DNA of 64,000 bases from Actinomycetota bacterium (lineage in GTDB: Bacteria > Actinomycetota > Aquicultoria > CAJVYJ01 > JAUVQD01), in NCBI GenBank assembly GCA_030679975.1, contig JAUXSL010000027.1, positions 11,447 through 75,446 on the forward strand, read 5' to 3'. The translations under genes were made by a program, and so were the position numbers. The stretch's first letter is position 1. The number at the start of each line of letters is the position of its first letter. The notes beneath the pieces were generated by a model. That model saw only the letters and a list, made by a program, of their open reading frames with translations. It was not told the DNA's origin and did not search any database. Shown here piece after piece: positions 1-64,000 of this stretch.

Positions 1-734
1 CATCCCCACCGCGTCGTATCGCCTGCGTCTATCTTGGTCTCGCAAAATTGTTTAAGCAAGCTTTCCTTTAGCGCGAAAGTATCGTCGCTAAATTTAATGA
101 AATCTATCTTAAGATCCACCACTAACCGGGAAAATTCACTATATATATTTTCCGCGCTCCGAAAACGCACCTTCCTCGACCAGACTGATCGGCTGGCGCA
201 AAAAGTACAGCGGTATGGACAACCCCTGCTCGCCAGAATGCTGGCGATTCTAAAACCGTTGTCCCTGAAAGCCTCGGCTATGTTCCGCTCTTGCTTGATA
301 AAGAGGCGGTCGGGGAAGGGCAGGGCATCGAGATCGCTGATGTAGTGTTTCTGCAAGATAGGCCGATGATCGCCTTGTAGGAAATCGAGAAACGCCGCCT
401 CTCCCTCACCAACGACAACAGTGTCGACCAAGCCGGTTTCGAGAACTTCATCGGGTAAGGCCGAGGGATGGACCCCGCCAAAAACAACCTTGTTTTTACT
501 GGTTTTGATCTTGGCTGCCAGCTCAAGGGCATGCTTCATCTGCGGAGAGGTGCACGAAAAAGCCACGACATCCGCTCTGCGACCGGCCGCGATCATCTCA
601 TCATCGTTATCGAAGAAGCCGCTGTAGAATTCAAGATCATCAAATCCGTGGCTGCGTATATAAGCAGCGATATAGCCGATGTTCAGCGCTTCCCAGGTAT
701 GAAAGGTTCGCGGCTGAATAAAGACGATTTTCAC
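1..734 (-). CDS. B12-binding radical SAM enzyme; 5' part only, C-terminus lies beyond the window
   Basis: Minus-strand translation gives VKIVFIQPRTFHTWEALNIGYIAAY...SRGCPYRCTFCAS. This combines a cobalamin-binding-like N-domain with a CxxxCxxC radical SAM motif. A GTG start overlaps the GT2 stop as GTGA, suggesting translational coupling. The plus-strand ORFs 34..345 and 468..851 are antisense artefacts. Confidence 0.6.
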   Translation of the reverse strand, partial: MKIVFIQPRTFHTWEALNIGYIAAYIRSHGFDDLEFYSGFFDNDDEMIAAGRRADVVAFSCTSPQMKHALELAAKIKTSKNKVVFGGVHPSALPDEVLETGLVDTVVVGEGEAAFLDFLQGDHRPILQKHYISDLDALPFPDRLFIKQERNIAEAFRDNGFRIASILASRGCPYRCTFCASRSVWSRKVRFRSAENIYSEFSRLVVDLKIDFIKFSDDTFALKESLLKQFCETKIDAGDTTRWG

Positions 735-1828
735 CGGATATTCTCTTTCTGCCTCTGCGGTTTCTTTATTGAGCCCGGCCCAGCCGCCATTGGCCGCCAG
801 GCGCCTGGGATTAAGGCTTCAATAAGGCCGGTTGCCGAACCGATGCCGTAGCTCAAATGCATTAGCAAGAAAAGCATAGGCAAAATCGGGAAGAAGCGCC
901 AGCCCCCATTTCGCCTGGCGCCAACAATGCCGGTGAGCGCGGCCGCCAAATACGCCAGTCCGATGGCCAAGAGGAGTTCCGGCCTGCCAAAGAAAGCCAG
1001 GATTGCTGCCACAGCCAGGGCTGAGACTAATGTCAGGGGCGCGAGATGGCGCCAAGCTAGCCGACGACGGCCGACTAGGCGCACCATGCGGATGTTCCAA
1101 AGTCCGTTCCTGAACGCTTGGCGACAGAACTTACGCAGAGTGTTTGGCGCATAGTAGTATGAATTTATTTTTGGGGTCAGAAGAATCTTGCCGCCCTGCC
1201 GCCTTAAGCGCCAATGAAAGTCATTGTCTTCATTACGGACAAGTCGCTCATCGAACTGTCCGATTTTTTCGAACACAGCTCGGCGGTAGACCGCAAACGG
1301 CACTGTGTCGACCAGCAGTTCCCTGTTGCTGATTCTAAAACTAGAGTTGCCGACGCCGAAGGGAGAGCAAAGGACCGATGAGATTGCGCCTGCCAAATAT
1401 CCGGCTCCGATGGTTTTCATGGTGCCGCCGACACAATCGATCTCTTCCCGATCCCGAAGAAGGCCAACTGCTCGTTCAATATAGTCGGCATCTAAATAGC
1501 TGTGAGAATCGACCATTCCGATATATTGTCCAGTCGCCAAAGATAAGCCAATATTTCTGGCCGCCGGAACAATTCTTGCGGCGTTTTGTGCCAAGCTGAA
1601 GTTCCGGTAATTGTCGATAAAGTCTTTGGCGATAGCGACGGAGCCGTCATCGCTTATCCCGTCAACGATGATAATCTTCAGCTTTTCTGCCGGGTAGGTC
1701 TGTTTCGCAAGCGATTCAAGGCATTGATGGATATAAAGCTTATCATTTCTTAAAGGCACGATGACTGAAACTGTAGCGAAGTCCCGACCATTGAAATCCA
1801 ACTCTGCCTCACTTCTTGGCATAATCAT
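731..1828 (-). CDS. Family 2 glycosyltransferase with C-terminal transmembrane segments
   Basis: The VSVIVPLRNDKLYIHQCLESLAKQTYP...IIVDGISDDGS stretch matches a GT2 Rossmann and DXD region. The C-terminal 100 aa are hydrophobic. Confidence 0.8.
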   Translation of the reverse strand: MIMPRSEAELDFNGRDFATVSVIVPLRNDKLYIHQCLESLAKQTYPAEKLKIIIVDGISDDGSVAIAKDFIDNYRNFSLAQNAARIVPAARNIGLSLATGQYIGMVDSHSYLDADYIERAVGLLRDREEIDCVGGTMKTIGAGYLAGAISSVLCSPFGVGNSSFRISNRELLVDTVPFAVYRRAVFEKIGQFDERLVRNEDNDFHWRLRRQGGKILLTPKINSYYYAPNTLRKFCRQAFRNGLWNIRMVRLVGRRRLAWRHLAPLTLVSALAVAAILAFFGRPELLLAIGLAYLAAALTGIVGARRNGGWRFFPILPMLFLLMHLSYGIGSATGLIEALIPGAWRPMAAGPGSIKKPQRQKENIR

Positions 1829-2922
1829 AGCTTACCTAACAACTTGCGCACAATCTTAGCAGCGCTTTGTCCGTCACCGTAGGGGTTCGATTCTCGGCCT
1901 CGATCGGCGTTCAAGCTCTCGGTTAGCGCCAGGCTGACAGCCGTTGTCGATTTGGGCGGCGCCAGCTTGTTCCAGCCCAATTCCACGAGCTCAACCCACT
2001 CAGTCTCATCTCGCAGAGTCACACAGGGAACGCGATAAAAGAAGGCCTCTTTTTGCAGACCACCTGAATCAGTCGCGATTATTCTGGCATTCTTAAGCAG
2101 CATAATCATATCCAAATATCCGATCGGCTCGATCAGGCGCAAGCAGCTGGATGCCGATGCATATGAACTCAGCTTGCCTGCCAAGGCTTTTTGGGTGCGG
2201 GGATGGACCGGTATTATAACCGGGATGTTCTCTTGTCGGGAGAAGGCGCTCAGGCCTTCAAGGATTGCCTGTAGTCTGGCAATATTGTCAGTGTTTTCCG
2301 CTCTATGAACCGTGGCTATCATGTAGCCGCGCGGCTCGATATGCAAGCGGTTCAGTATTTGACTTTTTGTCCCGGCCTTGGCCTCGAAATAAAGCGCGGC
2401 GTCAAACATTACGTCGCCGACCACAAGGATTCGTTCCTCGGCCACACCTTCTCGAAGCAATTGTTCCATTGCCGTTGTCGTGGGCGCGAAGAGAAGGTCC
2501 GCCGCATGGTCGGTAAGTACCCGGTTGATTTCCTCCGGCATTCGATGGTTGAAAGAACGTAGCCCGGCTTCTACGTGTCCCACGGGTATGCCTAGTTTGA
2601 CGGCGGCGAGAGCGCCGGCGAGCGTCGAGTTTGTGTCACCGTAGACAAGGACCCAATCCGGGTCGATCTTTACCAGGACTTCTTCAATGGCTTCAATCAT
2701 CCGGCCGGTTTGAGCGCCCTGTCTTCCCGAACCGATGCCCAAATGGAAGTCCGGTTGGGGTATCTCTAATTCAGTAAAAAATATTTGGGAAAGGCCTTCA
2801 TTGTAGTGCTGGCCTGTATGGATAAGAATTTCTTGTGCGCCGGGTGCTGAAGCAAGAGCGCGGGAAACCATCGCGGCCTTAATAAACTGTGGTCTGGCGC
2901 CGACAATAGTTGCTATCTTCAT
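1825..2922 (-). CDS. wecB: UDP-N-acetylglucosamine 2-epimerase (non-hydrolysing), WecB/WbpI-like
   Basis: The N-terminus is MKIATIVGARPQFIKAAMV. Conserved HVEAGLRS and GDTNSTLAGALAA segments are present. Length is 365 aa, typical for this family. Confidence 0.85.
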   Translation of the reverse strand: MKIATIVGARPQFIKAAMVSRALASAPGAQEILIHTGQHYNEGLSQIFFTELEIPQPDFHLGIGSGRQGAQTGRMIEAIEEVLVKIDPDWVLVYGDTNSTLAGALAAVKLGIPVGHVEAGLRSFNHRMPEEINRVLTDHAADLLFAPTTTAMEQLLREGVAEERILVVGDVMFDAALYFEAKAGTKSQILNRLHIEPRGYMIATVHRAENTDNIARLQAILEGLSAFSRQENIPVIIPVHPRTQKALAGKLSSYASASSCLRLIEPIGYLDMIMLLKNARIIATDSGGLQKEAFFYRVPCVTLRDETEWVELVELGWNKLAPPKSTTAVSLALTESLNADRGRESNPYGDGQSAAKIVRKLLGKL

Positions 2923-4046
2923 GGCGCCAGCCTGTCAGCGTAAAAGTCAAGGAGTTTTTGCGATTCAATCGCCCAATTATACCGTGTGCGAATAGCGTTA
3001 AGGCCACGCTGCCCCATATTCAGTGCCTCTTGCGGATCTTCCAATAGGTCTCTGATGGCCCGAGATATGGCCTTAGGATCTAAGGAGTCAACCACCAAGC
3101 CACAGCCTGTTCCCATAACGATTTCTCGCCAGAGCGGGAAATTCGAGGCGATTACGGGAAGGCCGACGGACATATATTCAAAAAGCTTGTTTGGTTGTGA
3201 CTCGATGTGGTTTGCTTCAGGGTAAAATAGCACCAGCCCGATTCGACTTTGGCCTAAAAGATTCGCAACCTTCTCGCGGCTTTGATAACCGATAAAATCC
3301 ACTCGCTTGAAATCGGCTGATTTGCGCGTCTCAGTCTCTAGTCCGGGGGGGCAAAAATCGCCGGCCATTGCCAACCTGGCGTTTAGCGCCTCGGGCAGCA
3401 TGTCGATAGCCTGGATGATTTCGTTTACGCATCTAATAATGCTGATTCCACCAACATAAGTAATGAGGTGCGGTCGTTCTAAGTAAGGGCTTGATTTGGC
3501 GGGTTGAAGTTCGCCAAGGATAGGCATATTTTGCACGATCACAGTCTTTTTGTGGGGAAATCTTCGAGCAATTGCCGGGGTTGCGGCCACGACTCCGTCG
3601 AACGCCTTTACGCCCATGGTTTCCATAAGACCGACAGCCTTAGCGACCGGCCGCCTCAGCCAACGCGGTATCCAATATTTGCTCAGAATATCTTTTGGCA
3701 CGTCCTCATGGACATCATAAACGGTTTTAGCTCTTGAAATTATTCTTAGGAAAATAGTTGGAATAACTAGTTCGGGATCGTGAATGTGGTATATATCGGC
3801 ACGTTGGGCCAGAGCCAGCCTTATGGGCCGCCAGAGATTCCAAAATCGATCGATTCGACTCTTGGGTTCCGGGAGGGCTTTTATTTTGACGCCGCCGATG
3901 GTTTGATTTCGATCGTGGGGGGCGATTAAGGTCACGTCATAGCCGGATCGAGCCAATTCGGCGGCTTCTTTGTGAAAGATGCGAACGTCAAAAGCAGGGT
4001 GAACAGAGGTTATGTGAACTATTTTTGGCATAGCTGCGGCTAACAT
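2919..4046 (-). CDS. Family 4 glycosyltransferase
   Basis: GT-B fold, with a C-terminal EX7E-like region (GLPVIASNFPLWREIV). Overlaps neighbours by 4 nt in operon style. Confidence 0.8.
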   Translation of the reverse strand: MLAAAMPKIVHITSVHPAFDVRIFHKEAAELARSGYDVTLIAPHDRNQTIGGVKIKALPEPKSRIDRFWNLWRPIRLALAQRADIYHIHDPELVIPTIFLRIISRAKTVYDVHEDVPKDILSKYWIPRWLRRPVAKAVGLMETMGVKAFDGVVAATPAIARRFPHKKTVIVQNMPILGELQPAKSSPYLERPHLITYVGGISIIRCVNEIIQAIDMLPEALNARLAMAGDFCPPGLETETRKSADFKRVDFIGYQSREKVANLLGQSRIGLVLFYPEANHIESQPNKLFEYMSVGLPVIASNFPLWREIVMGTGCGLVVDSLDPKAISRAIRDLLEDPQEALNMGQRGLNAIRTRYNWAIESQKLLDFYADRLAP

Positions 4047-6004
4047 GATAGACGAATGTTATGTTTCGCGCCTATAGCGCCTGGAATCGCCTGATCGATA
4101 AACTGTCGAAACCAGAGTTCGGTTGTGATGAGGCGCCATATTTCCCAGCTAAGATCCAGTTGGCCGCCGGCATGTTTTTTCAAGCTTTGTTCAAGAACCC
4201 GATGATCGAATATGCGGCGCTTTCTGCACTCGCTTGAGAGCAGTATTTCTTTGGCTTGACGACACTCGTCTTCACGCAACCATTTATTAAAAGGCGTCGG
4301 GTAACCTTTTTTATCGGAACGATTAACTATCTGTTCCGGAAGAATGCCGGTCAGCGACCGTCTCAAAATAGACTTGGTTGTGGCGCGATCGATCTTTTGG
4401 GTATAGGGCAGTCCCAGGCAAAATTCAACCAACCGGTAGTCGAGAAATGGGGTCCGTGCTTCAATGGAAAACGCCATGCTGTTCCTGTCTTCATACCTTA
4501 AGAGGGCGGGTATGCTGCTAACGGTTAAATCATCATAGAGCATCGTATCCAGTAAGCTATCCAATTTTCGCCGCCTCTTTGGCCGACTTCCGTTGGCTTT
4601 CGCCTGGTCTGCAAACTCAGGGTGTAAAGTGCCATAGCGGCATTGAGCTGTTCCGCTTAGCGCTATTGATAGATTAGCCAAACCCGGCAAAGGCGAACTC
4701 ATCGAGTATCTCAATAGTTGTTTAAGGAACAGCTTGGTCAGCCGCTGTAATTGGAATTGTCCGGTTAGGCCGCGAATTCCGCGCTTGCCCTCAAAGAACA
4801 AGCTTAAAAACTTACTATCTCTTGTTTTGGTCCAACTAGACAGCAAAGAAAATAAATAATGATCGAAATAGCTGAAGTAGCCGCCAAGCAGCTCGTCGCC
4901 CCCCTGGCCGTCTAAGAGCACCTTAACTTTGCCGTGGGCCTCTTGCATGACAAGCCATTGAGAATAAAGCCCCGGGGCGGCGCTGGGTTCGTTTTGAAAA
5001 CAAACGATCTTAGATAGTACGTCAAAAAGGTCATCGGCTCGTGGGTAAACCGGAAAAGGCTGTGTGTTAAATCGGCCGTTCATTATATTTACGTATGAAC
5101 TTTCATCACAGTCAGGGTCGGCATAAAGCGCGGAAAATGTTTTGATGGGAAGATGGACTTCTTGACTCATCAAAGCGACGATGGAAGATGAGTCAAGGCC
5201 ACCGCTTAAACAAGTGCCTATTGGGACGTCACTGCGCAACCTTAGCCGAACGGCGTCTTTTAGTAATTCCCGGAATGTTTCTTCAGGTGCGGAATAATCA
5301 TAGGTTTGATTGACGCTCTCGCGATTGTAATCCCAATGCTTCCAGGTTTTATACTCGCCCCGCTTATTGACGGTCATTGAATGGGCCGGCGCTAAAGATT
5401 TTATCTTGGCGAAAAATGTCTCATCGTTGTAATTAGGTACGCCGGTTGTAAGAAAACGGTATAAATAAGGCTCATTGGTTGATCGCAGTTCTGGAAACCG
5501 GGCCAGGATAGGCTTGATTTCCGACGAAAAACAGATCACTTCTTTATTAAGATAATAGTGGAGCGGTTTTACGCCAAAGCGGTCTCGGGACAAGAAAAGG
5601 CGTTGTTTGGTTTCGTCCCAGACGGCAAAGGCCCACATACCGTTAAAGCGCTGCACGCAGTCGGTGCCGTATTCTTCGTAAGCGTGGATGATTATTTCGG
5701 AATCCGCATGGGACTTGAACTTGTGACCCTTTGCTTCAAGTTCGGGGATAAGTTCTAAATAGTTATAGATTTCGCCGTTAAAAGTCAGCCAAATGGTCCC
5801 GTTTTCATTGCTCATCGGTTGATACGCAGCCGAAGAGAGATCAATGATACTTAACCGTCGGTGCCCAAGGCCAATATTGTTTTTGACAAAAAAACCCTCG
5901 TCATCAGGTCCCCGGTGTTCCATTAAATCGCACATTGCTCGCAGCTCGTTAATGTTTACGGGACGGCCGGCCTCGAACCACAGTAAACCGGCTATTCCAC
6001 ACAT
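4040..6004 (-). CDS. asnB: Asparagine synthase (glutamine-hydrolysing)-like amidotransferase, WbpS-like
   Basis: MCGIAGLL N-terminal nucleophile start, a glutaminase domain, and the SGGLDSS PP-loop motif. Located inside the glycan locus. Confidence 0.85.
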   Translation of the reverse strand: MCGIAGLLWFEAGRPVNINELRAMCDLMEHRGPDDEGFFVKNNIGLGHRRLSIIDLSSAAYQPMSNENGTIWLTFNGEIYNYLELIPELEAKGHKFKSHADSEIIIHAYEEYGTDCVQRFNGMWAFAVWDETKQRLFLSRDRFGVKPLHYYLNKEVICFSSEIKPILARFPELRSTNEPYLYRFLTTGVPNYNDETFFAKIKSLAPAHSMTVNKRGEYKTWKHWDYNRESVNQTYDYSAPEETFRELLKDAVRLRLRSDVPIGTCLSGGLDSSSIVALMSQEVHLPIKTFSALYADPDCDESSYVNIMNGRFNTQPFPVYPRADDLFDVLSKIVCFQNEPSAAPGLYSQWLVMQEAHGKVKVLLDGQGGDELLGGYFSYFDHYLFSLLSSWTKTRDSKFLSLFFEGKRGIRGLTGQFQLQRLTKLFLKQLLRYSMSSPLPGLANLSIALSGTAQCRYGTLHPEFADQAKANGSRPKRRRKLDSLLDTMLYDDLTVSSIPALLRYEDRNSMAFSIEARTPFLDYRLVEFCLGLPYTQKIDRATTKSILRRSLTGILPEQIVNRSDKKGYPTPFNKWLREDECRQAKEILLSSECRKRRIFDHRVLEQSLKKHAGGQLDLSWEIWRLITTELWFRQFIDQAIPGAIGAKHNIRLSC

Positions 6005-7248
6005 TGTTCGATATCCGTTTCTTGTCCATGCTCAGTGGAGCGATTGTCGGGTTTTTGAACCAGTTCACTATATAATGTAATGAGCTTGTCCGCGACCGAG
6101 TTCCAGGAATACTTGGCCGCATGTTTGAGTATTGCCGAACTATCCCAAGAATGGTTTAATGCCTCAATAACCGCGTTCGCTAGTTGTCCAACATCACCGG
6201 GGCTAACTAAAAGACCGATCCTTGAGTCGGTTATCAATTCGGGAGTGCCGCCAACCCTAGAGGCCACAATCGGCTTACCGCAAGATATAGCCTCTATCAA
6301 CGCTGTCGGTAGTCCCTCCATTAAGCTGGGAAGCACTACCAAATCGGCCGCGTTAAACCAGAGCGGCAGTTCTTCGTGCGGGCGGGCGCCCACAAGGACG
6401 GCACTGTCGTTGATTCCCAGAGAGTCGCGCAACCGGCGAAGTTTGGGCAAGAGGTGCCCGTGACCGACTATGTACAGGAGGGCATCGGGAACTGATCGCT
6501 TAATAATAGCAAAGGCCGCCAGGAGATTGTCCAGACCTTTAAGCTCGACCAGGTTGGCGACAGACAGGATAATGCGTTTTGGGCTCCCCGGTAGACCTAA
6601 GGCTTGCCGGCAGGAATTTGAGTTTCTCGGAAAAAAAACGGTCTCGTCGGCCCCGTTTGGAATAACCATCGTGCTGCTCTTGACAACGCCAAGTTTTCCC
6701 AGGTTCGACAGAAGCGACTTACTGACGGCGATGATGCGATCGCTATGCCTTACAGCTTCCATGACGGCATGTTTGTATATTCTGTTTCGCCAAGGAATAT
6801 CGTAAGCATCATAGCCATGGACGGTGATGATTAAGGGGACCCCAAATTGCTTAGCCAGCATGGCTGCCGCATAGCCGTCCGGAAAAAGCATATGGGCATG
6901 GATCACATCGAAGGGAGATGCTTCATTTCTTTGGTGCGACATTCTTTTTATCGCCAAGGGGAATGTCCACTTAGATAAATAATAAAGTTTTGGCAAAATA
7001 AAATACCGGGGAAAATAAACCGGCACATCATCAAGTTTGGAATTGCGCGGAATTTGTGAATAAGCGAAATACTTGGGCAAACCGCGCCAGGGCGGAGCCC
7101 AAGGGACGGGACAGACGACCGACACCTCGCATAAGCGGCTCAAGGCCCTGACTTGCCCGGCAACGAAGGTGCCGAGCACGGGGTCTTGGCTATTTGGAAA
7201 AAGATGAGATATCACTAAAACACGCATGGGGATCACCCTGGCTGGCAA
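5992..7248 (-). CDS. Family 4 glycosyltransferase
   Basis: GT4 C-terminal domain (LVLPSLMEGLPTALIEAISCGKPIVASRVGG). 418 aa. Confidence 0.8.
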   Translation of the reverse strand: MPARVIPMRVLVISHLFPNSQDPVLGTFVAGQVRALSRLCEVSVVCPVPWAPPWRGLPKYFAYSQIPRNSKLDDVPVYFPRYFILPKLYYLSKWTFPLAIKRMSHQRNEASPFDVIHAHMLFPDGYAAAMLAKQFGVPLIITVHGYDAYDIPWRNRIYKHAVMEAVRHSDRIIAVSKSLLSNLGKLGVVKSSTMVIPNGADETVFFPRNSNSCRQALGLPGSPKRIILSVANLVELKGLDNLLAAFAIIKRSVPDALLYIVGHGHLLPKLRRLRDSLGINDSAVLVGARPHEELPLWFNAADLVVLPSLMEGLPTALIEAISCGKPIVASRVGGTPELITDSRIGLLVSPGDVGQLANAVIEALNHSWDSSAILKHAAKYSWNSVADKLITLYSELVQKPDNRSTEHGQETDIEQCVE

Positions 7249-7335
7249 GACATCGCTGTTTATTGTACACGTCTACTATAAAATAACCAAACCGCGAATC
7301 GATCGATCGTCTCACTGGAAATGCTCCCCGACGTT

Positions 7336-7399
7336 GGGGTCAAATCTTTACTCTTGACTTTGCCTAACCAACCAAAGTCAAGAGTAAAGATTTGACCCC
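7336..7399. promoter_or_regulatory. Perfect 26-bp inverted repeat with a 12-nt spacer in a divergent promoter region
   Basis: GGGGTCAAATCTTTACTCTTGACTTT (7336-7361) is the exact reverse complement of 7374-7399. It lies between the divergent starts at 7248 and 7553. Confidence 0.4.
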
Positions 7400-7552
7400 A
7401 TTACAGGAACAAAAAGGTTTACTTGGTTCGCGGCATGTGCGTTAATTGGAATGGTCGTCAGAGGAGCGCCGGCTATCGCTTAGCGGTTAAGGCATCGGTA
7501 ATATTGGCGACGGGGAGGTCTTGGGATAGCGCGGAAAGAAAAACTGGCTATT

Positions 7553-8767
7553 TTGCTTCTGCTGGCTTTTGGTTTAGCCAAGGGAATTGTCTGGGCCGCC
7601 ATGGTGCCACAGGGGGAGGCGTACGATGAAACCGTCTATATTCAAGAGATTGCGATGGTCGCTCAGGAGCACAGGATTCCCGGCATCACAGGCCCAAGAC
7701 TGACCGGTCACACTCAACTCTACTCAGTAGCGGCTGCGCCCTTTTTTATTTTAGGTTCACCGTGGGGAGAGGCCGGCCGGATATTTAGCATCCGTTTTTT
7801 TGGTGTCTTGCTCTCCTTGGTAGTTGTCTATTTCGGATACGCTACAGCCGCGCTTGTTTTTCCCGGCAATAGATTTGTGCCGTTGGCAACGGCCACCTTC
7901 TTACTACTTCATCCAGGCTCTACATTTGTTATGAGTTCGATTAACAGCGACACTTTGCTAAATGCCTTCGCGGCTCTGTTCTTTTGGCAAAGCGCTCTGT
8001 TAGTTAGGTTCGAAATAAGCTTGAAGAGAGTTGCTCTCCTTTTTCTTATAATAGCCGGGGGTTTATTGACAAAAGAACGGTTTTGGTTTGCCGTCGCTCT
8101 GCTGGGGATTCTCGGCTTTGTAGTCGCCATAAGGGCTATACTCAGACGCCGGACCAGTACCGATAAGCAAGGATTCGGGGGTTTTCCGATAGCGGCACTA
8201 CTCCTTGTTGCCCTGCCTCTGTTATTGTTTGGTTCTATTTTCAACAGACTTTTTGGATCAAAATTTCTAGGTGCCGTCAGACCCGTCATCAACCAGGCTA
8301 TGGATCCCGCCTTCAGGATCGACATGTTTAAGTATTTTTGGGGTTTCTTTAGTTGGCTCACTATCCCCATGACCGATCAGATATATAGGCTGTTGGCGCT
8401 TTTGGTCATTCTGGGAGTGCTCGGCTGTACCTATGCTTTAATTGGTTTTGTCAAGAAGATTGCTTCCGAGACAGATTCATCCAAATGGAATTCACTCAGA
8501 GTCGACACGCTGATTCTGTTGCCTTTTTTCGCTTTATCAACCGTTCTCATGTACTATGCGCTGGCCGCGTATCATTTTTACTCCGGCGGGGGCGAAGGTC
8601 GCTATCTTTTTGTCGTTCTGGTTCCCATATTTACACTTCTCTCTTGGGGTCTGAGTGAACTGGTCCCCGAAAGATTCTGGTCCCAGGCTTTTATGGGTCT
8701 GTTCGGCGCCATGTTCGCGCTGAACATGGTTGCTCTTTATAATTTTGTTATTCCTTACTATTACTAA
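7553..8767 (+). CDS. Polytopic membrane protein, possibly a GT-C-like glycosyltransferase or polymer-modifying enzyme
   Basis: About 10 predicted transmembrane helices, with a YDE motif in the first extracytoplasmic loop. It starts at TTG, and an internal ATG at 7601 is an alternative start. It sits on the opposite strand, embedded in the glycan locus. Confidence 0.45.
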   Translation: MLLLAFGLAKGIVWAAMVPQGEAYDETVYIQEIAMVAQEHRIPGITGPRLTGHTQLYSVAAAPFFILGSPWGEAGRIFSIRFFGVLLSLVVVYFGYATAALVFPGNRFVPLATATFLLLHPGSTFVMSSINSDTLLNAFAALFFWQSALLVRFEISLKRVALLFLIIAGGLLTKERFWFAVALLGILGFVVAIRAILRRRTSTDKQGFGGFPIAALLLVALPLLLFGSIFNRLFGSKFLGAVRPVINQAMDPAFRIDMFKYFWGFFSWLTIPMTDQIYRLLALLVILGVLGCTYALIGFVKKIASETDSSKWNSLRVDTLILLPFFALSTVLMYYALAAYHFYSGGGEGRYLFVVLVPIFTLLSWGLSELVPERFWSQAFMGLFGAMFALNMVALYNFVIPYYY

Positions 8768-8768
8768 A

Positions 8769-9530
8769 ATGAAAATAAAGATACTCTGCTTTATTTATAT
8801 TTTTATGATACTGATCGCGATCGGGTTTTCTCGACCGAGCGCGCTAATGGATGACCGTCAAATGAAGGGATGGGGGGTGACGTATCTTGCTGAGATCGCT
8901 GACGGCGCTAAAGTCAGCCAAACATTTGTCACCAAGCATGATAATCTAACCGGGATCGCGGTCTTGTCACAAAACTTTAGGCATGCTGTTTTTGGAGATC
9001 TGATCCTAACCGTATCCGAAGTTAAGGACACCGCCAACAAACGTCTTGTTGTTGGCAAAGAACTGACCAGGGTGATTAAGCCCGCTACCGGCACCACGAA
9101 CAACGCTGCGCTGACGTTTTGGTTTTCACCGATACATGTCAAGACCGGTAAGACATATGCCTTTACTTTGACCTCAACCTCACTGCGCGGCCAGGGCATC
9201 ACCGTTTGGTCGGCAAATTCAGATGTCTACAGAGGAGGCAGAGGGTACTTTGAATACCGTGTCCAGACGGCTAGCGCGGTTGTGCAGGGGCAAGGAAGAG
9301 AAGTTTCAAGAATAGTGACGGAGGATCCCGGTGATATCTTCTTTATAACCTATTACCATAAGCCGTTCTTCGCGGCAATTAGAGGACTATTTCATGCAGC
9401 GGGGGCATTGCCGTTGGCGCCCATATTCGTTGTTATTCCAGCCTTTCTTGCGGCGGTCTGCTTGGCCGCGCTGGCGCTGGCGGGATCGATCGATTTGTTA
9501 GTTAGCGACCATCCGTCTCTTTATCCGTGA
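8769..9530 (+). CDS. Hypothetical exported or membrane-anchored protein
   Basis: The ATG lies 1 nt after the upstream stop. It has an N-terminal transmembrane or signal segment, a beta-rich middle and a C-terminal hydrophobic anchor. I recognise no family. Confidence 0.4.
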   Translation: MKIKILCFIYIFMILIAIGFSRPSALMDDRQMKGWGVTYLAEIADGAKVSQTFVTKHDNLTGIAVLSQNFRHAVFGDLILTVSEVKDTANKRLVVGKELTRVIKPATGTTNNAALTFWFSPIHVKTGKTYAFTLTSTSLRGQGITVWSANSDVYRGGRGYFEYRVQTASAVVQGQGREVSRIVTEDPGDIFFITYYHKPFFAAIRGLFHAAGALPLAPIFVVIPAFLAAVCLAALALAGSIDLLVSDHPSLYP

Positions 9531-10458
9531 CGTAGCTAAACGTATGTCCGATAAAGCGGAGCGGCCAAAGAAGATCATGGCGGGCTCCTCTTAACATGAT
9601 GGCGACAGCCTCGACCGGATGTTTTCTTCGCAAGCTATGACCGGCAAAATCCATAGAGATCTTTGTGTGCCATTTTCGGCAGGCATTCATCACTTCCAGC
9701 GATAGGTTTTGATCGCCAAGGAATCTTTCAGCTAAAGTCAACTGTTCGGCGGCGGCCTCCTTGCGCATGATATAATCTGTCCCGCTCAAGGTAAGCGAGC
9801 CGGGATGGAGCCGGTAATGATAAGTTACTTGCCCTAATGAAGTGTGTCTTATACCCCCGGCAATCAGCCGCAAAAAGAAATCTATATCGGCCGCCAAGCG
9901 ATAGCGCAAATCAAATTGGCCGAATCGCGAAAAGACGCGTCGACGAAAAAAGTGGGCGTTTATCGCCGGCGAGCTTAAAGTGCCGGGTTGAGACAGAAAA
10001 TTTTCATCTTTAAAAAAATCATAGCGAGCGACAACAGTCCGTGCGCCGGGCACGCTTTCTTCAAAAAGGTCGGCCATTCCCAGAACCGCGTCGATCTCGG
10101 GGTTGTCCGTAAATTGCTTGACCGCTTTGTCAAAAACATCTGGCTCGTAAAGGTCGTCGCTGTTCAGGATGCCGATGATCTCACCCTTAGCTCGGTCTAT
10201 GCCTTTGTTAAAACCGTCATAGACTCCTCCATCCGGTTCGCTCGAGACGCTTAATTGCGGGTAACAGCGCAGAACATCAAGGGTCCCGTCTGTCGACCCC
10301 CCATCGATAATAATATGTTCGATCTTGGGATATCCCTGGCGCAGAACACTCTCAATGGCCGAACCAACTAATTCAGCCCGGTTTAAACAAGGCGTAATAA
10401 TTGAGATAAGCGGTGCGTCGGTCATGAGCCGAATATCTTTACGCGCATTACGAAGCAC
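9502..10458 (-). CDS. Family 2 glycosyltransferase
   Basis: The LISIITPCLNRAELVGSAIESVLRQ...IIIDGGSTDGT segment matches GT2. The likely true start is the ATG at 10425 (MTDAPLIS). Confidence 0.8.
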   Translation of the reverse strand: MLRNARKDIRLMTDAPLISIITPCLNRAELVGSAIESVLRQGYPKIEHIIIDGGSTDGTLDVLRCYPQLSVSSEPDGGVYDGFNKGIDRAKGEIIGILNSDDLYEPDVFDKAVKQFTDNPEIDAVLGMADLFEESVPGARTVVARYDFFKDENFLSQPGTLSSPAINAHFFRRRVFSRFGQFDLRYRLAADIDFFLRLIAGGIRHTSLGQVTYHYRLHPGSLTLSGTDYIMRKEAAAEQLTLAERFLGDQNLSLEVMNACRKWHTKISMDFAGHSLRRKHPVEAVAIMLRGARHDLLWPLRFIGHTFSYVTDKETDGR

Positions 10459-11698
10459 CCAGGGCTTGCTTGTACAACATTAAATAAGCCTCCGCCATCA
10501 AACCAAGGTCAAAGCGGCTCAAGGCACTTAAACGAGCAGCGGTTGCCATTTTTTCTTGGGTTTGCCGGTGGTCAAGAACAGAGCGCAGAGCCCGGGAAAA
10601 TTCTTGGGCATTGCCTTGGCCGGCCAATAAACCTGTTTTTCCGTCATCTATCAGCTCGGGAATTCCCCCGACTGCCGAGGCGACTATCGGCAAGCCACAT
10701 GCGAGCGCTTCCAAAACAACTAAGGGACAATTATCGGCGATACTAGTATAAGCCAATACATCAGCGGCTCGATAGTAATCGGCTGTTTCCCGGGCGTTGG
10801 TTGAATGTGGCCGAAAGACGATGTTAGAGTCGGACGGGATTGGGCTGGGTGGTTTTTCCTGTCCGACCACAAGAAGCAGGGGTTGGTCGTTGTGCCGGCC
10901 CATTTTGTCTCTTAACAAACTAAATGATTTCAATAATGTCGACGGGTCCTTCCAAGGACTATCGAGGCCATTGTTGGCAATAAATAAGATAATTTTAGCG
11001 TTGGCGCCAAGCCCAAGACGTTGTCTGGCTTCATTGGGATTGCCGGGTGAAAAAATATCCGTGTCAACGCCGTTATAAATAACTTGTTTAGGCGCGTTGG
11101 CTAAGAAACTTTTATCAACCCTGTCGGCAAGCCATCTTGAAGGCGTCGCTATGTATGGATTAGAGTCACTGACAACACGGCGCTTGTATCGCCAATTAAA
11201 CCGGGTGCCGTCCCGTCTCACATGGGGATAGATAGACAGGTCCGGACACCTGCCACAACCGGTCAACCAGCGTTCGCAATTAAAAGGATGGGCGCAGTGC
11301 CCGGTTAAAAGCCAATGATCATGAAGGGTTAAGATTATTGGTAAGCGCTTAGAAAGCTTGCGAAAGACTGAAAGGTTGATATAGGCACTGTGCAGATTGT
11401 GGCCGTGGATTATGTCAAAGTTGTCGACTACCAGTTTTGGCAACTTACGGCTTTTAAGATGAGCAAGGCTTTGCCAACCCGTCAATGCTTCAAGAGCACG
11501 GAGTCCAAACCGGATTGATTTTGAATGAGTGTCGTCATCGACAGCGAATACGTCGGGATCATCGGAGAGCTTTTTGCCGACCACCAGCAGAGACTTATGG
11601 CCCATCGTTCTGTAGGCATTATGAAGCGACCAGGCGATATTTTCAGCTCCGCCGCCTATATCGATTGTGCTTATTTGAACGATTCTTAGAGGTCTCAT
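10448..11698 (-). CDS. Family 4 glycosyltransferase
   Basis: GT4 fold with a C-terminal LEALACGLPIVASAVGGIPELI segment. Confidence 0.8.
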   Translation of the reverse strand: MRPLRIVQISTIDIGGGAENIAWSLHNAYRTMGHKSLLVVGKKLSDDPDVFAVDDDTHSKSIRFGLRALEALTGWQSLAHLKSRKLPKLVVDNFDIIHGHNLHSAYINLSVFRKLSKRLPIILTLHDHWLLTGHCAHPFNCERWLTGCGRCPDLSIYPHVRRDGTRFNWRYKRRVVSDSNPYIATPSRWLADRVDKSFLANAPKQVIYNGVDTDIFSPGNPNEARQRLGLGANAKIILFIANNGLDSPWKDPSTLLKSFSLLRDKMGRHNDQPLLLVVGQEKPPSPIPSDSNIVFRPHSTNARETADYYRAADVLAYTSIADNCPLVVLEALACGLPIVASAVGGIPELIDDGKTGLLAGQGNAQEFSRALRSVLDHRQTQEKMATAARLSALSRFDLGLMAEAYLMLYKQALGAS

Positions 11699-11723
11699 CT
11701 ATGACCTGCTCTTAGACCGACGT

Positions 11724-12764
11724 TCATATCGGTTTGCCCGCCAGCGCCCGGGTACCGGTTTTAATGGCGGAAAAAAATAGTCGATGGTCTAGCCTAAATG
11801 CCAGCATAAAGAAGGCTAAGCTCCTCCGTGTTGAGAGCTTATTGGCTGCCAGGGCTAGAGTATAGAGCTTTTTTCCGACGTTCCGATCGATTTCTCTGAT
11901 TTCTCTTTTGGATAAGGGCGTTGCTCTAATATAGGCTGAGTATAATCTTTGGATAAGTGCGGCCGCCGTATTGATTTGCCCAAGACTTGTTAGGAGCGAG
12001 TGGTTTCCCAGATTGATTTGGCGAAGACTATTAATTGAATCGGCCGACACGTTTGACTTAATCAACGGAGCGATCATTGACTGCATGGTTTTAAGCACGT
12101 GAGTTTCTTGCGCCTGGAAATTTGTCGAGCAGATGCTGCCTTCCCAATCGCGTCTTTTAAGCAGCACCTCGGGGATATTGGCCAATTGAGTCAGTTTAGT
12201 TGCCCGGACCCACAAATCATAATCTTCAACATTCACGGCTTCAGGGTTGTACGAACCTAAGCATTCAAAAACCTCGCGGCGCATCATTATTGTTGGGTGA
12301 GCGAGGCAATTTTCAAACATTAGAGCCCATTTTACAGCGCCCGGCGTGGTCGGTGCGCGCCAAGGCGGTCCCAACCGGCCTTTGTTGTCGATAATCCGCA
12401 ACCATGTGCCAAGAATACCTATTGACGGGTGGTTCTCCATGTAGCGTACTTGCTTTTCCAGACGCATAGGCAAGCTGACGTCGTCGGCGTCCATTCGGGC
12501 AATATACTTGCCTTTGGCGATCGAGCAACCCTTATTCAGTGAAGCGATCAAGCCCTGGTTCTCTTGCCGGTACAGCTTTATTCGGCCGTCTATCTTGGCA
12601 TATTCCGCGAGGATCGCGCTGCTTTCATCGGTTGAACCGTCATCGACAATAATGAATTCGAAATCGCCCAGTGATTGGTCAAGCAGGCCGGTGATAGCCT
12701 CTCTCAAAAACCTTTGGCCGTTATACACCGACATAACCACGCTCACCGGGGGCGGCGCGGACAT
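11724..12764 (-). CDS. Family 2 glycosyltransferase
   Basis: The VSVVMSVYNGQRFLREAI...IIVDDGSTDES segment matches GT2. Start refined to the ATG at 12764 (MSAPPPVS). Confidence 0.8.
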   Translation of the reverse strand: MSAPPPVSVVMSVYNGQRFLREAITGLLDQSLGDFEFIIVDDGSTDESSAILAEYAKIDGRIKLYRQENQGLIASLNKGCSIAKGKYIARMDADDVSLPMRLEKQVRYMENHPSIGILGTWLRIIDNKGRLGPPWRAPTTPGAVKWALMFENCLAHPTIMMRREVFECLGSYNPEAVNVEDYDLWVRATKLTQLANIPEVLLKRRDWEGSICSTNFQAQETHVLKTMQSMIAPLIKSNVSADSINSLRQINLGNHSLLTSLGQINTAAALIQRLYSAYIRATPLSKREIREIDRNVGKKLYTLALAANKLSTRRSLAFFMLAFRLDHRLFFSAIKTGTRALAGKPI

Positions 12765-12765
12765 T

Positions 12766-13920
12766 TCAGGTGATCTCCTCGATATGCCCGGACGGCGCAT
12801 TCACCAGCGGATGAACGCTTGATTCAACCGGCAGCCCGGCTTGATTAAAGATGTTCGCGAACCGATGCGCGTAAGTATGCTCATCTTGTGTTCTCTGGTA
12901 TCCGGCTTCAGCAATAGTCTGACGTTCATCGTCATGTCGTAAATAATATTGCGCCTTGGCGATCAGATCATCGGTACCGGTAAAGCATATGATTTCCTTG
13001 CCGGGCTCATAATAGTCGTCTAGATTGTCGGCCATACCGGTCAGAACGAAGCCTCCACAGCCGGGGATTTCAAAATTGCGGCCTTTGATCTGATCGTGGT
13101 AGTCGATCGTATCGGTGCTCGCGGGATTACCGTCGCTTGTGTCGCTTCTGAGTCGCAGGTTTTTCAGTGCTTTGATCCGGGCGCCGAAAGGCATTGCGTC
13201 TAAAGCCCGGGACAAAATCCTATAGCTTACGTTTTGGGCCGGCGGTGTCGGAGCAGGCACGGAAGCGTTTGATAGATTAAGGTTAACGCGGCTCTGATTG
13301 AATACCCGGATCATCTCTTCTTGAGACAACCGCCCGGTCTCCCAACCCGTACCCCAAACGTTTACTTTTAGACCGGCTTGACCCAACGCCTCGATCGTGC
13401 GGCGCCGATTTCCATGGGGCTGGCCGACGAATGTAATGTCATATAGCAGCGGCAGGTCAAGCCGGCGATAAGAAAAATGATTGCAGCCCCATTGGCTTTT
13501 TATTACGTTTTCATAACCAAGCTCCGCGTACTTGGGCAAAGCGCTTCTGGCTGTCGTGACTGCCCAATTAAAACATGGCGCCCAAATGTGTGAGAAGTTG
13601 TCGAAACGCCAATGGTCATCGCAAAACCAATTAAGAGTTATGGTATCGGTCTCTTCGGAAATCTTTCTGAGGATTTTCGGTTCGAATTCATCGGTGAAAA
13701 GCACGGTAAACATGAGATCAGGTTTTTCCGCCACGACCACATCCCAGAGGAGCCGGTTCATCTTACCGCGTCCGTATTGTTGTATTAATGTCATAAAATC
13801 AAAATAAAGAATATCGTGACCCATCTGAGCAAACGTGTCGTAAAAATTATGGTGCTCAAAGCCAAAACCCTGTTCCGGGCGCCCATAATCGTATTTCATG
13901 GCCGCGTACAAAAGTTTCAT
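12766..13920 (-). CDS. CgeB-like / GT1-type glycosyltransferase
   Basis: C-terminal GT-B region (GCGGFVLTGMADNLDDYYEPGKEI) resembles the CgeB and Glyco_trans_1_2 family. Confidence 0.6.
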   Translation of the reverse strand: MKLLYAAMKYDYGRPEQGFGFEHHNFYDTFAQMGHDILYFDFMTLIQQYGRGKMNRLLWDVVVAEKPDLMFTVLFTDEFEPKILRKISEETDTITLNWFCDDHWRFDNFSHIWAPCFNWAVTTARSALPKYAELGYENVIKSQWGCNHFSYRRLDLPLLYDITFVGQPHGNRRRTIEALGQAGLKVNVWGTGWETGRLSQEEMIRVFNQSRVNLNLSNASVPAPTPPAQNVSYRILSRALDAMPFGARIKALKNLRLRSDTSDGNPASTDTIDYHDQIKGRNFEIPGCGGFVLTGMADNLDDYYEPGKEIICFTGTDDLIAKAQYYLRHDDERQTIAEAGYQRTQDEHTYAHRFANIFNQAGLPVESSVHPLVNAPSGHIEEIT

Positions 13921-15146
13921 CGCTTAACCCTCGACGTCGAATCTTGTTTTTTCCTCGCCAAATCAATATAAAGGCTTTCATACCGGTCGACCACTCGATC
14001 CCAGTTGTACTGCTTTTGCCAGGCATTATAACCTTCGGTTGCCAATTGCTTGCGCCGGCCCTCGTCCAAAATTAGTTCTGTGATGGTTTTTGCGAAAGCC
14101 CCGGAATCCACCGCATGCTCTTTTTGTCCGCTTAGCTTATTTCCCAAGCGTGTGATCAGCGGGTTTGTTGAGGGCTGGTCATGAACGACAACTCCGCCGG
14201 GAAAGTGTTTCGCGCAGCCGCTGTCCGTGCTTATAAAGGCTGTTTGTGAGGCCATGGCCTCGATAAGGACCAGGGGAAAGCATTCAATTTTTGAACCGAA
14301 AACAAAAAGGTCGGCTTGCTTGTACGCGGCGACAACGTCAGACCGGGAAATATTCGATATCACGTGGACGGTTTTCTTGCCGCCGGAATGTTTGTTGATA
14401 GCCCGGGCTGCATCTTTGCACAGCTCCTGGCAGCCGCCGGTTGGTTCATTGCCGATGACGGCCAGGGAGGTGTCGCTAATCCGTGAGCGGTCGAATGCTT
14501 CCAAAATCAGCGCATGTCCTTTGTCAAAGTAGTGATTGGAAACGCAAATAATCAGATGTTTGTTTGGGATTTGATATTTGCTTTTAAAATCAACTAAGCT
14601 GTCTTGGGCAAATTCTTCCGCACCGGCTCCATTTGGAATAATGGTGTAGTTGCTGATTTTGTGCCGGTCTCCAAACTCTTTGTCCCGATAGAAGTCGGAA
14701 TGATAAACGATACGGTCGTATTCGTTTAGGTGTTTGGGAAGCTCGGAAAAATATTCCTTATATTGCCGATCATAAAGAGCTGAATAACCGCAAGGTGCGA
14801 ATATCTTGGCGTATTTTATCTCCGACAGATGGCTGAAGAGCAAATCAGAGTTCCAGATCTGCGCGGCGTAATTGAGCATAATGTCAAAATCACTATCTCG
14901 GACAAATTCGACGAATCTCTTCGCTTCGCTTGGTCCGCCTTTGATGCCGTTCACAATGTTGCCGGCAAGTATGAATTCTTTGATATTGACACCATTGATC
15001 ATATTGCTTGTACGCCGAGCGTCTATGGCGGTGGCGATCGTAACGTCGTGGCCGCGTCTAACTAAACGTTCTGAGATTTGCTTCACTACTTCTTCGCTGC
15101 CGCCGACAAAGGGGTCGTAATGTTGGACTGTGTGCAGAAATTTCAT
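13917..15146 (-). CDS. Family 4 glycosyltransferase
   Basis: GT4 fold with an ECFPLVLIEAMASQTAFISTDSG segment. Confidence 0.8.
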   Translation of the reverse strand: MKFLHTVQHYDPFVGGSEEVVKQISERLVRRGHDVTIATAIDARRTSNMINGVNIKEFILAGNIVNGIKGGPSEAKRFVEFVRDSDFDIMLNYAAQIWNSDLLFSHLSEIKYAKIFAPCGYSALYDRQYKEYFSELPKHLNEYDRIVYHSDFYRDKEFGDRHKISNYTIIPNGAGAEEFAQDSLVDFKSKYQIPNKHLIICVSNHYFDKGHALILEAFDRSRISDTSLAVIGNEPTGGCQELCKDAARAINKHSGGKKTVHVISNISRSDVVAAYKQADLFVFGSKIECFPLVLIEAMASQTAFISTDSGCAKHFPGGVVVHDQPSTNPLITRLGNKLSGQKEHAVDSGAFAKTITELILDEGRRKQLATEGYNAWQKQYNWDRVVDRYESLYIDLARKKQDSTSRVKR

Positions 15147-15161
15147 GAGGATATCCTGGTA

Positions 15162-16124
15162 TTAGCCAAGAAGAGTCGGTTCTTTTATGTGATCCGTGTT
15201 CTTCTCAAACCAAGTTAGAGTGCGTTCAATGCCTTCATTAAGTTCGATTGTCGGTTGCCACCCGAGCACCTGCTTGGCCAGCGTAGGATCGAGTACGTTG
15301 CGTGGGATATCGACAGGTCTCGAGGGCGTATATTGGATCGCAAAATCTTTACCGGCAATCCCGCGCAATATCTGAATAATCGCGTTGACGCTGGTTCCAC
15401 GGCCGGTGCCGATGTTAAACAGACGATGAGGCGACGTGTCAAGCATTATTTTAATAAAGGCGTCGGTTGCATCTTCGACAAATAAATAATCCCTGACAAC
15501 TTTGCCGTCACCCCATACTTCAATCGGCAGGCCTTCGATTATTCGGCGGCAAAAAACGCCGATTATGCCCTGATTTTGCGAACCCCATTGCCGAGCCCCG
15601 TATGGGTTGGAAAGGCGGAGAATGCGGTAGTCGAGACCATATAGCTTATTGAACATGCCAAGATATTTCTCGATCGCCAGTTTATGTATTCCATACGAGC
15701 TTATCGGCTCTGTCCGATGACTCTCGGTAATTTTGTTTTGAGTCGTCGGGCCGTAAACAGTTCCACCCGAAGATGGAAAAATAATCCTCGAAACACCACA
15801 TTTAACGGCGATCTCCAGTAGATTAAGGGTCGGGATAAGATTTGTGCTTATGTCGAAAGCCGGGTTTGCAGTTGAATTATTCACTGTTGTCGTCGAGATC
15901 AAATGGAAAATGATATCCATTCCCTTAACTGCTGATTCGAGATCTTCCCGGCTGGTGAAGTCGCCGCTAATCACCTTTACCTTAGGCAGGGCGGCGGCGA
16001 TGTTCTTAGTTGTAGCCGCGGGGTGCTCAAAGACGCTGACGTTTTCATAGCTTTCCGCGAGTTTTAAGGTCAGATTGGCGCCGAGGAATCCACCACCGCC
16101 AAGCAAGAGTATCTTTTTTTTCAT
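15162..16124 (-). CDS. NAD-dependent nucleotide-sugar epimerase/dehydratase (SDR)
   Basis: GGGGFLGANL Rossmann motif near the N-terminus, and a YxxxK catalytic region. Start refined to the ATG at 16124 (MKKKILLLGG). Confidence 0.8.
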   Translation of the reverse strand: MKKKILLLGGGGFLGANLTLKLAESYENVSVFEHPAATTKNIAAALPKVKVISGDFTSREDLESAVKGMDIIFHLISTTTVNNSTANPAFDISTNLIPTLNLLEIAVKCGVSRIIFPSSGGTVYGPTTQNKITESHRTEPISSYGIHKLAIEKYLGMFNKLYGLDYRILRLSNPYGARQWGSQNQGIIGVFCRRIIEGLPIEVWGDGKVVRDYLFVEDATDAFIKIMLDTSPHRLFNIGTGRGTSVNAIIQILRGIAGKDFAIQYTPSRPVDIPRNVLDPTLAKQVLGWQPTIELNEGIERTLTWFEKNTDHIKEPTLLG

Positions 16125-18124
16125 GAGTCTGATTGAGGACGCAAGAGAAGTTTTTTTGAAATCTGCCATACGTGTCTTAATAGCCGCTCTCCGGTATGCT
16201 TGCCGATTTGCCAATATAGCCTGATGTTCATTAGTCTCTTTGGCTCAAGACTCATGGCCAGGGCCCACCGGACAAAAGACGAAGGCGCCGGTCCCGCCCA
16301 CATCTTGTTGAGGTACTTATCGGACAATCGTCTTTTTATTAATTGTTTGGTCTCGGGGGGATAATCGGCATAGGCGCCTTGGAACAATTTTCTTCCGGCC
16401 TTAAGCAGAACCGATATTCGCTTGAGCGCGGCGGTAATTGAGAGGTGCTCCGGTAAGTCCATGCCAAGCCAAGCGGACCGCAAAAAAGCGATATCGTCAT
16501 CGTCAAGAGGCAGATTGTCTCCCACGGAAAACCGGCAATTACGGGCGCTAATATCAAAAGCTTGACGGCGCTGTTCTTCAAGATTGCTCAAGGTCATACC
16601 TTCGGGATGCTCCACTCTTGTTACCAGTGGTGTTTCAAGATTTACCAACTTGGTGTACCCGGCCATTCTCGACCAAAGATCATAATCTTGAGTATAATCA
16701 TACGTCTTGCTCTGGTCGTAGGCGCCGTGCGCTTTAAGCAAAGAGCTTCTAAACATAACGGAAGAGTGAATCATAGGATTGTCGAAAAGCAAGAACCAGC
16801 GAATGTCCTCGTCGCTAAATGCGTAACTGGCAATTCTTTTTATTTCTCCATCAAGAGTAGCCAGCCAGCTTGTCGATCCCACTAGTCCCACATCCGCATG
16901 GTTATCAAGGTACGCTTTCTGTTGCGCCAACCGTCCGCGGTCGGCCACGTCATCTTGGTCCAAGCGACATATGTAAGCTCCTCTGGCGATATCAAGTCCC
17001 CTATTTAAGGTGCGGGCCAAGCCCATGTTTTCGTGAGCGATAGCCACTATTCTATTATCCGAATAATTGGAGATGATCTCTTCAGAGGCGTCCGTTGATC
17101 CGTCGTTTAAGATAATCAACTCAAAATCGGTGAACGTTTGCATAAGCAGGCTCTCGATGGCTCGGGTCAGAAGGTCGGCGCCGTTATATACGGGGAGTAG
17201 GATGGAAATATCCGGTTTAGCCGGCCCATTGGCGCCACCGGAATCACCTTCTTTGGCTAATAGAGAAGCGCTGTAATCGTTCATAATCAAATTCTTGTTC
17301 TTCTCGTCCGCGCGTAGGTAGTAACAGCGGATTTTATCCAGCATCATCATCTTACCGACATGTCTGGCCGGTGCGCCGAGCTTGTCCTTCATGTGAGCCA
17401 TTGTTTTAAAATAATAGACCATCTCGGCTCGATAGCCAAATTGAGATCCTAACAACTTTTTCGACAGATTTTCCTCTCCTTGCCGGTTGAAAGCGAGCAC
17501 CTTATCCAAATAATAGAAGTTGGTTGAGGCTAAAATCCTTGACCACATATCAATATCCGCGGCGCAACCGACCGCCGGGTCGAAATATCCGACCTTGTCA
17601 ATGTCTCTTCGACGAAACAGAATCGCCGTCGGCCAGCCAATGCGTCTTTTTTGCAGGAGATAGTTCTTAATAAGATCCTCACCGGACTCTTTTCTATCTC
17701 CAACGAATAGGCGATAGGGATTTTCATCTTGGCTTGTTAGCGTGTTGTTGTCGGCGTCGATGGCCAGATAGTTTGAGCAAGCAATTCCGACATCGTCGTA
17801 TTCATCTAAGACCTTTACCTGTTCCGCAAGGCAGTTTTTATCAAGAATGTCGTCATCGCCCATTATCTTAATATACTCACCTTGGGCTAAATCCAGTCCT
17901 TTATTCCAATTAAGAACAAATCCGATGTTTTTTTCATTACGCACAAACCTAATGTTGCCTCGATCACGATATTCAACCGCTAAGCGGCTTGTTTCATCTT
18001 GAGAGCAATCATCCAGGACTATGATCTCAAAGTCCCCAAAGGTCTGGGTCAACGCTGAATCGATAGCCATCTTTAGATAATGCGATCTATTAAAGGTTGG
18101 AATCAGTATTGAGCACTTAGCCAT
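16121..18124 (-). CDS. Tandem two-domain family 2 glycosyltransferase
   Basis: Two GT2 domains: CSILIPTFNRSHYLKMAIDSAL...VLDDCSQD and ISILLPVYNGADLLTRAIESLL...ILNDGSTD. 667 aa. Confidence 0.75.
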   Translation of the reverse strand: MAKCSILIPTFNRSHYLKMAIDSALTQTFGDFEIIVLDDCSQDETSRLAVEYRDRGNIRFVRNEKNIGFVLNWNKGLDLAQGEYIKIMGDDDILDKNCLAEQVKVLDEYDDVGIACSNYLAIDADNNTLTSQDENPYRLFVGDRKESGEDLIKNYLLQKRRIGWPTAILFRRRDIDKVGYFDPAVGCAADIDMWSRILASTNFYYLDKVLAFNRQGEENLSKKLLGSQFGYRAEMVYYFKTMAHMKDKLGAPARHVGKMMMLDKIRCYYLRADEKNKNLIMNDYSASLLAKEGDSGGANGPAKPDISILLPVYNGADLLTRAIESLLMQTFTDFELIILNDGSTDASEEIISNYSDNRIVAIAHENMGLARTLNRGLDIARGAYICRLDQDDVADRGRLAQQKAYLDNHADVGLVGSTSWLATLDGEIKRIASYAFSDEDIRWFLLFDNPMIHSSVMFRSSLLKAHGAYDQSKTYDYTQDYDLWSRMAGYTKLVNLETPLVTRVEHPEGMTLSNLEEQRRQAFDISARNCRFSVGDNLPLDDDDIAFLRSAWLGMDLPEHLSITAALKRISVLLKAGRKLFQGAYADYPPETKQLIKRRLSDKYLNKMWAGPAPSSFVRWALAMSLEPKRLMNIRLYWQIGKHTGERLLRHVWQISKKLLLRPQSDS

Positions 18125-19298
18125 TTTGATAAATAGGCGGCCGTGCGCCGGCAGCTATCTCCCCTAAAATGTTTTCCATATTTATCACAGCATTTTGCCA
18201 GCTAAATTTGCGTACACAATCGATCCCGTTTCGGGCGATATAGTCCCGTTTTTTGGGATTATCGATCAGCGTCAAAATCGCTTTTGCCAGTTCTTCCGGT
18301 TGACGGGGCGTCACCACTAAGGCTGTCTCTCCGTCTATCGCGTAGTCCTCAGTTCCATATTCGGTAACGACGACGGGTGTGCCGCAAGCCATGGCTTCAA
18401 GGGGGGGCAAAGGGAAACTCTCATACCATGATGAAAGAAAGACAATATCGGCTTCATTGTATAACTCAGTTAACTTTTCTTTGTAAACCTGGCCCACATA
18501 TTCAAAGGGAATGCCGGCGTCTTCGGTGGTTACCTCAGGGGCGCCGCCATAGACTTTCCAGACGATATTCTTATCCCTTGTTTGGTCAAAGACTATTTTC
18601 ATCGCCGCAACCGCATCCTTAAACCCTTTCCAGGCCACCCCGTTGCCCGAGAAGGAGGCAATCGTGAGGCGGTTGTCGTCTTTGGTATTGGCCAGCGGGT
18701 GGAAATGATCTAAGTTGACACCGTTGCAGCAGAGATAAGATTCCGCCTCGAATTTTTCCCAAATTATGTTTTTCAGCCAAGAAGAGTTGGCGATTTTAAC
18801 CAAGGGCAAATGATATGTATAGTCGGCGTCAAGCGCTTCAATCAAGGAATCGAAAGGGCGTGCGTCGGCGAATAATCGTTCATAATGTTGCATAAAATAG
18901 CAGCCCTTACCTTTTTTCGAAAGGTAGACCGGTATCGCGGTAGGGAAATCAGTGGCAATGTTTATATCGCAATCGGGCATGAGCAGGAGCAGGTTTTGTT
19001 CGGTATTTGTCCTGCGTTGAATATACTGCGCGTAAGTCTTCAGCTCTTCCGGCATCTCGTGCAGTTGCGAATATTGCCGATCGTCGGTTTTGGCTTGATC
19101 CGATTCGCTCGGCATAATTAACGCGGCTTCCAAATCAAACCAGGTCGGTTTGGTGTCGCGATAGGGAATGGTGATAGTTACCGTATGGCCTTTTCTTCTT
19201 AGTCCGTTTGCGTATTCAAAAATTGCTCTAATCCCGCCGGTGGCCGGTATGCCGGAAATGCAAAAATTAACTTTCAAATACCGCCTCCTTCTCACCAT
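18117..19298 (-). CDS. Family 4 glycosyltransferase
   Basis: ESFPLPPLEAMACGTPVVVTEYG motif. Confidence 0.8.
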   Translation of the reverse strand: MVRRRRYLKVNFCISGIPATGGIRAIFEYANGLRRKGHTVTITIPYRDTKPTWFDLEAALIMPSESDQAKTDDRQYSQLHEMPEELKTYAQYIQRRTNTEQNLLLLMPDCDINIATDFPTAIPVYLSKKGKGCYFMQHYERLFADARPFDSLIEALDADYTYHLPLVKIANSSWLKNIIWEKFEAESYLCCNGVNLDHFHPLANTKDDNRLTIASFSGNGVAWKGFKDAVAAMKIVFDQTRDKNIVWKVYGGAPEVTTEDAGIPFEYVGQVYKEKLTELYNEADIVFLSSWYESFPLPPLEAMACGTPVVVTEYGTEDYAIDGETALVVTPRQPEELAKAILTLIDNPKKRDYIARNGIDCVRKFSWQNAVINMENILGEIAAGARPPIYQNG

Positions 19299-20661
19299 TT
19301 AGAATCGAGCCCACACACTCGGCGCCCATCATGACGGAGTGGTCCATATTACCGATCTCATAACGCCAAGCGCCAAATCGGCCGCGGGAGTAGACTGAGT
19401 TTGCGTGTAGAAAGTCTTGGATGTCGGTAAGCGCCCTATCTCTACCTATCGTTGGGACCGGGTAAGCTCTGTCTACCTCAATCAAATATGTGCCGGCAAT
19501 AAGTTTTTCATCGCCGGGTTCCATCATTCGATTGTCAATCAAGCCCTTAACAGTTTTTTCTATAATCGTTTCTTTTCCAACCGATACGTCTTTGGAAAAA
19601 CTAGTCTCGCACATAAAAGAGGAAAACCGCTCTCTATCGCCACTGGGAACATTGAAAGGCGAATAATTTGAAAACTGCGTGACGCGGTAGAATGGAGCCG
19701 AGCTGTCGGGAAAATAAATCCAACATTTGGAAGACTGCAGCTTTTTATCAAGTCCGACGCCGACTACGTAGACGGAATTTGAGATTAGATTACCAGCGGC
19801 TTGTCTAACCTCTTCCGGCGCGCTTGATTTGCCGATCAGGCTATCCAGCGGTGACGTATTAATAAGAATGTCGTAAGTGTCGGTTGCGCCGTCGGCAAAC
19901 CAAATCCTTTTTTGTTCGAGATCGATTTTGACCGCGTCCGCGTATATGCGAAGGTTATCTTCAATGTAGGGCAGGAACCTGCCAAACAGGCCGCCCGTTC
20001 CGTTTTTTAGAGGGAACTTAAATACATTGTTTGGTCCCCAGCCGGTATCGTCTTTAGCGAGGATAACATTGTTTAGCGCTTTCTCGAAATCAACCACGCT
20101 AACCCTCTCGGCTATCCAGCTCTTGTCCATTTTATCAAGGGGCGTCCGCCATAATTTTTTATTGTACGGGAACATGAAATGCTTGGCGATTCCTTCACCA
20201 AACGTGCTTAATATCCATTCGTGAAAATTGCGGGCGGGCTCATGAGTATTTCGGGCGGCTTCGTGCAAGCCGACAAGACATTCCAATACGGCCTCTTTTG
20301 GGAGGTGGCGAATATTGTTTTGCAGGGGGTAGGGGACCCACCGCTGCAGCATCCTTATCCAACTCTCTCTTTGGTGCTCCAGGTAATCATCGCCGAGTAA
20401 TTTATCGACAACATCATCAAAATACTTGTAGTGGGAGAACATCACATGGCCGCCGATATCCCAAGTGAATCCCTGGTCGTCCTTGAAGGAGGCGGCCAGA
20501 CCGCCTATATAGTCGTTCTTCTCATAAATGAGCCAATTTCGGTATCCCAATTCGCGCAAGCGATAGGCGGCGCCGAGCCCGGTTGGTCCGGCGCCTAGGA
20601 TCACGATCCTTTTTTCCAAGGGCTCATCTTTCTTCCAACCGCTTTTCACTTGAACGACCAT
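19267..20661 (-). CDS. glf: UDP-galactopyranose mutase-like FAD-dependent enzyme
   Basis: N-terminal ILGAGPTGLGAAYRL dinucleotide-binding fold. The C-terminal RFGAWRYEIGNMDHSV resembles the conserved UGM RLATYRYYNMDQ region. Start refined to the ATG at 20661. Confidence 0.55.
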   Translation of the reverse strand: MVVQVKSGWKKDEPLEKRIVILGAGPTGLGAAYRLRELGYRNWLIYEKNDYIGGLAASFKDDQGFTWDIGGHVMFSHYKYFDDVVDKLLGDDYLEHQRESWIRMLQRWVPYPLQNNIRHLPKEAVLECLVGLHEAARNTHEPARNFHEWILSTFGEGIAKHFMFPYNKKLWRTPLDKMDKSWIAERVSVVDFEKALNNVILAKDDTGWGPNNVFKFPLKNGTGGLFGRFLPYIEDNLRIYADAVKIDLEQKRIWFADGATDTYDILINTSPLDSLIGKSSAPEEVRQAAGNLISNSVYVVGVGLDKKLQSSKCWIYFPDSSAPFYRVTQFSNYSPFNVPSGDRERFSSFMCETSFSKDVSVGKETIIEKTVKGLIDNRMMEPGDEKLIAGTYLIEVDRAYPVPTIGRDRALTDIQDFLHANSVYSRGRFGAWRYEIGNMDHSVMMGAECVGSILNGEKEAVFES

Positions 20662-21959
20662 TGAGTCTGTGGAAAGAAAACCCCGCATCCTTCATCCACA
20701 TTCGGCGCGGGAGGGTTAACGACTATAAAAGTTTCCATCTGCCGCCAGCAATAAGGTAGCTGGCCGGCGAGTTCTCTGTCCGAGACTGCCAGGCCGATAA
20801 AATATTCACCGCTGTTGAATTGATTTAGTACTGAAAAACAAAACTTACCTCTGCCCTTGCTTAATCTGGGCGGGATTACTTTACTAAAGTAGGTTCTATC
20901 CAGTCCGCATACCAGCCCATCGGTTCTGACGAAAGTCAAAGAGTACATTGGGTTTTCAACATCGAGCGAAGAATCGAACGTTACTTCGCCGTGAATCTCA
21001 TCTCCAACCGAGAATTCCCGGCTGGCACGGCCGTCCTTATCGCGTAACTTCACCGATAGGATAGTTATTTCACCCGTGCCCCTGTTTTCAAAGGTGTTTT
21101 TTGTGCGGTCTTGCCGGTTTTCGGTCGACGCTAAGCTTTTCTTAAGCATCAAGTTTTCATAGACGGAGAGGGCTTCGGTCACCTCGTCGGTGTAAGCCAT
21201 TGTCTTGCCTTTGTTTAAAACCAAGACACTGTCGCAAAACCCTTCAATGCTGTACATATTGTGACTGACGAGAATGAACGAGACGCCGTTCTTTCTCATA
21301 CGTTTCATTTTGTTAAAAGACTTGCGTTGAAAACCTATATCGCCGACGGTTAATATCTCGTCAACCAATAATATCTCCGGTTCTGAATGGATGGCTATCG
21401 CGAATCCCAGGCGTACGAACATCCCGGAGCTATAATTTTTGACCGGTGAATCAAGGAAGTCGCCGATATCGGCAAAGTCGACAATGTCTTTGAATTTGCC
21501 GTCGATTTCCTTTTTGCTCATTCCCAAGATGGCGCCGTTGATGTAGATATTTTCTCGTCCGGTCAGCATGGGATGGAAGCCGGCGCCGACCTCGATAAGC
21601 GCTCCTACCCGGCCTTTTATTTCAATCCGGCCTCTGTCGGGCATATATATGCCGTTGATCATCTTGAGCAGGGTGCTCTTACCTGAACCATTGGCGCCGA
21701 TAATGCCAAGCGCTTCGCCTTGTCTTAGGTTAAACGACACATCATCGACAGCCAAGAATTCACCGTCGCGCAGAATATTTGCCCGTGAGCCCAGGCCGAC
21801 CATGTTCCGGACAACTTCCGTTGTGCCGTAGAGCATTACGTGTTTTAGGTTGCGGGAGAATTTTTTTGCCACACCGTCAACGCGAATGATCTCAGTTGAA
21901 ATGCTTTTTTGGTCGCTCGCGAAGTCCTTTGCGGCGATCGGGGGTGCTTGAGCTTTCAT
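20646..21959 (-). CDS. wzt: Wzt-type ABC exporter ATPase with an extended C-terminal carbohydrate-binding-like domain
   Basis: Walker A (GANGSGKST), an ABC signature (SGMFVRLGFA) and Walker B (LLVDE). About 190 aa of beta-rich C-terminal extension is typical of Wzt_C. Confidence 0.85.
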   Translation of the reverse strand: MKAQAPPIAAKDFASDQKSISTEIIRVDGVAKKFSRNLKHVMLYGTTEVVRNMVGLGSRANILRDGEFLAVDDVSFNLRQGEALGIIGANGSGKSTLLKMINGIYMPDRGRIEIKGRVGALIEVGAGFHPMLTGRENIYINGAILGMSKKEIDGKFKDIVDFADIGDFLDSPVKNYSSGMFVRLGFAIAIHSEPEILLVDEILTVGDIGFQRKSFNKMKRMRKNGVSFILVSHNMYSIEGFCDSVLVLNKGKTMAYTDEVTEALSVYENLMLKKSLASTENRQDRTKNTFENRGTGEITILSVKLRDKDGRASREFSVGDEIHGEVTFDSSLDVENPMYSLTFVRTDGLVCGLDRTYFSKVIPPRLSKGRGKFCFSVLNQFNSGEYFIGLAVSDRELAGQLPYCWRQMETFIVVNPPAPNVDEGCGVFFPQTQWSFK

Positions 21960-22804
21960 ATCCTCTCAGCGATCTTGGTTTCAGCCATATGGAAGACGCG
22001 CCAAAAAAACAGAAACGAGGCAACGGCCAGCAAGGTCGACCAAAGCCATCCGGTTGTGTTTGAGAAAGTCCCGTATAATACAAGATCACGCGGGGCCATT
22101 ATTAGTTGCGCAAAAGGATTCCACGTGGTGATTTTTGCGATGATCCCTGTTTTTAAAGGCGGATAAAGGATGGGGATTAAAAACATCATAAAATTTGTGG
22201 CCAACGACACAACGTATGAGACGTCTCTTATCAGAACGGTAGCCAGGGCCAGAAAAAGACCTAGTCCGAGCGCCATGAGAAAAAGCGGCACCAAGACCAG
22301 CGGCAAGAAGATTATTTTCCATGAGGGAACTACACCAAATAAGATAAAGACAGCCAATGTTAGGCTTAGACGAACCAAAAACTCAACTATAGATTGTAGG
22401 GCAGCGGCTATAACCAGACTTACTTTGGGGAAATTAATCTTTCCAATCATAGCGCCGGCTGAGGCAACGCTTCCCGAGCAAGCCGAAACGCAAGATGCGA
22501 ACAAATTCCAAATAGTTAATCCGACAACAGCATAAACAACATAAGGTACGCCTGTGTCTCCTATTTTGAGAATACCGGCACTGCTAAGATAGACAAAAAC
22601 ACCGACGGTCGCCAGCGGATTGATGATTACCCAAATCAGTCCCAGGAAGGATTGTTTATAACGCGACGTAAACTCGCGCAGGAAGAGCCGCCAAATAAGT
22701 TCGCGACTCGATCCAAGATCGCCGATCATTTCCTGAAACTGGACGACGATGCTTATCTTTAGCGCTCGATCGGATTCGTATACAGTGGTCTTTTCTGTCG
22801 CCAT
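21956..22804 (-). CDS. wzm: Wzm-type ABC-2 exporter permease
   Basis: Six predicted transmembrane helices of the ABC-2 family. Start refined to the ATG at 22804 (MATEKTTVY), 1 nt downstream of the fcl stop. Confidence 0.8.
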   Translation of the reverse strand: MATEKTTVYESDRALKISIVVQFQEMIGDLGSSRELIWRLFLREFTSRYKQSFLGLIWVIINPLATVGVFVYLSSAGILKIGDTGVPYVVYAVVGLTIWNLFASCVSACSGSVASAGAMIGKINFPKVSLVIAAALQSIVEFLVRLSLTLAVFILFGVVPSWKIIFLPLVLVPLFLMALGLGLFLALATVLIRDVSYVVSLATNFMMFLIPILYPPLKTGIIAKITTWNPFAQLIMAPRDLVLYGTFSNTTGWLWSTLLAVASFLFFWRVFHMAETKIAERI

Positions 22805-22805
22805 C

Positions 22806-23789
22806 TTAATTTTCGACCTTGTCCGGGGGTAACGGTTTCGCTTGGTCGGAATACCATTGATACGTGCTTTTAAGTCCTTCACGCAAGCCGATAGCGGCCT
22901 GCCAGCCAAGGCTATTAAGCTTGGCGACATCGAGCAGCTTGCGGGGCATGCCGTCTGGTTTTGAGGCATCAAAGCTGATATCGCCGGTAAAAACGGCAAC
23001 CTCTTTTATCAACAGGGCCAGCTCTTTTATAGATATGTCCTGGCCAACACCGATATTAATGAGTTTGCCGCTATTGTAAGACCGCATGAGAAAAAGGCAA
23101 GCGTCGGCCAGATCATCAACATGCAGGAACTCGCGCCTGGGGTTGCCCGATCCCCAGACCTCGACAGACTTAGCGCCGGCGGCTTTAGCTTCGTGAAACT
23201 TGCGGATTAAAGCCGGTAAGACATGGGAGTTCTTGAGATCAAAGTTATCGTTTGGTCCATAGAGGTTTGTGGGCATGACCGAAATGAAGTTCGTCCCGTA
23301 CTGGTAATTGTAGCTTTGACACATCTTGATGCCGGCGATTTTTGCAAGCGCATAAGCGTCATTTGTCGGCTCCAAGGGCCCGGTTAAGAGATACTCTTCC
23401 TTGATCGGCTGGGGCGCTTTTTTCGGATAGATACAGGAACTGCCCAAAAAGAGCAATTTTTTGACGCCGGAAATGTAAGCATTATGGATTACGCTGGTCT
23501 CAATCAGCAAGTTGTCTCGAATAAATTCTGCCGGGCAGTGGCTGTTTGCCCAGATGCCGCCCACTTTAGCCGCAGCCATGAAAACATATTCCGGACGCTC
23601 CGCGGCAAAAAAAGCTTTAACGTCCGCGTTTTCGCGCAGATCAAGCTCATTGTGTGAGCGCGTGATCAAGTTGTGGAAACCTTCCGCCTCAAGTTTGCGG
23701 ACGAGAGCGGAGCCGGCTAGCCCTGAATGTCCGGCCACATATATCTTCGAGTCTCCGCTGAAGTGATCTTTCGGGCTCATAATGCTCAA
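22806..23789 (-). CDS. fcl: GDP-L-fucose synthase (GDP-4-keto-6-deoxymannose 3,5-epimerase/4-reductase)
   Basis: [26 protein letters not shown] and [15 protein letters not shown] motifs. Confidence 0.85.
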
Positions 23790-24868
23790 GACTCAAAGAC
23801 CAGTGGTTGATTCGGCAAAGCGGAGGCTTGCTTCTGAGCTTCCTGAAGATCGGCTTTGACCATCATTTTGACCAGCTCGGGAAAAGCGATCTTAGGGCTC
23901 CAGCCAAGCCGTTTCTTGGCTTTGGCGGCATCCCCTTGAAGAATTTCGACTTCTGTCGGTCTAAAATAGCGCGGGTCTATCTCGATTATCGCTTCTCCGG
24001 TCCGGCTATTCAGGCCTTTTTGGCTGACCCCGCTGCCTTGCCAGACTAGATTGATGCCAACTTCCCTAAAAGCCTCTTCGCAGAATTCCTTGACCGAATG
24101 GGTCTTGCCGGTAGCTATGATGTAATCGTCCGGGTTGTCTTGCTGTAGCATCAACCACATTGCTTCAACATAATCCGGGGCGTAACCCCAGTCCCTCCTG
24201 GCGTTTAGGTTGCCAAGAAACAATTTTTTCTGCAGGCCGAGTGTTATACGAGCGGCGCTCATTGTGATCTTGCGGGTGACAAAGGTTTCGCCTCTGAGGG
24301 GGGACTCATGGTTAAACAGTATCCCATTATTGGCGTGGATGCCGTAGGCCTCCCGGTAGTTGACCGTTATCCAGTAGCTGTACAGCTTGGCCACGCCATA
24401 AGGGCTTCTGGGGTAAAAAGGTGTTTTTTCAGTTTGCGGAATCTCTTCTGTTTTACCATAGAGTTCGCTGGTAGCCGCATTATAGAAACGGGTCTTGGCG
24501 CACATCCCCAATATGCGCAAAGCCTCCAGCAAGCGCAGAGTGCCCAGGCCGTCCGCATTGGCGGTATATTCAGGGGACTCAAAAGAAACTTGAACGTGGC
24601 TCTGGGCCGCCAGATGGTATATCTCATCCGGCCGAGTTTCTTGAATGAGCCGGATTATGTTAGTGGAGTCCGTCACGTCGCCATAATGTAACAAAAAGTT
24701 TGGGTGCCCATCATGGGGGTCTTTATATAAATGGTCGATTCGCTGAGTGTTAAACGAAGAAGATCGTCTTTTAATGCCGTGGACCAGGTAATCTTTATTT
24801 AACAAGAATTCAGCCAGATAAGCCCCGTCTTGTCCCGTTGCGCCGGTTATTAAAGCTGTTCTACGCAT
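23786..24868 (-). CDS. gmd: GDP-mannose 4,6-dehydratase
   Basis: [21 protein letters not shown] near the N-terminus, and SELYG and [11 protein letters not shown] motifs. Start refined to the ATG at 24868. Confidence 0.9.
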
Positions 24869-24963
24869 GTGCCTCTTTCCCCTAAATAGAGCGTGTACCA
24901 CTGTTCATCATACGAACAACGATAATCGTCAGATATGCCAGCGTCAAGGTTGTCGGGGCATCT

Positions 24964-25686
24964 TCATTTTTTGCTCACAAACGCCATACCCGGCAGCCCT
25001 AATAGTTGCCATTGTACGTGCGACACAGTCGCTCTCTGGGTTTCCAGCAGCTCCTGGAGTGATTGCCAAGGACCGATATTGTAAGCTGACGGTGTTTGAA
25101 AGAGAACGTCGTGCGCCAAGAGGCCAGAGCCGGAAGGCAGCCGAGCCCACAGAGAGAGATCGCGCCTGGTGGATTGTCGCGAATGGTCACCGTCAATGTA
25201 GAGCAAAATTGGGCTTGAAATTCCTTCTAGTAGTCGGCCGGCGGTTTCAAATCCATCTCCGACAAATTGCTCCACCTTGGTTTTAGCAAGATATCGGCCC
25301 CTGGCCGCTCCGGGAAATTCAGGATGATTTGCATCCATTGAATCCACTGTGCATACTCGACAATCCCGCAGACCCAAGGCTTCTTTGACTTCCCAAAAGA
25401 GGCGAGCGGATTTACCATGATGAGTGCCCCATTCAACAATCAAGCAAGGCTGAACGAATGCTACAGCGGCAGCCATCAGCATCTGCTCGTTTAAAGGGTA
25501 GGGATGGGCGCCGATATTCGGGATTACTCTTTCCAGTAATAGTTCGCTAAGTTTCCAGCAATCGACCTCAAAAATTGAGCCGTTCTTAACGATATCGTTT
25601 TCTAAGTCGTCTTTAACGACATCGTTCCTATTATCGTATTTTTTTGCTTTAACGAAATTGAATGGATTATGGAAAAAGCATACCAC
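24964..25686 (-). CDS. Class I SAM-dependent methyltransferase (TylF/MycF/CmcI-like); candidate glycan chain-terminating O-methyltransferase
   Basis: LLYIDGDHS and surrounding fold resemble Methyltransf_24-type O-methyltransferases. It is adjacent to wzm/wzt. Confidence 0.5.
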   Translation of the reverse strand: MVCFFHNPFNFVKAKKYDNRNDVVKDDLENDIVKNGSIFEVDCWKLSELLLERVIPNIGAHPYPLNEQMLMAAAVAFVQPCLIVEWGTHHGKSARLFWEVKEALGLRDCRVCTVDSMDANHPEFPGAARGRYLAKTKVEQFVGDGFETAGRLLEGISSPILLYIDGDHSRQSTRRDLSLWARLPSGSGLLAHDVLFQTPSAYNIGPWQSLQELLETQRATVSHVQWQLLGLPGMAFVSKK

Positions 25687-25798
25687 CTCCGTTTATGATG
25701 GTATCGCTTAGCTGGGAGTTATGCAAATTAATAGATAACGAGCGACAGGCATATTGTTCCCTGTGCTGAGCGGACGCCCGTTTGTTGGGGGAGATAAG

Positions 25799-27202
25799 TC
25801 AAGTGGATGCCGCGACCTGCGTAGTTAAGCTTGAGCCGGTCTGTGATCGACTGGCGGCCAACCCCAGCAGGAACCAGAGTGCTTTTTGTGGCATGGTGCT
25901 AAGAAAGAAGCCCGCGACCAAAAACCCGATAATGCCGATCATCAGCATCGAACAATCGACGGCCAGGTCTTGTTTTAACAGGCCGGCGTAAGCCCACCGC
26001 GCCCGACTCAATTCGAGGAGGCTTAAGCCGAGCAGCCCAACAAACGCCGCCAAGCCAATGATGCCGGTCTCGACGGCTGTTTCGATGTAAGTGTTATGCG
26101 CTACCATCGCCTTGACATTGCCCAGGTTAATCCACGGCATGTAGGAAGCGTATTTATAAAAGGCAAATTTGTAGTTTTGGATGCCCACTCCGAGCACTGG
26201 ATGATCGAGCCATATGCGCCAAGCGGTCTGCCAAATATCCAACCGACCCGACCCTCCGCTAACCAGGATCGAGCTTAGGGAAAACCGTGGATCCAAGAGT
26301 GCCAGGAAGACGCCGCTGAGGGTAACTACAAAAAACAAGATCCTCAGGCGCTTCTTGAGTAACGGTTCGACGAAGCCGTTCCGAGACAGAAAAAAGAACA
26401 TGACGACAACAGCGACCATGGCTCCGCGAGACAAGTTCGCCAATGTACCGATAAGCAGCAAGAAGAAGACTGTCCAGTACAACGATCTCTTATTTCCCTG
26501 GTTTCCGTTGACGAAAGCGAAAGCCAAGGGGATAAGGATCAGGATATTTAAAGCCGAGTAATTAGGGTCCATAGAGACACCGATGGCTCGGTTGGCGCCG
26601 CCGAGGATAAATTGGAAGACACCGATGAGCGCTGCCGGTATACCGGCTAAAGTTAAAATAAGCAGAGTGTTCTTAAACGTGGCTTCGTCATGAGTAAGAT
26701 CGACGACCATAAAGTAGAGGACAACCAGTTGTATCATAGTTATCAGTCTGTCCACGCCGACGGCCGGGTATTGCGCTTGGGTGATGGATAGAGCTGAAAC
26801 GGCGAGAAATAGCATTAAGACCAGGCCGGCCTTGTTTCGGGGGTTTATGAAAACCTGCCGGGTCCGCGCGAGTCTAATAAACCAGGAAAAAAAAGCGACG
26901 ACGCCGATAAGCTTGAATGAGGAAAAATCGCTGTTAAGCGAAGCGAGACTCTCAAACGGCAACCAGGCGGCGATCATGTAGAGCCCCAGCTTAGGGTTGG
27001 GAAGCACCAAAAAGGCCAATATCGGTAAGACTGAAACACCAAGACCGATTCTCGGATTAAAGGCTACTACGGCGCCGAGGCCTAGCCCAAAGACGGCCAC
27101 CACCAGCGTGATCAGCCAATTTCGATCGAGGAGCCGATTAAGTTGGCGAGAGGGTAGGGCCGCTTCCATGTTAAAGTGCGGCCCCTTGGCCGACAGTTTC
27201 AT
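25799..27202 (-). CDS. Wzy_C / O-antigen ligase family polytopic membrane protein
   Basis: About 12 transmembrane helices. A large periplasmic loop with HNTYIETAVETG matches the Wzy_C ligase/polymerase motif region. Confidence 0.75.
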   Translation of the reverse strand: MKLSAKGPHFNMEAALPSRQLNRLLDRNWLITLVVAVFGLGLGAVVAFNPRIGLGVSVLPILAFLVLPNPKLGLYMIAAWLPFESLASLNSDFSSFKLIGVVAFFSWFIRLARTRQVFINPRNKAGLVLMLFLAVSALSITQAQYPAVGVDRLITMIQLVVLYFMVVDLTHDEATFKNTLLILTLAGIPAALIGVFQFILGGANRAIGVSMDPNYSALNILILIPLAFAFVNGNQGNKRSLYWTVFFLLLIGTLANLSRGAMVAVVVMFFFLSRNGFVEPLLKKRLRILFFVVTLSGVFLALLDPRFSLSSILVSGGSGRLDIWQTAWRIWLDHPVLGVGIQNYKFAFYKYASYMPWINLGNVKAMVAHNTYIETAVETGIIGLAAFVGLLGLSLLELSRARWAYAGLLKQDLAVDCSMLMIGIIGFLVAGFFLSTMPQKALWFLLGLAASRSQTGSSLTTQVAAST

Positions 27203-28028
27203 AAGCGATAGCCAGGCCGCATCCGGCGATGAGCGCGGCTAAGGCGGCGAAGATCAAGTTCGCGGTGATGTTGGGCGATGCCGGCGTGGTTGGTCTAACC
27301 GCGGCGGTCAGGATCTTGGTGCGCGGCCCTTCTTCGAGATTGTTCATCAATGTCTGCTCTTGGGCCAATAGTGACTGCTCGCGATCGACCAAGAGCAGTT
27401 TTTGATCGATTAGCCGCGGCCGCTGCTCCTCTAATGCCGCCAGCCTTTGGTTTAGAGCAAAGACGATTATCGCTTTTTCCGAGGCCGGAATATCCTTGTT
27501 TTCAGCTTGCGCCAGCTCTTTTTTGGCCGCCCGTATCTCACCATCTATATGGGTGGTGTCCAGCAACGGTTGTTTGATCTTGGATTTGCCGGAGTTTTGC
27601 TTGTACAGGATCTCGTCAAGCCATTTAAGCGTTGCGCGCGTTATACGCAGTTGAGCGGCTGTTTTCTCGGCCTCGGGATCGACTGTCTTGGCATAGGCAA
27701 TAAATCTTTGTGCCGCTAGGTTGGCTATTTTATGTACAGAAGTTTTGTCGGGCGCGCTGACGGTTATGGCTATGATGTTGGACCCGGTGGCGTTTTCCGC
27801 GTGAACCATTTTCTTCAGTTCCAAAACGCTATATTTGAACTTGCCCTTATTAATGACTTCAGTCAGCAGGGTATCGCTAACGATTACCTCATTTAAGGCT
27901 GTCGGTGTATTAAAGACGCCGAGGGCGACCGGGCTGAGCATGACAGTCGAGGATGCCTCGTAAGTAATCTGCCGGATATTGATAAGTCCGGTGGTCATCA
28001 TAGTCACGACCATAAAAAAAGCAATCAA
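27171..28028 (-). CDS. Wzz-like polysaccharide co-polymerase (chain-length determinant)
   Basis: N-terminal transmembrane helix, a long coiled-coil periplasmic region and a C-terminal transmembrane helix (LIFAALAALIAGCGLAIAY). Confidence 0.6.
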   Translation of the reverse strand: MIAFFMVVTMMTTGLINIRQITYEASSTVMLSPVALGVFNTPTALNEVIVSDTLLTEVINKGKFKYSVLELKKMVHAENATGSNIIAITVSAPDKTSVHKIANLAAQRFIAYAKTVDPEAEKTAAQLRITRATLKWLDEILYKQNSGKSKIKQPLLDTTHIDGEIRAAKKELAQAENKDIPASEKAIIVFALNQRLAALEEQRPRLIDQKLLLVDREQSLLAQEQTLMNNLEEGPRTKILTAAVRPTTPASPNITANLIFAALAALIAGCGLAIAYETVGQGAAL

Positions 28029-28186
28029 CCACTTTCTCCGACCGATGGAGTCGAGATACTCAGTTAATTCGAAGGGTTTTTCAGCCGGATCGATCCGGTC
28101 AAGCCGAATCTCTGTTTTACCGCTTATAGCTATCTCTCCCAGCCAAATAGTTGTAATCGGCAGTATAATATCATAATTGCCGCCTG

Positions 28187-29320
28187 CTATTTTACCGCTA
28201 TCGGCCGCTCTATGGCGACGGCCAGCGTCCTACATACATAGGTGACTTGCTTCTCACTCAATTGCGGGTACATCGGTAGGGATAAAACTTCTGTCGTTGC
28301 TAGTTCGCTTTGTGGATATGCTCCGGCGACCAGCCCTAAGTCAGCGTAGGCGGGTTGCAGATGGATGGGGAGCGGGTAATGAACGGCACTGTCGATGCCG
28401 CGATTCGCCAGTCTCTCCCTGATCGGGTCTCGCTCTTTGACGCGAATTGTATACTGGTGCCAGACATGTGTTCGGTTAGCGCCGGTTGCCGGTCGTTTGA
28501 CGCCCGGCAGTTCCGACAACAATGTATCATATAGGCCCGCACGCGAGCGCCGGGCCGCCGTCCAATTTTCGAGGCGCTTAAGTTTGGTTCTGACTACGGC
28601 GGCCTGCAGTTCGTCCAAGCGGCTGTTATATCCGATTTCTTCATGGTAATACTTCCGGCTGCTGCCGTGAGCTCTGAGCCGGCGGATTCGGCCGGCCGTT
28701 TCTTCGTCGTCGGTGACGATCATCCCACCGTCGCCGGCGCCGCCCAGATTTTTGCTGGGGAAGAAGCTTAGGCAGCCAATATTGCCGATCGATCCGACCC
28801 GTTTGTCCTTGTATTCGGCGCCGATAGCTTGGGCGCAATCTTCGACTACAGCGAGCTTGTATTTTCCGGCCAAGGTCATGATCTCAGCCATATCGGCCGG
28901 TTGTCCGTATAAGTGGACGGGCAAGATCGCGCGGGTGCGCGGGGTGATTTTAGCTTCGATCTGCCCGACATCCAAATTGTATGTCGCCGGATCGATATCG
29001 ACGAAGACAGGCACGGCGCCGCAATAAGATATAGCTTCGACGGTAGCGATAAAAGTAAACGGCGTAGTGATGACTTCGTCGCCGGGTCCAACACCTAAAG
29101 CACGCAAAGCCAGGTGCAGGGCGTCTGTTCCCGATGCGACCCCGACCGCGAAGCGGGCGCCGCAAAAGGCGGCGATCTCATCTTCCAGAGCGGCTACATT
29201 GGGGCCAAGGATAAACCTGCCGTCGGCCAGGGTTTGGTTAACGGCTGCCGTCAGTTCGTCTTTTATCTCTAAATACTGGGCCTTAAGATCAACGACGGGT
29301 ATCATCAATCGCTTAACCAC
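28187..29320 (-). CDS. DegT/DnrJ/EryC1-family PLP-dependent sugar aminotransferase (WbpE-like)
   Basis: N-terminal VDLKAQYLEIKDEL. A conserved lysine region (SFFPSKNLGGAGDGG). 377 aa. Confidence 0.85.
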   Translation of the reverse strand: MVKRLMIPVVDLKAQYLEIKDELTAAVNQTLADGRFILGPNVAALEDEIAAFCGARFAVGVASGTDALHLALRALGVGPGDEVITTPFTFIATVEAISYCGAVPVFVDIDPATYNLDVGQIEAKITPRTRAILPVHLYGQPADMAEIMTLAGKYKLAVVEDCAQAIGAEYKDKRVGSIGNIGCLSFFPSKNLGGAGDGGMIVTDDEETAGRIRRLRAHGSSRKYYHEEIGYNSRLDELQAAVVRTKLKRLENWTAARRSRAGLYDTLLSELPGVKRPATGANRTHVWHQYTIRVKERDPIRERLANRGIDSAVHYPLPIHLQPAYADLGLVAGAYPQSELATTEVLSLPMYPQLSEKQVTYVCRTLAVAIERPIAVK

Positions 29321-29797
29321 TCGTCCTGCGGCACATCGCGGATTATGCGGGCCGGGATACCCATGACCAGTTTGGCGTCCGGGACATCCTTAGTCACTAC
29401 CGAACCGGCAGCGACAAAAGCTTCGCGGCCGATAGTGATGCCCGGCAAAAGGAGCGAGGCGCCGCCGATGCGGGCGCCGCAAAAGGCGGCGATCTCATCT
29501 TCAAGAGCGGCTACATTGGGGCCAAGGATAAACCTTCCGTCGGCCAGAACTTGGTTAACGACTGCCGTCAGTTCGTCTTTTATTTCTAAATACTGGGCCT
29601 TAAGATCAACAACAGGTAGCATTAGCTGCTTAACCACTCGTCCTCCGGCACATCGCGGATTATACGGGCCGGGATACCCATGACCAGTTTGCCGTCGGGA
29701 ACATCCTTAGTTACTACCGAGCCGGCGGCGACAAAAGCTTCGCGACCGATAGTGATGCCCGGCAAAAGGAGCGAGGCGCCGCCGATGCGGGCGCCGC
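29153..29797. repeat. Tandem duplication of two 317-bp units, about 95% identical, bounded by 11-bp GCGGGCGCCGC microhomologies
   Basis: The GCGGGCGCCGC motif occurs at 29153-29163, 29470-29480 and 29787-29797. Each unit is the degT 5' end, the intergenic spacer, and the acetyltransferase 3' end. Confidence 0.85.
29305..29637 (-). pseudogene. Chimeric in-frame ORF created by the duplication: DegT N-terminus fused to acetyltransferase C-terminus
   Basis: Residues 1-56 are near-identical to the DegT N-terminus (MVKQLMLPVVDLKAQYLEIKDELTA...FCGAR). Residues 57-110 are near-identical to the acetyltransferase C-terminus (IGGASLLLPGITIGREAFVAAGSVV...). The junction is GAR, encoded by the microhomology. 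Confidence 0.5.
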
Positions 29798-30368
29798 GTT
29801 TAACGTGGGCGCCCTTGATCTTATTAAAACGATTGACGCCGCGTCCCATGGCATTGTCGTTAGTGGTTGTCACCATGGGCGCGATAAAGACGCGTTCCTC
29901 TAAGACAACATAAGCGGTGATGTAGGCGCCCGTCTGAATCTTAGTATATGAGCCGACTGAAACGTCGTTTTCAATAGTGACCCGACAGCCGATCATCACA
30001 AAATCGCTGATGTGACATCGCTCGCGCACAACGGCCAGATCGCCGATTAAGGTTGAGGTTCCGATGGTCGATCCGGCAAAAACGATGGCGCCGGAGCCGA
30101 TGATGCAATTGTCGCCGACAATTAGGGAAAGCGGATCGGCGCTGATTTTTACGGTACTTGTCGGTCCGGGGCGGGATTTTCTGCCTATAACTGCGTTATC
30201 GCCGATCACGACATTTTTTCCAATCGTGGTGCCGGCATGCACGACAACATTATTGCCGATTGTCACACCGGCGCCAATCCTGGCGTCCTCTGCCACGGCC
30301 GCATTTTTTCCAAGGATGATATCAGTCAACCACAATCTCCTTGAGATCGATAGGTCGGCCGTTTTCAT
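29622..30368 (-). CDS. Hexapeptide-repeat sugar N-acetyltransferase (WbpD/PglD-like)
   Basis: Left-handed beta-helix repeats (IGAGVTIGNNVVVHAGTTIGKNVVIGDNAVIG). The C-terminal LLLPGITIGREAFVAAGSVV is typical of UDP-amino-sugar acetyltransferases. Confidence 0.8.
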   Translation of the reverse strand: MKTADLSISRRLWLTDIILGKNAAVAEDARIGAGVTIGNNVVVHAGTTIGKNVVIGDNAVIGRKSRPGPTSTVKISADPLSLIVGDNCIIGSGAIVFAGSTIGTSTLIGDLAVVRERCHISDFVMIGCRVTIENDVSVGSYTKIQTGAYITAYVVLEERVFIAPMVTTTNDNAMGRGVNRFNKIKGAHVKRGARIGGASLLLPGITIGREAFVAAGSVVTKDVPDGKLVMGIPARIIRDVPEDEWLSS

Positions 30369-31404
30369 TGAGTGAGGCCTGGGCCGCTTGCAGAATTCTC
30401 AGTACATCGAGGCCATTTTGTCCGTCGGTAAGCGGACGACGACCGGTCCGGACGCAATCCAGAAAATGGTTGCATTCTAAGGCTAATGGTTCTTGCATTT
30501 TAATGCTGGGTATTAATATGTCGCCAAAGCGTAAGGTCAGGTCATCACCATATTTTTTATAGCCGGCCGACAAATCAGCCCCTTTGTCATAAAGGCGGAC
30601 TTTTTCCGAGCTTTCCATATCGTCGAAGACGACCATCTTCTTGCTGCCGACAACAGTGAATTTTCGGGTTTTGTGCGGGTCCAGCCAGCTGACATGTGAG
30701 TGGGTCGCGATTCCGCCTTCAAAAACGATGGTGACAAAGACAACATCTTGCACGCCCGGCCTCAGGCAGCACTGCCCAACAGCTGCGACGCTGAGCGGCT
30801 GTTTGCCGATTAAGTGGAGGGCGACGGCGACATCATGGGGCGCCAGGCTCCAGAGGGCGTTCTCGTCTTTTCGCACGGTGCCCAGGTTCAGGCGTTGAGA
30901 GTATAGATAGTAGACATCGCCTATATCTTGTTTGTCGATCAAAGACTTAATTAGTGTAATAGCCGGGTGGTACATCAGCAGGTGACCGACCATGAGTATC
31001 CGGTCGAAGCGGTCGGCGAGGTCTATCAGAGTCTGCGCCTCGCGAATATCCAGCGTAATCGGTTTTTCCACAAAGACATGCTTTCCGGCTTTGAGCGCCG
31101 CCTCGGCGTGCTTAAAGTGCATCGGCGCGGGCGAGGCTACGACCACGGCGTCGATCTCATCATCAAGAAATACTTCCGATATGTCGGCGGTAGTCCTTGT
31201 TTCCGGATACCGACTTGCCAGGGCTTCCAATCGAGCTATGGCCAGGTCGCAGACTGTCGTTAAATTGGATTCGGGTAGCTCGGCGAACTTGCGCACCAGG
31301 TTTTGGCCCCACCGGCCGGCGCCGATTACAGCTACATTGACAGGCTTGATTGGCTTCTTGTCGACCGGAGTCAGTTGCGCCGGCGGATCTTTTGTCATAT
31401 CCAC
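30322..31404 (-). CDS. Gfo/Idh/MocA-family NAD-dependent oxidoreductase (WbpB-like)
   Basis: N-terminal VAVIGAGRWGQNLVRKF Rossmann fold, and an EKPI motif. Confidence 0.8.
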   Translation of the reverse strand: MDMTKDPPAQLTPVDKKPIKPVNVAVIGAGRWGQNLVRKFAELPESNLTTVCDLAIARLEALASRYPETRTTADISEVFLDDEIDAVVVASPAPMHFKHAEAALKAGKHVFVEKPITLDIREAQTLIDLADRFDRILMVGHLLMYHPAITLIKSLIDKQDIGDVYYLYSQRLNLGTVRKDENALWSLAPHDVAVALHLIGKQPLSVAAVGQCCLRPGVQDVVFVTIVFEGGIATHSHVSWLDPHKTRKFTVVGSKKMVVFDDMESSEKVRLYDKGADLSAGYKKYGDDLTLRFGDILIPSIKMQEPLALECNHFLDCVRTGRRPLTDGQNGLDVLRILQAAQASLNENGRPIDLKEIVVD

Positions 31405-31407
31405 ATT

Positions 31408-32760
31408 CTACAACCCCACAATGTTCGGTCCGGCGAAAGCGGCGAAAGCGTTTCGGGTATCTATAATTAATTTGGAGCGTTTTGCCAGCTCTTCATAAGG
31501 ATAAGCGCTGTGGTCGGCGCAGAGTACGATGCAATCGAAGGACTCAATTGCTAAACTTTCCAGTATTTGTGAAGCGTAGCTGTCCGAGCCTAACGTCACG
31601 GATGGGATAAACGGGTCGCTGTAGATTACCTTCGCTTGAGCTCCAATCAAGAGCTCCATGATCTCTAGGCCGGGGGACATGCGGGCGTCGTCTATATCTT
31701 TCTTATACGCTACCCCCAAAATCAGGATTTTTGCCCCTCGCAGGCATTTACCGGCCTGATTTAGCGCTTTGTTGATCTTTTCCATAACAAACAAGGGCAT
31801 CTGCAGATTGACCTCGCCCGCCAATTCTATGAATCGGGTATGGAAGTCATACTGCCTGGCCTTCCAGGTCAGATAGAAAGGGTCGACCGGTATGCAATGT
31901 CCGCCGACCCCCGGCCCGGGGTAGAAGCTCATCATACCAAAAGGCTTGGTTGCCGCCGCGTCGACGACTTCCCAAACACTAATGCCCATCTTATCGCAGA
32001 GCAGTGCGAGTTCATTGACGAGGGCTATATTGACCGCTCGAAATGTGTTTTCAAAGACCTTGGTCATCTCCGCGACTTTTGGCGAGCTGACGGGCACGAT
32101 GGTCATGATCGTCTGCGAGTAAAGAGCGGTCGCGGTCTTTAGGCAGTTCTCGGTTACGCCTCCGACGACCTTGGAAATATTTTTTGTGGTAAACCGTTTA
32201 TTGCCCGGATCGACTCTTTCCGGTGAAAAAGCCAGGAAATAATCGACGCCGATTTCAAGGCCGCTCGCGGCCAGGATGGGCAAAACCACTTCTTCGGTCG
32301 TCCCGGGGAAGGTTGTGCTTTCCAAGACCACCATTTGTCCGGGGCGCAGGTATTGAGCGATCTCCTTGGTGGTTGAGATGATGTAGGAGATATCGGGGTC
32401 GCGGGCCGCGTCAAGCGGCGTCGGCACGCAGATTATGATGACATCGGCCTTGGCCAGCACCGAGTAATCATCGGTCGCCCTGATCTTCCCTGTCGCCACG
32501 AGCTCGGCCAGCTCTTTATCTTCGACGTCGGAAATATAATTTTGGCCGGCGTTTATCATCTCCATCCGCTCGACCTTTTGCTCGATGCCGATGACCGTAA
32601 AGCCGACTTTAGCTTTCTCCACCGCCAAGGGCAGGCCGACATAGCCCATACCGATGACGACGATGACGGCTGTTCGGGCGCTTATCTTTTCTTCAAGCGC
32701 CAGAATAGGTGGTGACGGCGCTTCTCTTAAAGCCAATTTCTCCTCGATGGGTCGATACAA
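31408..32760 (-). CDS. UDP-N-acetyl-D-glucosamine/mannosamine 6-dehydrogenase (WbpA/WecC-like)
   Basis: N-terminal VIGMGYVGLPLAV. Catalytic region GGHCIPVDP. 450 aa. Confidence 0.85.
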   Translation of the reverse strand: MYRPIEEKLALREAPSPPILALEEKISARTAVIVVIGMGYVGLPLAVEKAKVGFTVIGIEQKVERMEMINAGQNYISDVEDKELAELVATGKIRATDDYSVLAKADVIIICVPTPLDAARDPDISYIISTTKEIAQYLRPGQMVVLESTTFPGTTEEVVLPILAASGLEIGVDYFLAFSPERVDPGNKRFTTKNISKVVGGVTENCLKTATALYSQTIMTIVPVSSPKVAEMTKVFENTFRAVNIALVNELALLCDKMGISVWEVVDAAATKPFGMMSFYPGPGVGGHCIPVDPFYLTWKARQYDFHTRFIELAGEVNLQMPLFVMEKINKALNQAGKCLRGAKILILGVAYKKDIDDARMSPGLEIMELLIGAQAKVIYSDPFIPSVTLGSDSYASQILESLAIESFDCIVLCADHSAYPYEELAKRSKLIIDTRNAFAAFAGPNIVGL

Positions 32761-32928
32761 CCAGCGTCCCTGAAAGCTAGGAAGTCCTTATAGACCGACC
32801 AGAATACTACCAGACTCATCTTGGCTTTCCAAGGAGACCGTTTGGAGTTTTTGTCGATTTTCTTGGACCTTTAGATAATTTTTAGTACAATCAAAGTCGT
32901 TTTAATCGCGAGTGGCTTGAGGTAGCAA

Positions 32929-34962
32929 ATGGCAAAAAAACAAGTTGTAAGAAAGCCGGGCGTGAAAAGGCCTGTCGCAAGCACGGCGGCCGGCGGGCCA
33001 AAAGAAGTCATATCGTCATATGATAAGTGGATAATGTGGCTGGTCTGCGCGATTTTGATAGCGGTGCCGCTTATCTTTTCGCGCATATCCTATGACCAAT
33101 TTGATTTAGTGAAGTTAGCGGTATTTAAGGTTTTGGTCTTAGGTATCGTGGTTATCTGGGTAGCTAAGATGCTCACAAAGCCCGAGCCGATTAGTTGGAG
33201 TTGGCGGGAAGGTTTGCTGGCGGCGTTTGTCCTCGTGGCCATCATTTCAACTTTTACCTCGATACACATCCCAACGTCGCTGCACGGCAAATATAAGAGA
33301 TATGAAGGTCTTTTGACTTTCATTACCTATATAACCGCGTATTTTGTTGTAACTCAGACATTTAAAGGTAAGAACTGGCTAAGGATAATAGTCGAGGTCG
33401 TAAGCATCACCGGCGGGATTGTCGCTCTTTACGGTATTTTGCAGTTTATCGGCTTTGACCCCATTTATTGGGGCAGTGTGCCCTTCGAGGAACGGCGGAG
33501 TTTCTCCACTTTTGGTAATCCGGACCTATTGGCCGGTTATCTGGTTTTGGCTTTCCCTTGCGCGCTGGCGGCTTACTTTAACAAGGGCAAGATAGCTTGG
33601 TTGCACGGAGTGTCGGCGTTCGTTCTAGCCTCGGGCCTTTTGACGGCTTTGACCCGGGGTGGTTGGTTGGGGGCGCTTGTCAGTGTGATCTGCATCGGCG
33701 TGCTTTTGGGCCGGCGCCTGAAGCTCTATTGGAAGAAAGTCCTCGTCCTGATCGTGCCTGTTGCCATTGTCTTGTTCGCATTAGTGATTTATTCATCGGC
33801 CATTAATTTAGATATAGTCTCCAAGTTTCAAGGGGCTTTCCAGCTTAACAGCGGCACGGCTCTGGGCCGCTTTGAAATTTGGAAGGCCGGTTGGCGGATG
33901 GTGAAGGACAGACCGTTATTCGGGCAGGGTTTGGATACCTACCGTTTAGCGTCTGAGCATTTTGAAACTAAACGATATGTCCAGTCGGTAGCAGGAACAA
34001 CTGTCTCAGATAACGCCCATAATTACTTTATTCAACTGGCGGCCGGCGGCGGCCCGATGGCGGCTCTATTGCTGTATGGGTTTTTTATCGCTTGGATAGT
34101 CAGGGCTTTAAGAATCAGACGCCGGCTGGCTGATGATAGCGAGTATCTCTTGGTAAGCTGTATCATCGCCGCCGTGATCGGTTATTTAGCGACCATGCTT
34201 GTGGGGATCAGCATCGTCGGCGCGACTTCGACTTTTTGGCTGTTGATGGGGTGTGTAACCGGATTCACGCTAAAACTTGACCCGGCCTGTCGATTCCTGG
34301 ACCTATCGAAGCGGTGGCAGGAGGCTAAGCTGGCGGCGGCGGCGGCGGCGGTAGTGGTTGTAACCGTGGTTATCGCCGGCTTTGCCGTGGCCATGTATCT
34401 TGGCGATGTCTATTTGATCAAGGGTCTGCGGTCTGCCGCCGGTGGGCAAGAGCAGCTGGCCCTGGGCAATCTTAATACGGCTATTTCGCTGTATCCGGGG
34501 AACGGGCGGATAATGTCTGAGTTGGGGCAGGCTTATATGCGCTGGGCAAGCGGGGCGGTGCAACAAAGAGATAAAAAAACCTTTACATATAGTTCACAGA
34601 AAGCTATTGAATCTTTTCGCCGTGCCAGTTTGGCGGAGCCGCCGGAAGTCGATTATCGTGTCTTTTTGGCCAATTCGTATAGTTATGTCGGTCAGACTCA
34701 AGAGGCTTTTAAGATATTAGATGAGATACTTCTTAAGCAACGGCCCTACTCCCTTCCGGCCAATCTTCTCTATGGCCAACTCTTAACGGATGAGAAGAGA
34801 AAAGCTGAGGCGGTAAAGTATTACAAAACAGCATTATCGCTAGCGTCCGCGACGCAACCGGCTCTATCCGCGCTGGCCGATTATTACAAAGAAATCGGCA
34901 ACAGAGGCAAAGCGGACTATTACCAGAAGCAATTGGACAAGGTCAACGCCGCGCCTCAGTGA
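32929..34962 (+). CDS. Wzy_C (O-antigen ligase family) membrane domain fused to C-terminal TPR repeats; candidate O-oligosaccharyltransferase
   Basis: About 12 transmembrane helices. The periplasmic-loop motif HNYFIQLAAGGGPMAA matches the Wzy_C family. Residues from about 480 to 677 form TPR-like helical repeats. SD GAGGTAG lies before the ATG. Confidence 0.75.
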   Translation: MAKKQVVRKPGVKRPVASTAAGGPKEVISSYDKWIMWLVCAILIAVPLIFSRISYDQFDLVKLAVFKVLVLGIVVIWVAKMLTKPEPISWSWREGLLAAFVLVAIISTFTSIHIPTSLHGKYKRYEGLLTFITYITAYFVVTQTFKGKNWLRIIVEVVSITGGIVALYGILQFIGFDPIYWGSVPFEERRSFSTFGNPDLLAGYLVLAFPCALAAYFNKGKIAWLHGVSAFVLASGLLTALTRGGWLGALVSVICIGVLLGRRLKLYWKKVLVLIVPVAIVLFALVIYSSAINLDIVSKFQGAFQLNSGTALGRFEIWKAGWRMVKDRPLFGQGLDTYRLASEHFETKRYVQSVAGTTVSDNAHNYFIQLAAGGGPMAALLLYGFFIAWIVRALRIRRRLADDSEYLLVSCIIAAVIGYLATMLVGISIVGATSTFWLLMGCVTGFTLKLDPACRFLDLSKRWQEAKLAAAAAAVVVVTVVIAGFAVAMYLGDVYLIKGLRSAAGGQEQLALGNLNTAISLYPGNGRIMSELGQAYMRWASGAVQQRDKKTFTYSSQKAIESFRRASLAEPPEVDYRVFLANSYSYVGQTQEAFKILDEILLKQRPYSLPANLLYGQLLTDEKRKAEAVKYYKTALSLASATQPALSALADYYKEIGNRGKADYYQKQLDKVNAAPQ

Positions 34963-35039
34963 GCGCATAGAACCCTAGCTGCTTCAAAACAAGCCTTTTC
35001 TCCTGTATAATTACCGCACTTTAAATTTGAGGTGCGCAA

Positions 35040-35783
35040 ATGGCACGAAGTTCCGTCGTCACCGAATCCGAAGCTGTCGTCAGCCGGACGCATAAGAAAA
35101 AATATAGACCGTGGCCGAGTCGGGCCATTCTTGTTTTTCTGGCCGGGGGCTTAATAGTGCTCCTTGCAGTCGGTTACCTGGGATTCTTTGGCTCCACCGA
35201 AACGAAAACCAAAGCGGCGGCCGGCCGGCTCAAGCTTCAAGGCCAAAGACTATATCGGGCCAAGAAGTACGACCAGGCGGCAGATTTTCTCAACCGCTAT
35301 CTGGGATTGGCCCCCAAAGATCAGCGTACCCGGGAACTGTTGGCCCAGATTTATTGGCAGATAGGCGACGGCTGGCGGGCATTCGCTGAATTGAATATCG
35401 TTAATCGATCTTCCGCACCAAATGGAGATCGTTTTTACAGACTGGGCTTGCTCGCCGATCAGATGGGAAAAAGGGATGAATCGGTCGTTTTTCTCAAGAA
35501 AGCTGTCGCTTTAAAGCCGGAATCTATGCTCTTCCGGGTAGAATTGGCAAAATCGCTAACGAAGCTGGAACACTATGATGAGGCGGTCGTCCAGTGGCAG
35601 GAGGCGATCGACCGATTGCCGGACAAAGACCTCTATGCCGCTGTCATCTACGCGGAGCTCGGAGATGTTCTGCGCCTAAAAGGCGATATCGAAAAAGCTA
35701 AGGAGGCATATCGCCGGGGATTGGAGATCGAGCCGGGCAACGTCTACCTCCAGGCTCAGATAGCCGGCGCCGGCGGTCAATAA
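35040..35783 (+). CDS. Membrane-anchored TPR-repeat protein
   Basis: One N-terminal transmembrane helix (ILVFLAGGLIVLLAVGYLGFF) followed by 4-5 TPR repeats. Confidence 0.7.
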   Translation: MARSSVVTESEAVVSRTHKKKYRPWPSRAILVFLAGGLIVLLAVGYLGFFGSTETKTKAAAGRLKLQGQRLYRAKKYDQAADFLNRYLGLAPKDQRTRELLAQIYWQIGDGWRAFAELNIVNRSSAPNGDRFYRLGLLADQMGKRDESVVFLKKAVALKPESMLFRVELAKSLTKLEHYDEAVVQWQEAIDRLPDKDLYAAVIYAELGDVLRLKGDIEKAKEAYRRGLEIEPGNVYLQAQIAGAGGQ

Positions 35784-35786
35784 GGC

Positions 35787-38700
35787 GTGAGTAAAGCTTT
35801 ACAACGCTATAAAATCAGATTTTGGCCTCTTTTGATAACGCTGGTCTACCTTCTTATGGCCGGCGGCGCATCCGGCAAAGCCGGTGTCAATAAAGCTATC
35901 AGTGTGCCCGCGGAGACAGCCATTGTCTCGGTTAGCCACAATCGCCGCGCGGACAGCATCGGGGCTTTCGGTCTGACATCCGGCGAACTTAGTGGCATTG
36001 AGCTGGTATTGCGCCGGCCGGATGGTTGGTTTTGGGACCCGATTACTCTTGACTGGAAGCCGGAGGCGACCTGGCAAAAGAGCTCGTTGATACCAATGAG
36101 CCCGACGACTTTCGCTTGGGACGAGATTTTAGCCGCGCCTCCCTGCGACGGAGCCAGCCTTCTCCTATTAGCCAGGGCCGTAAGCCGCCAAGGTCAGCCG
36201 GACCCGAAGCCGGCGGGCGCGCGTATCTATATCGATAACATCAAGCCGGTCGTCACCAAGTTCGACGTCGAGGGCGCGCGTTGGTCGAATAGCCGCGAAG
36301 CGACGCTAAGCCTTGAAGCTTCCGGCGCTACCACGATACAATTAGCCGAATCCCGTCAAGGTCTAAGCGCCGCCAAGAATATCCGCTACCGCGACAAAAT
36401 CAAATTCCAGTTCTCCGAAGGAGACGGGCTAAAGACGCTTTACGGAGCGTTTTTAGATAGCGTCGGGAATCGGGTAGTGGTTCCCTTAAACGGCGGACCG
36501 ATCGGTTTGGATACGGCGTCGCCGGCCGTCAACCGGTTGGCGCCGCCCGCCGAGGCCCGATCTGTCAGTGTCGGCGCCAAGATCAGCGCCGGGTTTATCG
36601 ACGACAGCGATATCGATCCCTCCACCCTAAAGAGCGAATTTGGTCCCGACGCGACTTTTTATCTCACGCAAGGTAGTCGCTGGACGACCGCGACGGTCGC
36701 TTACGACCCCAAAAAAAAGACAGCGGTGCTCACACCGGCTGAGCCCTTGGTAAAAGGTCAAGTATACACAGCCCACCTAAAGCCGGGCATTAAAGATATT
36801 GCCGGCAATGAATTTGACGACGACATCTCATGGAGCTTTCAGGCTGTTGAGCCCAGCCCGCCGGAAACAAAGATTGACGGCTTGCCGGAAGTGATGTCGG
36901 GGAAGACCAAGGTCTTGATCGAAGGAAGCGCTCATGATCCGGACGGGGTCGGGGCGGTTTCGGTGTTTGTCCGTGACGGCGACGGCCATTATTGGGATTC
37001 AATTTCAGCTACCTGGACGGCGGAACCGTTTGCGAATGACGCTATGCTTGCCCGCAAGGGGCAAAAAGAGACCGGCTGGGAGTGGCGTTGGCCTTTGCCG
37101 AGCAGTGACGGAGCCCGTTTTGTCGTGACGGCGGCGGCAAAAGATCGCTTTCTGGCGGAAGACCCCACACCGGCCGGCACTTCTCTGTTGGTGGACAACC
37201 AGCCGCCGCAAGTCGAGCGTTTGATCTTACAGAACGATCTGCCGGTTACCGCTTCAGATACGATCACTATAACCAGTCTGGTTAAAGGGGCGACGCAAAT
37301 GAGATTCGCGGCCGACTCTGCCGCTCTTAAATTTCAACGGTGGCAGTCGTTTAGCGCTGAAACCAGTTTTACTTTGCCGAAAAAGGAAGGCCGAAAAGAA
37401 GTATTCGGGCAGTGGCGGGACGCGCTCGGCAATTATTCCCGAGTAGGGGAGGCTGGGAGCAAAGGTAGGATCATCTTAGATAAAAGCGGCCCTAAGGTTG
37501 CATCGACCTATCCCCACGATCAGGTTGAAAACGTAAATATCTCAGTGATGGTTACGGCCAATTTCGAAGAGATCAGCCTGGATGAAACCGGGATAACCAC
37601 CGATACATTCAAGCTAATCGGTCCCGACAAAAATCCGGTTCCGGCCGCGGTCACATTCGATCAGCTGTCAAAGACGGCTACGCTCACGCCCATTGAGTTC
37701 TTGCGATACGGGACCGGCTATAGAGTGATATTAAGCGGCGCCATCAAAGATCGGCTTGGTAACACCATCGGTCATGATTATGGCTGGACATTCAAGACGG
37801 TCGGGCTGTCGACGCATCCGCCGGCTCGTCCTCAAGGTTTGACGGTGGCGGCGGCGGAGCAAGGCGACAAGGTGTCGTGGTCGCCTCCTTTGGGAATCGA
37901 CAAGGGCAACGACTTCGACCCGCCCGTCCAGGGCGGCTACAACATTTATCGCGCCTCGTCTCCTGACGGACCGTTTGAGCTGGTAAACAAACTCCCCGTA
38001 ACGGCTTTGACTTACTACGACAAAGACTACGAACGGCCGGGCCGAAGGTTTTACATGGTCAAAGCGGTCGATGCCGGAGGCAGTGAAAGTGAAGGTTCGC
38101 CGGTCTCCGCCAATGATGATATAAACACGTTGATTAAAATCGCCCCCGGTAAGCCGGCCACCGTGACGCTCTCAAATGACGCCCTGAGACTGGAAGTGCC
38201 GAAGATCGAGCGACCGATGACGCTGCGCATCAAGACCAGGGAGGCGTTAGGCGCGCCGGCTACGCCGATGCGTCTCTTTCAGCTGGATTCAAGCCCGACC
38301 GTCAACCTTAAGACCTTGTCTTTAGTCTTGCCCGGAGACCCTATGGGGGCGACGATAATGCGGAGGGAAGAAGGCGGGTGGCAGCCACTGGCGGACGTGA
38401 CTTATTCGCGCGATCCGTTGACTCACATCGTCACAGTCGGGCCGGTCTCGTCAAGCGGACAATACTTAGTCGTCAATCGCGCGGACTTGACTCCGCCGCC
38501 GTCGGCCCCGGAAGTACATCTGTCAACGAGAGAGGGAAAGCCGCTTGTCGGTTGGTCCAAGATCAACGATCCGGACAGCGGCATCAGGGCCTACCGGCTG
38601 TGGCGCACGGAAACAACCATGACTTTCGAAACTTCGACGACCGCGGCCGCCGTCAATCTGCCGCCCGGCATGAACAGGTTCTTGGATAACAGCGCGGAGC

Positions 38701-40394
38701 CCGGCCACACCTATTACTATTGGGTCGCCGGTGTAAACGGCGCCGATTTGCCGAGTCCCATCGGGGGAGCGGATCCGACCGTCACGGCGCGCCCGATGGT
38801 GGAGCATCGGCCGCGTGTCGCCGGCGTCGTTAATTGTCAGTCATGTCATATTGAAAGACGGGTCCAAAGTGATATGGGGTTGATCGACTGCCGCCGCTGT
38901 CATGACGGGACCGGCAGCCTTGTCATCATTACCGGCTACGATAGCGGAAGTTCGCTCTGCCGGTCATGCCATGCGCTCAGCCGGGGACAGCTCAACCGGG
39001 CGGGCGGCTCGCAGATCGGGCGGTGCGGCGGTTGCCATACCAAGGGAGATTCACCGATCCTGGTTAGCGATAATGGTCACACCGGCCGCTCGGGACTGGA
39101 CTCAATGGTTTGCTCCAGCTGCCACAGCCTCCACCGACCGGGGGACAGTAAAAGCGGGTATTTGGTCGACCCGGCTAATACAAGGCGGTCTTGGTCGGGC
39201 TCTAAAAGCGATTTTTGCCTTGTCTGTCATCGCGCGACCGGCTGGCCGGAAGCGACCGAGACTTTGGAGAGGTTTGTGGCAAGGGACGTCATTTTTTCCA
39301 GCATGGAGAGCGCCCGGTTGTTTCCGGGGTGGTCAAAAACCGGTTGGAAACAGTCGGCGCATCAAAGAGTAGCCGGGTGTTTGACCTGCCATGAGCCGCA
39401 CAAGTCCCCGAACGCGCGGTTGGTCGCTTTTCGCGCCAAAGGGGGCAAGTATATCTACTTTTCGGAGTTTAGCGCTTCCGAAGCTCTTTGCTATGAATGC
39501 CACCGCCCCGGCGGCCCGAAGGGCGCGGTCGATTTATTGACGTTGTCGCGGTTGCCTTCGACCCATAGCGCCGGCACCTTCAGTGTCCACAGCGATGCTG
39601 AAACGGCGTCGCAGCTGGGCATATTAAACAGGCATGTAAATTGCAACGATTGTCATAATGTCCACGAATCGCAGAGGGAGAAGCGGGAACTCTTTTCCAA
39701 CAGGGTTTCCGGCGCTTTAAGGGGAGTACCCGGCGTTGAGCCGCTAAACGGCGGAGCGGGCTTGCCGCCGAGTTATACGGAGGTCTACGCCGCGGGGCGC
39801 GAGTACCAGATCTGCTTCAAGTGCCATTCTTCATATGTGAAGATGCCGCCGGCCGGCATGACCGATTACGCGATCAAGTTTAATCCGGCCAATTCTTCAT
39901 ACCATCCGGTGGAAACGAGGGGCAAAAACCGCGGGATAAAATCGGTGGCCTTTGTTAATGGTTGGAACCAGAAAGCGACAATGTATTGTTCCGATTGTCA
40001 CGCCAATCGGAAGGAGCCGGGTGTGGCCCGCGGGCCGCACGGGTCCAAGTTTAACCCTATGCTGGCCGGTGAGTTTGGCCCGCTTGCCGACGCCGGGCGC
40101 CAAGACGAGCTCTGCTACCAATGCCACAACCAAAAGACCTATAAGGAAGGTCGAGAAGGTAGCCGCTGGCAAGGTCCGGGCGGGCATGCCGACCACATAA
40201 GCAAGGACAAAATCGGGTGTTTTAAATGCCACGAAACCCATGGCAGCAGTTTTACCGACCATCTGATAAAGATTATGCAACCTCTTGAAGCTTCGGGGAC
40301 CACAGCTTTTTCACACGATTCGACCGGCGGCGGTTGCATAGCTACCTGTCACACGCGGCCGAATGACAGCTATCAATATAAACACGCGTATTAG
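35787..40394 (+). CDS. Large secreted multidomain protein: signal peptide, Ig-like (SbsA_Ig/Big-like) and FN3-like modules, and a C-terminal multihaem c-type cytochrome domain
   Basis: Hydrophobic N-terminus (PLLITLVYLLMAGGASG). Two SbsA_Ig-like modules, each ending in a ...AGNEF/...LGNTIGHDYGW pattern. Two FN3-like modules (YNIYRAS..., YRLWRTE...). Over the last 520 aa (nt about 38830-40394) there are 13 CxxCH motifs, many as CxxCHxxH, plus one CxxxCH. Confidence 0.8.
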   Translation: MSKALQRYKIRFWPLLITLVYLLMAGGASGKAGVNKAISVPAETAIVSVSHNRRADSIGAFGLTSGELSGIELVLRRPDGWFWDPITLDWKPEATWQKSSLIPMSPTTFAWDEILAAPPCDGASLLLLARAVSRQGQPDPKPAGARIYIDNIKPVVTKFDVEGARWSNSREATLSLEASGATTIQLAESRQGLSAAKNIRYRDKIKFQFSEGDGLKTLYGAFLDSVGNRVVVPLNGGPIGLDTASPAVNRLAPPAEARSVSVGAKISAGFIDDSDIDPSTLKSEFGPDATFYLTQGSRWTTATVAYDPKKKTAVLTPAEPLVKGQVYTAHLKPGIKDIAGNEFDDDISWSFQAVEPSPPETKIDGLPEVMSGKTKVLIEGSAHDPDGVGAVSVFVRDGDGHYWDSISATWTAEPFANDAMLARKGQKETGWEWRWPLPSSDGARFVVTAAAKDRFLAEDPTPAGTSLLVDNQPPQVERLILQNDLPVTASDTITITSLVKGATQMRFAADSAALKFQRWQSFSAETSFTLPKKEGRKEVFGQWRDALGNYSRVGEAGSKGRIILDKSGPKVASTYPHDQVENVNISVMVTANFEEISLDETGITTDTFKLIGPDKNPVPAAVTFDQLSKTATLTPIEFLRYGTGYRVILSGAIKDRLGNTIGHDYGWTFKTVGLSTHPPARPQGLTVAAAEQGDKVSWSPPLGIDKGNDFDPPVQGGYNIYRASSPDGPFELVNKLPVTALTYYDKDYERPGRRFYMVKAVDAGGSESEGSPVSANDDINTLIKIAPGKPATVTLSNDALRLEVPKIERPMTLRIKTREALGAPATPMRLFQLDSSPTVNLKTLSLVLPGDPMGATIMRREEGGWQPLADVTYSRDPLTHIVTVGPVSSSGQYLVVNRADLTPPPSAPEVHLSTREGKPLVGWSKINDPDSGIRAYRLWRTETTMTFETSTTAAAVNLPPGMNRFLDNSAEPGHTYYYWVAGVNGADLPSPIGGADPTVTARPMVEHRPRVAGVVNCQSCHIERRVQSDMGLIDCRRCHDGTGSLVIITGYDSGSSLCRSCHALSRGQLNRAGGSQIGRCGGCHTKGDSPILVSDNGHTGRSGLDSMVCSSCHSLHRPGDSKSGYLVDPANTRRSWSGSKSDFCLVCHRATGWPEATETLERFVARDVIFSSMESARLFPGWSKTGWKQSAHQRVAGCLTCHEPHKSPNARLVAFRAKGGKYIYFSEFSASEALCYECHRPGGPKGAVDLLTLSRLPSTHSAGTFSVHSDAETASQLGILNRHVNCNDCHNVHESQREKRELFSNRVSGALRGVPGVEPLNGGAGLPPSYTEVYAAGREYQICFKCHSSYVKMPPAGMTDYAIKFNPANSSYHPVETRGKNRGIKSVAFVNGWNQKATMYCSDCHANRKEPGVARGPHGSKFNPMLAGEFGPLADAGRQDELCYQCHNQKTYKEGREGSRWQGPGGHADHISKDKIGCFKCHETHGSSFTDHLIKIMQPLEASGTTAFSHDSTGGGCIATCHTRPNDSYQYKHAY

Positions 40395-40479
40395 GAGGGA
40401 AGTAAGGCGTCGATTATAATCTGGATACAGTCGGCCGGCGGTTGCCTTGCGAGCACTGTCACGAGATTAAGGGTTGTTA

Positions 40480-41565
40480 ATGTCGGATTGGGTCAGGAAA
40501 TCGCTTGAACAAATTGAGGCGTACCGCGCGGGCAGACGGGCCTCGGAGGTAAAAGGGGAGCTCGGCTTAAGCGACATAATTAAGTTGTCTTCCAATGAAT
40601 CGCCGTTTGCGCCGGTCAGACAGGCATCCAGGGCGATGGGTCAGGCCCTAAAGGGTCTCAACCGGTATCCGGACGGGGATTGCCGACTTCTCAAGAGCAA
40701 ACTGGCCGCCAATCTAGACGTGGCTTATGAAACATTGATGGTCGGCAACGGCTCTAACGAGCTCATTCGTTTGCTGGCGCAAGTCATTCTGGAGCCGGGC
40801 GATGAGGTCATAATGGCGGCCCCGTCTTTTGTCGTTTACCCGATCGTCACCGCCATCATGAGCGCGATGGCGGTAGAGGTGCCGCTCAAGGGGTTGGCGC
40901 ACGATTTGGACGCTATGGCCGCGGCGATCACGCCCAAGACCAAGCTGATATTTGTCTGCAACCCCAACAATCCGACCGGGACGGTCGTCCCCGCCGCCGA
41001 CTGCGGCGCTTTCTTGGAATCGGTCCCCGGGCATGTGCTGGTCTGCTTCGACGAAGCCTACCACGAGTTTGTCTCCGACTTCACTTATGGGACAGCTCTT
41101 GAGCTGCGCGGCAAGCATGAAAATATCATTGTGTTGCGAACATTTTCAAAGATTTACGGCCTGGCGGGCGCGCGCGTCGGATACGGGATGGCGCCGCCGG
41201 CGGTAGTGGAGGCGATAGACAAGGTTCGCGAACCGTTCAACGTCAACCTTCTCGGCCAGATCGGCGCTTATTACAGCCTTGACGGGCAACCGGAAATCCG
41301 CCGGCGGGCCGCTGTCAATCGGACGCAGCGGGAGCTGGTTGAATCGGCCCTGGACCGGCTTGGCTTGGAGCGAGCGGCGTCGCAGGCAAATTTTGTCTAT
41401 TTCGATCCGCGTATGCCGGCGGCTGAGGCGTTTGACAGGCTGGCGCGGCACGGCGTCATCGTCCGCGCGTTCAGGCACGGAGACCACATCCGGGCGACGC
41501 TCGGCAGCCCCAAGGATAACCTGGTGCTGATAAACGCTCTGGGGACGTTAAAGACGCCCCCGTAA
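40480..41565 (+). CDS. hisC: Histidinol-phosphate/aromatic aminotransferase (class II PLP aminotransferase)
   Basis: Conserved segments SSNESPFAP, KIYGLAGARVGY and NPNNPTG. The ATG at 40480 is preferred over the TTG at 40474, given an upstream AAGGG. Confidence 0.85.
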   Translation: MSDWVRKSLEQIEAYRAGRRASEVKGELGLSDIIKLSSNESPFAPVRQASRAMGQALKGLNRYPDGDCRLLKSKLAANLDVAYETLMVGNGSNELIRLLAQVILEPGDEVIMAAPSFVVYPIVTAIMSAMAVEVPLKGLAHDLDAMAAAITPKTKLIFVCNPNNPTGTVVPAADCGAFLESVPGHVLVCFDEAYHEFVSDFTYGTALELRGKHENIIVLRTFSKIYGLAGARVGYGMAPPAVVEAIDKVREPFNVNLLGQIGAYYSLDGQPEIRRRAAVNRTQRELVESALDRLGLERAASQANFVYFDPRMPAAEAFDRLARHGVIVRAFRHGDHIRATLGSPKDNLVLINALGTLKTPP

Positions 41566-41644
41566 CTCAGCGCTGGTTTTTTTCGCTCATGCTTGCTAAT
41601 CTATAAAAAACTAAAACACAAACCACCAAAGGAGGAATGGCAAG

Positions 41645-42658
41645 ATGATGGTCGTTATGAGAGAAGGCGCCACTGAAGAGCAGGTAGAGCACGTCATCGA
41701 CCGGTTGGAAAAAGCGGGGTTGGGCGCGCATCTCTCCCGGGGTCAGTTTAAGACCGTTATCGGCGTTATCGGTGAGCGTGAAGCCATTTCCAAAGTCCCG
41801 CTTGAGGCGTTGCCGGGCGTGGAAAGTATTATCCCTATCCAAAAACCATATAAGTTCGTCAGCCGCGAGTTTCAAGGTGAGGATACGGTCATAGACGTCG
41901 GCGGCCACTTGATCGGCGGCGATAATTTCGCTGTTATCGCCGGGCCGTGTTCGGTGGAGACCGAAGCCCAGATGAAGTTGGCGGCCCGCAAAGTCAAAGA
42001 GGCCGGAGCGACGTTTCTGCGCGGCGGCGCTTTCAAGCCGCGAACATCGCCTTACAGTTTCCAGGGGCTGGGGGAGTCCGGTCTAAAAATGTTGGCGACC
42101 GCCCGTGCCGAAACGGGCTTGCCGATAGTCACGGAACTTCTTGATGTCCGGGATGTCGATATCGTTTGCGAGTATGCCGATGTCATCCAGATCGGCACCC
42201 GGAATATGCAGAACTTTATTCTTCTTTTGGAAGCCGGTCGCACCGGCAAGCCCATCGTTCTTAAGCGGGGCTTCGGCAGCACGGTCGATGAACTGCTGAT
42301 GGCGGCGGAATACGTCGTTAAGGGCGGCAGCACACAGATCATCCTGTGCGAACGCGGTATCCGCACTTTTGAGAAGGCGACCAGAAATACGCTTGATCTA
42401 AGTATGATACCGATCGTCAAGAAACTAAGCCACCTGCCGGTAATCGTCGATCCCAGCCACGCCACCGGCAAGAATGAATTGGTTCCGCCGATGTCTCTGG
42501 CGGCTTTGGCGGCGGGGGCGGACGGATTGATGATCGAGGTCCATCCCAATCCCGAAGAGGCCTGGTGCGACGGGCCTCAATCACTTGATCTGCCGGCCTT
42601 TGCCGAGTTGATGGCGATGATAAAACCGATAGCCGCGGTGCTCGGCAAGAAAATATAA
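41645..42658 (+). CDS. aroF: 3-deoxy-7-phosphoheptulonate (DAHP) synthase, type I-beta, with an N-terminal ferredoxin-like regulatory domain
   Basis: The catalytic core (GPCSVE...KPRTSPYSFQG...VDPSH) follows an 80-aa regulatory domain. SD AAAGGAGG lies upstream. Confidence 0.9.
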   Translation: MMVVMREGATEEQVEHVIDRLEKAGLGAHLSRGQFKTVIGVIGEREAISKVPLEALPGVESIIPIQKPYKFVSREFQGEDTVIDVGGHLIGGDNFAVIAGPCSVETEAQMKLAARKVKEAGATFLRGGAFKPRTSPYSFQGLGESGLKMLATARAETGLPIVTELLDVRDVDIVCEYADVIQIGTRNMQNFILLLEAGRTGKPIVLKRGFGSTVDELLMAAEYVVKGGSTQIILCERGIRTFEKATRNTLDLSMIPIVKKLSHLPVIVDPSHATGKNELVPPMSLAALAAGADGLMIEVHPNPEEAWCDGPQSLDLPAFAELMAMIKPIAAVLGKKI

Positions 42659-42663
42659 AATTG

Positions 42664-43764
42664 ATGGAAGCCCAACGTATCACAATAATCGGCGTGGGCT
42701 TGATCGGCGGCTCCATCGGGATGGCGATCAAGGCCCGGTGGCCGCAAGCGACTATCACCGGTTATGATATAGACAAGGGGGTCCTTCAAGCGGCGCTGGA
42801 GATCGGCGTCATCGATGAAGCCGCCGCCGGCCCGGCGGACGGTTGCCGGGACGCCGACTTTGTCTTTGTAGCCGTGCCGGTTTCGGCTATCCCCAATGTA
42901 ATGGCTGAAGTGGCCGGAGCCATCGGGTCCCAGACTATCGTCACCGATGTCGGCAGCACCAAGACGAGCGTTGTCGCCGTCGCTGAGACTCTTTTTCCGC
43001 CGGAAGTCAACTTTATCGGCGGCCACCCGATGGCCGGTTCCGAACAAGAGGGATTGAGCGCCGCGACGCCGGCCCTCCTTCAGGAAGCCGTCTATGTCTT
43101 GACGCCGACTCCGAAGACCAGCCCTGAGGCATTTCAAAAGCTTCATGCCCTGCTGACTAAGCTGGGCGCCAAAGTCATGGCGCTCAGCCCCAAGAAGCAT
43201 GATGAAGTGGTAGCGGCCGTCAGTCATCTGCCACATTTAACGGCGTCCGCCCTGGTGAACTTGGCGGCCAGTGTCGAAGAGGGGGTTGAGAACCGCCTTT
43301 TCTTTGCCGCCGGCGGTTTTCGGGACCTGACCAGGATAGCCTCGGGCAGCCCGTCATTGTGGGTCGATATCTGCTTTGATAACAAAGAAGCCATCGTCAA
43401 GAGCATCGACCAATTCATTTCAGGCTTACAGGATGTCAGGGACCTGCTCGCCCGTGGCGGCCGGTCGGAGCTACTGGGTCTGCTGGAAGCGGCCAGAGCC
43501 CGGCGCGCCTCGATGGCCGCGGGAGAGCTGGAAGCCGGAGTCTACCGGGAATTCGACGTGCCGGTCAGCGATCGGCCGGGAACGATTAGCCAGTTGACCT
43601 TGACCTTCGGCCAGCTTGGCATCAACATCGAGGACATCCAGATAGTGCCGTTAAGCGGGGATCGGGGCGTCGTCAAGCTGCTGGTAAATGAGAGTCCGAA
43701 CCTGCTAAAAGCTCTAGCTCAACTAAAGGATTATGGTTTCCATATTATTGAAAGGACGCGATGA
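42664..43764 (+). CDS. tyrA: Prephenate dehydrogenase with a C-terminal ACT domain
   Basis: N-terminal IIGVGLIGGSIGMAI Rossmann fold, a HPMAGSE motif, and a C-terminal ACT-like region. Confidence 0.85.
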   Translation: MEAQRITIIGVGLIGGSIGMAIKARWPQATITGYDIDKGVLQAALEIGVIDEAAAGPADGCRDADFVFVAVPVSAIPNVMAEVAGAIGSQTIVTDVGSTKTSVVAVAETLFPPEVNFIGGHPMAGSEQEGLSAATPALLQEAVYVLTPTPKTSPEAFQKLHALLTKLGAKVMALSPKKHDEVVAAVSHLPHLTASALVNLAASVEEGVENRLFFAAGGFRDLTRIASGSPSLWVDICFDNKEAIVKSIDQFISGLQDVRDLLARGGRSELLGLLEAARARRASMAAGELEAGVYREFDVPVSDRPGTISQLTLTFGQLGINIEDIQIVPLSGDRGVVKLLVNESPNLLKALAQLKDYGFHIIERTR

Positions 43765-45092
43765 CGTACCGCGTTCTCATAAACGGTCCGCAAAAACTAT
43801 CCGGGCGCCTGGCGGTACCGGGAGATAAGTCCATCACTCACAGGGCGCTCATCCTGTCGGCGATGGCATTCGGCCGAGCCCGGATTTCAAATATATTGAC
43901 CTCGACTGACTGCCTTAGCACTCTCGATTGCCTCCGGCGTCTGGGAGTGGAGATCGAGCTTGACGGGGAAGACGCCATTATTAGCGGATGCGGCCTGACC
44001 GGGCTCGCGGAGCCCGATGATGTCTTAGACGTGGGTAATTCCGGCACGGCGCTCCGGATCTTGCCGGCGCTTCTGGCCGGGCAGGAAGGTTTTGCGGTCA
44101 TCACAGGCGACCGGTCCATCCGCAAGCGACCGGTCGATCGTGTCTTAAAACCGCTGGTTGAGATGGGGGCCAAGGTCTGGGCCCGCGACGGCGGGCGATT
44201 GGCGCCGGTGGCGGTATCCGGGGGGCCGCTGCGGGGGATCGTTTATCGTTTGCCGGTAGCGAGCGCCCAGGTTAAGACGGCGGTGCTTTTGGCGGGTCTG
44301 CCGGCGTCAGGCCGAACTACGGTTATCGAGCCGGTGACCTCACGGGACCACACCGAGATCATGCTGGAATATTTGGGGGCGGCGATAGCCGTCGAAGCGG
44401 ACCGCCACAGCGGCGAGCGGCATATTACCGTGACCGGCGAAACACAATTTCAGTCTAAAGATATCGGCGTGCCGGGAGATTTTTCCTCGGCGGCGTTTTT
44501 TCTGGCCGCGGGCGCGCTGGTCGCGGACGAACATATCGAGATAATCAACCTCGGCTTAAATCCAACCCGGACAGGGTTTATCGAAGTTCTGGAAAAGATG
44601 GGCGGGGCCCCTGAGAGCACAGAGCTGGGCGCGGTCGCCGGAGAGCCCGTCGGCTCTGTCGGTATCGGTCGGGCGCGCCTTGTCGGGACAGATATCGGCG
44701 GCAGTATGATCCCCCGGCTCATCGACGAACTCCCGCTGGTCGCGCTCCTGGCTACCCAAGCCCAAGGCCGGACGACGGTCAAGGATGCGGCCGAGCTCCG
44801 GGTCAAGGAGACCGACAGAATAGCTCTGACAGCCGCCGAACTAAATAAGCTGGGGGCAAAAGTTACGCCGACCGACGACGGCTTTATCATTGACGGACCG
44901 ACCCCGCTCAAGGGCACGGCGGTCGAAAGCCATGGCGACCACCGCTTGGCGATGATGCTGGCCGTGGCCGCCTTGAGCGCCACAGGCGCCACGGTTATCG
45001 CGGGCGCCGGTGCCGTCGACGTCTCTTTTCCGGATTTTTTCGACCGGCTCCGGCAACTGGGCGCCGAGTGTGATAGAATCGCTAAAGAATGA
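43761..45092 (+). CDS. aroA: 3-phosphoshikimate 1-carboxyvinyltransferase (EPSP synthase)
   Basis: LPGDKSITHRALIL and NSGTALRIL motifs. The start overlaps the tyrA stop as ATGA. Confidence 0.9.
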   Translation: MTYRVLINGPQKLSGRLAVPGDKSITHRALILSAMAFGRARISNILTSTDCLSTLDCLRRLGVEIELDGEDAIISGCGLTGLAEPDDVLDVGNSGTALRILPALLAGQEGFAVITGDRSIRKRPVDRVLKPLVEMGAKVWARDGGRLAPVAVSGGPLRGIVYRLPVASAQVKTAVLLAGLPASGRTTVIEPVTSRDHTEIMLEYLGAAIAVEADRHSGERHITVTGETQFQSKDIGVPGDFSSAAFFLAAGALVADEHIEIINLGLNPTRTGFIEVLEKMGGAPESTELGAVAGEPVGSVGIGRARLVGTDIGGSMIPRLIDELPLVALLATQAQGRTTVKDAAELRVKETDRIALTAAELNKLGAKVTPTDDGFIIDGPTPLKGTAVESHGDHRLAMMLAVAALSATGATVIAGAGAVDVSFPDFFDRLRQLGAECDRIAKE

Positions 45093-47803
45093 ACCGGTTG
45101 CGTCTGATCATAGGGATTACTCTGGCGACGATCGTCGTTCTGTTTTTCATTGGGGCGACGACCTACACCGACTGGCTTTGGTTTATGAAGCTTGGTTACG
45201 GCCGTATCTTCATAACCAGTTGGACTTATCGCCTCGGGGTCAGCGGCGCCTTCGGCGCTATCACGTTTATTCTCCTGGCGCTCAATGTCTGGCTGGCCAA
45301 ACGCCTCTCACCGAACATCCACTTCATCTCGCGCCGGCTCGAATTTGAACGATTTATCCAGCAGGGGCGGGCATATCTCGACCAATATTTTGCTTTAGTG
45401 GGGTATTTGGGCTCGGCGGCCGTCGCTCTCTTTACGGCTCTTTCAATGGGGGCGTTTTGGGACGCTTGGCTTAAGTACTTTTCTTATACCGGCGCCGGGG
45501 TTAAAGACCCGCTCTTCGGCCGGGATATCGGCTTTTACTTCTTCACCTTGCCGGTCGTTGAGATCGTCCAGAACTACCTCTGGTTTGTCTTATTGGCGGC
45601 CCTGGCCGCAACGATCGTCATTCATTTGATCAGAGGCAGCTTTAACATCGGCCAGGGGCCGGCGGCGATCTATCCAAAAGCCAGAGTCCACCTGTCTGTT
45701 CTAGTCGCCTTATTGCTGGGGGTTGTCGGCCTGCAATGGTGGTTGGCCGCCTATAGATTGGTTTATTCGCCTCGGGGACTTGTCTACGGGGCCGGTTATT
45801 CAGATATCCACGTGCTTTTGCCGGCGTATAAAGTCCTGATAGTCGTTACCGGAGCGGCGATCGCGCTGGTTATCATCTACGCGCTGTCTAACCGGTGGAG
45901 ATTGCCGATTGTCGGGGCGGCGGGGATAGCGTTAGTCTGGATTGTCGGAGTGGTAGTCTTGCCGACGGTAGTCCAGCAGTTCCGGGTGGTCCCCAATGAA
46001 TTGGCCAAGGAGCTGCCCTATATCTCCAAAAGCATCGCATCGACGCGCCGGGCCTATGGGCTGGATAAGGTCGTCCAGAGGGAGTTCCCGGCTGAAGCCG
46101 GGCTCTCCGCAGCGGTGCTGGAACAAAACCAGGGGACGATAGACAGTCTCCGCCTTTGGGATTGGCGCCCGCTCCAGAAGACCTACAAGCAAATTCAGGA
46201 GATACGCCTCTACTACGGTTTTCAGGATGTCGACCTTGACCGCTATACCGTGGACGGGCGTTACCGCCAGTTGGCCTTGTCGGCCAGAGAAATGATCGCC
46301 GGCCAACTGCCTCAACAAGCGAATTCCTGGATAAACCGCCACCTTGTCTATACTCACGGCTACGGCGCGGTGGTCAGTCCTGTCAATGAAGTGGCGGGCG
46401 AGGGGCTGCCGGAATTCTTTGTTAAGAACATACCGCCCCAGTCGACTTCAAAGAGTCTGGCTATCAAGCAGCCTCAGATATATTTCGGCGAGGCGACCGA
46501 CGACTATGCCATTGTCAATACCAAGACCAGGGAATTTGACTATCCGGCCGGCGATCGGAACAAGTATACGGATTATAACGGCAAGGACGGCATCAAGCTC
46601 GACAGCTATCTGACCAAGCTGGCCTTTGCCTACCGGTTCGGCACGGTTGATTTGATGTTGAGCGATGCCGTGACGGCCAAGACCCGGATCCTGTTCTACC
46701 GCAACGTCCGGCAGCGTCTTGAAACGCTTGCGCCTTTCTTAACTTACGATCCCGATCCATATATGGTCATAAATAACGGGCGGCTGTATTGGATAGTCGA
46801 CGCCTATACGGTGACCGACAAGTACCCGTATGCGACGCCGTCAGGCAATGGACAAAACTACATCCGCAACTCGGTTAAAGCGGTTGTCGATGCGTATGAA
46901 GGCACGGTCGACTTCTATATTGCCGATACCAAGGATCCCATTATCGCGACTTACGCCAAAGCCTTCCCGGGCGTCTTTAAACCGCTTAGTAAGATGAATA
47001 AGGGTCTGCTAAAACATATCCGCTACCCGGAAGCGCTCTTTAAGGCTCAAGCTGAGCTTTATAGGTCTTTTCACATGGGCGACCCGCAGGTCTTCTTTCG
47101 CAAAGAAGACCTTTGGGATATTCCTAATGAGATTTACGATAACCAGACCGTCGCTATGGACCCATATTATGTCGTCATGCAGCTACCGGGCGAAAACCGC
47201 GGCTTGGAGTTCGCCCTTATTTTGCCGTATACGCCGTCAAACAAGAGTAATATGACCGCCTGGTTGGCGGCCCGCAGCGACCCGCCCAACTACGGGCAAC
47301 TGCTTTTATACACTTTTCCGAAAGACAAGTTGGTCTTTGGCCCCATGCAGGTGGAAGCCCGTCTCGACCAAGACCCGGAGATATCGCGCCAGCTAAGCCT
47401 CTGGAATCAGCGCGGCTCACGGGTGATCCGCGGCAACCTGCTGGTCGTCCCGATCGGCAAGACGATCCTTTATGTGGAGCCGCTGTATTTACAAGCTGAA
47501 TCGAGTGAGATGCCGGAATTAAAACGCATAGCGGTCGGTATTGGCGACAAAGTGGTCATGGAGCCGACTCTGGAGCAGGCTCTAAATAGCCTGCTCGGCG
47601 GGAAGGCGCCGGCTCCAGCCCCGCGGACACCGGGCAAGCCTGCTCCTCCGGCCACGGCGGAAACCCGCCAGCAGCTTATCCAAAAAGCGGGCGACGCCTT
47701 CAGTAAAGCCGAGGAAGCCCAAAAGAGCGGCGACTGGGCCGAATACGGCCGCCAACAGAAGATACTTAAAGACACGTTGCTCAAACTGATCCAAGGGCAA
47801 TAG
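45089..47803 (+). CDS. UPF0182-family large membrane protein
   Basis: Seven N-terminal transmembrane helices and a long extracytoplasmic domain. The characteristic C-terminal tail is WAEYGRQQKILKDTLLKL. 904 aa. Confidence 0.8.
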   Translation: MNRLRLIIGITLATIVVLFFIGATTYTDWLWFMKLGYGRIFITSWTYRLGVSGAFGAITFILLALNVWLAKRLSPNIHFISRRLEFERFIQQGRAYLDQYFALVGYLGSAAVALFTALSMGAFWDAWLKYFSYTGAGVKDPLFGRDIGFYFFTLPVVEIVQNYLWFVLLAALAATIVIHLIRGSFNIGQGPAAIYPKARVHLSVLVALLLGVVGLQWWLAAYRLVYSPRGLVYGAGYSDIHVLLPAYKVLIVVTGAAIALVIIYALSNRWRLPIVGAAGIALVWIVGVVVLPTVVQQFRVVPNELAKELPYISKSIASTRRAYGLDKVVQREFPAEAGLSAAVLEQNQGTIDSLRLWDWRPLQKTYKQIQEIRLYYGFQDVDLDRYTVDGRYRQLALSAREMIAGQLPQQANSWINRHLVYTHGYGAVVSPVNEVAGEGLPEFFVKNIPPQSTSKSLAIKQPQIYFGEATDDYAIVNTKTREFDYPAGDRNKYTDYNGKDGIKLDSYLTKLAFAYRFGTVDLMLSDAVTAKTRILFYRNVRQRLETLAPFLTYDPDPYMVINNGRLYWIVDAYTVTDKYPYATPSGNGQNYIRNSVKAVVDAYEGTVDFYIADTKDPIIATYAKAFPGVFKPLSKMNKGLLKHIRYPEALFKAQAELYRSFHMGDPQVFFRKEDLWDIPNEIYDNQTVAMDPYYVVMQLPGENRGLEFALILPYTPSNKSNMTAWLAARSDPPNYGQLLLYTFPKDKLVFGPMQVEARLDQDPEISRQLSLWNQRGSRVIRGNLLVVPIGKTILYVEPLYLQAESSEMPELKRIAVGIGDKVVMEPTLEQALNSLLGGKAPAPAPRTPGKPAPPATAETRQQLIQKAGDAFSKAEEAQKSGDWAEYGRQQKILKDTLLKLIQGQ

Positions 47804-48022
47804 AAGAGGCCGGGCATGACTTTCGAAAAGACGCTGTCGATTTCCCCGGCGAGGAAATCGCGGCTCCGCATCTCGGCCTCGCTCCTTGCGACTTAACCAT
47901 TGTTAAGCCGCAAGACCATGCCCGCTTCGGCCTCCGAACGGCTTTTCAAAAGTAATTGCCCGGCCTCTTCTTGTTTAGCTCGCATCGTGCATCGTGCATC
48001 CTTCATCATGTATCATATAACC

Positions 48023-48679
48023 ATGATTATCGCCATCGACGGCCCGGCGGGAGCCGGTAAAAGCACTGTAGCTAAAGAAGTCGCCCGGCGGCTTGGTTAC
48101 GGCTATCTCGATACCGGCGCCATGTACCGGGCGGTCACGTGGAACGCATTGCGTACCCAGGCCGATCTGCACGATGAAGAAGCGCTCGGCCGATTGGCGG
48201 GGGAGAGCCGGCTCGAGTTGCGGGATTCCCACATCTTGATCGACGGGCATGATGTCACTGAGGCCATCAGGCTGCCGGATGTCGGCGAAGCGGTATCCAT
48301 CGTGTCAAGGGCGCCGCAAATGCGGGCCCATATGGTCATTAAGCAGAGAGAGATGGCTGCGCGGCTCGGGGATATCGTGGTCGAAGGCCGCGATATCGGG
48401 ACCGTCGTCTTCCCGGACGCGGAAGTAAAGGTTTTTCTAACGGCCCGGGCCGATGAGCGGGCGCGGCGGCGAGTCATCGAATTGAGGGGCAAAGGTCTCG
48501 AAATAGAGGCCGCCGCGGTCGAGGCGGAGATAGCCGCCCGGGACCGGATTGATTCGGGCCGGCGGGTAAGCCCCCTGGAAAAAGCGGCCGATGCTTGCGA
48601 AATCGACACCACCGATAAATCGATCGTCGATGTCGTGGACATTATCTTAAGGCTGGTGGCTGAATGTTCTACCAGGTAG
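48023..48679 (+). CDS. cmk: Cytidylate kinase
   Basis: MIIAIDGPAGAGKSTVAKEVARRLGYGYLDTGAMYR. Start refined from the ORF-track 47900 to the ATG at 48023. Confidence 0.9.
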   Translation: MIIAIDGPAGAGKSTVAKEVARRLGYGYLDTGAMYRAVTWNALRTQADLHDEEALGRLAGESRLELRDSHILIDGHDVTEAIRLPDVGEAVSIVSRAPQMRAHMVIKQREMAARLGDIVVEGRDIGTVVFPDAEVKVFLTARADERARRRVIELRGKGLEIEAAAVEAEIAARDRIDSGRRVSPLEKAADACEIDTTDKSIVDVVDIILRLVAECSTR

Positions 48680-49260
48680 TAAAGGTCATCTTGTGGCCGA
48701 TATTCAGGGTCGCTTACCGGTTTTCCGCTAAGGACGCGTCAAGACTGCCGGCCGACGGTCCGGTCCTCATTGTCGCCAATCATGCCAGCTATCTCGATCC
48801 GGTCGTCATCGGCCTGGCGGCCGGGCGGCCGGTACGGTTTATGGCCAAGGAACAACTATTTAAAATGTTCGGGCTGGGGTGGATCATCCGGCGTCTGTAC
48901 TCGTTTCCCGTCAAGCGGGATGAGTTTGATCGCCGGGCCATCCACACGGCGTTAAAAACGCTGGCCGACGGCGAGATCGTGGGGATATTTCCCCAAGGAA
49001 CACGACAAAAAGACGGGGTAAGCGAAGCTTTTCCCGGCGCGGCCCTGATAGCCTATAAAAGCGGAGCGACGGTAGTGCCGGTGGCTATTTCCGGAACCGA
49101 AAAGATCATGCCCGACGGGGCGCGATTCCCACGCTGGCCTCGTATCGTGGTAAGCTTTGGTGAGCCGATCAAGCCGGATACAGCCGGAGACAAAAAAGAA
49201 GTCATAGCCCGGCTGACCGACCGGATTGTGGTCGAGTTAAGAGGAATGTTGAGTAATTAA
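48664..49260 (+). CDS. plsC: 1-acyl-sn-glycerol-3-phosphate acyltransferase
   Basis: HX4D motif (NHASYLD) and FPQGTR motif. Confidence 0.8.
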   Translation: MFYQVVKVILWPIFRVAYRFSAKDASRLPADGPVLIVANHASYLDPVVIGLAAGRPVRFMAKEQLFKMFGLGWIIRRLYSFPVKRDEFDRRAIHTALKTLADGEIVGIFPQGTRQKDGVSEAFPGAALIAYKSGATVVPVAISGTEKIMPDGARFPRWPRIVVSFGEPIKPDTAGDKKEVIARLTDRIVVELRGMLSN

Positions 49261-49265
49261 GTGTC

Positions 49266-49285
49266 ATTCCTGCGAAAGCAGGAAT
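49266..49285 (+). other. 8-bp stem with a GAAA tetraloop between plsC and ispH
   Basis: ATTCCTGC-GAAA-GCAGGAAT, immediately upstream of the ispH SD AAGGA (49288-49292). Confidence 0.3.
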
Positions 49286-49299
49286 CTAAGGATGAGCTA

Positions 49300-50142
49300 A
49301 TGGAAATAAAAGTCGCCGGCCAAGCCGGTTATTGCTATGGGGTCGAAAGAGCCCTGCGCCTGACGGACGCGGCCGCGGAGAGCACGCGGAAACCGATATT
49401 CACCCTGGGGCCGATAATCCACAACCCCCAGGTCGTTGAGTCATTTGTCGCCCGGGGCGTCAATCCCATCGAGCAGATAGACGAGGCGTCGAGCGGGACG
49501 ATAATCGTGCGCACCCACGGGGTCGACCCGCTTGTTATCGAGCAGGCGGGGGAGAAAGGCCTGGCTGTGGTCGATGCCACCTGCCCGTTCGTCGCCAAAG
49601 CCCAACAGCGGGCGGCGGAACTGGTACGCGACGGCTATAATTTGGTCATCATCGGCGAAAAAGAACATCCGGAAGTCGCCGGCATTCTGGCCCATGCCCG
49701 GGGCGAAGCCACGGTCGTGGAAAAAGCCGGCGATGCCGCGCGCATTAAAGGGCGCAAGCCCTTGGGCGTCGTCGTCCAGACGACCCAATCAATGGAGAAT
49801 TTCCAGCAGATAGTGGCGGTCCTGGCCGCTAAGGTGTCGGAAATAAAAGTCTTTAACACGATCTGTAGCGCCACCACCAGGCGACAGGACGCGGCCAAGA
49901 AGTTGGCCGAGGAAGCCGACCTGATGATAGTCGTCGGCGGCAAGAACAGCGCCAACACCTCGCGCCTGGCCCAGATCTGTCGGGCGACCGGCACCGCGAC
50001 CCATCATATCGAAACCGCCAAGGAATTGGAGCCGGCCTGGTTTGCCGATGTTAACGTGGTCGGGCTGACCGCCGGCGCCTCTACCCCCCAGTGGTTGTTG
50101 AAAGAAGTCATCGCCGGGCTTGAAGAGATGAGAGATGTGTGA
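49300..50142 (+). CDS. ispH: 4-hydroxy-3-methylbut-2-enyl diphosphate reductase
   Basis: Three conserved cysteines, in the contexts GYCYGVERAL, ATCPFV and TICSATT. Start refined to the ATG at 49300 (MEIKVAG). Confidence 0.9.
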   Translation: MEIKVAGQAGYCYGVERALRLTDAAAESTRKPIFTLGPIIHNPQVVESFVARGVNPIEQIDEASSGTIIVRTHGVDPLVIEQAGEKGLAVVDATCPFVAKAQQRAAELVRDGYNLVIIGEKEHPEVAGILAHARGEATVVEKAGDAARIKGRKPLGVVVQTTQSMENFQQIVAVLAAKVSEIKVFNTICSATTRRQDAAKKLAEEADLMIVVGGKNSANTSRLAQICRATGTATHHIETAKELEPAWFADVNVVGLTAGASTPQWLLKEVIAGLEEMRDV

Positions 50143-51439
50143 CCCCGTTTTGATTACCGTGGTGGAGCCGGGCTGTCCGGCCGAGGCGGCGGGCATCCGG
50201 CCGGGCGATCGTCTGGTGGCCCTGAACGGGGAAATCCTCAGAGACGTGATCGACTACCAGCTCGCGCTGGAAGCTGATGAGCTCGACTTTTCCCTCGTCC
50301 GCGAGGGCCGCTCTTTCCACGCTCAGCTAAGCGGGCATGATGGGCGGCCGCTCGGCTTGGCGTTGGAAAAATCCTTGTTCGACAAGGAAAAAATGTGCCA
50401 AAACCACTGCGCTTTTTGCTTTATCGATCAACTGCCGCCAAATTGCCGGTCGACACTATATATAAAGGACGATGACTTCCGGCTCTCGTTTCTATACGGC
50501 AATTTCATTACTTTGACCAACTTAAGCCGGGCCGATCTGGATAGAATAGCGGAGCAACGCCTATCGCCCCTGTATGTATCGATACACAGCACCGATCCGC
50601 GGGTCAGGCGCTCTCTGGTCAATCCGCCGAAGGTCGACAAAGCCTTGGACAACCTTAAGGCGTTGCTGGCCGCCGGCACTGAGGTCCACGTGCAGATAGT
50701 CGCGTGCCCCGGGATAAACAATGGGGCCGTCCTCGATGAGACGCTGGCCACTCTACTGGCTGATTTTGACGCCGTGGCTTCGGTCGGCATTGTCCCTGTC
50801 GGTCTAACCGGTTACCGGCGCGGCCTGCCGGACCTTCGGAGCTTCAGCCGGTCGGAGGCGCCGGCTTTATTAAGTCAAGTCCGCGCCTGGCAGGAACGGG
50901 CGCTGGCGCAAAAAAGCTATCGATGGGTCTACGCCGCCGATGAGTTTTATTTGATGACGGGCGACGAGATTCCGCGTGAGCCGGATTATGATGACTTCCC
51001 CCAGGTCGAGAATGGCATCGGTATGGTTCGGCTTTTTATGGATGAGATAAACGACTGGGCGGCGCAAAATGGCGGCAGCCGCCGGTCAGGGGGGCGGGTA
51101 AACTTGGTCACAGCCCCGCTGGCGGCCAAGGCGCTCAAGACAGTGCTTCCGGTAATAAGCGGATCGACGGGACGGGGAGTTGAAGTGATAACAGCAAATA
51201 ACAATTGGCTGGGCGGCGATGTTTCAGTGGCCGGGTTGCTCGCCGGCGCGGATGTTATCGAGGCGATAAGGACGGCGGGACCTGTCGGGCCGGTCTTGCT
51301 CCCGGGGGTCTGTTTAAACCCCGATGGGCTCTTCCTCGATAATCTTTGTGTCGACGATATCATCGGCTCGACAGGGGCGGAAGTCATTGTCGTTCCCAGC
51401 ACCGGCTGGAAGTTTATGGAAGCGCTGGCGGATGTCTAA
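50135..51439 (+). CDS. PDZ-domain plus DUF512 radical-SAM-like Fe-S protein
   Basis: N-terminal PDZ-like region (GIRPGDRLVALNGE) followed by the CQNHCAFCF cysteine motif. Its 3' end overlaps the der start. Confidence 0.7.
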   Translation: MCDPVLITVVEPGCPAEAAGIRPGDRLVALNGEILRDVIDYQLALEADELDFSLVREGRSFHAQLSGHDGRPLGLALEKSLFDKEKMCQNHCAFCFIDQLPPNCRSTLYIKDDDFRLSFLYGNFITLTNLSRADLDRIAEQRLSPLYVSIHSTDPRVRRSLVNPPKVDKALDNLKALLAAGTEVHVQIVACPGINNGAVLDETLATLLADFDAVASVGIVPVGLTGYRRGLPDLRSFSRSEAPALLSQVRAWQERALAQKSYRWVYAADEFYLMTGDEIPREPDYDDFPQVENGIGMVRLFMDEINDWAAQNGGSRRSGGRVNLVTAPLAAKALKTVLPVISGSTGRGVEVITANNNWLGGDVSVAGLLAGADVIEAIRTAGPVGPVLLPGVCLNPDGLFLDNLCVDDIIGSTGAEVIVVPSTGWKFMEALADV

Positions 51440-52736
51440 GCCCCTCGCCGCGATAGTCGGCCGCCCTAATGTCGGCAAATCAACACTGGTAAACCGGCTG
51501 GGAGCCACGAGACAAGCGATTGTGGATATGACGGCGGGGGTGACCCGCGATCGCAACTATGTCGAGACCGATTGGCGCGGGCGCGAGTTTGTTTTAGTCG
51601 ATACCGGCGGTCTCGAGCCGGGCGGTCAAGAGCCGATGATACAGGCGATCAAAGCGCAGGCGTTGGCCGCTATCGAAGAGGCCGATATTATCTTGTTTGT
51701 TGTCGACGGCAAAAGCGGTCTGACGGCGGCGGATGAAGAGGTCGCCGAAATCTTGCGGAAGACCAGTAAGCCGCTGTTGCTGATCGTTAATAAGGTGGAC
51801 AACCCGGCCAACGAGGCGGCGATAATCCCTTTTTACGGGCTTGGTCTGGGCGATCCCGTGCCGGTATCGGCGTCCCATGGCTTGATGACCGGGGACTTGT
51901 TGGATATGGTCGTCGAACGATTACCGGAGACGCCCCCGGAGGATGCCGACACCGAGCAAGTGAAAATAGCGATCGTCGGGCGGCCTAACGCCGGCAAGTC
52001 GTCGGTCTTTAACCGCATCATCGGCGCCGAGAGGGCGGTCGTCTCCGAAATACCGGGCACCACCAGAGACGCCATCGATACCATGGTCGCGGTGGGGAAT
52101 AGCCAATATCGTTTTGTCGATACCGCCGGCCTGCGGCGGATCGCAAAACTCTCGGGCAACCTGGAATACTACGGCACGCTGAGAGCGATAAAAGCGCTTG
52201 AAGACGCGGCGGTCGCGATGTTGGTGGTCGATTGCTCGGTCGGCGTGACCGACCAAGACCAAAGAATAGCCGGGCTGGCGGAAGAGAAGCATTGCGCTCT
52301 TATCATCTTGCTGAACAAGTGGGACCTCGTCGACGAAGAAGAGGCCGAAGCCGTGGAATACGCCGTCGCGCATAAGCTTAATTTTGTCGAATACGCTATC
52401 GTCCTCAAGACATCGGCGCAAACCGGAGTGGGCATAAAGCGGGCCATCGCCGCCATCGATCAGGTCCATCAATCTTTCAACCGCCGGCTGGCCACGTCGG
52501 CCGTGAATAAGTTTCTGGTCGGCCTGCGAACGCAGCATGTTCCGACCAGGAAGGGCAAGGCGCTCAAGCTTAAATATATGACCCAACTGAAGGAAAGGCC
52601 GCCGACGTTCTTAATTTTTGTGAACGATCCGCAGATCGTTGACAATGCTTACAAGCGCTTTTTCGACAAGAAGTTTCGGGGCGCGTTCGACCTCACGGGC
52701 ACGCCGGTAAACTATTTTTTCCGGAAAGGCGATTGA
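51432..52736 (+). CDS. der: Ribosome-biogenesis GTPase Der (EngA), double GTPase plus KH-like domain
   Basis: Two G-domains (GRPNVGKSTL and GRPNAGKSSV). Start refined to the ATG at 51432 (MSKPLAAIVG). Confidence 0.9.
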   Translation: MSKPLAAIVGRPNVGKSTLVNRLGATRQAIVDMTAGVTRDRNYVETDWRGREFVLVDTGGLEPGGQEPMIQAIKAQALAAIEEADIILFVVDGKSGLTAADEEVAEILRKTSKPLLLIVNKVDNPANEAAIIPFYGLGLGDPVPVSASHGLMTGDLLDMVVERLPETPPEDADTEQVKIAIVGRPNAGKSSVFNRIIGAERAVVSEIPGTTRDAIDTMVAVGNSQYRFVDTAGLRRIAKLSGNLEYYGTLRAIKALEDAAVAMLVVDCSVGVTDQDQRIAGLAEEKHCALIILLNKWDLVDEEEAEAVEYAVAHKLNFVEYAIVLKTSAQTGVGIKRAIAAIDQVHQSFNRRLATSAVNKFLVGLRTQHVPTRKGKALKLKYMTQLKERPPTFLIFVNDPQIVDNAYKRFFDKKFRGAFDLTGTPVNYFFRKGD

Positions 52737-52737
52737 T

Positions 52738-53379
52738 TTGCCGGTTCTCATGTCAGCTCTGCTCGCTTATTTTATAGGGGCCGTACCGACAGGCTTATTG
52801 GTCGGCCGGATCGGTTGGCGCACCGATGTCAGGCTCCACGGCAGCGGCAATATCGGCGCCACAAACGTGGGCCGGGTCTTGGGACGCCGCGCGGGTTTTC
52901 TGGTCCTGGCGCTTGACGTTATGAAAGGGGCGGCGGCGGTAATGGCGCCGGTCGCGGTCTATAGCGGCGTTGTCCGGTTTCCGGTCGGCGGGACTCCCCG
53001 GGATTCCTTGCTTATAGTGGCCGCGGCGGCCGCGGTCATCGCGGGGAACATGTTTTCTATATTCATTGGCGGCAAAGGCGGCAAGGGTGTCGGCGTCGCC
53101 TCGGGGGCATTATTAGTGATGGTCCCGGAGATAGCGGTTATCTTGTTGCTGGTCTGGCTGACGGTCCGGACGGCCACTAAATACGTTTCGTTGGCGTCGC
53201 TAAGTATCGCCGCTCTTTTTCCGGCACTGATGTGGGTCTATCACGGCGCGAACAAAACGTATCTGGTATTTTCGTTGCTCTCCTCGGTCATGGTCTTTTA
53301 CAGCCATCGAGCCAATATCAAGCGCTTGATCGCCGGCGAGGAGCTAAAATATGATCAAAAGGCGGATAAACCGGTATGA
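52738..53379 (+). CDS. plsY: Glycerol-3-phosphate acyltransferase PlsY
   Basis: LGSGNIGATNVGRVLG motif and 5-6 transmembrane helices. The track start is TTG at 52738; the ATG at 52750 is an alternative. Confidence 0.85.
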   Translation: MPVLMSALLAYFIGAVPTGLLVGRIGWRTDVRLHGSGNIGATNVGRVLGRRAGFLVLALDVMKGAAAVMAPVAVYSGVVRFPVGGTPRDSLLIVAAAAAVIAGNMFSIFIGGKGGKGVGVASGALLVMVPEIAVILLLVWLTVRTATKYVSLASLSIAALFPALMWVYHGANKTYLVFSLLSSVMVFYSHRANIKRLIAGEELKYDQKADKPV

Positions 53380-54371
53380 GTAGCACAGGAGTCATCGGGG
53401 CCGGCAGCTGGGGCACAGCGATCTCTAATCTGCTTGCCAGGGCCGGTCATGAAGTGGTTTTGTGGGGGCGCGACCCGGTTTTGGTCGATGCTATTAATTC
53501 GACGCGCCATAATTCGCGTTACCTGAAAGAGGTCGAGCTGTCACCTAATCTTTTGGCCTCTTCGGACATCCTGGCCGCGGTAACCGGTAGAGAGGTGGTG
53601 GTCATGGCTGTTCCATCCCAGGCCATGCGGACCATCGCGACTTCGATCTCAGGTCACCTGGACAACCGGCAGATAATCGTCAGTCTTACCAAGGGGCTGG
53701 AAACCGGGACGCTGATGCGGATGAGCCAAGTCATCACAGAGGTGCTGCCGGGGCCGGCGGTGGCCGCGCTTTCAGGTCCGAACCACGCCGAAGAAGTCAG
53801 TCTGAATATCCCCTGCGCCACGGTGATCGCGGTTGAAAATCCGGCTATCGGGGCCAAGCTTCAAGAGCTGTTCATGACCCCGACCTTCCGGGTCTACACG
53901 AATAAAGACCTGCTTGGCGTTGAGATGGCGGCGGCGACCAAGAATGTCATCGCCATCGCCGTCGGTATTTCCGACGGACTCGGCTATGGCGACAACGCCA
54001 AGGCGGCCTTGATGACGCGCGGCTTAGCCGAGATGACGCGCCTGGGCGTGGCGATGGGCGCTAAAGCGATGACCTACGCCGGCCTGGCCGGCATCGGCGA
54101 TCTGATAGCTACCTGCACCAGCCGGCACAGCCGCAACCGGGCGGTAGGCGAGCGGTTGGCTAGAGGGCAGGCGGTCGGTGAAGCCCAGGCGGAGCTGGGG
54201 ATGGTGGCTGAAGGGGTAAGGACCGTCGAGGCCGTCTGCGCCTTAGCGCAAACCCATGATCTGGACATGCCGATTAGCCGCGCTGTTTATGATGTGATCT
54301 ACCTCGGCAAAGACCCCAAAAATTGCGTCGAGGAATTGATGACCCGGGGCCCGGCTGAAGAAGAGCTGTAA
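53376..54371 (+). CDS. gpsA: NAD(P)H-dependent glycerol-3-phosphate dehydrogenase
   Basis: GAGSWGTAIS N-terminus and LSGPNHAEEV motif. The start overlaps the plsY stop as ATGA. Confidence 0.9.
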   Translation: MSSTGVIGAGSWGTAISNLLARAGHEVVLWGRDPVLVDAINSTRHNSRYLKEVELSPNLLASSDILAAVTGREVVVMAVPSQAMRTIATSISGHLDNRQIIVSLTKGLETGTLMRMSQVITEVLPGPAVAALSGPNHAEEVSLNIPCATVIAVENPAIGAKLQELFMTPTFRVYTNKDLLGVEMAAATKNVIAIAVGISDGLGYGDNAKAALMTRGLAEMTRLGVAMGAKAMTYAGLAGIGDLIATCTSRHSRNRAVGERLARGQAVGEAQAELGMVAEGVRTVEAVCALAQTHDLDMPISRAVYDVIYLGKDPKNCVEELMTRGPAEEEL

Positions 54372-54494
54372 GTCGGGCTTGCCGCCGCTCCTGCGTTCGG
54401 CTCCGGCTCATGCGCCACCCCACAAGACAAAGTCCGTCTTGCGGGGACCCCGGGTGGCTCACGAGTCGCTAAGAAAAGCTTGCCCTCGGCATTC
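54372..54494. repeat. Partial copy of the right half of the MITE-like element, carrying a 40-bp insertion
   Basis: GTCGGGCTTGCCGCCGCTCCT.CGTTCGG.TCCGGCTCATG ... GCTAAGAAAAGCTTGCCCTCGGCATTC matches 55372-55450. It includes a hairpin CCCCACAAGAC/GTCTTGCGGGG. Confidence 0.55.
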
Positions 54495-54496
54495 TA

Positions 54497-54525
54497 TTGA
54501 CAACTCTACATCTCGGCAATAATAT
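54497..54525 (+). promoter_or_regulatory. Near-consensus sigma70-type promoter for the RelE/ParE module
   Basis: TTGACA (54497-54502), a 17-nt spacer, and TAATAT (54520-54525), about 25 nt upstream of the antitoxin start region. Confidence 0.4.
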
Positions 54526-54548
54526 TGGACATATAGACATACAGGCGT

Positions 54549-54803
54549 ATGGAGGTGTATGTGTCCAAGCGGATGACCGTGGTTTTTGACGACGATGAGT
54601 TGTATACGACGCTGAAGGTCGAGTCGGCGCGACAGCACCGGCCCGCAAAAGATATAGTGGCGGATGCCCTGCGCCAGTGGTTTGAGGCTAGAGAAGATGA
54701 AGCGCTGCGGCTGGAAATTAGAGAGGCGCGCGCGGAGTATAAGAAACACGGCGGCAAGGAAGCTCGTCGTTTCTTTGAGGACCTAAAAGCCGGCAAAGCA
54801 TAA
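54549..54803 (+). CDS. Type II antitoxin (ribbon-helix-helix-like), cognate to the downstream RelE/ParE toxin
   Basis: An 84-aa acidic protein (TVVFDDDELYTTLKVE...) ending 1 nt before the toxin ATG. The GTG at 54561, preceded by GGAGG, is a likely alternative start. Confidence 0.65.
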   Translation: MEVYVSKRMTVVFDDDELYTTLKVESARQHRPAKDIVADALRQWFEAREDEALRLEIREARAEYKKHGGKEARRFFEDLKAGKA

Positions 54804-54804
54804 G

Positions 54805-55074
54805 ATGGCTTATCGGATTGAACTGTCACCCGCGGCCCAGCGGGATATCAAGCGTTTCCCATCCCAGATTGTGCCCCTAGTCGAAGCAGCGGTCCTCTCT
54901 TTGGAAAACGATGCTTACCCGCCCGGCGTCCGGAAAGTGATCGGCGAGAAGTCAGTCTGGCGCGTGCGGGTGAGGTCTTACCGGATAATATACGAAATCT
55001 ACCAAGACGAGAGTTTAATAGTCATTCTTAAAGTAGACAAGCGAGGAGAAAGCACCTACAAGCGACCTAAATGA
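54805..55074 (+). CDS. RelE/ParE-family type II toxin (mRNA interferase)
   Basis: MAYRIELSPAAQRDIKRF...PPGVRKV.G...WRVRVRSYRIIYEI.DESLIVILKVDKRGE matches the RelE/ParE signature. Confidence 0.85.
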   Translation: MAYRIELSPAAQRDIKRFPSQIVPLVEAAVLSLENDAYPPGVRKVIGEKSVWRVRVRSYRIIYEIYQDESLIVILKVDKRGESTYKRPK

Positions 55075-55241
55075 CTTACGCTTAAGAGCCTGTTGCACAA
55101 ACGGCAATCTCATATGAACTTTAAAACGATTTTCAGCTTGATAATAATTTCGCGGGACTATTACGTTTATTCAACATATTAATAATTATTTACTATTATC
55201 ATCACTGAAACGACTCAACTCGAGTAAGCTCTATTTTCCTG

Positions 55242-55485
55242 CCCATTCAAGAGGAAGCATCCAAAACTCTGTGGTTTTGCCTCCTGGGCCGAGGGCAAGC
55301 TTTTCTTAGCTCCAGTTCGCGACTATGGCCTCCACCTCACTCCGGAGGGTGAAAGCCCTCCATAAAAGCGGGTCGGGCTTGCCGCCGCTCCTCCGTTCGG
55401 TTCCGGCTCATGTGGCTCACAGTCGCACTAAAAGCTTGCCCTCGGCATTCCACCACAGAGTTTTGGATGCTTCCCATTCAAGAGC
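55242..55485. mobile_element. MITE-like non-autonomous element, about 221 bp, with 22-bp terminal inverted repeats and 9-12 bp flanking direct repeats
   Basis: The inverted repeats are GGAAGCATCCAAAACTCTGTGG (55253-55274) and CCACAGAGTTTTGGATGCTTCC (55454-55475). The flanking direct repeats are CCCATTCAAGAG at 55242-55253 and 55474-55485. The interior has about 50-bp imperfect long inverted arms and no ORF. Confidence 0.5.
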
Positions 55486-55546
55486 ATAATTGTCTAAAAC
55501 GAGATAAAATATAGAAGAAAGATAAAAAACACTGTTAGCTTTAAAA

Positions 55547-56056
55547 ATGACTAATCAACAGACGAGCAGCAAAAAAGCATATTATCAAGATCATCAGTTC
55601 GTAATTCTGCAATGGGTTTTTGGAATTGCAATCTTTTTGCTATGGATAAAGCGAGCGGTCTTCGGTGTGCCTTGGCAAGTAAACCAGTTCAGTCTTTTTC
55701 ATCGGGTAATTGGAAATGACGCAGGTGAATTTATGGCATCAACGCTTCTCGCCTTCTTTTGCGTCGCTTTTGTTTTATGGGGTGTTAATAAAAATGCATG
55801 GCGTGAAGGCGCAAATCCAGAAACCGATCTTAATTTTTGGTTTAGATTCATGCAGGTCATGTTTGTTGTTGTAATATTTGCTGCGGGTGCGCAAGCCATC
55901 AGTGCGCTACGCTTTAACGAGCCTATTGTTGGCATGGCGTCTCTGTCCGTATTTAGGATTGCTATTGGAATATATGGATTCTTTCTCGCGCAACAACTCA
56001 TTAAGACGGTTCGAAATAATGGCGTCGACGAATTGATGATAAAAAGCCGAAGCTAA
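55547..56056 (+). CDS. Small four-transmembrane-helix membrane protein of unknown function
   Basis: 169 aa with four hydrophobic helices. GC is lower than the flanking DNA. No family recognised. Confidence 0.5.
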   Translation: MTNQQTSSKKAYYQDHQFVILQWVFGIAIFLLWIKRAVFGVPWQVNQFSLFHRVIGNDAGEFMASTLLAFFCVAFVLWGVNKNAWREGANPETDLNFWFRFMQVMFVVVIFAAGAQAISALRFNEPIVGMASLSVFRIAIGIYGFFLAQQLIKTVRNNGVDELMIKSRS

Positions 56057-56068
56057 CAAGGCGCTCCA

Positions 56069-56112
56069 GCGGATTTTTTAAACGGCCAAAATCATGCCGT
56101 TTAAAAAACCGC
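56069..56112. terminator. AT-rich 17-bp hairpin just after the membrane-protein stop; possible bidirectional terminator
   Basis: GCGGATTTTTTAAACGGC ... GCCGTTTAAAAAACCGC with a 9-nt loop and one bulge. Confidence 0.3.
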
Positions 56113-56122
56113 TGAGCTTGGG

Positions 56123-56289
56123 CGTTCCCCGGGCGCTGCGCGCCCGGGGAACGGACCCGCGAGCTGGAATCGGTCGCTGTTCTCCGGCCTCGCTGACTCG
56201 CGCCGGATAACAGCGATCTGGAGCCGATGTCGGCATAATAGCCGAAAAAGCCGGCATTATGCCGCCGCGGCTCAGCTCGCGGGTCCGTT
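56123..56289. ncRNA. About 170-nt block of nested perfect palindromes; candidate structured RNA or REP-like element
   Basis: A 14-bp stem at 56123-36/56140-53. A 17-bp long-range stem at 56150-66/56273-89, enclosing a 14-bp stem (56175-88/56202-15) and a 9-bp stem (56231-39/56256-64). Confidence 0.3.
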
Positions 56290-56329
56290 AGGCGTTAAAT
56301 TAAAGGGGATCAAAAGAATGTCAGAAAAA

Positions 56330-56358
56330 TTGCCATAATGCACACATTGTGCTATATT
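56330..56358 (+). promoter_or_regulatory. Candidate promoter with an overlapping palindromic operator upstream of brnT
   Basis: TTGCCA (56330-35), 17 nt, then TATATT (56353-58). The spacer contains the palindrome GCACA-CAT-TGTGC (56340-52). Confidence 0.3.
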
Positions 56359-56365
56359 TGATAAA

Positions 56366-56644
56366 GTGAAGCACATAAACTGGAACACGGAAAAAAGCCT
56401 AGGACTCAAGAAACTAAGAGGCGTCTGTTTTGAAGACGTTGTTTATTATGTCGAGAAGGGCGACCTGCTAGATGACTATGAACATCCGAATCAGGAAAGA
56501 TATATGGGACAAAGAATAATGGTTATCGGAATAAACAATTACGCATATCTTGTTCCTTATATTGAGAATGAAGATGAAATATTTTTAAAGACTATAATTC
56601 CAAGCAGGAAAGCGACAGAGATTTATCTTGGGGGAAGAAAATGA
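56366..56644 (+). CDS. brnT: BrnT-family ribonuclease toxin (DUF497)
   Basis: INWNTEKSLGLKKLRGVCFED...RIMVIGI...IIPSRKAT pattern. GTG start. The stop overlaps the brnA start as ATGA. Confidence 0.75.
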   Translation: MKHINWNTEKSLGLKKLRGVCFEDVVYYVEKGDLLDDYEHPNQERYMGQRIMVIGINNYAYLVPYIENEDEIFLKTIIPSRKATEIYLGGRK

Positions 56645-56919
56645 AAACCAAACTAACCAAAGAAGAACAAGAAATACTAGATAGTTTTGAAAGAGATGAG
56701 TGGGTTCCCGTGAAGAACCAAGCAAAAAGAAAAGCGGAGCTAATGACCTACGCAAGAAATACTCTGAAAAAAGACAAACGATTGAATATAAGGATTTCCG
56801 AAAGAGATCTGACTGAATTGCAAAGAAAAGCGGTGTCGGAAGGTCTGCCCTACCAGACATATGTCGCCAGCATTATTCATAAATTTGTAAACGGGAAACT
56901 CATTGACGTAAAAAGCTGA
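56641..56919 (+). CDS. brnA: BrnA antitoxin (CopG/RHH-like)
   Basis: EQEILDSFERDEWVPVKN...KRLNIRISERDLTELQRKAVSEGLPYQTYVASIIHKFVNG is the classic BrnA pattern. Confidence 0.8.
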   Translation: MKTKLTKEEQEILDSFERDEWVPVKNQAKRKAELMTYARNTLKKDKRLNIRISERDLTELQRKAVSEGLPYQTYVASIIHKFVNGKLIDVKS

Positions 56920-56947
56920 GTTGCTTGTGACGTTTGAGAGATAAAAA

Positions 56948-57214
56948 ATGAAATATACAGAATACTTCTTGTACACGAGAAATAAGCCCGGAAGAGCCGG
57001 AATAAAAGAGGCCTGGATTCAGTTCGCAATCGACAAACCGGTGCGTACTGAAATACAATCAGATGGCAGGATATGAAAATGGGCCAAGGTTGCCGAGCAA
57101 GAAAAGTATTTGCGAGTGGTTTTATTGCCCGACGGTGAGACAGTCCATAACGCCAAAAAGACCGCGCATTTTCCAGACCTCGCATATCAACAAATTGATA
57201 AAGAAACCGCATAA
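56948..57214 (+). pseudogene. DUF4258-like small protein gene interrupted by an in-frame TGA (or translated by opal read-through)
   Basis: ATG with GAGAG SD. 42 codons (MKYTEYFLYTRNKPGRAGIKEAWIQFAIDKPVRTEIQSDGRI), then TGA at 57074-57076, then 45 more in-frame codons (KWAKVAEQEKYLRVVLLPDGETVHNAKK...). The second half carries a YLRVVLL.DGET.HNA-type motif. Confidence 0.45.
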
Positions 57215-57271
57215 CATCCATTGAGAGCGACCGTGTCAAGGGCAAAAAATAGAGCTGCTCGGCCGGGTGAT

Positions 57272-57559
57272 TTATGCGACAGCCGACCCCGTCTTCTCCG
57301 TCTTGTTATCTGACTTAGTTTCCGGTTTAGTATCGGATTTAGTTTCCGATTTGGTCTCAGTCGGCACCGGGTTGGTCGATTTTTTCTTATTGTCGGTAGT
57401 GTAAAAACCTGAGCCTTTAAAGATTATTCCCACCGGGTGGAACATCCGCTTGACCGGTCCGCCGCATTTCGGGCACTTAGTCACCGGCTTATCTGTCATT
57501 TTTTGTACCACATCGAACTCGTTCGCGCATTTTTGGCATCTATATCCGTACGTCGGCAT
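57272..57559 (-). CDS. FmdB-family zinc-ribbon protein
   Basis: MPTYGYRCQKCANEFDV...CPKCGG N-terminal CxxC...CxxC ribbon, with a Thr/Lys/Glu-rich low-complexity tail. Confidence 0.8.
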   Translation of the reverse strand: MPTYGYRCQKCANEFDVVQKMTDKPVTKCPKCGGPVKRMFHPVGIIFKGSGFYTTDNKKKSTNPVPTETKSETKSDTKPETKSDNKTEKTGSAVA

Positions 57560-57669
57560 TGTTTGAATTACCTCCTCGAATTAGAAACAATACAGCATGA
57601 GGGCTTAATTATGCAACCTGTCCGGTTTGTTGTTAGAATACGATAGGTTTTCGGGCGGTAGGTGCGACC

Positions 57670-59400
57670 ATGACGGATAAAATCAAGCAGTATGCCTCAA
57701 CGGCTATCTTCATAATCCTTTTATTCGGGGCCCTCTTTGTTGTACTCCAGAAGCAGCTTCACTTCGGCGGCGTCGCGGACTTGCCGACTGAGGTCTCCAA
57801 TCTGCCGGCTTACGCGTTTTATTCCTTCAGTCGCATGCTGGCCGCCTACATCTTGGCCTTTATCTTCTCCATCGTCTACGGCATGACGGCCGCTCTAAAG
57901 CGCAGGGCGGACAAGGTGATGTTACCGATCTTGGATGTTTTACAATCGGTGCCTGTCTTGGGTTTTTTCCCGGCCGCTGTTTTTTTCTTTGTCAATCTGA
58001 TGAACGGGAGTCGTATCGGGGTCGAGATGGCATCGGTTTTTCTCATCTTTACCAGCCAGGCCTGGAATATGACGTTCGGTGTCTATGAATCGCTGACAAC
58101 CATGCCAAAAGACGTCAGGGACGCGGGCAATGTTTATCGCCTGAACGGAGTCGAGAGGTTTAAGCGTCTGCTGATGCCGGCCTGCACATCCAAGCTCGTC
58201 TACAACAGCATCCTATCGTGGGCGGGTGGTTGGTATTTCCTGGTCGCGACCGAGATCATCACTATCGGGTCGGTCAACTTACGTCTGCCGGGTCTCGGAA
58301 GTTTTCTTATGCGGACAGCGCAAAGAGGGGAGACGGGACTGACACTGCTGGGGCTGGCAGTGCTCATCTTCATAATTGTCGTCATGGATGTCATGTTATG
58401 GCGTCCGCTGACTGTTTGGTCGCAAAAATTCCGGTATGAATTCGCCGCCGCCGTTGTCACTCAGCGGTATCACCGGTCGATTCTCCTGCGTCTCTTCTTG
58501 CGCGTCAGATCGCTCAAACCGGTGAGCCGGACGTTTCACGGGGCTTTTATGCTGTTTAAAAGCCCGGGCGCTCTCATCGCCGGTCTGACGGCGAGCGTCA
58601 CCGGCTCGATCAGGGGCAATATTGTTTTTAGAACGGCCCGTCCTTACGGGCGACGGTTCTTTTGGACCGTGTTCGCGATATTATTCGCCTACTTGATATA
58701 CTTGGCCGCCCGGGCGCTGGTAAGCGTCTTTTCAACGCCGATTCCCGCCCAGGCGTATCAGATACCGGGTGCGCTGGCCGCTTCCGGCCTGCGGCTGCTC
58801 GTGGCTTATATAATCGCGCTGGCCTGGACCATACCGGTGGCGGTAAAGATAGGCCATAGTCCCCGGGCCGCCCGGGTGTTGACGCCGGTCTTTGAGATCG
58901 TGGCCTCGGTGCCCGCCACCGCCATCTTTCCATTGATGGCTGTTTTTATAGTCACATATACCGGCAGTCTCAACCTGGTGGCGGTCCTCCTCGTTCTTAC
59001 CGGCATGCAATGGTACCTTCTCTTTAATCTGCTGGCCGGGGTGACCGCTATTCCCAACGACATGAAAGAAGTAGCCAAGATACATCAGCTAAGGGGTTGG
59101 CTTTACTGGCGGCGAGTAGTTTTGCCGGCTATTTTTCCTTCAATTGTCACCGGCAGCGTTACCGCCTGGGGCGGCGGTTGGAATGCTTTGATCATCGCTG
59201 AGTACTTTAAATTCCAGGGCAAGACATTTTCGGTCTTCGGCATCGGCGCGTTTTTAGACAAGGCTATGTTCTCTACCGGAAACAGCCAATTGATTGTCTT
59301 GGCCCTGGTCGCCATGGTCGGGGTGATCGCGATTATAAACAGGTTCTTCTGGCGCCGCCTTTACAATGAAGCGGCCAGACGATTTACTATTGAATACTGA
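57670..59400 (+). CDS. Fused double ABC permease (NitT/TauT-like binding-protein-dependent type, two BPD_transp_1 domains)
   Basis: Two EAA-loop regions ([15 protein letters not shown] and [19 protein letters not shown]). About 12 transmembrane helices. 576 aa. Confidence 0.8.
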
Positions 59401-59401
59401 T

Positions 59402-60184
59402 ATGAGCTTATTGGAACTGAACGACATCACAAAAAGTTACCAATTCGAGGAGACGGAAGTCACGGTCCTCGAAAAGATATCCTTCGCCGTCGAACCGCGC
59501 GAGTTTGTCTGTCTGGTCGGTCCTTCCGGCTGCGGTAAGAGCACTTTACTTAAGATGGTGACAGGTCTCTCGGTGCCGACCGCCGGACAACTTCTCTACC
59601 AGGGCAAGGAGATATCGGGGATTAACCGCGAGGCGGCCATGGTCTTTCAGTCGTTCGCCCTGTTTCCCTGGCTGACCGTCCGGCAGAACGTCGCTTTAGG
59701 CCTGGAGGCGCTGGGCTTGCCCAAGCCGGAGTATGAGCGCAAGGCCAATTATTATATCGATAAAGTCGGGCTCGACGGTCAGGAAGAGGCATACCCGCGC
59801 GAGCTGTCCGGGGGTATGAAGCAGCGTGTCGGCCTGGCGCGGGCGCTCACGGTTGAGCCGGAGTTGCTCTGCATGGATGAACCCTTTTCCGCCCTGGACG
59901 CTTTAACGGCGACAAACCTGAGAGAAGAAGTGATAGATCTTTGGCAAGATAAAACGTTGCCCTTGAGGGCCATCTTAATGGTCACGCACAGCATTGAAGA
60001 GGCGGTCTTCATGGCCGATAGGATAATCGTCATGTCGACGCGGCCCGGCCGCGTCATCAGCGAGATAAAAGTACCGTTGGCGCGACCGAGAAACATGAAA
60101 GAGGAGGCGTTTATGCAAGTAACCGATGAGATATATTCACTCATCGTCCGCCGGGCCGAGGAGTCGAAGGGTGAGGCGATTTGA
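59402..60184 (+). CDS. ABC transporter ATP-binding protein (NitT/TauT-like)
   Basis: Walker A ([11 protein letters not shown]), an ABC signature ([15 protein letters not shown]) and Walker B ([12 protein letters not shown]). Start refined to the ATG at 59402, 1 nt after the permease stop. Confidence 0.85.
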
Positions 60185-60234
60185 CGCCAGGTGATAAACT
60201 GCGTAACAATACTGGGGAGGAAGACTAGTAAACG

Positions 60235-60720
60235 ATGGAAGAATCTGCCGGCTTACCTCACGCGGGGATAAGCACAATCTTCGGTTTGTTGGAAGTTCTC
60301 GACGATCTGAGCGGTCGAGAAGACATATTTAAGCTTGCCCGGTCTCTCAACTACGAGCTGGACGACCTTCTGCCGGTCATGGAGGCAGCCGAGATTCTCG
60401 GCTTTGTCCAGCTGGAAGAGGGGGACATCACCATGACCGGACTCGGCAAAGAGATCGTCGAAGCCGATGTCGACGGGCGCAAGCAACTTCTTAAGGGCCG
60501 CTTGATGTGCCGGCCCATTTTCACGGAAATAGTCGCAATCTTGCGGGACAGGCGGGATAAGCGCCAGTCTCGCGGGTTCTTTCTTGAATTATTCGAGGAC
60601 CATTTTTCCCCGGAAGAATCCGAACGCCAACTAAATACGGTTTTGGACTGGGGTCGGTATGCGGAATTGTTGGGATACAACCCCGATACCGAGGAGCTCT
60701 ATCTTAGTGAGGAAGCGTAA
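60235..60720 (+). CDS. Small cytoplasmic protein resembling the C-terminal AAA-associated domain found with some NitT/TauT ABC ATPases
   Basis: 161 aa, acidic. SD GGGGAGG lies upstream. It follows the ABC ATPase directly. The family assignment is tentative. Confidence 0.45.
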   Translation: MEESAGLPHAGISTIFGLLEVLDDLSGREDIFKLARSLNYELDDLLPVMEAAEILGFVQLEEGDITMTGLGKEIVEADVDGRKQLLKGRLMCRPIFTEIVAILRDRRDKRQSRGFFLELFEDHFSPEESERQLNTVLDWGRYAELLGYNPDTEELYLSEEA

Positions 60721-60740
60721 AGCTCTTTATCGATAAAGAG

Positions 60741-61472
60741 CTGGAGCGGGCCGGGATACTGGCGGCTTTTACTACCAACTCGCTCAATCTTGCGCTGCAT
60801 ACTCTTGACGAAGAAGCGGTCGTTTTAAACAACCGCCGCCGGCTGGCTGAGGCGCTTGGCGTTGAACCCGGACGGCTGACGTTTGTCGACCAAGTCCATG
60901 GCGCCGACGTCATCCGCATAGACCCGTCACAAGTGGGGGCCGGCGCCGGCCCGGATGCTTCTGAGCCGTCGCGAGCCGACGGCATGGTCAGCGATATCCC
61001 GGGCGTTCCTTTGGTGATATTGACCGCCGACTGTTTGCCCATAATCCTAGCCGACGCCCGGCATAAAGTTGTCGCGGCGGTCCATGCGGGTTGGCGCGGC
61101 ACTTTTGACATGATCGCGGCCAACGCTGTTGCCGCCATGGTTGGCGCCGGCGCCAACCCGGCCGCAATAGAAGCGCGCTTTGGCCCGTATATCGGAGAGT
61201 GTTGCTTTGAAGTCGGCGCCGACCTCTACTCGCGGTTCGCGGATAAATTCTCTTTAGCCGCGGCGCCGGACCGGCCCAGTTTGGATTTAGGGCGGCTAAA
61301 TAAGTCGATTCTCATCGAATCCGGCCTGCGGCCGGAAAACATTCAGACACTTGCACTTTGCACGCGCGACAATCCGGATTTATTCTATTCGTGGCGCCGC
61401 GACGGAGTGACCGGCCGGCAGGCGGCGGTGGCGGCGATTAAAAACGCCTCAAACCAACTGGTGGTAGAATGA
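60741..61472 (+). CDS. pgeF: PgeF/YfiH (YlmD) laccase-domain purine-nucleoside-phosphorylase / peptidoglycan-editing factor; start codon unresolved
   Basis: Conserved ...GILAAFTTN.LNLALH...VDQVHG...ILTADCLPI...HAGWRG...CCFEVG.... The reading frame is open from 60711, but the first in-frame ATG/GTG/TTG is at 60933, inside the conserved domain. Only CTG (60741, 60759), ATC or ATA codons are available upstream. Confidence 0.6.
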   Translation: MERAGILAAFTTNSLNLALHTLDEEAVVLNNRRRLAEALGVEPGRLTFVDQVHGADVIRIDPSQVGAGAGPDASEPSRADGMVSDIPGVPLVILTADCLPIILADARHKVVAAVHAGWRGTFDMIAANAVAAMVGAGANPAAIEARFGPYIGECCFEVGADLYSRFADKFSLAAAPDRPSLDLGRLNKSILIESGLRPENIQTLALCTRDNPDLFYSWRRDGVTGRQAAVAAIKNASNQLVVE

Positions 61473-61475
61473 CAA

Positions 61476-62147
61476 TTGGGCGAATATTTTGGAGGGCTAG
61501 TGCGCCGGACTTTTCACGAAGAGCTAAAAGATCTAAAAGACGAGGTTGTCGTCATCGGCCGGCTTGTTGAAACATCAATTGAAAATGCCGTCAATTCCCT
61601 TGTCACGGGCGATTTGGGGTTGGCGGCTGAAGTCATCATCGGCGACGATGAGATAGATCGCCGGGCTTTGGCGGCCGAAGAACAATGCATGTCGGTTGTG
61701 GCCAGGCAGTGTCCGGTTGCGCGTGACTTAAGGCTCATATTTTCAATCTTGTTTATCAGCGTTCACCTTGAGCGGATGGGCGACTTGGCTCTCAATATGG
61801 CTAAGACGACAAAAAAGACATCCACGGGGGAGAGTCAACCGGAACTCTTGGAGCTGATCTCCGAGATGGGCCGGCAGACACAAGGCATAGTCCACGCCAG
61901 CCTTAAAGCTTTTGTCGATCGGGATCTGGAGCTCGCCCGCGCTTTGCCCCAGCTGGATGAGCCGATCGACCAGCTATTCAAGAAGTTCTTTAAAGAATTA
62001 GCCAAGGTATCCGATGTCGAGAATTTTTTCGAGTGGGCCAGCAATATGGTCTTGGCCAGCCGGTTTCTCGAGCGTATCGCCGATCACGCGGTCGATATCG
62101 GCGAGCGAGTCAGTTACCTGGTCACAGGTAAGATGGAAGAGTGGTAG
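61476..62147 (+). CDS. PhoU-family protein
   Basis: Two PhoU repeats (...DLRLIFSILFISVHLERMGDLALNMAK... and ...ASRFLERIADHAVDIGERV...). TTG start. Confidence 0.75.
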   Translation: MGEYFGGLVRRTFHEELKDLKDEVVVIGRLVETSIENAVNSLVTGDLGLAAEVIIGDDEIDRRALAAEEQCMSVVARQCPVARDLRLIFSILFISVHLERMGDLALNMAKTTKKTSTGESQPELLELISEMGRQTQGIVHASLKAFVDRDLELARALPQLDEPIDQLFKKFFKELAKVSDVENFFEWASNMVLASRFLERIADHAVDIGERVSYLVTGKMEEW

Positions 62148-62827
62148 GGGAGCGGATAAGAGAAAACCTCGCGGCTGTCAACGCCGAAATCGCGGCGGCG
62201 GCGGGCAAGACGGGGCGGCGGCTTGAAGACATCCGCCTGGTGGTAGTCACAAAAAATCAATCAGTGGCGGCGATTTCCGCCGCATTGGCTGCGGGCGCGA
62301 CGGATATCGGCGAGAACAAGGCCCAGGAGCTTTTAGCAAAGCAAGCGCAAATCAAGAATCAAGCCAATTGGCATTTTATCGGCAGGCTTCAGACAAACAA
62401 GGTCAAGCAGGTGGTTGGGACGGTCGCTTTGATACAATCCGTCGACGATCTGGAGCTGGGCTTGGAAATAGACAAGCGGGCGGCCAAAGCCGGCTTGGTC
62501 CAACCGGTTCTCATTCAGGTAAATGTGGCTCAGGAGCCGACAAAGCAAGGCATAGCCTTAAGTGACCTGGAAAAATTGGTTGCCAAGCTCGATAATCTGA
62601 AGCATATTGATGTAGAGGGCTTAATGACGATAGCCCCGCCGGCCCCGGACCGGGAGTCGGCGCGGCCGATATTTGCTAAACTAAAGCAAGTGTACGATAC
62701 TCTAACTGGCAGTTGGGGGCTGCGTTGGCTGTCGATGGGCATGACGGATGACTTCACAGTCGCCATCGAGGAAGGTTCCAACATGATCCGGGTCGGCCGG
62801 GCGATTTTTGCCCCAGAGACACAATAG
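62141..62827 (+). CDS. yggS: YggS/YlmE PLP-homeostasis protein (alanine-racemase-fold PLP-binding)
   Basis: IRENLAAVNAEIAAAA..., VVTKNQS, GENKAQEL, WHFIGRLQTNK and GMTDDFTVAIEEGSNMIRVGRAIF motifs. GTG start overlaps the PhoU-like stop. Confidence 0.85.
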   Translation: MVGERIRENLAAVNAEIAAAAGKTGRRLEDIRLVVVTKNQSVAAISAALAAGATDIGENKAQELLAKQAQIKNQANWHFIGRLQTNKVKQVVGTVALIQSVDDLELGLEIDKRAAKAGLVQPVLIQVNVAQEPTKQGIALSDLEKLVAKLDNLKHIDVEGLMTIAPPAPDRESARPIFAKLKQVYDTLTGSWGLRWLSMGMTDDFTVAIEEGSNMIRVGRAIFAPETQ

Positions 62828-62962
62828 AATGCGGCCCAAAGCTCCGGATGCAAGGCAGATGAACGCCGAGGTGAGGGAGCGTATGTGCGATTACGTGACC
62901 GAAGCGAGGCGGAGGATAACGCGGCAGACGGGGTTTTCGGCCGCATTCTAAGGGGAGGCGCG

Positions 62963-63433
62963 ATGAAGGAATTATGGAACAAAGCATTGTCGTACTTCGG
63001 CCTGGCGGAAGAAGAAGGTTACGATGACGAATATGACGAATATGACGACGACAGAATATATAACAGCGCCACATCCACAGTCAGGAAGATAACCAGGACC
63101 CCGGATCTGAGCCGGGCGGAACGGGCGGCCCTGCGTCCGGTCAGCGCGCCGCCTGTGCGTGTCAACATAGTCGAACCGAGAAGTTTTAACGACGCCCAAC
63201 AGATCGCGGACAAATTTAAGGCCAAACAGCCCGTGATCGTTAACTTGCAGCAGATCGATGCCGAGCTGGCAAAACGGCTTATCGATTTTGGCAGCGGCTT
63301 GACATATGGGCTTGGCGGCGGCATGCAGCGCATAGCCGAAAAAGTCTTTCTGCTCACGCCCAGCAACGTCGAGGTCAGCGCGGAAGAAAAACGGCGGCTG
63401 CGCGAGCGCGGCTTCATCTTCAACCAATTTTAA
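62963..63433 (+). CDS. sepF: Cell-division protein SepF (YlmF)
   Basis: Acidic Asp/Glu/Tyr linker and a C-terminal PVIVNLQQIDAELAKRLIDFGSGLTYGLGGGMQRIAEKVFLLTP core. SD AGGGGAGG lies before the ATG at 62963. Confidence 0.85.
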   Translation: MKELWNKALSYFGLAEEEGYDDEYDEYDDDRIYNSATSTVRKITRTPDLSRAERAALRPVSAPPVRVNIVEPRSFNDAQQIADKFKAKQPVIVNLQQIDAELAKRLIDFGSGLTYGLGGGMQRIAEKVFLLTPSNVEVSAEEKRRLRERGFIFNQF

Positions 63434-64000
63434 GTGGCAAAACTTAGTCTAATCGGGGCGGGCCGGATGGCCGAGGCGCTTATTTCCGGCATCCTGTCGG
63501 GAGCCACGCTGGCGCCCGACGATATATTAGCGGCGGATGTGAACGAAGACCGCCTTAGGCTCATCAATCAGCGTTATTCAGTAGCGACGACGACCGATTC
63601 GCTCCACGCCGCGCAAGCAGCGGAATATATCCTTCTGTCGGTCAAGCCCCAGCAGATAGACGAGGTGGTCTCGGCTCTCAAGCCGGCTTTGACGCCGCAA
63701 AAGACAGTGATATCGATCGCGGCCGGTGTCAGCGTGGCCCGCTTGCAAGCACTGGCGGGGCCGGGGGTACCCATAGTCAGGGTCATGCCTAACGCGCCGG
63801 CGTTGGTAAACCGGGGGATGTCGGCGGCGGCGCTCCCGCCCGGGCTGGCCGATGAGAAAAAGTCTTTTGTCGATCGGCTTTTAAGGTCAGCCGGCGAAGT
63901 TATCTATGTTGACGAAGATCTTATCGATGCCGTTACGGCCGTCAGCGGCTCTGGGCCGGCCTATTTCTTTCTATTTGTCCGGGAATTAGCCGAGGCCGGA
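63434..64000 (+). CDS. proC: Pyrroline-5-carboxylate reductase; 5' part only, runs off the window
   Basis: GTG start. LSLIGAGRMAEALISGIL Rossmann fold and PNAPALV motif. Confidence 0.8.
   Translation, partial: MAKLSLIGAGRMAEALISGILSGATLAPDDILAADVNEDRLRLINQRYSVATTTDSLHAAQAAEYILLSVKPQQIDEVVSALKPALTPQKTVISIAAGVSVARLQALAGPGVPIVRVMPNAPALVNRGMSAAALPPGLADEKKSFVDRLLRSAGEVIYVDEDLIDAVTAVSGSGPAYFFLFVRELAEAG

What the first reader, a model, noticed from the sequence alone, without database searches (positions are those of the whole stretch)
20646..25686. ABC-transporter-dependent export with an extended Wzt C-terminal domain and a nearby O-methyltransferase (chain-terminator logic), co-existing with Wzz and Wzy_C genes
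Wzt has about 190 aa beyond the nucleotide-binding domain. In E. coli O9a such an extension is a carbohydrate-binding module that recognises a methyl or phosphomethyl cap. The methyltransferase that installs that cap would be WbdD-like, and a class I methyltransferase sits 3 kb away. The same locus also encodes a Wzz-like co-polymerase and a Wzy_C polytopic protein. These are hallmarks of the Wzy-dependent route. This mixture is atypical. It suggests either two glycans or a hybrid chain-length control mechanism.
Basis: partly seen in the sequence, partly recalled or inferred. Interest (0 to 1): 0.5.

Follow-up and report, generated by a model that had tools for sequence, protein, structure and literature searches.

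The report
Cap-reading sugar exporter locus, mosaic
An uncultured actinobacterium carries an ordinary kind of surface-sugar export system, whose pump has a domain that checks the end of the sugar chain before export, and this system is inserted into a second, separable sugar-assembly gene set.

Summary
Window 20646-25686 (- strand) encodes Wzt (ABC ATPase plus Pfam Wzt_C), Wzm, GDP-fucose synthase, GDP-mannose dehydratase and a 240-aa class I methyltransferase. A Wzy_C protein and a divergent Wzz/PCP protein lie just upstream.

An AlphaFold model of the Wzt C-terminus (pLDDT 87) matches all three solved Wzt carbohydrate-binding domains. The best match is the Aquifex domain bound to 3-O-methyl-mannose.

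The methyltransferase is not WbdD-like. It is a stand-alone CmcI/Methyltransf_24 enzyme with no kinase domain and no long helix. Its model is closest to sugar O-methyltransferases (MeT1, SpnH).

Methyl capping as the export licence is plausible but unproven:
- For: relatives of the methyltransferase sit beside Wzm/Wzt in 39 of 80 genomes, and almost all of those Wzt carry C-terminal extensions. One Wzt relative is fused to a methyltransferase.
- Against: the closest Wzt locus has no such methyltransferase, and the family also occurs in a Wzx locus.

The "atypical mixture" reading is overstated. Wzy_C is the ligase/oligosaccharyltransferase family that ABC pathways need. Synteny and GC3 show two separable modules, so "two glycans or a two-part glycan" is favoured over hybrid length control. 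This is an ordinary new member of a known kind.

The parts
20646..21959 (-). wzt: ABC ATPase with a C-terminal carbohydrate-binding domain. The real start is probably about 20 codons downstream of the first ATG.
   Evidence: ABC_tran 4.5e-23 and Wzt_C 3.4e-17. The best solved relative is full-length Aquifex aeolicus Wzt, 8dku/7k2t, E 1e-63, aligned through residue 405. Thousands of homologues of about 410-430 aa exist.
20649..21083 (-). Carbohydrate-binding domain of Wzt (residues about 293-437), a beta-sandwich.
   Evidence: AlphaFold model with pLDDT 87, 9 strands and no helix. Foldseek matches 8dky (Aquifex domain with 3-O-Me-Man) at E 8e-10, 5hno (O12) at 4e-9 and 2r5o (O9a) at 4e-8. In the alignment, W405 and A391 align with the Aquifex cap-pocket residues Trp362 and Ala348 named in PMC9445017.
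21956..22801 (-). wzm: ABC-2 permease.
   Evidence: ABC2_membrane 1.7e-13. 54% identical to the Wzm of L004.
22806..23789 (-). fcl: GDP-L-fucose synthase.
   Evidence: NF047922 at 495 bits against a cut-off of 500.
23786..24901 (-). gmd: GDP-mannose 4,6-dehydratase.
   Evidence: TIGR01472 at 588 bits.
24964..25686 (-). Stand-alone, probably metal-dependent sugar O-methyltransferase (CmcI/Methyltransf_24 type); the candidate chain terminator.
25799..27202 (-). Wzy_C-family polytopic protein, a ligase/oligosaccharyltransferase or a polymerase; part of the lineage-conserved module.
   Evidence: PF04932 3.3e-20. TIGR03097 'putative O-glycosylation ligase' 4e-23. Carries H368-N369-x9-G379-x2-G382. 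61% identical orthologue in L089, directly followed there by the GT4_375 orthologue.
27171..28124 (-). Divergent Wzz/PCP-type protein. The conserved N-terminus lies upstream of the listed TTG start, so a non-canonical (ATA) start is likely.
28187..32760 (-). WbpA/B/D/E-like genes for a UDP-2,3-diacetamido-2,3-dideoxy-hexuronic acid (sugar dehydrogenase, Gfo/Idh/MocA oxidoreductase, acetyltransferase, DegT aminotransferase). The pathway assignment is inferred from the gene set.
   Evidence: Syntenic with L089 at 58-80% identity.
9502..20688 (-). Remainder of the ABC module: FAD oxidoreductase (mutase-like), GT1, a two-domain GT2 (candidate polymerising transferase), an epimerase, GT4, a PF13524 transferase, GT2, GT4 and GT2.
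   Evidence: The FADox-GT1-2xGT2-epimerase segment is syntenic with L004/L005 at 54-67% identity.
731..7248 (-). Distal part of the lineage-conserved module: GT4, an AsnB-type amidotransferase, GT4_375, UDP-GlcNAc 2-epimerase, and a GT2 with a hydrophobic C-terminal tail (read from its sequence).
   Evidence: 59 and the sequence. The GT4_375 orthologue directly follows Wzy_C in L089. Orthologues of GT4_418 and GT4_375 follow PCP-Wzy_C in L002.
32929..34962 (+). Second Wzy_C protein with C-terminal TPR repeats, a candidate O-oligosaccharyltransferase or ligase.
   Evidence: Wzy_C 4.6e-21 plus TPR hits. 26% identical to the 467-aa paralogue. The same short-plus-long pair occurs in L002 and L091.

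Best explanation
The interval is the precursor-and-export core of an ABC-transporter-dependent surface-glycan pathway in an uncultured Actinomycetota bacterium.

Shown:
- gmd and fcl are present and would supply GDP-L-fucose.
- Wzm and Wzt form the exporter pair.
- Wzt carries a C-terminal beta-sandwich domain of the same fold as the cap-binding domains of E. coli O9a, Raoultella O12 and Aquifex.

Inferred:
- A polyprenol-linked, fucose-containing chain is built in the cytoplasm by the transferases downstream. These include a conserved two-domain GT2.
- The non-reducing end of the chain is modified, most probably O-methylated by the adjacent CmcI-type methyltransferase.
- The Wzt domain binds this end and licenses export.
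- No coiled-coil ruler was found on the methyltransferase. Chain length would then depend on the balance between elongation and capping.

The Wzz-like and Wzy_C genes are not part of this module. They belong to a second module conserved in the lineage, together with the genes for a diacetamido-uronic acid. The ABC module lies inserted between the parts of that second module. These proteins would act outside the membrane. The most likely roles are ligation of a finished glycan to its acceptor, or assembly of a second glycan part. The precedents are Gram-positive S-layer glycan loci and rhamnose wall-polysaccharide loci.
For: - Domains.
- Fold of the Wzt C-terminus. The sequence alignment to full-length Aquifex Wzt runs through the binding domain, and W405 aligns with the methyl-stacking Trp362 (PMC9445017).
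- Methyltransferase: conserved metal/SAM-type motifs. It is structurally closest to sugar O-methyltransferases.
- Neighbourhood of the methyltransferase family: of 80 genome loci, 39 have Wzt within 10 kb, and 37 of those 39 Wzt have at least 110 aa beyond the ATPase domain.
- The three closest methyltransferase orthologues (62-68% identity; L002, L003, L009) all sit downstream of fcl-wzm-wzt with an extended Wzt. gmd is also seen in L002 and L009. L003 is cut inside fcl at its contig end.
- P0102, a Wzt 45% identical to this one, is a natural fusion of ATPase, Wzt_C and a FkbM-type methyltransferase.
- Two modules: L004/L005 carry gmd-fcl-wzm-wzt-FADox-GT1-2xGT2-epimerase (followed by an unrelated GT4) without PCP or Wzy_C. 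L089 carries WbpABDE-PCP-Wzy_C-GT4_375 with nothing in between. GC3 falls from 0.64 in Wzy_C to 0.48 in the methyltransferase.
- Published parallels: the Pseudomonas syringae gmd-rmd-wzm-wzt-methyltransferase-GT operon (PMC7820976), and Geobacillus S-layer glycan loci with wzm/wzt, a methyl cap and a Wzy_C transferase (PMC2943079).
Against: - The closest Wzt relative (66% identical in the binding domain; L004/L005) has no homologue of this methyltransferase anywhere in its 17-kb contig. A B12-binding radical SAM gene follows wzt there instead.
- The closest methyltransferase orthologues sit beside Wzt proteins whose C-terminal extensions match the window-family Wzt_C profile not at all (L002, L003) or only marginally (L009, E 0.003). 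The methyltransferase and the binding domain therefore do not co-vary.
- The methyltransferase family also occurs in a Wzx-type locus without an ABC exporter (L008). In 19 of 44 loci with full flanks no Wzt lies within 10 kb.
- Its most constant neighbour is a PF13524 transferase, not Wzt.
- Published terminators carry a coiled-coil ruler (PMC11231755). This protein has no helix longer than 16 residues.
- The methyltransferase lies exactly at the module junction, so its membership of the ABC module is not certain.
- No initiating phosphoglycosyl transferase, Wzx or LCP ligase is in the window.
- The background frequency of extended Wzt proteins was not measured.
Confidence: 0.55

Rival explanations
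1. The methyltransferase only decorates the glycan. It methylates the residue added by its usual partner, the PF13524 transferase. The end that the Wzt domain reads is made by another enzyme, such as a terminating glycosyltransferase or the B12-binding radical SAM enzyme.
For: - The methyltransferase-PF13524 pairing is the most conserved adjacency.
- The family occurs in a Wzx locus.
- The closest Wzt locus lacks it and has a radical SAM gene directly after wzt.
- A partial radical SAM gene also lies at window 3-758.
Against: - In this window the methyltransferase is 11 kb from the PF13524 gene and only 62 nt upstream of gmd-fcl-wzm-wzt.
- The window's radical SAM fragment is only 30% identical to the L004 gene.
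- The Wzt-methyltransferase fusion P0102 ties this Wzt clade to methylation.
Confidence: 0.25
2. A single hybrid pathway. The ABC transporter exports finished, capped chains or blocks. The PCP/Wzy_C pair then acts on that same polymer outside the membrane, by length-selective ligation or block polymerisation, without a Wzx flippase.
For: - No Wzx is found in the 64-kb window, nor in the parts seen of L002, L089 and L090.
- L002 has wzm-wzt, the methyltransferase, PCP, Wzy_C and a phosphoglycosyl transferase in one co-directional array.
Against: - The two modules occur separately.
- The window and all related contigs are incomplete, so a Wzx gene may lie elsewhere. The cluster runs off the window start.
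- I know of no precedent for Wzz control of ABC-exported chains (own knowledge).
Confidence: 0.12
3. A classical lipopolysaccharide O-antigen locus of a bacterium with an outer membrane. Wzy_C would be the WaaL ligase, and the Wzz-like gene a leftover from another pathway.
For: - The Wzy_C protein matches the ligase family.
- It carries the H-N-x9-G-x2-G motif that I recall as typical of WaaL. This rests on memory.
Against: - NCBI labels the source contig Actinomycetota. It also carries UPF0182, which I know as a mainly actinobacterial family (own knowledge).
- No lipid A, core or Lpt genes are in the window.
- A distant Wzy_C homologue locus carries a sortase.
Confidence: 0.05

Closest known systems
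Aquifex aeolicus WzmWzt with a 3-O-methyl mannose/rhamnose cap (PDB 7k2t, 8dku, 8dky; PMC9445017)
   Same: It is the best sequence match among solved structures (E 1e-63, aligned through the binding domain) and the best fold match for the C-terminal domain. Both sit beside GDP-mannose-derived 6-deoxyhexose chemistry. The Trp that stacks on the methyl group aligns with W405.
   Different: The binding domains are only about 20% identical. Of the four pocket residues, two differ (Leu300->Thr, Thr346->Gly). The host is an Actinomycetota genome rather than a Gram-negative making LPS.
E. coli O8/O9a and Klebsiella O3/O5 WbdD-Wzt system
   Same: The logic is the same: a cytoplasmic terminator modifies the non-reducing end and the Wzt C-terminal domain reads it. 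The domain fold matches 2r5o.
   Different: WbdD is a large protein with a methyltransferase (plus a kinase in O9a) and a coiled-coil ruler (PMC3482155, PMC11231755). Here the enzyme is a 240-aa single-domain protein of a different Pfam family, and WbdD is absent from the top structural matches.
Pseudomonas syringae / P. aeruginosa common polysaccharide antigen operon (gmd-rmd-wzm-wzt-methyltransferase-GT; PMC7820976, PMC3560663)
   Same: The gene logic is almost identical: a GDP-mannose-derived deoxyhexose, wzm, a wzt with a Wzt_C domain, a separate SAM methyltransferase and a multi-domain transferase.
   Different: The sugar route here uses fcl (L-fucose) rather than rmd (D-rhamnose). The methyltransferase family differs. 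The setting is not LPS.
Geobacillus stearothermophilus S-layer glycan (slg) locus (PMC2943079)
   Same: It is a single-membrane bacterium with wzm/wzt, a 2-O-methyl cap, a Wzy_C-domain O-oligosaccharyltransferase and a TPR partner. The cluster GC is lower than the genome's. Gene starts and stops overlap.
   Different: There the methyltransferase is a domain of the trifunctional WsaE. That locus has no Wzz-like gene. No S-layer protein gene is identified here.
Lactococcus lactis cwps / Enterococcus faecalis epa loci (PMC9574508)
   Same: One locus combines an ABC-exported backbone with a second chain that needs Wzy-like and Wzz-like (two transmembrane segments, large outer loop) proteins.
   Different: Those loci encode a Wzx-type flippase and use LCP ligases. 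Neither is seen in this window. The sugars differ as well.

Membership tests
Cap-dependent ABC glycan exporters (Wzm plus Wzt with a C-terminal binding domain) | ABC-2 permease plus a Wzt-type ATPase encoded side by side | tested here: met
Cap-dependent ABC glycan exporters (Wzm plus Wzt with a C-terminal binding domain) | A C-terminal beta-sandwich domain homologous to solved Wzt binding domains | tested here: met
   PF14524 at 63 bits against a cut-off of 30.4. Model pLDDT 87. Foldseek matches 8dky, 5hno and 2r5o at E 8e-10 to 4e-8.
Cap-dependent ABC glycan exporters (Wzm plus Wzt with a C-terminal binding domain) | A dedicated terminating enzyme that creates the cap, in published cases carrying a coiled-coil ruler | tested here: inconclusive
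   A candidate methyltransferase lies 3 kb away. It has no long helix. It does not co-vary with the binding domain. Coiled coils in the other transferases were not examined.
Cap-dependent ABC glycan exporters (Wzm plus Wzt with a C-terminal binding domain) | A chemically distinct non-reducing end that the domain binds and that export requires | not testable with these tools
   This needs glycan chemistry and binding assays.
WbdD-type terminators | A methyltransferase domain joined to a kinase domain (O9a type) and a C-terminal coiled coil | tested here: not met
CmcI / Methyltransf_24 O-methyltransferases (PF04989, PF13578) | A profile match above the curated cut-off and the conserved metal/SAM motifs | tested here: met
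Wzx/Wzy-dependent pathway | A Wzx (MOP-family) flippase in the locus | tested here: not met
   No Polysacc_synt or MurJ-type hit in any ORF tested across the 64-kb window. The window does not cover the whole 77-kb contig.
Wzx/Wzy-dependent pathway | A polysaccharide co-polymerase (Wzz/PCP): two transmembrane segments, a coiled-coil loop and a proline-rich motif | tested here: met
   (motifs). (14 of 21 relatives hit PF02706). (three weak chain-length-determinant models). The window protein itself does not reach a Pfam threshold.
Wzx/Wzy-dependent pathway | A Wzy polymerase as distinct from a ligase | tested here: inconclusive
   PF04932 covers ligases, O-oligosaccharyltransferases and some polymerases (PMC2943079). 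Adjacency to the PCP in four loci favours a polymerase. The H-N-x9-G-x2-G motif (motif recalled from memory) and the TIGR03097 hit favour a ligase.
WaaL / O-oligosaccharyltransferase family (PF04932) | A Wzy_C domain in a polytopic membrane protein | tested here: met
   Both 25799-27202 (3.3e-20) and 32929-34962 (4.6e-21, plus TPR) match.

The most novel reading that the evidence does not exclude
In this single-membrane actinobacterium the rare Wzz-like protein and Wzy_C act directly on the capped chains exported by Wzm/Wzt. That would be a Wzx-less hybrid of the two classical routes. The second Wzy_C-TPR enzyme then transfers the product onto the 1535-aa extracellular multihaem cytochrome encoded immediately downstream.
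Probability: 0.08. Interest if true: 0.65.

Novelty: new member of a known kind. Interest (0 to 1): 0.3.

Why it matters
The result extends cap-reading ABC glycan export to an uncultured Actinomycetota lineage. So far this mechanism is characterised biochemically in a handful of Gram-negative O antigens and inferred for a few S-layer glycans.

It also points to small stand-alone CmcI-type methyltransferases as a widespread candidate class of capping or decorating enzymes next to extended Wzt proteins. Relatives were found in 80 genomes of many phyla.

For annotation, the practical lesson is that a Wzy_C domain beside wzm/wzt should be read as a ligase or oligosaccharyltransferase candidate, not as evidence for the Wzy route. 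Mixed loci can also be separated into modules by synteny.

None of this changes current understanding of glycan export.

Tried and rejected
- **PDB sequence searches.** Searches with the PCP, the Wzy_C protein and the 404-aa membrane protein gave no meaningful hits.
- **Extended PCP.** Re-scanning the PCP with its N-terminus extended still gave no Pfam hit. Its classification rests on relatives and motifs.
- **Promoters and terminators.** The scan of 19-33 kb found no more sites than shuffled sequence and none in the intergenic gaps, so there is no evidence for separate transcription units.
- **NoeI idea.** I considered that the methyltransferase family might include the Nod-factor fucose 2-O-methyltransferase, because relatives occur in Bradyrhizobium. 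Those loci are polysaccharide clusters and mostly lack a true gmd, and the paper I checked does not mention NoeI. I dropped the idea.
- **Rhizobium etli.** A literature search for the methyl-fucose cap of R. etli found nothing usable.
- **gmd association.** The apparent link between the methyltransferase family and gmd weakened once true gmd was required (at least 300 bits). About 11 of 80 genome loci then qualify.
- **Radical SAM.** The partial gene at the window start is only 30% identical to the one beside wzt in L004, so orthology is not claimed.
- **Background rate.** I did not measure how often Wzt proteins in general carry C-terminal extensions. Any sample I could draw would be biased towards this Wzt clade.
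- **RNA scans.** Rfam and tRNA scans of the window found nothing.


Full report
**What is there.** Window 9502-32760 is one long array of co-directional genes on the - strand with short gaps or overlapping ends.

The finding's interval holds five genes:
- wzt (20646-21959)
- wzm (21956-22801)
- fcl (22806-23789)
- gmd (23786-24901)
- a 240-aa methyltransferase (24964-25686)

Wzt matches ABC_tran at E 4.5e-23. It matches the Pfam Wzt C-terminal domain at E 3.4e-17, which is 63 bits against a cut-off of 30.4, over residues 293-424. Wzm matches ABC2_membrane. gmd and fcl match their NCBIfam equivalog models at 588 bits and at 495 bits (cut-off 500). The methyltransferase passes the cut-offs of Methyltransf_24 and RMNT_CmcI.

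Directly upstream lie a 467-aa Wzy_C protein (25799-27202) and a 285-aa ORF (27171-28028) with weak matches to chain-length-determinant models.

**Source.** The methyltransferase, EPSP synthase and DAHP synthase are identical to proteins of one 77,369-bp NCBI contig labelled "MAG: Actinomycetota bacterium" (MDP1808319.1 and neighbours). The right half of the window holds housekeeping genes, including UPF0182. The glycan region has lower GC than these genes, with GC3 of 0.48-0.65 against 0.67-0.74.

**The Wzt extension.** I modelled residues 270-437 with 57 homologues. Mean pLDDT is 87, with nine strands and no helix. Foldseek against the PDB returns only Wzt binding domains at the top:
- Aquifex aeolicus domain bound to 3-O-methyl-D-mannose (8dky), E 8e-10
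- Raoultella O12 Kdo-binding domain (5hno), E 4e-9
- E. coli O9a domain (2r5o), E 4e-8

The next unrelated folds score about E 5e-5. By sequence, full-length Aquifex Wzt is the best solved relative (E 1e-63), and the alignment runs through the binding domain.

I mapped the published cap-pocket residues (Leu300, Thr346, Ala348, Trp362; PMC9445017) through that alignment. The aligned window residues are T342, G389, A391 and W405. The methyl-stacking Trp and one further residue are therefore kept. At about 20% identity this mapping is only indicative. W405 varies among close homologues, as expected for a specificity position.

**The methyltransferase.** Thirty-eight homologues share the invariant residues D165, G166, H168, H192 and D193, and D167 is conserved in at least 90% of them. 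The model has pLDDT 88, a Rossmann-type core, and no helix longer than 16 residues.

The closest structures are cation-dependent class I O-methyltransferases:

WbdD does not appear in the lists. A sugar O-methyltransferase is thus a reasonable call, but membership of the WbdD family fails: there is no kinase domain, no coiled coil, and the Pfam family is different. Published terminators carry a coiled-coil ruler (PMC11231755), and this protein has none.

**Does the methyltransferase go with the exporter?** I fetched 80 genome loci encoding relatives of the methyltransferase (33-62% identity, many phyla). I searched them with the window's proteins.
- Wzt lies within 10 kb in 39 of 80 loci, and in 25 of the 44 loci with full flanks.
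- In 37 of those 39, Wzt has at least 110 residues beyond the ATPase domain.
- 19 of 42 Wzt ORFs (including metagenome loci) hit a profile built from the window's Wzt_C family at E<1e-3.
- The three closest orthologues (L002, L003, L009) all lie downstream of fcl-wzm-wzt with an extended Wzt. gmd is also seen in L002 and L009, while L003 is cut inside fcl at its contig end.
- A Wzt 45% identical to the window's is naturally fused to a FkbM-type methyltransferase, in the order ATPase, Wzt_C, methyltransferase (P0102).

These results support methyl-cap logic for this kind of exporter. Several results count against a specific pairing:
- The closest Wzt (70% identical in the ATPase domain and 66% in the binding domain; L004/L005) has no relative of this methyltransferase in its 17-kb contig. 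A B12-binding radical SAM gene follows wzt there.
- The Wzt extensions beside the closest methyltransferase orthologues match the window-family Wzt_C profile not at all (L002, L003) or only marginally (L009, E 0.003).
- The family also occurs in a small Wzx-type locus with no ABC exporter (L008).
- Its most constant neighbour is a PF13524 transferase, whose window homologue lies 11 kb away at 12766-13920.
- I could not measure how common extended Wzt proteins are in general.

I therefore rate "this methyltransferase makes the cap that this domain reads" at roughly even odds. "Export depends on a recognised chain end" is more likely than that.

**The Wzz-like gene.** A search of 1.8 billion representative proteins found only 24 relatives at E<=0.001. 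Their alignment shows the family hallmarks:
- an N-terminal motif ending in R-K-W
- a first transmembrane segment
- a loop of variable length, whose window copy matches a designed coiled coil
- a proline-rich A-x2-P-x2-P-x2-P motif
- a second transmembrane segment

Fourteen of 21 relatives hit Pfam Wzz and ten hit GNVR. In the window the conserved N-terminus (ELTEYLDSIGRRKW) is encoded in frame upstream of the listed TTG start. No ATG, GTG or TTG precedes it. An ATA codon about 8 nt after a GGAG core within GGGAGAG is the likely start, which would give about 317 aa. This is an inference. The protein is thus a genuine but divergent member of the co-polymerase superfamily.

**The Wzy_C genes.** PF04932 is the O-antigen ligase family. 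It includes WaaL, PglL/PilO and the S-layer O-oligosaccharyltransferases WsaB and WsfB (PMC2943079). Its presence beside wzm/wzt is therefore expected, not atypical.

The window has two members: the 467-aa protein, and a 677-aa protein with TPR repeats on the other strand (32929-34962). They are 26% identical. The same short-plus-long pair occurs in L002 and L091. The short one follows the Wzz-like gene in the window, L002, L089 and L090.

That adjacency favours a polymerase/co-polymerase pair. The H368-N369-x9-G379-x2-G382 motif, which I recall as typical of WaaL, and the TIGR03097 "O-glycosylation ligase" hit favour a ligase. I cannot decide between the two.

No Wzx flippase, phosphoglycosyl transferase or LCP ligase was found in any ORF tested across the window. 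However, the cluster runs off the window start into a partial radical SAM gene.

**Two modules.** L089 comes from a close relative (55-80% protein identity). It has WbpA-B-D-E-like genes, then PCP, then Wzy_C, then the orthologue of window GT4_375 (2919-4046), with nothing in between.

L004/L005 have MarR, gmd, fcl, wzm, wzt, radical SAM, FAD oxidoreductase, GT1, the two-domain GT2 and an epimerase (orthologues at 54-76% identity), followed by an unrelated GT4. They have no PCP or Wzy_C.

The window thus holds an ABC module, running from about 25.7 kb down to about 7.3-9.5 kb. It lies between the two halves of a lineage-conserved module:
- 25.8-32.8 kb: the diacetamido-uronic acid genes, PCP and Wzy_C
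- 0.7-7.2 kb: GT4, an AsnB-type amidotransferase, GT4, a 2-epimerase and GT2

GC3 drops from 0.64 in Wzy_C to 0.48 in the methyltransferase exactly at this junction. In L002 both gene sets occur in one co-directional array, so the combination recurs.

This favours two glycans, or a two-part glycan, over a hybrid length-control mechanism. Known parallels exist in Lactococcus and Enterococcus wall-polysaccharide loci (PMC9574508).

**Verdict.** This is a real, well-formed, cap-dependent-type ABC glycan export module in an Actinomycetota genome. A plausible but unproven methyl terminator sits at its edge. The module is embedded in a second glycan-assembly module. It is a new member of a known kind. 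The parts that remain open are the role of the Wzz-like/Wzy_C pair without a visible Wzx, and the acceptor of the glycan.

Noticed in passing
window 32929-40394 (+): A Wzy_C-TPR protein (677 aa), a TPR protein (247 aa) and a 1535-aa protein with Big_5 Ig-like domains and many CXXCH haem motifs are co-directional, with gaps of 78 and 4 nt. A related locus (L090) also has a 1525-aa Big_5 multihaem cytochrome next to its glycan cluster. The cytochrome could be the glycosylation target.
   Followed up: partly
window 29149-29765: A 300-nt tandem duplication (29149-29448 and 29466-29765, 92% identical, spacing 317) spans the junction between the end of the acetyltransferase gene and the start of the DegT gene. 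It creates a chimeric 110-aa ORF (29305-29637) made of the DegT N-terminus and the acetyltransferase C-terminus. The relative L089 has no such gap. It is either a real duplication or an assembly artefact.
   Followed up: partly
window 28029-28124 (-): The conserved N-terminus of the Wzz-like protein is encoded upstream of the first ATG/GTG/TTG. An ATA codon about 8 nt after a GGAG core within GGGAGAG is the likely start.
   Followed up: partly
window 7553-9530 (+): Two ORFs lie on the opposite strand inside the cluster: a 404-aa polytopic membrane protein and a 266-aa protein. Neither has a Pfam, NCBIfam or PDB match, and neither has a homologue in the first 88 loci fetched. The first could be an unrecognised GT-C-type transferase or a flippase.
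   Followed up: partly
window 3-758 (-): A partial B12-binding radical SAM gene runs off the window start, so the glycan cluster continues beyond the window. A distant relative (30% identity) sits directly after wzt in L004.
   Followed up: partly
protein P0102 (homologue of the window's Wzt): A 650-aa natural fusion of a Wzt ATPase, the Wzt_C domain and a FkbM-type methyltransferase. The exporter and a methyltransferase are physically joined.
   Followed up: partly
window 19267-20688 (-): A FAD-dependent amine-oxidase-like protein overlaps the end of wzt. It matches PRK07208-type models and, weakly, UDP-galactopyranose mutase. It is conserved at 67% identity in the same position module in L004/L005. 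It may be a sugar mutase that makes a furanose.
   Followed up: no
window 54500-57000: A low-GC stretch (0.46-0.51) holds two pairs of small adjacent ORFs (54549-55074 and 56366-56919). From their sequences they look like toxin-antitoxin pairs, and they lie between housekeeping genes.
   Followed up: no

Follow-up and report, generated by a model that had tools for sequence, protein, structure and literature searches.

2,3-Diacetamido-mannuronic acid is a rare acidic cell-surface sugar, and the pathway to UDP-ManNAc3NAcA is already known from the Wbp/Wlb systems: WbpA/B/E/D/I of P. aeruginosa, WlbA-D of Bordetella and the enzymes of T. thermophilus HB27. The T. thermophilus enzymes are 49-60% identical to their P. 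aeruginosa counterparts (PMC10622841, Table 1), and the activity of the T. thermophilus UDP-GlcNAc3NAcA 2-epimerase has been demonstrated (PMC10622841). GnnA (PDB 7bvj), an enzyme of GlcN3N synthesis for lipid A, oxidises C3 of UDP-HexNAc, but acts with GnnB alone, without a 6-dehydrogenase, acetyltransferase or epimerase. A Wbp-like pathway for the archaellin glycan of M. maripaludis (MMP0350-0353/MMP0357), reportedly described by Siu and colleagues in 2015 (J Bacteriol 197:1668), is said to use a Gfo/Idh/MocA 3-dehydrogenase of a lineage differing from WbpB. GnnA and MMP0352, the nearest characterised relatives of the oxidoreductase discussed below, use UDP-GlcNAc as substrate.

We compared these systems with a locus in a 64,000-nucleotide stretch of DNA (the window) from an uncultured bacterium labelled Actinomycetota, unlike the Wbp/Wlb hosts. 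The locus carries a recognisable gene set (Table 1), and we think it likely that it makes UDP-ManNAc3NAcA from UDP-GlcNAc for a cell-surface glycan, by the same five chemical steps as the Wbp/Wlb systems. A WbpA orthologue would oxidise C6 of UDP-GlcNAc (step 1), a Gfo/Idh/MocA enzyme of a lineage apart from WbpB and WlbA would oxidise C3 (step 2), a WbpE-like aminotransferase would aminate C3 (step 3), a long QdtC-like hexapeptide transferase would N-acetylate the 3-amino group (step 4), and a WbpI/WlbD-type epimerase, encoded beside a conserved GT4 gene 25 kb from the other four, would invert C2 (step 5). An AsnB-like amidotransferase may turn the carboxylate into an amide. Steps 1, 3 and 5 are backed by sequence comparison with characterised enzymes, the homologues of WbpA, WbpE and WbpI being 50%, 48% and 63.5% identical (the last against the Thermus enzyme). 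For this organism, the assignment is drawn from gene and protein comparisons. A preliminary description of this DNA had proposed a complete WbpA/B/E/D/I route. That proposal stands at the level of function, with three of five enzymes matching characterised counterparts, but not for the WbpB and WbpD identities. All the ORFs it named were recovered at the same positions on the minus strand, and their family assignments hold in profile searches. The locus is a modest variant of the known pathway, with one of five enzymes from a different family branch.

Table 1. Features of the locus, in window coordinates
Feature	Coordinates	Strand	Basis or remark
UDP-GlcNAc3NAcA 2-epimerase (WbpI/WlbD type)	1825-2922	-	Epimerase_2; TIGR00236, 342 bits
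GT4 glycosyltransferase	2919-4046	-	Pfam
AsnB-like glutamine amidotransferase	4040-6004	-	GATase and Asn_synthase domains
Eukaryote-type UDP-galactopyranose mutase (UGM)	19267-20688	-	403 bits to the T. cruzi enzyme
Wzt with C-terminal carbohydrate-binding domain	20646-21959	-	
Wzm	21956-22999	-	
Fcl	22806-23789	-	NF047922, 494.7 bits (cut-off 500)
Gmd	23786-24901	-	TIGR01472, 588 bits
Wzy_C-domain membrane protein (polymerase or ligase)	25799-27202	-	PF04932
Wzz-like protein, two transmembrane segments	27171-28028	-	weak TIGR01006 match, 45 bits
PLP-dependent nucleotide-sugar C3 aminotransferase, WbpE-like	28187-29320	-	Pfam, WbpE identity
Tandem duplication, 2 x 317 bp	29149-29782	.	copies 29149-29465 and 29466-29782, 92.4% identical
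Chimeric ORF, 110 codons (105 from ATG)	29305-29637	-	translation
Left-handed beta-helix N-acetyltransferase, long QdtC-like	29622-30368	-	Hexapep domains, PDB matches
Gfo/Idh/MocA oxidoreductase, putative nucleotide-sugar 3-dehydrogenase	30322-31404	-	Pfam, fold, cassette slot
UDP-HexNAc 6-dehydrogenase, WbpA-like	31408-32760	-	three Pfam domains, identity to WbpA

The order dehydrogenase, 3-dehydrogenase, acetyltransferase, aminotransferase corresponds to wbpA-B-(C)-D-E and wlbA-B-C, whereas the distant epimerase gene is unlike the Wbp/Wlb systems and counts against the pathway. We surveyed 54 species-representative genomes with a dehydrogenase 56-63% identical to that of the window and at least 4.5 kb of downstream sequence. 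A Gfo/Idh/MocA gene directly follows the dehydrogenase in 44 of them (23 window-type and 21 WlbA-type, the latter verified by 278 bits to 3q2k). A hexapeptide acetyltransferase is present in 43 loci (15 long and 28 short, the short form verified as WlbB type by 194 bits to 3mqg) and an aminotransferase in 45; all four core genes occur in 40. The epimerase lies within 10 kb in 26 of the 44 loci having 10 kb downstream, and all five pathway genes are contiguous in many relatives.

In the window, the preliminary description had the four core genes contiguous. The adjacent set is real, but the chimeric ORF separates the acetyltransferase from the aminotransferase. This ORF arises from the 317-bp tandem duplication, which had been overlooked and which spans the junction of the acetyltransferase stop and the aminotransferase start, with an 11-nt microhomology, GCGGCGCCCGC, as its breakpoint. 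Its first part is the N-terminal 56 aa of the aminotransferase and its second the C-terminal 55 aa of the acetyltransferase. Its NCBIfam matches are to acetyltransferase C-termini only, and it is probably non-functional. The duplication could upset translational coupling of the two genes. It is quite possible, though we lean against it, that the duplication is an artefact, two strain haplotypes having been placed in tandem by the source assembly, so that the real acetyltransferase directly overlaps the aminotransferase. An independent assembly of a near-identical strain (L084) carries this segment once, with the exact sequence of copy 1, and differs from the window outside the repeat at 5 positions in ~13 kb, while 24 of the 317 positions are changed in the extra copy; the codon differences between copies are mostly synonymous (14 against 7 non-synonymous), as expected for an allele evolved within working genes. 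The relatives L081, L082 and L083 also have one copy. However, the tandem order requires a novel junction, aminotransferase codon 56 joined to the acetyltransferase C-terminus, and the 11 nt shared there are too few for an assembler to make the join without reads. Short-read de Bruijn assembly might also collapse a real diverged tandem repeat, as the two copies begin with 52 identical nt, and both copies are equally far from the outgroup L081.

The enzyme predicted to oxidise C3 carries the N- and C-terminal GFO_IDH_MocA domains. Its top PDB sequence matches are 3c1a (97 bits) and GnnA (85 bits), and neither WlbA nor WbpB is among its PDB matches at E<1e-10. Against P. aeruginosa WbpB it shows 28% identity over a 76-residue stretch, and against a WlbA-type enzyme 25%; it is an orthologue of neither. 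The AF2 model (pLDDT 88) has GnnA as its nearest solved structure, with a best TM-score of 0.89-0.92 (normalised to target length) and an rmsd of ~2 Å, although sequence identity to GnnA is only 24-25%. The oxidoreductase is a third lineage, distinct from the P. aeruginosa/Thermus WbpB type and the Bordetella/Chromobacterium WlbA type, with GnnA closest in fold. The preliminary description had called it WbpB and held that grouping with non-orthologous paralogues would speak against the assignment; read strictly, this is what we find for this enzyme, which is orthologous to neither characterised type. It has no orthology to any enzyme proven to oxidise UDP-GlcNAcA, which counts against the pathway. 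In other phyla, homologues ~55% identical are likewise accompanied by genes for an acetyltransferase, an aminotransferase, an epimerase, a dehydrogenase and AsnB. The window enzyme takes the slot that WlbA-type enzymes fill in related cassettes. Because this slot is shared almost evenly by the two types in our survey, we infer the same role for both, and the conserved cassette position and GnnA-like fold suggest C3 oxidation.

The same product could be reached in another order. The GnnA-like oxidoreductase would start from UDP-GlcNAc, amination and acetylation would yield UDP-GlcNAc3NAc, the WbpA-like dehydrogenase would then oxidise C6, and epimerisation would close the pathway. In that case NADH would be released by the 3-dehydrogenase, whereas WbpB and WlbA recycle a tightly bound cofactor with 2-oxoglutarate. 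This order would fit the missing orthology to WbpB or WlbA, the nearest solved fold being that of a UDP-GlcNAc 3-dehydrogenase, and the best curated match, the archaeal UDP-GlcNAc 3-dehydrogenase model NF040723 (176 bits, cut-off 450). That match is non-discriminating, however, because a WlbA-type enzyme scores about equally (165 bits), and it marks no specific relationship to the M. maripaludis pathway. The dehydrogenase-first gene order is also found in cassettes with WlbA-type enzymes, and the dehydrogenase resembles WbpA, whose substrate is UDP-GlcNAc. We regard this other order as possible but less likely.

In the order proposed here, C6 oxidation would come first. The enzyme predicted to catalyse it has all three Pfam domains of the UDP-glucose/GDP-mannose dehydrogenase family (TIGR03026, 429 bits in a profile search). 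It clusters with WbpA, as first described, and apart from WecC and UDP-glucose dehydrogenases, with 50% identity and 446 bits to P. aeruginosa WbpA (P0241, a genuine copy from a wzz-wbpA-wbpB-wbpC contig), whereas E. coli WecC reaches 35% and 210 bits. Neither it nor genuine WbpA attains the cut-off in the models for WecC, TviB and archaeal UDP-ManNAc dehydrogenase. Its best PDB matches are UDP-ManNAc dehydrogenases, the PDB holding no WbpA for comparison. Its true start is probably at 32736, giving 442 aa and matching database protein P0001.

The epimerase matches the proven T. thermophilus UDP-GlcNAc3NAcA 2-epimerase (8sxv and related entries; 490 bits, 63.5% identity) far above UDP-GlcNAc 2-epimerases (175 bits to E. 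coli WecB), and it shares the diNAcA-type pocket residues Gln14 and Trp307, at which WecB has Glu and Arg. The earlier view that it completes the pathway is supported. In relatives, its orthologue lies directly after the aminotransferase or beside a GT4 gene; homologues of the window GT4, 48-61% identical, adjoin the epimerase in L004, L075, L081 and L082 and follow Wzy_C in L083, making this conserved partner a candidate ManNAc3NAcA transferase. It is very improbable that the locus makes two unrelated sugars, UDP-ManNAcA by an epimerase and dehydrogenase acting as WecB and WecC and UDP-GlcNAc3NAc by the other three enzymes: the epimerase does satisfy TIGR00236, the generic model for wecB, and its gene is not adjacent to the other four, and the dehydrogenase has the UDP-ManNAc dehydrogenase matches noted above (sub-threshold among the models), but the scores to WbpA and to the diNAcA epimerase, the specific pocket residues and the contiguity of all five genes in many relatives argue against it.

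Within a single UDP-ManNAc3NAcA pathway, the aminotransferase (DegT_DnrJ_EryC1, 446 bits) matches the P. aeruginosa WbpE structures at 354 bits and 47.9% identity and keeps the Schiff-base (PLP) lysine motif SFFPSK. Its top PDB matches include WbpE, DesV and QdtB, which are C3 aminotransferases, and its clustering with these upholds the WbpE label. Translation probably starts at the ATG at 29305. The acetyltransferase was labelled WbpD, which does not fit: PDB matches and comparison with the short form place it as the long QdtC-like form, of ~248 aa, rather than the ~190-aa WlbB/WbpD form. Its PDB matches, QdtC (92 bits), a WxcM-like protein (75 bits) and WlbB (74 bits), are all 3-amino-sugar N-acetyltransferases. 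Its relation to WlbB is only distant, which counts against the pathway. It is 48-58% identical to the same-slot gene of Bacillota cassettes, and a WlbB-type enzyme fills this slot in most relatives; fold and conserved cassette position point to N-acetylation of the 3-amino group. Another start is possible near 30329.

The AsnB-like enzyme has an intact N-terminal MCGI nucleophile and scores 450 bits to TIGR01536, but just 259 bits to the housekeeping AsnB model. A near-tied best model is TIGR03108 (eps_aminotran_1), whose members include WbpS, WbqG and PGN_1234 (PMC7468200). Like these, it is a two-domain AsnB-like amidotransferase encoded beside Wbp-type genes; unlike them, it falls below the model cut-off (442 versus 817 bits), the likeness being at the level of the family model. 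Homologues flank similar cassettes in four loci (L046, L060, L085 and L087). The WbpS-like function suggested for it is supported by this resemblance but not by the cut-off, and the enzyme is plausibly a candidate uronate amidase.

Close relatives carry the core only, with a Wzx flippase, in the order dehydrogenase, oxidoreductase, acetyltransferase, aminotransferase, Wzz-like, Wzy_C, then GT4 and epimerase. The positions of the Wzz-like gene after the aminotransferase and of the Wzy_C gene are kept in L081-L083; the Wzz-like protein has its transmembrane segments at either end. In place of Wzx, the window has ~20 kb of extra sequence, with Wzm/Wzt, Gmd/Fcl, UGM and many glycosyltransferases. 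The locus is probably composite, a conserved diNAcA core joined to a variable block including the ABC transporter, and the single, unusually elaborate glycan proposed earlier is not established. Glycosyltransferase genes number 10, with 11 GT domains in all, fewer than the twelve or so first described. No WecA-like sequence was found within the window and no scanned ORF matched Bac_transf or Glycos_transf_4, in agreement with the reported absence of a polyprenyl-phosphate initiating transferase there, a point that weighs against the proposed pathway. The Gmd, Fcl and UGM assignments are confirmed (scores in Table 1), and UGM keeps the active-site residues of the A. fumigatus enzyme except Gln458, which is Met. 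A methyltransferase is also among the locus genes, and the gene run extends leftward beyond the window, whose edge truncates an ORF for a B12-binding radical SAM protein.

Minus-strand genes follow one another from the window's left edge to position 32760, and this long run contains every family that the preliminary description had named, namely the four of the core cassette at 28187-32760 plus an epimerase and an AsnB-like gene, all of which were recovered with Pfam or NCBIfam models (see the table). The likeliest product of these genes would be UDP-ManNAc3NAcA, made by the Wbp scheme, and we hold this assignment with good confidence. ManNAc3NAcA, a rare acidic sugar, occurs in O-antigens, secondary cell-wall polymers and archaeal N-glycans. 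The five steps of its synthesis form a textbook pathway, already known in both bacteria and archaea, and our analysis refines that picture without overturning it. Orthology could not be settled by profile searches alone, since NCBIfam lacks models specific to WbpA, WbpB or WbpD. The predicted steps 1, 3 and 5 (dehydrogenase, aminotransferase and epimerase) are assigned by homology to characterized enzymes, and the putative steps 2 and 4 (oxidoreductase and acetyltransferase) from cassette position and fold. The pathway reading offered earlier proves largely right: the WbpA, WbpE and WbpI types stand, and the WbpB/WlbA type for the oxidoreductase does not.

Features of the window discussed in the text, with strand and supporting match
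Feature	Coordinates	Strand	Basis
UDP-glucose/GDP-mannose dehydrogenase family	31408-32760	-	TIGR03026, 429 bits
Gfo/Idh/MocA oxidoreductase	30322-31404	-	family assignment
Hexapeptide-repeat transferase	29622-30368	-	family assignment
DegT/DnrJ/EryC1 aminotransferase	28187-29320	-	Pfam, 446 bits
UDP-GlcNAc 2-epimerase family gene	1825-2922	-	family assignment
AsnB-like gene	4040-6004	-	family assignment
Tandem duplication, two copies	29149-29465 and 29466-29782		
Chimeric ORF	29305-29637		
UDP-galactopyranose mutase (UGM)	19267-20688	-	
Wzy_C gene	25799-27202		
ORF cut by the left edge	1-730	-	
Two ORFs breaking the minus-strand run	7553-9530	+	
Multihaem cytochrome	35787-40394	+	
Aromatic amino-acid genes and cmk	40474-48679		
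41-nt direct repeat	54372-55412		
Small gene pair between the repeat copies	54549-54803 and 54805-55074		
Further small gene pair	56366-56919		

The window dehydrogenase belongs with the WbpA-type UDP-GlcNAc 6-dehydrogenases. It shares 50% identity with P. aeruginosa WbpA over 423 aa (446 bits), compared to 35% with E. coli WecC (210 bits), and WbpA and WecC are themselves 32% identical. Because the pathway enzymes of T. thermophilus are 49-60% identical to their P. aeruginosa counterparts (PMC10622841, Table 1), 50% is within the range expected for an orthologue. The WbpA reference (P0241) is a P. aeruginosa cluster representative 99% identical to the WbpA sequence used as query, and its identity was checked by genomic context (contig order himD-wzz-wbpA-wbpB-wbpC). 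WbpA and the window enzyme also give the same NCBIfam pattern, in which the generic model is the only one to pass, with the models for WecC, TviB and archaeal enzymes under threshold. In the PDB, which is without any WbpA, the closest solved structures belong to UDP-ManNAc and UDP-GalNAc dehydrogenases rather than to UDP-glucose dehydrogenases. These comparisons bear out the WbpA identity over the alternative of a UDP-glucose dehydrogenase. An exact-match look-up with the longest ORF translations of this gene and of the UPF0182 gene returned no match; the recorded dehydrogenase (P0001) begins 8 residues after the longest-ORF start.

The aminotransferase matches WbpE structures at 354 bits and 47.9% identity and keeps the SFFPSK lysine motif, in agreement with its assignment as a WbpE-type, PLP-dependent C3 aminotransferase. 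Its top PDB relatives include WbpE, DesV and QdtB, which are C3 aminotransferases. The epimerase and the T. thermophilus UDP-GlcNAc3NAcA 2-epimerase share 63.5% identity (490 bits), and the window enzyme scores 320 bits against an archaeal UDP-GlcNAc 2-epimerase and 175 bits against E. coli WecB. Use of UDP-GlcNAc3NAcA has been demonstrated for the Thermus enzyme, which was crystallized with substrate and product (PMC10622841). The reported sugar-holding residues, Gln14, Lys17, Asp98, Glu120 and Trp307, are all kept in the window epimerase, as is Arg12. At the Gln14 and Trp307 positions WecB has Glu and Arg, whereas the window epimerase has the diNAcA state, which is also found in cassette-linked epimerases from other phyla. 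The identity to the Thermus enzyme and the pocket residues place it with the WbpI/WlbD-type UDP-GlcNAc3NAcA 2-epimerases, as had been claimed. The reading in which epimerase and dehydrogenase are a WecB/WecC pair making UDP-ManNAcA was rejected as highly improbable.

The oxidoreductase, which had been called WbpB, does not carry that label well. It is 28% identical to P. aeruginosa WbpB over 76 aa, a marginal match (E 1e-5), its identity to a WlbA homologue of the Bordetella type is 25%, and neither WlbA nor WbpB is among its PDB sequence matches at E<1e-10 or its top 50 fold matches. It thus falls outside the WbpB/WlbA-type UDP-GlcNAcA 3-dehydrogenases of the Gfo/Idh/MocA family, whose defining trait is 2-oxoglutarate recycling. 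The best curated model is NF040723 (archaeal UDP-GlcNAc 3-dehydrogenase), for which the score is 176 bits and the cut-off 450, a match that does not discriminate because a WlbA-type enzyme scores 165 bits; a genuine WbpB searched against NCBIfam matched no family. The AlphaFold model of the oxidoreductase (pLDDT 88) superposes best on GnnA, a UDP-GlcNAc 3-dehydrogenase, with a TM-score (target-length normalized) of 0.89-0.92, an rmsd of ~2 Å and 24-25% identity. Many Gfo/Idh/MocA enzymes rank nearly equal with it by E-value in Foldseek, so this ranking does not discriminate substrates. The window oxidoreductase has the identical sequence to an NCBI protein belonging to a metagenome-assembled genome with the label 'Actinomycetota bacterium'.

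Related cassettes place steps 2 and 4 in context. The best PDB matches of the acetyltransferase are 3-amino-sugar N-acetyltransferases (QdtC, 92 bits; WlbB, 74 bits). We took a census of 80 loci from species-representative genomes in which the dehydrogenase is 56-63% identical to that of the window, 54 of them with at least 4.5 kb of sequence downstream. A Gfo/Idh/MocA gene directly follows the dehydrogenase in 44 of these 54. It is of the window lineage in 23 (31-47% identical), mainly in Vulcanimicrobiota/Eremiobacterota and Sericytochromatia, and of the WlbA lineage in 21, mainly in Bacillota, where one that was checked scored 278 bits to the B. pertussis/C. violaceum WlbA structures. The hexapeptide acetyltransferase comes next in 43 loci. 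The short form occupies this slot in 28 (one was checked and is of the WlbB type, with 194 bits to 3mqg); the other 15 have the long form and resemble the window enzyme, itself long, at 48-58% identity. The aminotransferase is present in 45 loci and all four genes in 40 (n=54), and the epimerase lies within 10 kb downstream in 26 of the 44 loci having 10 kb, often immediately behind the aminotransferase. In one and the same conserved cassette, the oxidoreductase slot is thus taken by either of two lineages, as is the acetyltransferase slot, and it is mainly because these alternative lineages share slots that we assign putative 3-dehydrogenase and 3-N-acetyltransferase roles here. The diNAcA cassette is common in uncultured lineages. 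Among the sampled loci, a window-type oxidoreductase together with a long acetyltransferase occurs only in the close relatives L081 and L082. In three Bacillota relatives (L012, L022 and L033), acetyltransferase and aminotransferase form one ORF of ~630-645 aa directly after the dehydrogenase, which may be a natural gene fusion; in two of these, L022 and L033, an ORF resembling the oxidoreductase, with 20-22% identity to that of the window, lies downstream instead.

We tentatively propose that the window-type oxidoreductase is a third bacterial lineage of diNAc-uronate nucleotide-sugar 3-dehydrogenases, replacing WlbA-type enzymes in place in Vulcanimicrobiota/Eremiobacterota, Sericytochromatia, some Bacillota and this bacterium. 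Such enzymes may work as GnnA does, on UDP-GlcNAc with free NAD+ and without 2-oxoglutarate recycling. If so, the pathway order and the cofactor logic would change. In P. aeruginosa, C6 oxidation precedes C3 oxidation; a GnnA-like oxidoreductase could permit the alternative order, and C6 oxidation might then come second. Annotation pipelines label the window-type enzyme just 'predicted dehydrogenase', and its recognition would improve the annotation of glycan loci. Homologues ~55% identical in other phyla have that name only, and their neighbours include genes for an acetyltransferase, an aminotransferase, an epimerase, a dehydrogenase and an AsnB-like protein. The in-place substitution of an uncharacterized 3-dehydrogenase lineage and a long acetyltransferase for the classical enzymes is a modest new point.

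The core is not simply contiguous, as the preliminary description had it, and a feature missed there lies within it. A 317-bp tandem duplication, with copies 92.4% identical, spans the acetyltransferase/aminotransferase junction and leaves both genes intact. It creates between them a 110-codon chimeric ORF, in which the first 56 residues are the aminotransferase N-terminus and the last 55 the acetyltransferase C-terminus. The novel junction lies at an 11-nt microhomology, GCGGCGCCCGC, and the sequence across it reads TTTTGCGGCGCCCGC|ATCGGCGGC. L084, an independent Logan assembly whose strain is almost the same, carries the segment once, in the form of copy 1 without any change, and shows 5 differences in ~13,000 positions outside the repeat. 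One copy each is also found in L081 and L082 (~84% DNA identity over the cassette) and in the more distant relative L083. Copies 1 and 2 are equally distant from the outgroup, and their differences are mostly synonymous (14 synonymous and 7 non-synonymous codons). Either the duplication is genuine and older, and was collapsed by short-read assembly of L084, or the source assembly joined two strain alleles in tandem. We count this diverged tandem duplication at a gene junction as a further, modest novelty.

Comparison with the closest relatives shows how the rest of the locus is organized. In L081 and L082, where the dehydrogenase is 86% identical, the order is Wzy_C-TPR, dehydrogenase, oxidoreductase, acetyltransferase, aminotransferase, Wzz-like, Wzy_C, Wzx, one unknown gene, GT4 and epimerase, and in L083 a GT4 gene directly follows Wzy_C. 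In the window, ~20 kb separates Wzy_C from the GT4/epimerase pair. This block holds Wzm/Wzt, Gmd/Fcl, UGM, a methyltransferase, an SDR enzyme, most of the glycosyltransferases and the AsnB-like gene, and Wzx was not found in it. We prefer to read the locus as a diNAcA core that is conserved, accompanied by a variable block, and it need not specify the single, unusually elaborate glycan once envisaged. We count ten glycosyltransferase genes where about twelve had been given, and agree that the window has no WecA-like sequence. The organism is predicted from this locus to carry an acidic surface glycan that may be amidated.

With its Cys2 nucleophile intact, the AsnB-like protein scores 442 bits against TIGR03108 (eps_aminotran_1; cut-off 817) and 259 bits against the housekeeping AsnB model. 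The eps_aminotran_1 family includes WbpS, WbqG and P. gingivalis PGN_1234, and deletion of PGN_1234 abolishes uronamide formation (PMC7468200). Uronate amidation by the window protein, suggested earlier by analogy to WbpS, is plausible and is kept at that level because the TIGR03108 score is under the cut-off. GDP-L-fucose synthesis is upheld by equivalog models for Gmd (TIGR01472, 588 bits; cut-off 415) and Fcl (NF047922, 494.7 bits, marginally under the cut-off of 500). The UGM likewise is confirmed by homology to characterized enzymes and a conserved active site. Its type is eukaryotic: the scores are 403 bits against the T. cruzi enzyme and 378 bits against that of A. fumigatus, fall to 188 bits against the bacterial PRK07208 'hypothetical protein' models, and the Pfam search gave no match to the GLF domain of bacterial UGMs at E<=1e-5. 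Of the published active-site residues, His63, Phe66, Arg91, Tyr104, Gln107, Arg182, Asn207, Trp315, Tyr317, Arg327, Tyr419, Arg447, Tyr453 and Asn457 are kept and Gln458 is replaced by Met. A eukaryote-type UGM in a bacterium is also new in a modest way. 'Amino_oxidase' genes beside oxidoreductase homologues in two comparison loci (L085 and L087) were considered as UGM family members and rejected, as tblastn found no similarity. Glycan export is assigned to the Wzm/Wzt ABC transporter, recognized from an ABC-2 permease (PF01061) and an ATPase (PF00005) with a Wzt C-terminal domain (PF14524).

Because the gene run continues at the left edge of the window, where its last ORF is truncated, the glycan locus extends past that edge; the cut ORF, directly downstream of a GT2 gene, specifies a radical SAM protein of the B12-binding kind with a CPYRCTFC motif. 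On the plus strand, two ORFs break into the run, one of 404 aa with ~9 predicted TM segments and one of 266 aa with terminal TM segments, and neither has a Pfam or NCBIfam match at E<=1e-5. An Rfam scan of the window found no RNA family. Housekeeping genes flank the locus (aromatic amino-acid synthesis, cmk, ispH, der, plsY and gpsA). The flanking hisC-like aminotransferase, prephenate dehydrogenase, EPSP synthase and cmk genes also adjoin wzz-wbpA-wbpB in P. aeruginosa (locus L090, 1-9194), which is probably a coincidence. A 1535-aa multihaem cytochrome with Big_5 Ig-like and MtrC/MtrF-like domains adjoins the TPR and Wzy_C-TPR proteins, and NapC/NirT-type cytochromes likewise lie beside the glycan locus in L081 and L083. 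Just after the gpsA stop codon starts a 41-nt direct repeat, 95% identical and exactly 1000 bp apart, that brackets a small gene pair of toxin-antitoxin-like appearance; the further small pair is presumably BrnT/BrnA toxin-antitoxin-like. The stretch with the repeat and the small gene pairs has a low G+C of 0.46-0.51.

Follow-up and report, generated by a model that had tools for sequence, protein, structure and literature searches.

The window analysed here, the whole 64-kb stretch of an Actinomycetota contig, carries a group of clustered and co-oriented genes for four enzyme families of sugar biosynthesis, and a 317-bp tandem duplication with a small chimeric open reading frame (ORF) at the junction of two of them (Table 1). 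The DegT/WbpE-like aminotransferase matched PF01041 with an E-value of 1.9e-133 over Pfam positions 3-359 of 360, and the WbpE structure 3NU7 with an E-value of 9e-105. The acetyltransferase matched the structures of QdtC (3FS8, E=3e-25) and 3MQG (E=9e-20) and has the same length, 248 aa, as its homologue in the relative L007, in agreement with the claim of the sequence-only reading that both parent genes remain intact. Gene order is shared with the relatives L007 and L053, and the exact MDP1808325.1 protein is also encoded on the Logan contigs L059 and L060. The gene set resembles an operon of the WbpA/WbpB/WbpE/WbpD type, which serves UDP-2,3-diacetamido-2,3-dideoxy-uronic acid sugars, in that the same four enzyme types are predicted and stand beside Wzy-type genes. 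It differs in the acetyltransferase, which is a 248-aa QdtC-like protein here and is shorter in the WlbB/WbpD form, and the substrates are predicted ones only.

Table 1. Position of the genes, repeat units and junctions at the duplicated locus (window coordinates).
Feature	Position	Strand	Accession or match	Remarks
DegT/WbpE-like aminotransferase	28187..29305	-	NCBI MDP1808322.1	372 aa, ATG at 29305, intact
Polymorphic patch in degT	28747..28778	-		4 synonymous differences from independent contig L050 in 32 nt
Microhomology copy 1, GCGGGCGCCGC	29153..29163			parental site within degT; codons Gly-Ala-Arg of ...FCGAR
Unit U1	29153..29469			degT 5' end + acetyltransferase-type 3' end; unit found in single-copy genomes; diagnostic bases 29186-29428
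Chimeric ORF	29305..29637	-	NCBI MDP1808323.1	110 aa from GTG 29637
Sequence around novel junction	29460-29490			CGCCGCCGAT/GCGGGCGCCGC/AAAAGGCGGC
Microhomology copy 2	29470..29480			novel U1/U2 junction
Unit U2	29470..29786			extra 317 bp; diagnostic bases 29503-29745
Left-handed beta-helix N-acetyltransferase (QdtC/WlbB-like)	29622..30368	-	Pfam Hexapep, E=2e-27	248 aa, intact
Microhomology copy 3	29787..29797			parental site within acetyltransferase gene, …KRGARIGG…
Gfo/Idh/MocA oxidoreductase (WbpB-like)	30322..31398	-	MDP1808325.1	same operon
Nucleotide-sugar dehydrogenase (WbpA-like)	31408..32736	-	MDP1808326.1	same operon

The 317-bp tandem duplication, as first proposed from the letters of the sequence, was reproduced by Tandem Repeats Finder, which reported at 29149-29797 a repeat of period 317 with 2.0 copies, 92% matches, 0% indels and a score of 1130, the units U1 and U2 standing head to tail without a spacer. 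A separate repeat search of the window returned the identical pair, which is the sole long repeat of the 64 kb; the window holds no Ns and the join of U1 to U2 is seamless. The 11-mer GCGGGCGCCGC was found at exactly three places in the window (29153, 29470 and 29787), that is, at the two parental ends and at the new join, so that the claimed microhomology at all three boundaries stands; 0.19 copies were expected, and a count of three was reached in none of 100 shuffles. Exact homology at the junction spans 11 nt, or 15 nt if one mismatch is allowed, and the 31-mers specific to the junction (starts 29451-29469) have no second occurrence in the window. The acetyltransferase-side site of the 11-mer is conserved in L007 and L053, and the L007 equivalent of the degT-side site is GCGGAACCCGC (coding strand), with 9 of 11 positions matching. 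The content of U2 is a degT-type 5' end, which supplies the N-terminus of the chimera, together with the 3' end of the annotated acetyltransferase gene. The duplication is described here from assembled contig sequence.

The 11-mer encodes Gly-Ala-Arg in both degT and the acetyltransferase gene, as had been claimed, and for this reason U1 and U2 are joined in frame. The resulting hybrid also proved to be as first described, with 56 DegT-type residues (GTG numbering; 51 from the ATG) followed by 54 acetyltransferase-type residues (residues 195-248); homology points to the ATG at 29622 as the probable start, which gives 105 aa. Stop/start overlaps, read directly from the sequence, connect the acetyltransferase gene to the chimera (TAATG) and the chimera to degT (TGATG). 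We infer that the parent-type overlaps kept at both ends of the chimera allow translational coupling into degT to continue. The product is devoid of the DegT PLP-binding core and of most of the beta-helix; against Pfam it gave no DegT match and a sub-threshold Hexapep match of 20.8 bits (cut-off 27). It retains neither parent's catalytic core and does not qualify as a functional fusion enzyme, and it is probably a by-product without function. The contig index contained no exact match to the chimera, and scans with the chimera as query against the JGI metagenomes and the GTDB representative genomes yielded no second such chimera; their only matches were distant acetyltransferases and L007/L009, a single-copy relative. 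Chimeras with a DegT N-terminus and an LbH C-terminus were observed in other lineages, namely P0002 and, on 9 contigs, P0056; ORFs of these types lie upstream of full-length degT in unrelated polysaccharide loci. Another candidate, the 53-aa cluster member P0244 on a 2.9-Mb ENA contig, was a dead end with unrelated, gene-sparse surroundings. It appears very unlikely that the chimera is one of a recurrent class of such ORFs and has been retained for a function, either as a small protein or as a bridge on which translational coupling depends.

The two units are less similar than the approximately 95% identity first estimated. Measured identity is 92.4% (24 of 317 positions differ), and 93.0% in a second comparison of U2 with U1; position 29152 (A vs T) is a native difference between the parental sites, and its removal leaves 23 differences between U1 and U2. 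All 23 lie in the unit interior and none near the ends (P about 0.0008 under uniform placement), which is as expected of an internal imported patch. Thirteen of the differences are synonymous and six nonsynonymous, corresponding to a dN/dS of 0.15, and both units are equidistant from the L007 group, each being ~90% identical to it. When derived changes were polarised by L007, 11 were assigned to the chimera-only segments and 9 to the parental segments, with similar N:S ratios. The derived changes of the chimera-only segments comprise 5 nonsynonymous and 6 synonymous ones, compared with a neutral expectation of 72% nonsynonymous, a deviation that is not significant (P=0.059). From this substitution pattern, U2 looks like a functional allele that had probably diverged beforehand and not like an aged copy.

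Comparison with closely related genomes, proposed as a check together with the original observation, returned the single-copy state everywhere. In the relatives L007/L055/L057, L053/L054 and L008, the acetyltransferase gene leads directly to degT. L059 (Logan, run SRR13727519) and L060 (Logan), assembled independently from the same population, are likewise single-copy and carry the U1 unit, with matches at 23/23 and 22/23 of the U1 diagnostic sites, respectively. Outside the unit, L059 differs from the window flanks at 5 of 11,619 positions (99.96% identity), and over 29480..28941, which covers U1 and the degT flank, all 540 of 540 bases match; the window is therefore L059 with U2 inserted as a precise block of 317 bp. 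The C-terminus of the acetyltransferase is U2-type in the window and U1-type in the single-copy genomes. L059 runs unbroken through k-mers common to both units, so the k-mers of the junction and of U2 were absent or rare in SRR13727519. U2 is missing from L059 and L060 and was found in no other public assembly searched, and neither was it seen in any of them as a single-copy allele, which makes the proposed donor hypothetical. A search for sister alleles at ~93% identity gave none for either DegT or the acetyltransferase, the closest being 79% and 81% identical, and exact look-ups in the collection with hypothetical U2-type DegT proteins and with U1- and U2-type 235-aa acetyltransferases gave no match.

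These genomes also bear on the age of the duplication. The sequence-only reading had held that the divergence of the units argues against a very recent event; this argument does not survive the single-copy state of L060 and of the 99.96%-identical L059, nor the allele-like character of the differences. Copies that were identical at birth, and whose divergence could then be read as age, are not what was found, since the units are 7% diverged and a 99.96%-identical genome is without the extra unit. Allele-like differences together with a single-copy L059 place the divergence before the join and provide no date for the join itself.

Diverged patches were detected elsewhere at the locus. Outside the degT patch listed in Table 1, L050 showed one mismatch to the window over 4.9 kb. 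L060 contains diverged patches at about 29008-29105 and 28784-28816 as well as in the GFO gene, and comparison of these patches with L007, L053 and L008 gave no match. In run SRR13727519, contig breaks and SNP clusters revealed several degT haplotypes, L059 ending at 28941 and L050 starting at 28828. A second diverged tandem duplication was observed among the few DegT homologues examined, in the MEGAHIT-style contig L058.

Taken as a whole, the extra unit looks like either a variant that arose recently in one strain or an error of assembly, and not like an old duplication that created a new gene. Our favoured explanation, to which we give about an even chance of being correct, is an illegitimate recombination at the microhomology, recent and specific to the strain, by which a diverged allele came to stand in tandem and the chimera arose as a by-product. 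U2 would be a second, already diverged allele of the acetyltransferase/degT junction, placed in tandem to the resident allele and joined at the GC-rich 11-mer, in a population whose polysaccharide locus may take up short diverged patches by recombination. In a one-step route, incoming U2 DNA would enter by homologous recombination at the acetyltransferase end and by an illegitimate join to degT at the 11-mer, which is the geometry of homology-facilitated illegitimate recombination (HFIR); in a two-step route, a fresh slippage duplication would be followed by overwriting of the interior of one copy with a short imported patch. We infer a route of recombination, in one step or in two. On the acetyltransferase side, the flank shows no difference from L059, and any crossover in a homologous anchor would therefore be invisible. 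Ectopic conversion from a paralogue was also considered and rejected, the 64-kb window containing no other DegT or LbH acetyltransferase paralogue.

The favoured recombination has counterparts among described bacterial events. It is established that duplication junctions can carry microhomology and that tandem repeats are unstable (PMC11721125), and the locus is similar to microhomology-mediated, RecA-independent bacterial tandem duplications in its short homology at the parental ends and the join and in its single-copy relatives, and to bacterial join-point fusions in that the join creates a hybrid ORF, here with both parent genes intact (PMC11721125). Unlike the products of simple slippage on one chromosome, the units here were not identical at birth. 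HFIR combines one homologous anchor with a microhomology of 3-10 bp (PMC6382021), and our locus is comparable in its GC-rich microhomology at one end, the added diverged homologue and an other side that is the same as the resident sequence, whereas its 11 bp are at or just above the reported 3-10 bp (PMC6382021). In an HFIR reading, the anchor, the dependence on RecA and a route of DNA uptake into this uncultivated lineage, by natural transformation or otherwise, would all be hypothetical, which speaks against it. HFIR usually imports foreign genes and not a second copy of the same junction.

The main rival, possible although rather doubtful in our judgement, is a false heterotype duplication, in which the assembler placed U1-type and U2-type strain haplotypes of a single-copy junction head to tail; in a variant of it, one strain carries a real, perfect and recent duplication, from which the junction edge comes, and the assembler threaded the second pass through the bubble arm of another strain, so that the duplication would be real and its divergence artefactual. 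De Bruijn assemblers need overlaps of k-1, which is 20 nt or more. We rejected an origin of the junction from k-mer overlap, given the exact overlap of 11 nt and the consideration that single errors would be unable to make the chain of junction k-mers. This overlap, too short for an ordinary k-mer join, and the lack of the junction 31-mers from single-copy sequence speak against an artefact, and a real molecule carrying the junction seems to be required. Yet the adjacent placement of unusually divergent haplotypes is a documented assembly error (PMC9516828), and the single-copy state of the independent same-population assemblies strengthens the caveat, raised at the outset, that two strains had been merged. 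The divergence of U1 and U2 is allele-like and symmetric, the difference-free unit ends have the look of graph nodes common to two haplotype arms, several degT haplotypes coexist in SRR13727519, and the duplication in L058 is of a comparable kind. False heterotype duplications likewise show allele-type copies, locally raised polymorphism and one copy in an independent assembly; they are, however, known from diploid eukaryote assemblies, where a gap in the sequence or in read depth usually separates the copies (PMC9516828), while neither gap nor N separates the copies here. In addition, no other such repeat is present in the 64 kb, and none of the public assemblies searched represents a U2-type strain. 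A junction formed in vitro, through a switch of template at the GC-rich 11-mer while the whole genome or the library was being amplified, and subsequently assembled, would account for the short GC-rich microhomology and for the missing junction in independent assemblies; but alone it leaves a second diverged unit with allele-like substitutions unexplained, and there is no sign of amplification of the sample. Each chimera of this sort is rare by itself and is as a rule dropped as a low-coverage edge, and we consider this origin very improbable.

A long-standing tandem duplication, its copies having diverged in situ (dS about 0.18), with the chimera kept as a useful small protein or coupling bridge and the single-copy genomes produced by recent deletions through recombination in the 52-nt identical unit end, is unlikely. 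The ORF has stayed open over 317 bp without indels, the stop/start overlaps are kept at both chimera ends, and a deletion by crossover within the end that has no differences would yield an unmixed U1 unit, as was seen; the excess of synonymous change in the chimera-only segments and the occurrence of P0002- and P0056-type chimeras elsewhere point in the same direction. Against this, the selection test was not significant, the chimera-only segments evolve no faster than the parental segments, and the product is without the cores named above. Tandem repeats are moreover unstable while their copies are identical (PMC11721125, and general knowledge). The duplication is carried by this contig only and is wanting in the 99.96%-identical L059, in L060 and in all relatives, so that an old duplication would have to be retained for long and then lost, once or more often, very recently.

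A point of method follows for metagenome-derived genomes. The divergence between tandem-repeat copies on a contig is unreadable as age, and other assemblies made independently from the population, Logan contigs for example, can expose an extra copy as strain-specific or spurious. MDP1808323.1 should be treated as a probably non-functional or artefactual ORF. The recombination mechanism is ordinary and expected, and the case, if real, is useful as an example. The locus would then record an illegitimate recombination of diverged alleles as it occurs in nature, within an uncultivated Actinomycetota population, and this event would have left a 317-bp scar and a by-product ORF in a surface-polysaccharide operon with both enzymes undamaged.

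The 64-kb window, which contains no Ns, holds a single long repeat, an indel-free tandem repeat at 29149-29797 with a period of 317, 2.0 copies and 92% matches, and two repeat searches returned the same pair. The 11-mer GCGGGCGCCGC occurs in the window three times, at 29153, 29470 and 29787, against an expected count of 0.19, and none of 100 shuffles reached three. The first unit (U1) and the extra unit (U2) differ at 24 of 317 positions (92.4% identity); one of these mismatches, at 29152, natively distinguishes the two parental sites. A further, small tandem repeat at 57307-57352 (24 bp, 1.9 copies, 86% identity) is unrelated to the 317-bp repeat.

Features of the operon and of the two repeat units (window coordinates)
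Feature	Position	Strand	Remarks
Nucleotide-sugar dehydrogenase		-	first of the operon genes listed
Gfo/Idh/MocA oxidoreductase (GFO)		-	same operon
Left-handed beta-helix (LbH) acetyltransferase	30368..29622	-	matches QdtC and 3MQG acetyltransferase structures
Chimeric ORF	29637..29305	-	MDP1808323.1, 110 aa
DegT aminotransferase	ATG start 29305	-	MDP1808322.1; WbpE structures at about E=1e-104
285-aa protein, then Wzy-type protein	after DegT	-	
Unit U1	29153..29469		degT 5' end and acetyltransferase-type 3' end
Unit U2	29470..29786		extra unit

Judged by sequence similarity, the gene set is a probable WbpA/B/D/E-like amino-sugar operon within a surface-polysaccharide locus. Because GCGGGCGCCGC reads Gly-Ala-Arg in both degT and the acetyltransferase gene, the two units join in frame, giving an ORF composed only of 51-56 residues from the DegT N-terminus and 54 from the acetyltransferase C-terminus. 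As read from the sequence, the acetyltransferase stop overlaps the homologous ATG of the chimera (29622) as TAATG and the chimera stop overlaps the DegT ATG as TGATG, so that the native stop/start overlap is reproduced at both ends of the chimera. Pfam detected no DegT domain in the chimera, the sole match being a sub-threshold Hexapep. The tandem structure, the microhomology at three sites and the in-frame 110-aa hybrid with shared Gly-Ala-Arg codons at its join had been described correctly by the sequence-only reading, while its figure of about 5% divergence between the copies was too low.

In the closest other lineage (contig L007, also represented by L055, L056 and L057, from three sources), which is ~85% identical across the operon with the same gene order, the acetyltransferase leads directly into DegT through a single-copy junction, as it does in the relatives L008 and L053/L054. 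The acetyltransferase site of L007 carries the identical 11-mer and its degT site matches at 9 of 11 positions. With the chimera as query, no further copy of the duplicated arrangement was found in JGI metagenomes or GTDB genomes. Some searches missed proteins expected to match: the window acetyltransferase (presumably MDP1808324.1) had no match in the protein collection with six start codons tried, and the real DegT (P0241) was missing from the chimera-search match list despite 18-aa and 26-aa exact stretches in common, so absence from these searches is not proof of absence.

Independent assemblies of the same population were reached via cluster look-ups as Logan contigs from two SRA runs, SRR13727519 and SRR29054610. 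From the former, L050 equals window 23836-28828 at 99.9%, and the 15.1-kb L059 follows window 41398..29798 at all but 5 of 11,619 nt, then carries one unit only before degT, with 540/540 bases matching window 29480..28941. L059 is U1-type at 23/23 diagnostic sites, and L060, from the latter run, is likewise single-copy and U1-type at 22/23. The window is thus L059 with the 317 bp of U2 precisely inserted, and in single-copy genomes the acetyltransferase ends with the sequence that the window shows as the C-terminus of the chimera. Since L059 is continuous through 31-mers common to U1 and U2, the junction and U2 k-mers are probably absent or rare in SRR13727519.

A non-functional duplicate ageing in place is expected to show faster, codon-blind change on its chimera-only segments, whereas two alleles, both having evolved as functional genes, are expected to show the pattern seen here. 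Outside gene overlaps, U1 and U2 are separated by 13 synonymous and 6 nonsynonymous changes (dN/dS 0.15, dS 0.18). Polarised against the outgroup L007, derived changes numbered 11 on chimera-only segments (5 nonsynonymous, 6 synonymous) and 9 on real-gene segments (3 nonsynonymous, 6 synonymous), with 2 more ambiguous, and no asymmetry of rate or pattern was detected between them (Fisher P=0.67). The units, 93.0% identical to each other, are equidistant from L007 (90.2% for U1, 89.9% for U2). All 23 U1/U2 differences lie in the unit interior, with difference-free unit ends of 33 and 52 nt (P about 0.0008 under uniform placement; about 0.01 by a rough hand correction for local conservation). 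By these patterns the divergence looks allelic, not aged. The sequence-only reading, right about structure and chimera, had taken the divergence to argue against a very recent event; this age does not stand, the divergence being allele-like and the near-identical L059 single-copy.

Short diverged stretches also occur elsewhere in the locus. Four of the five mismatches between L050 and the window lie within 32 nt (28747-28778) adjoining the contig end, all synonymous in degT. With L059 ending at 28941 and L050 starting at 28828, the SRR13727519 assembly breaks inside degT, around the 112-nt stretch 28829-28940, where no repeated 31-mer was found; the break suggests several degT haplotypes within this sample. 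All 35 mismatches of L060 fall in short patches on an otherwise identical background, at ~29008-29105, ~28784-28816 and in the GFO gene (30889-31177), one of them differing at as many as 13 of 33 nt, and none of the sampled lineages carries matching patches. Such clustering in near-identical contigs indicates that the locus is probably a recombination mosaic in which short diverged imported patches are common, and U2 resembles such a patch added in tandem rather than replacing resident sequence.

We favor, at roughly an even chance, a recent, strain-specific event. U2-bearing DNA may have entered through one homologous crossover and one illegitimate crossover at the 11 bp, a geometry of the homology-facilitated illegitimate recombination (HFIR) type, or a fresh slippage duplication may have been followed by a short imported patch. 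HFIR uses a one-sided anchor and a microhomology of 3-10 bp (PMC6382021), whereas the window join lies at 11 bp. The chimera would be a by-product of the event, and the in-frame join, together with the preserved overlaps, would spare degT from polar effects. That the assembler instead placed two strain haplotypes in tandem, analogous to false heterotype duplications (PMC9516828), is somewhat unlikely and still a serious possibility, as the sequence-only reading had cautioned: the independent assemblies are single-copy, the divergence is allele-like, the unit ends are shared and the locus is heterogeneous among strains. However, a de Bruijn assembler could not join on an exact overlap of 11 nt and single-copy sequence contains none of the junction k-mers, so a real junction-bearing molecule seems needed; nor is there a gap between the copies. 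An in-vitro chimera is highly improbable. That the duplication is old, its chimera selected and the single-copy state due to recent deletions appears improbable as well. Although deletion by a crossover within the 52 identical nt at a unit end would yield pure U1, this scenario lacks parsimony, and testing the chimera branch against neutrality gave it no support (P=0.059). Tandem repeats are unstable as long as their copies are identical (PMC11721125), which argues against long neutral persistence of the duplication.

Other DegT-N::LbH-C ORFs were seen elsewhere; their DegT-like parts duplicate, at 78-83% identity, the 5' end of a downstream full degT, with other genes inserted between. In P0002 (153 aa; L001:1-3213, JGI 3300057055, and L002), a DegT N-terminus is fused to a C-terminal piece of an LbH acetyltransferase and to a Cys-rich tail; the 5' part shares 83% identity with the 5' end of the full degT 1.1 kb downstream, PemK-toxin and retropepsin-like genes lie between the copies, and a further partial copy (91.5% identical) stands at the contig start. 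P0056 (163 aa; L003-L006:5001-5492, ENA) is conserved across 9 contigs of several samples, with 78% nucleotide identity between its DegT part and the 5' end of the full degT two genes downstream and an Acyl_transf_3 gene in between; no full-length LbH acetyltransferase was found near it. From their layout, both are probably rearrangement scars, with a geometry unlike that of the window's repeat.

The phenomenon belongs to known kinds, either a microhomology join with fusion at the join point or a false duplication. A structural analogue was found in an unrelated metagenome contig (L058:548-1403, ENA ERZ27248730 k141_1021942), where P0253 (515 aa) is a degT that contains, in frame, a 429-bp internal tandem duplication (2.0 copies, 88% identical, no indels, dN/dS 0.39) whose junction is almost without homology. 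The duplication would break into the PLP-binding core, and the ORF is open nonetheless. Whatever their cause, diverged tandem duplications in the DegT family are thus no rarity among metagenome contigs.
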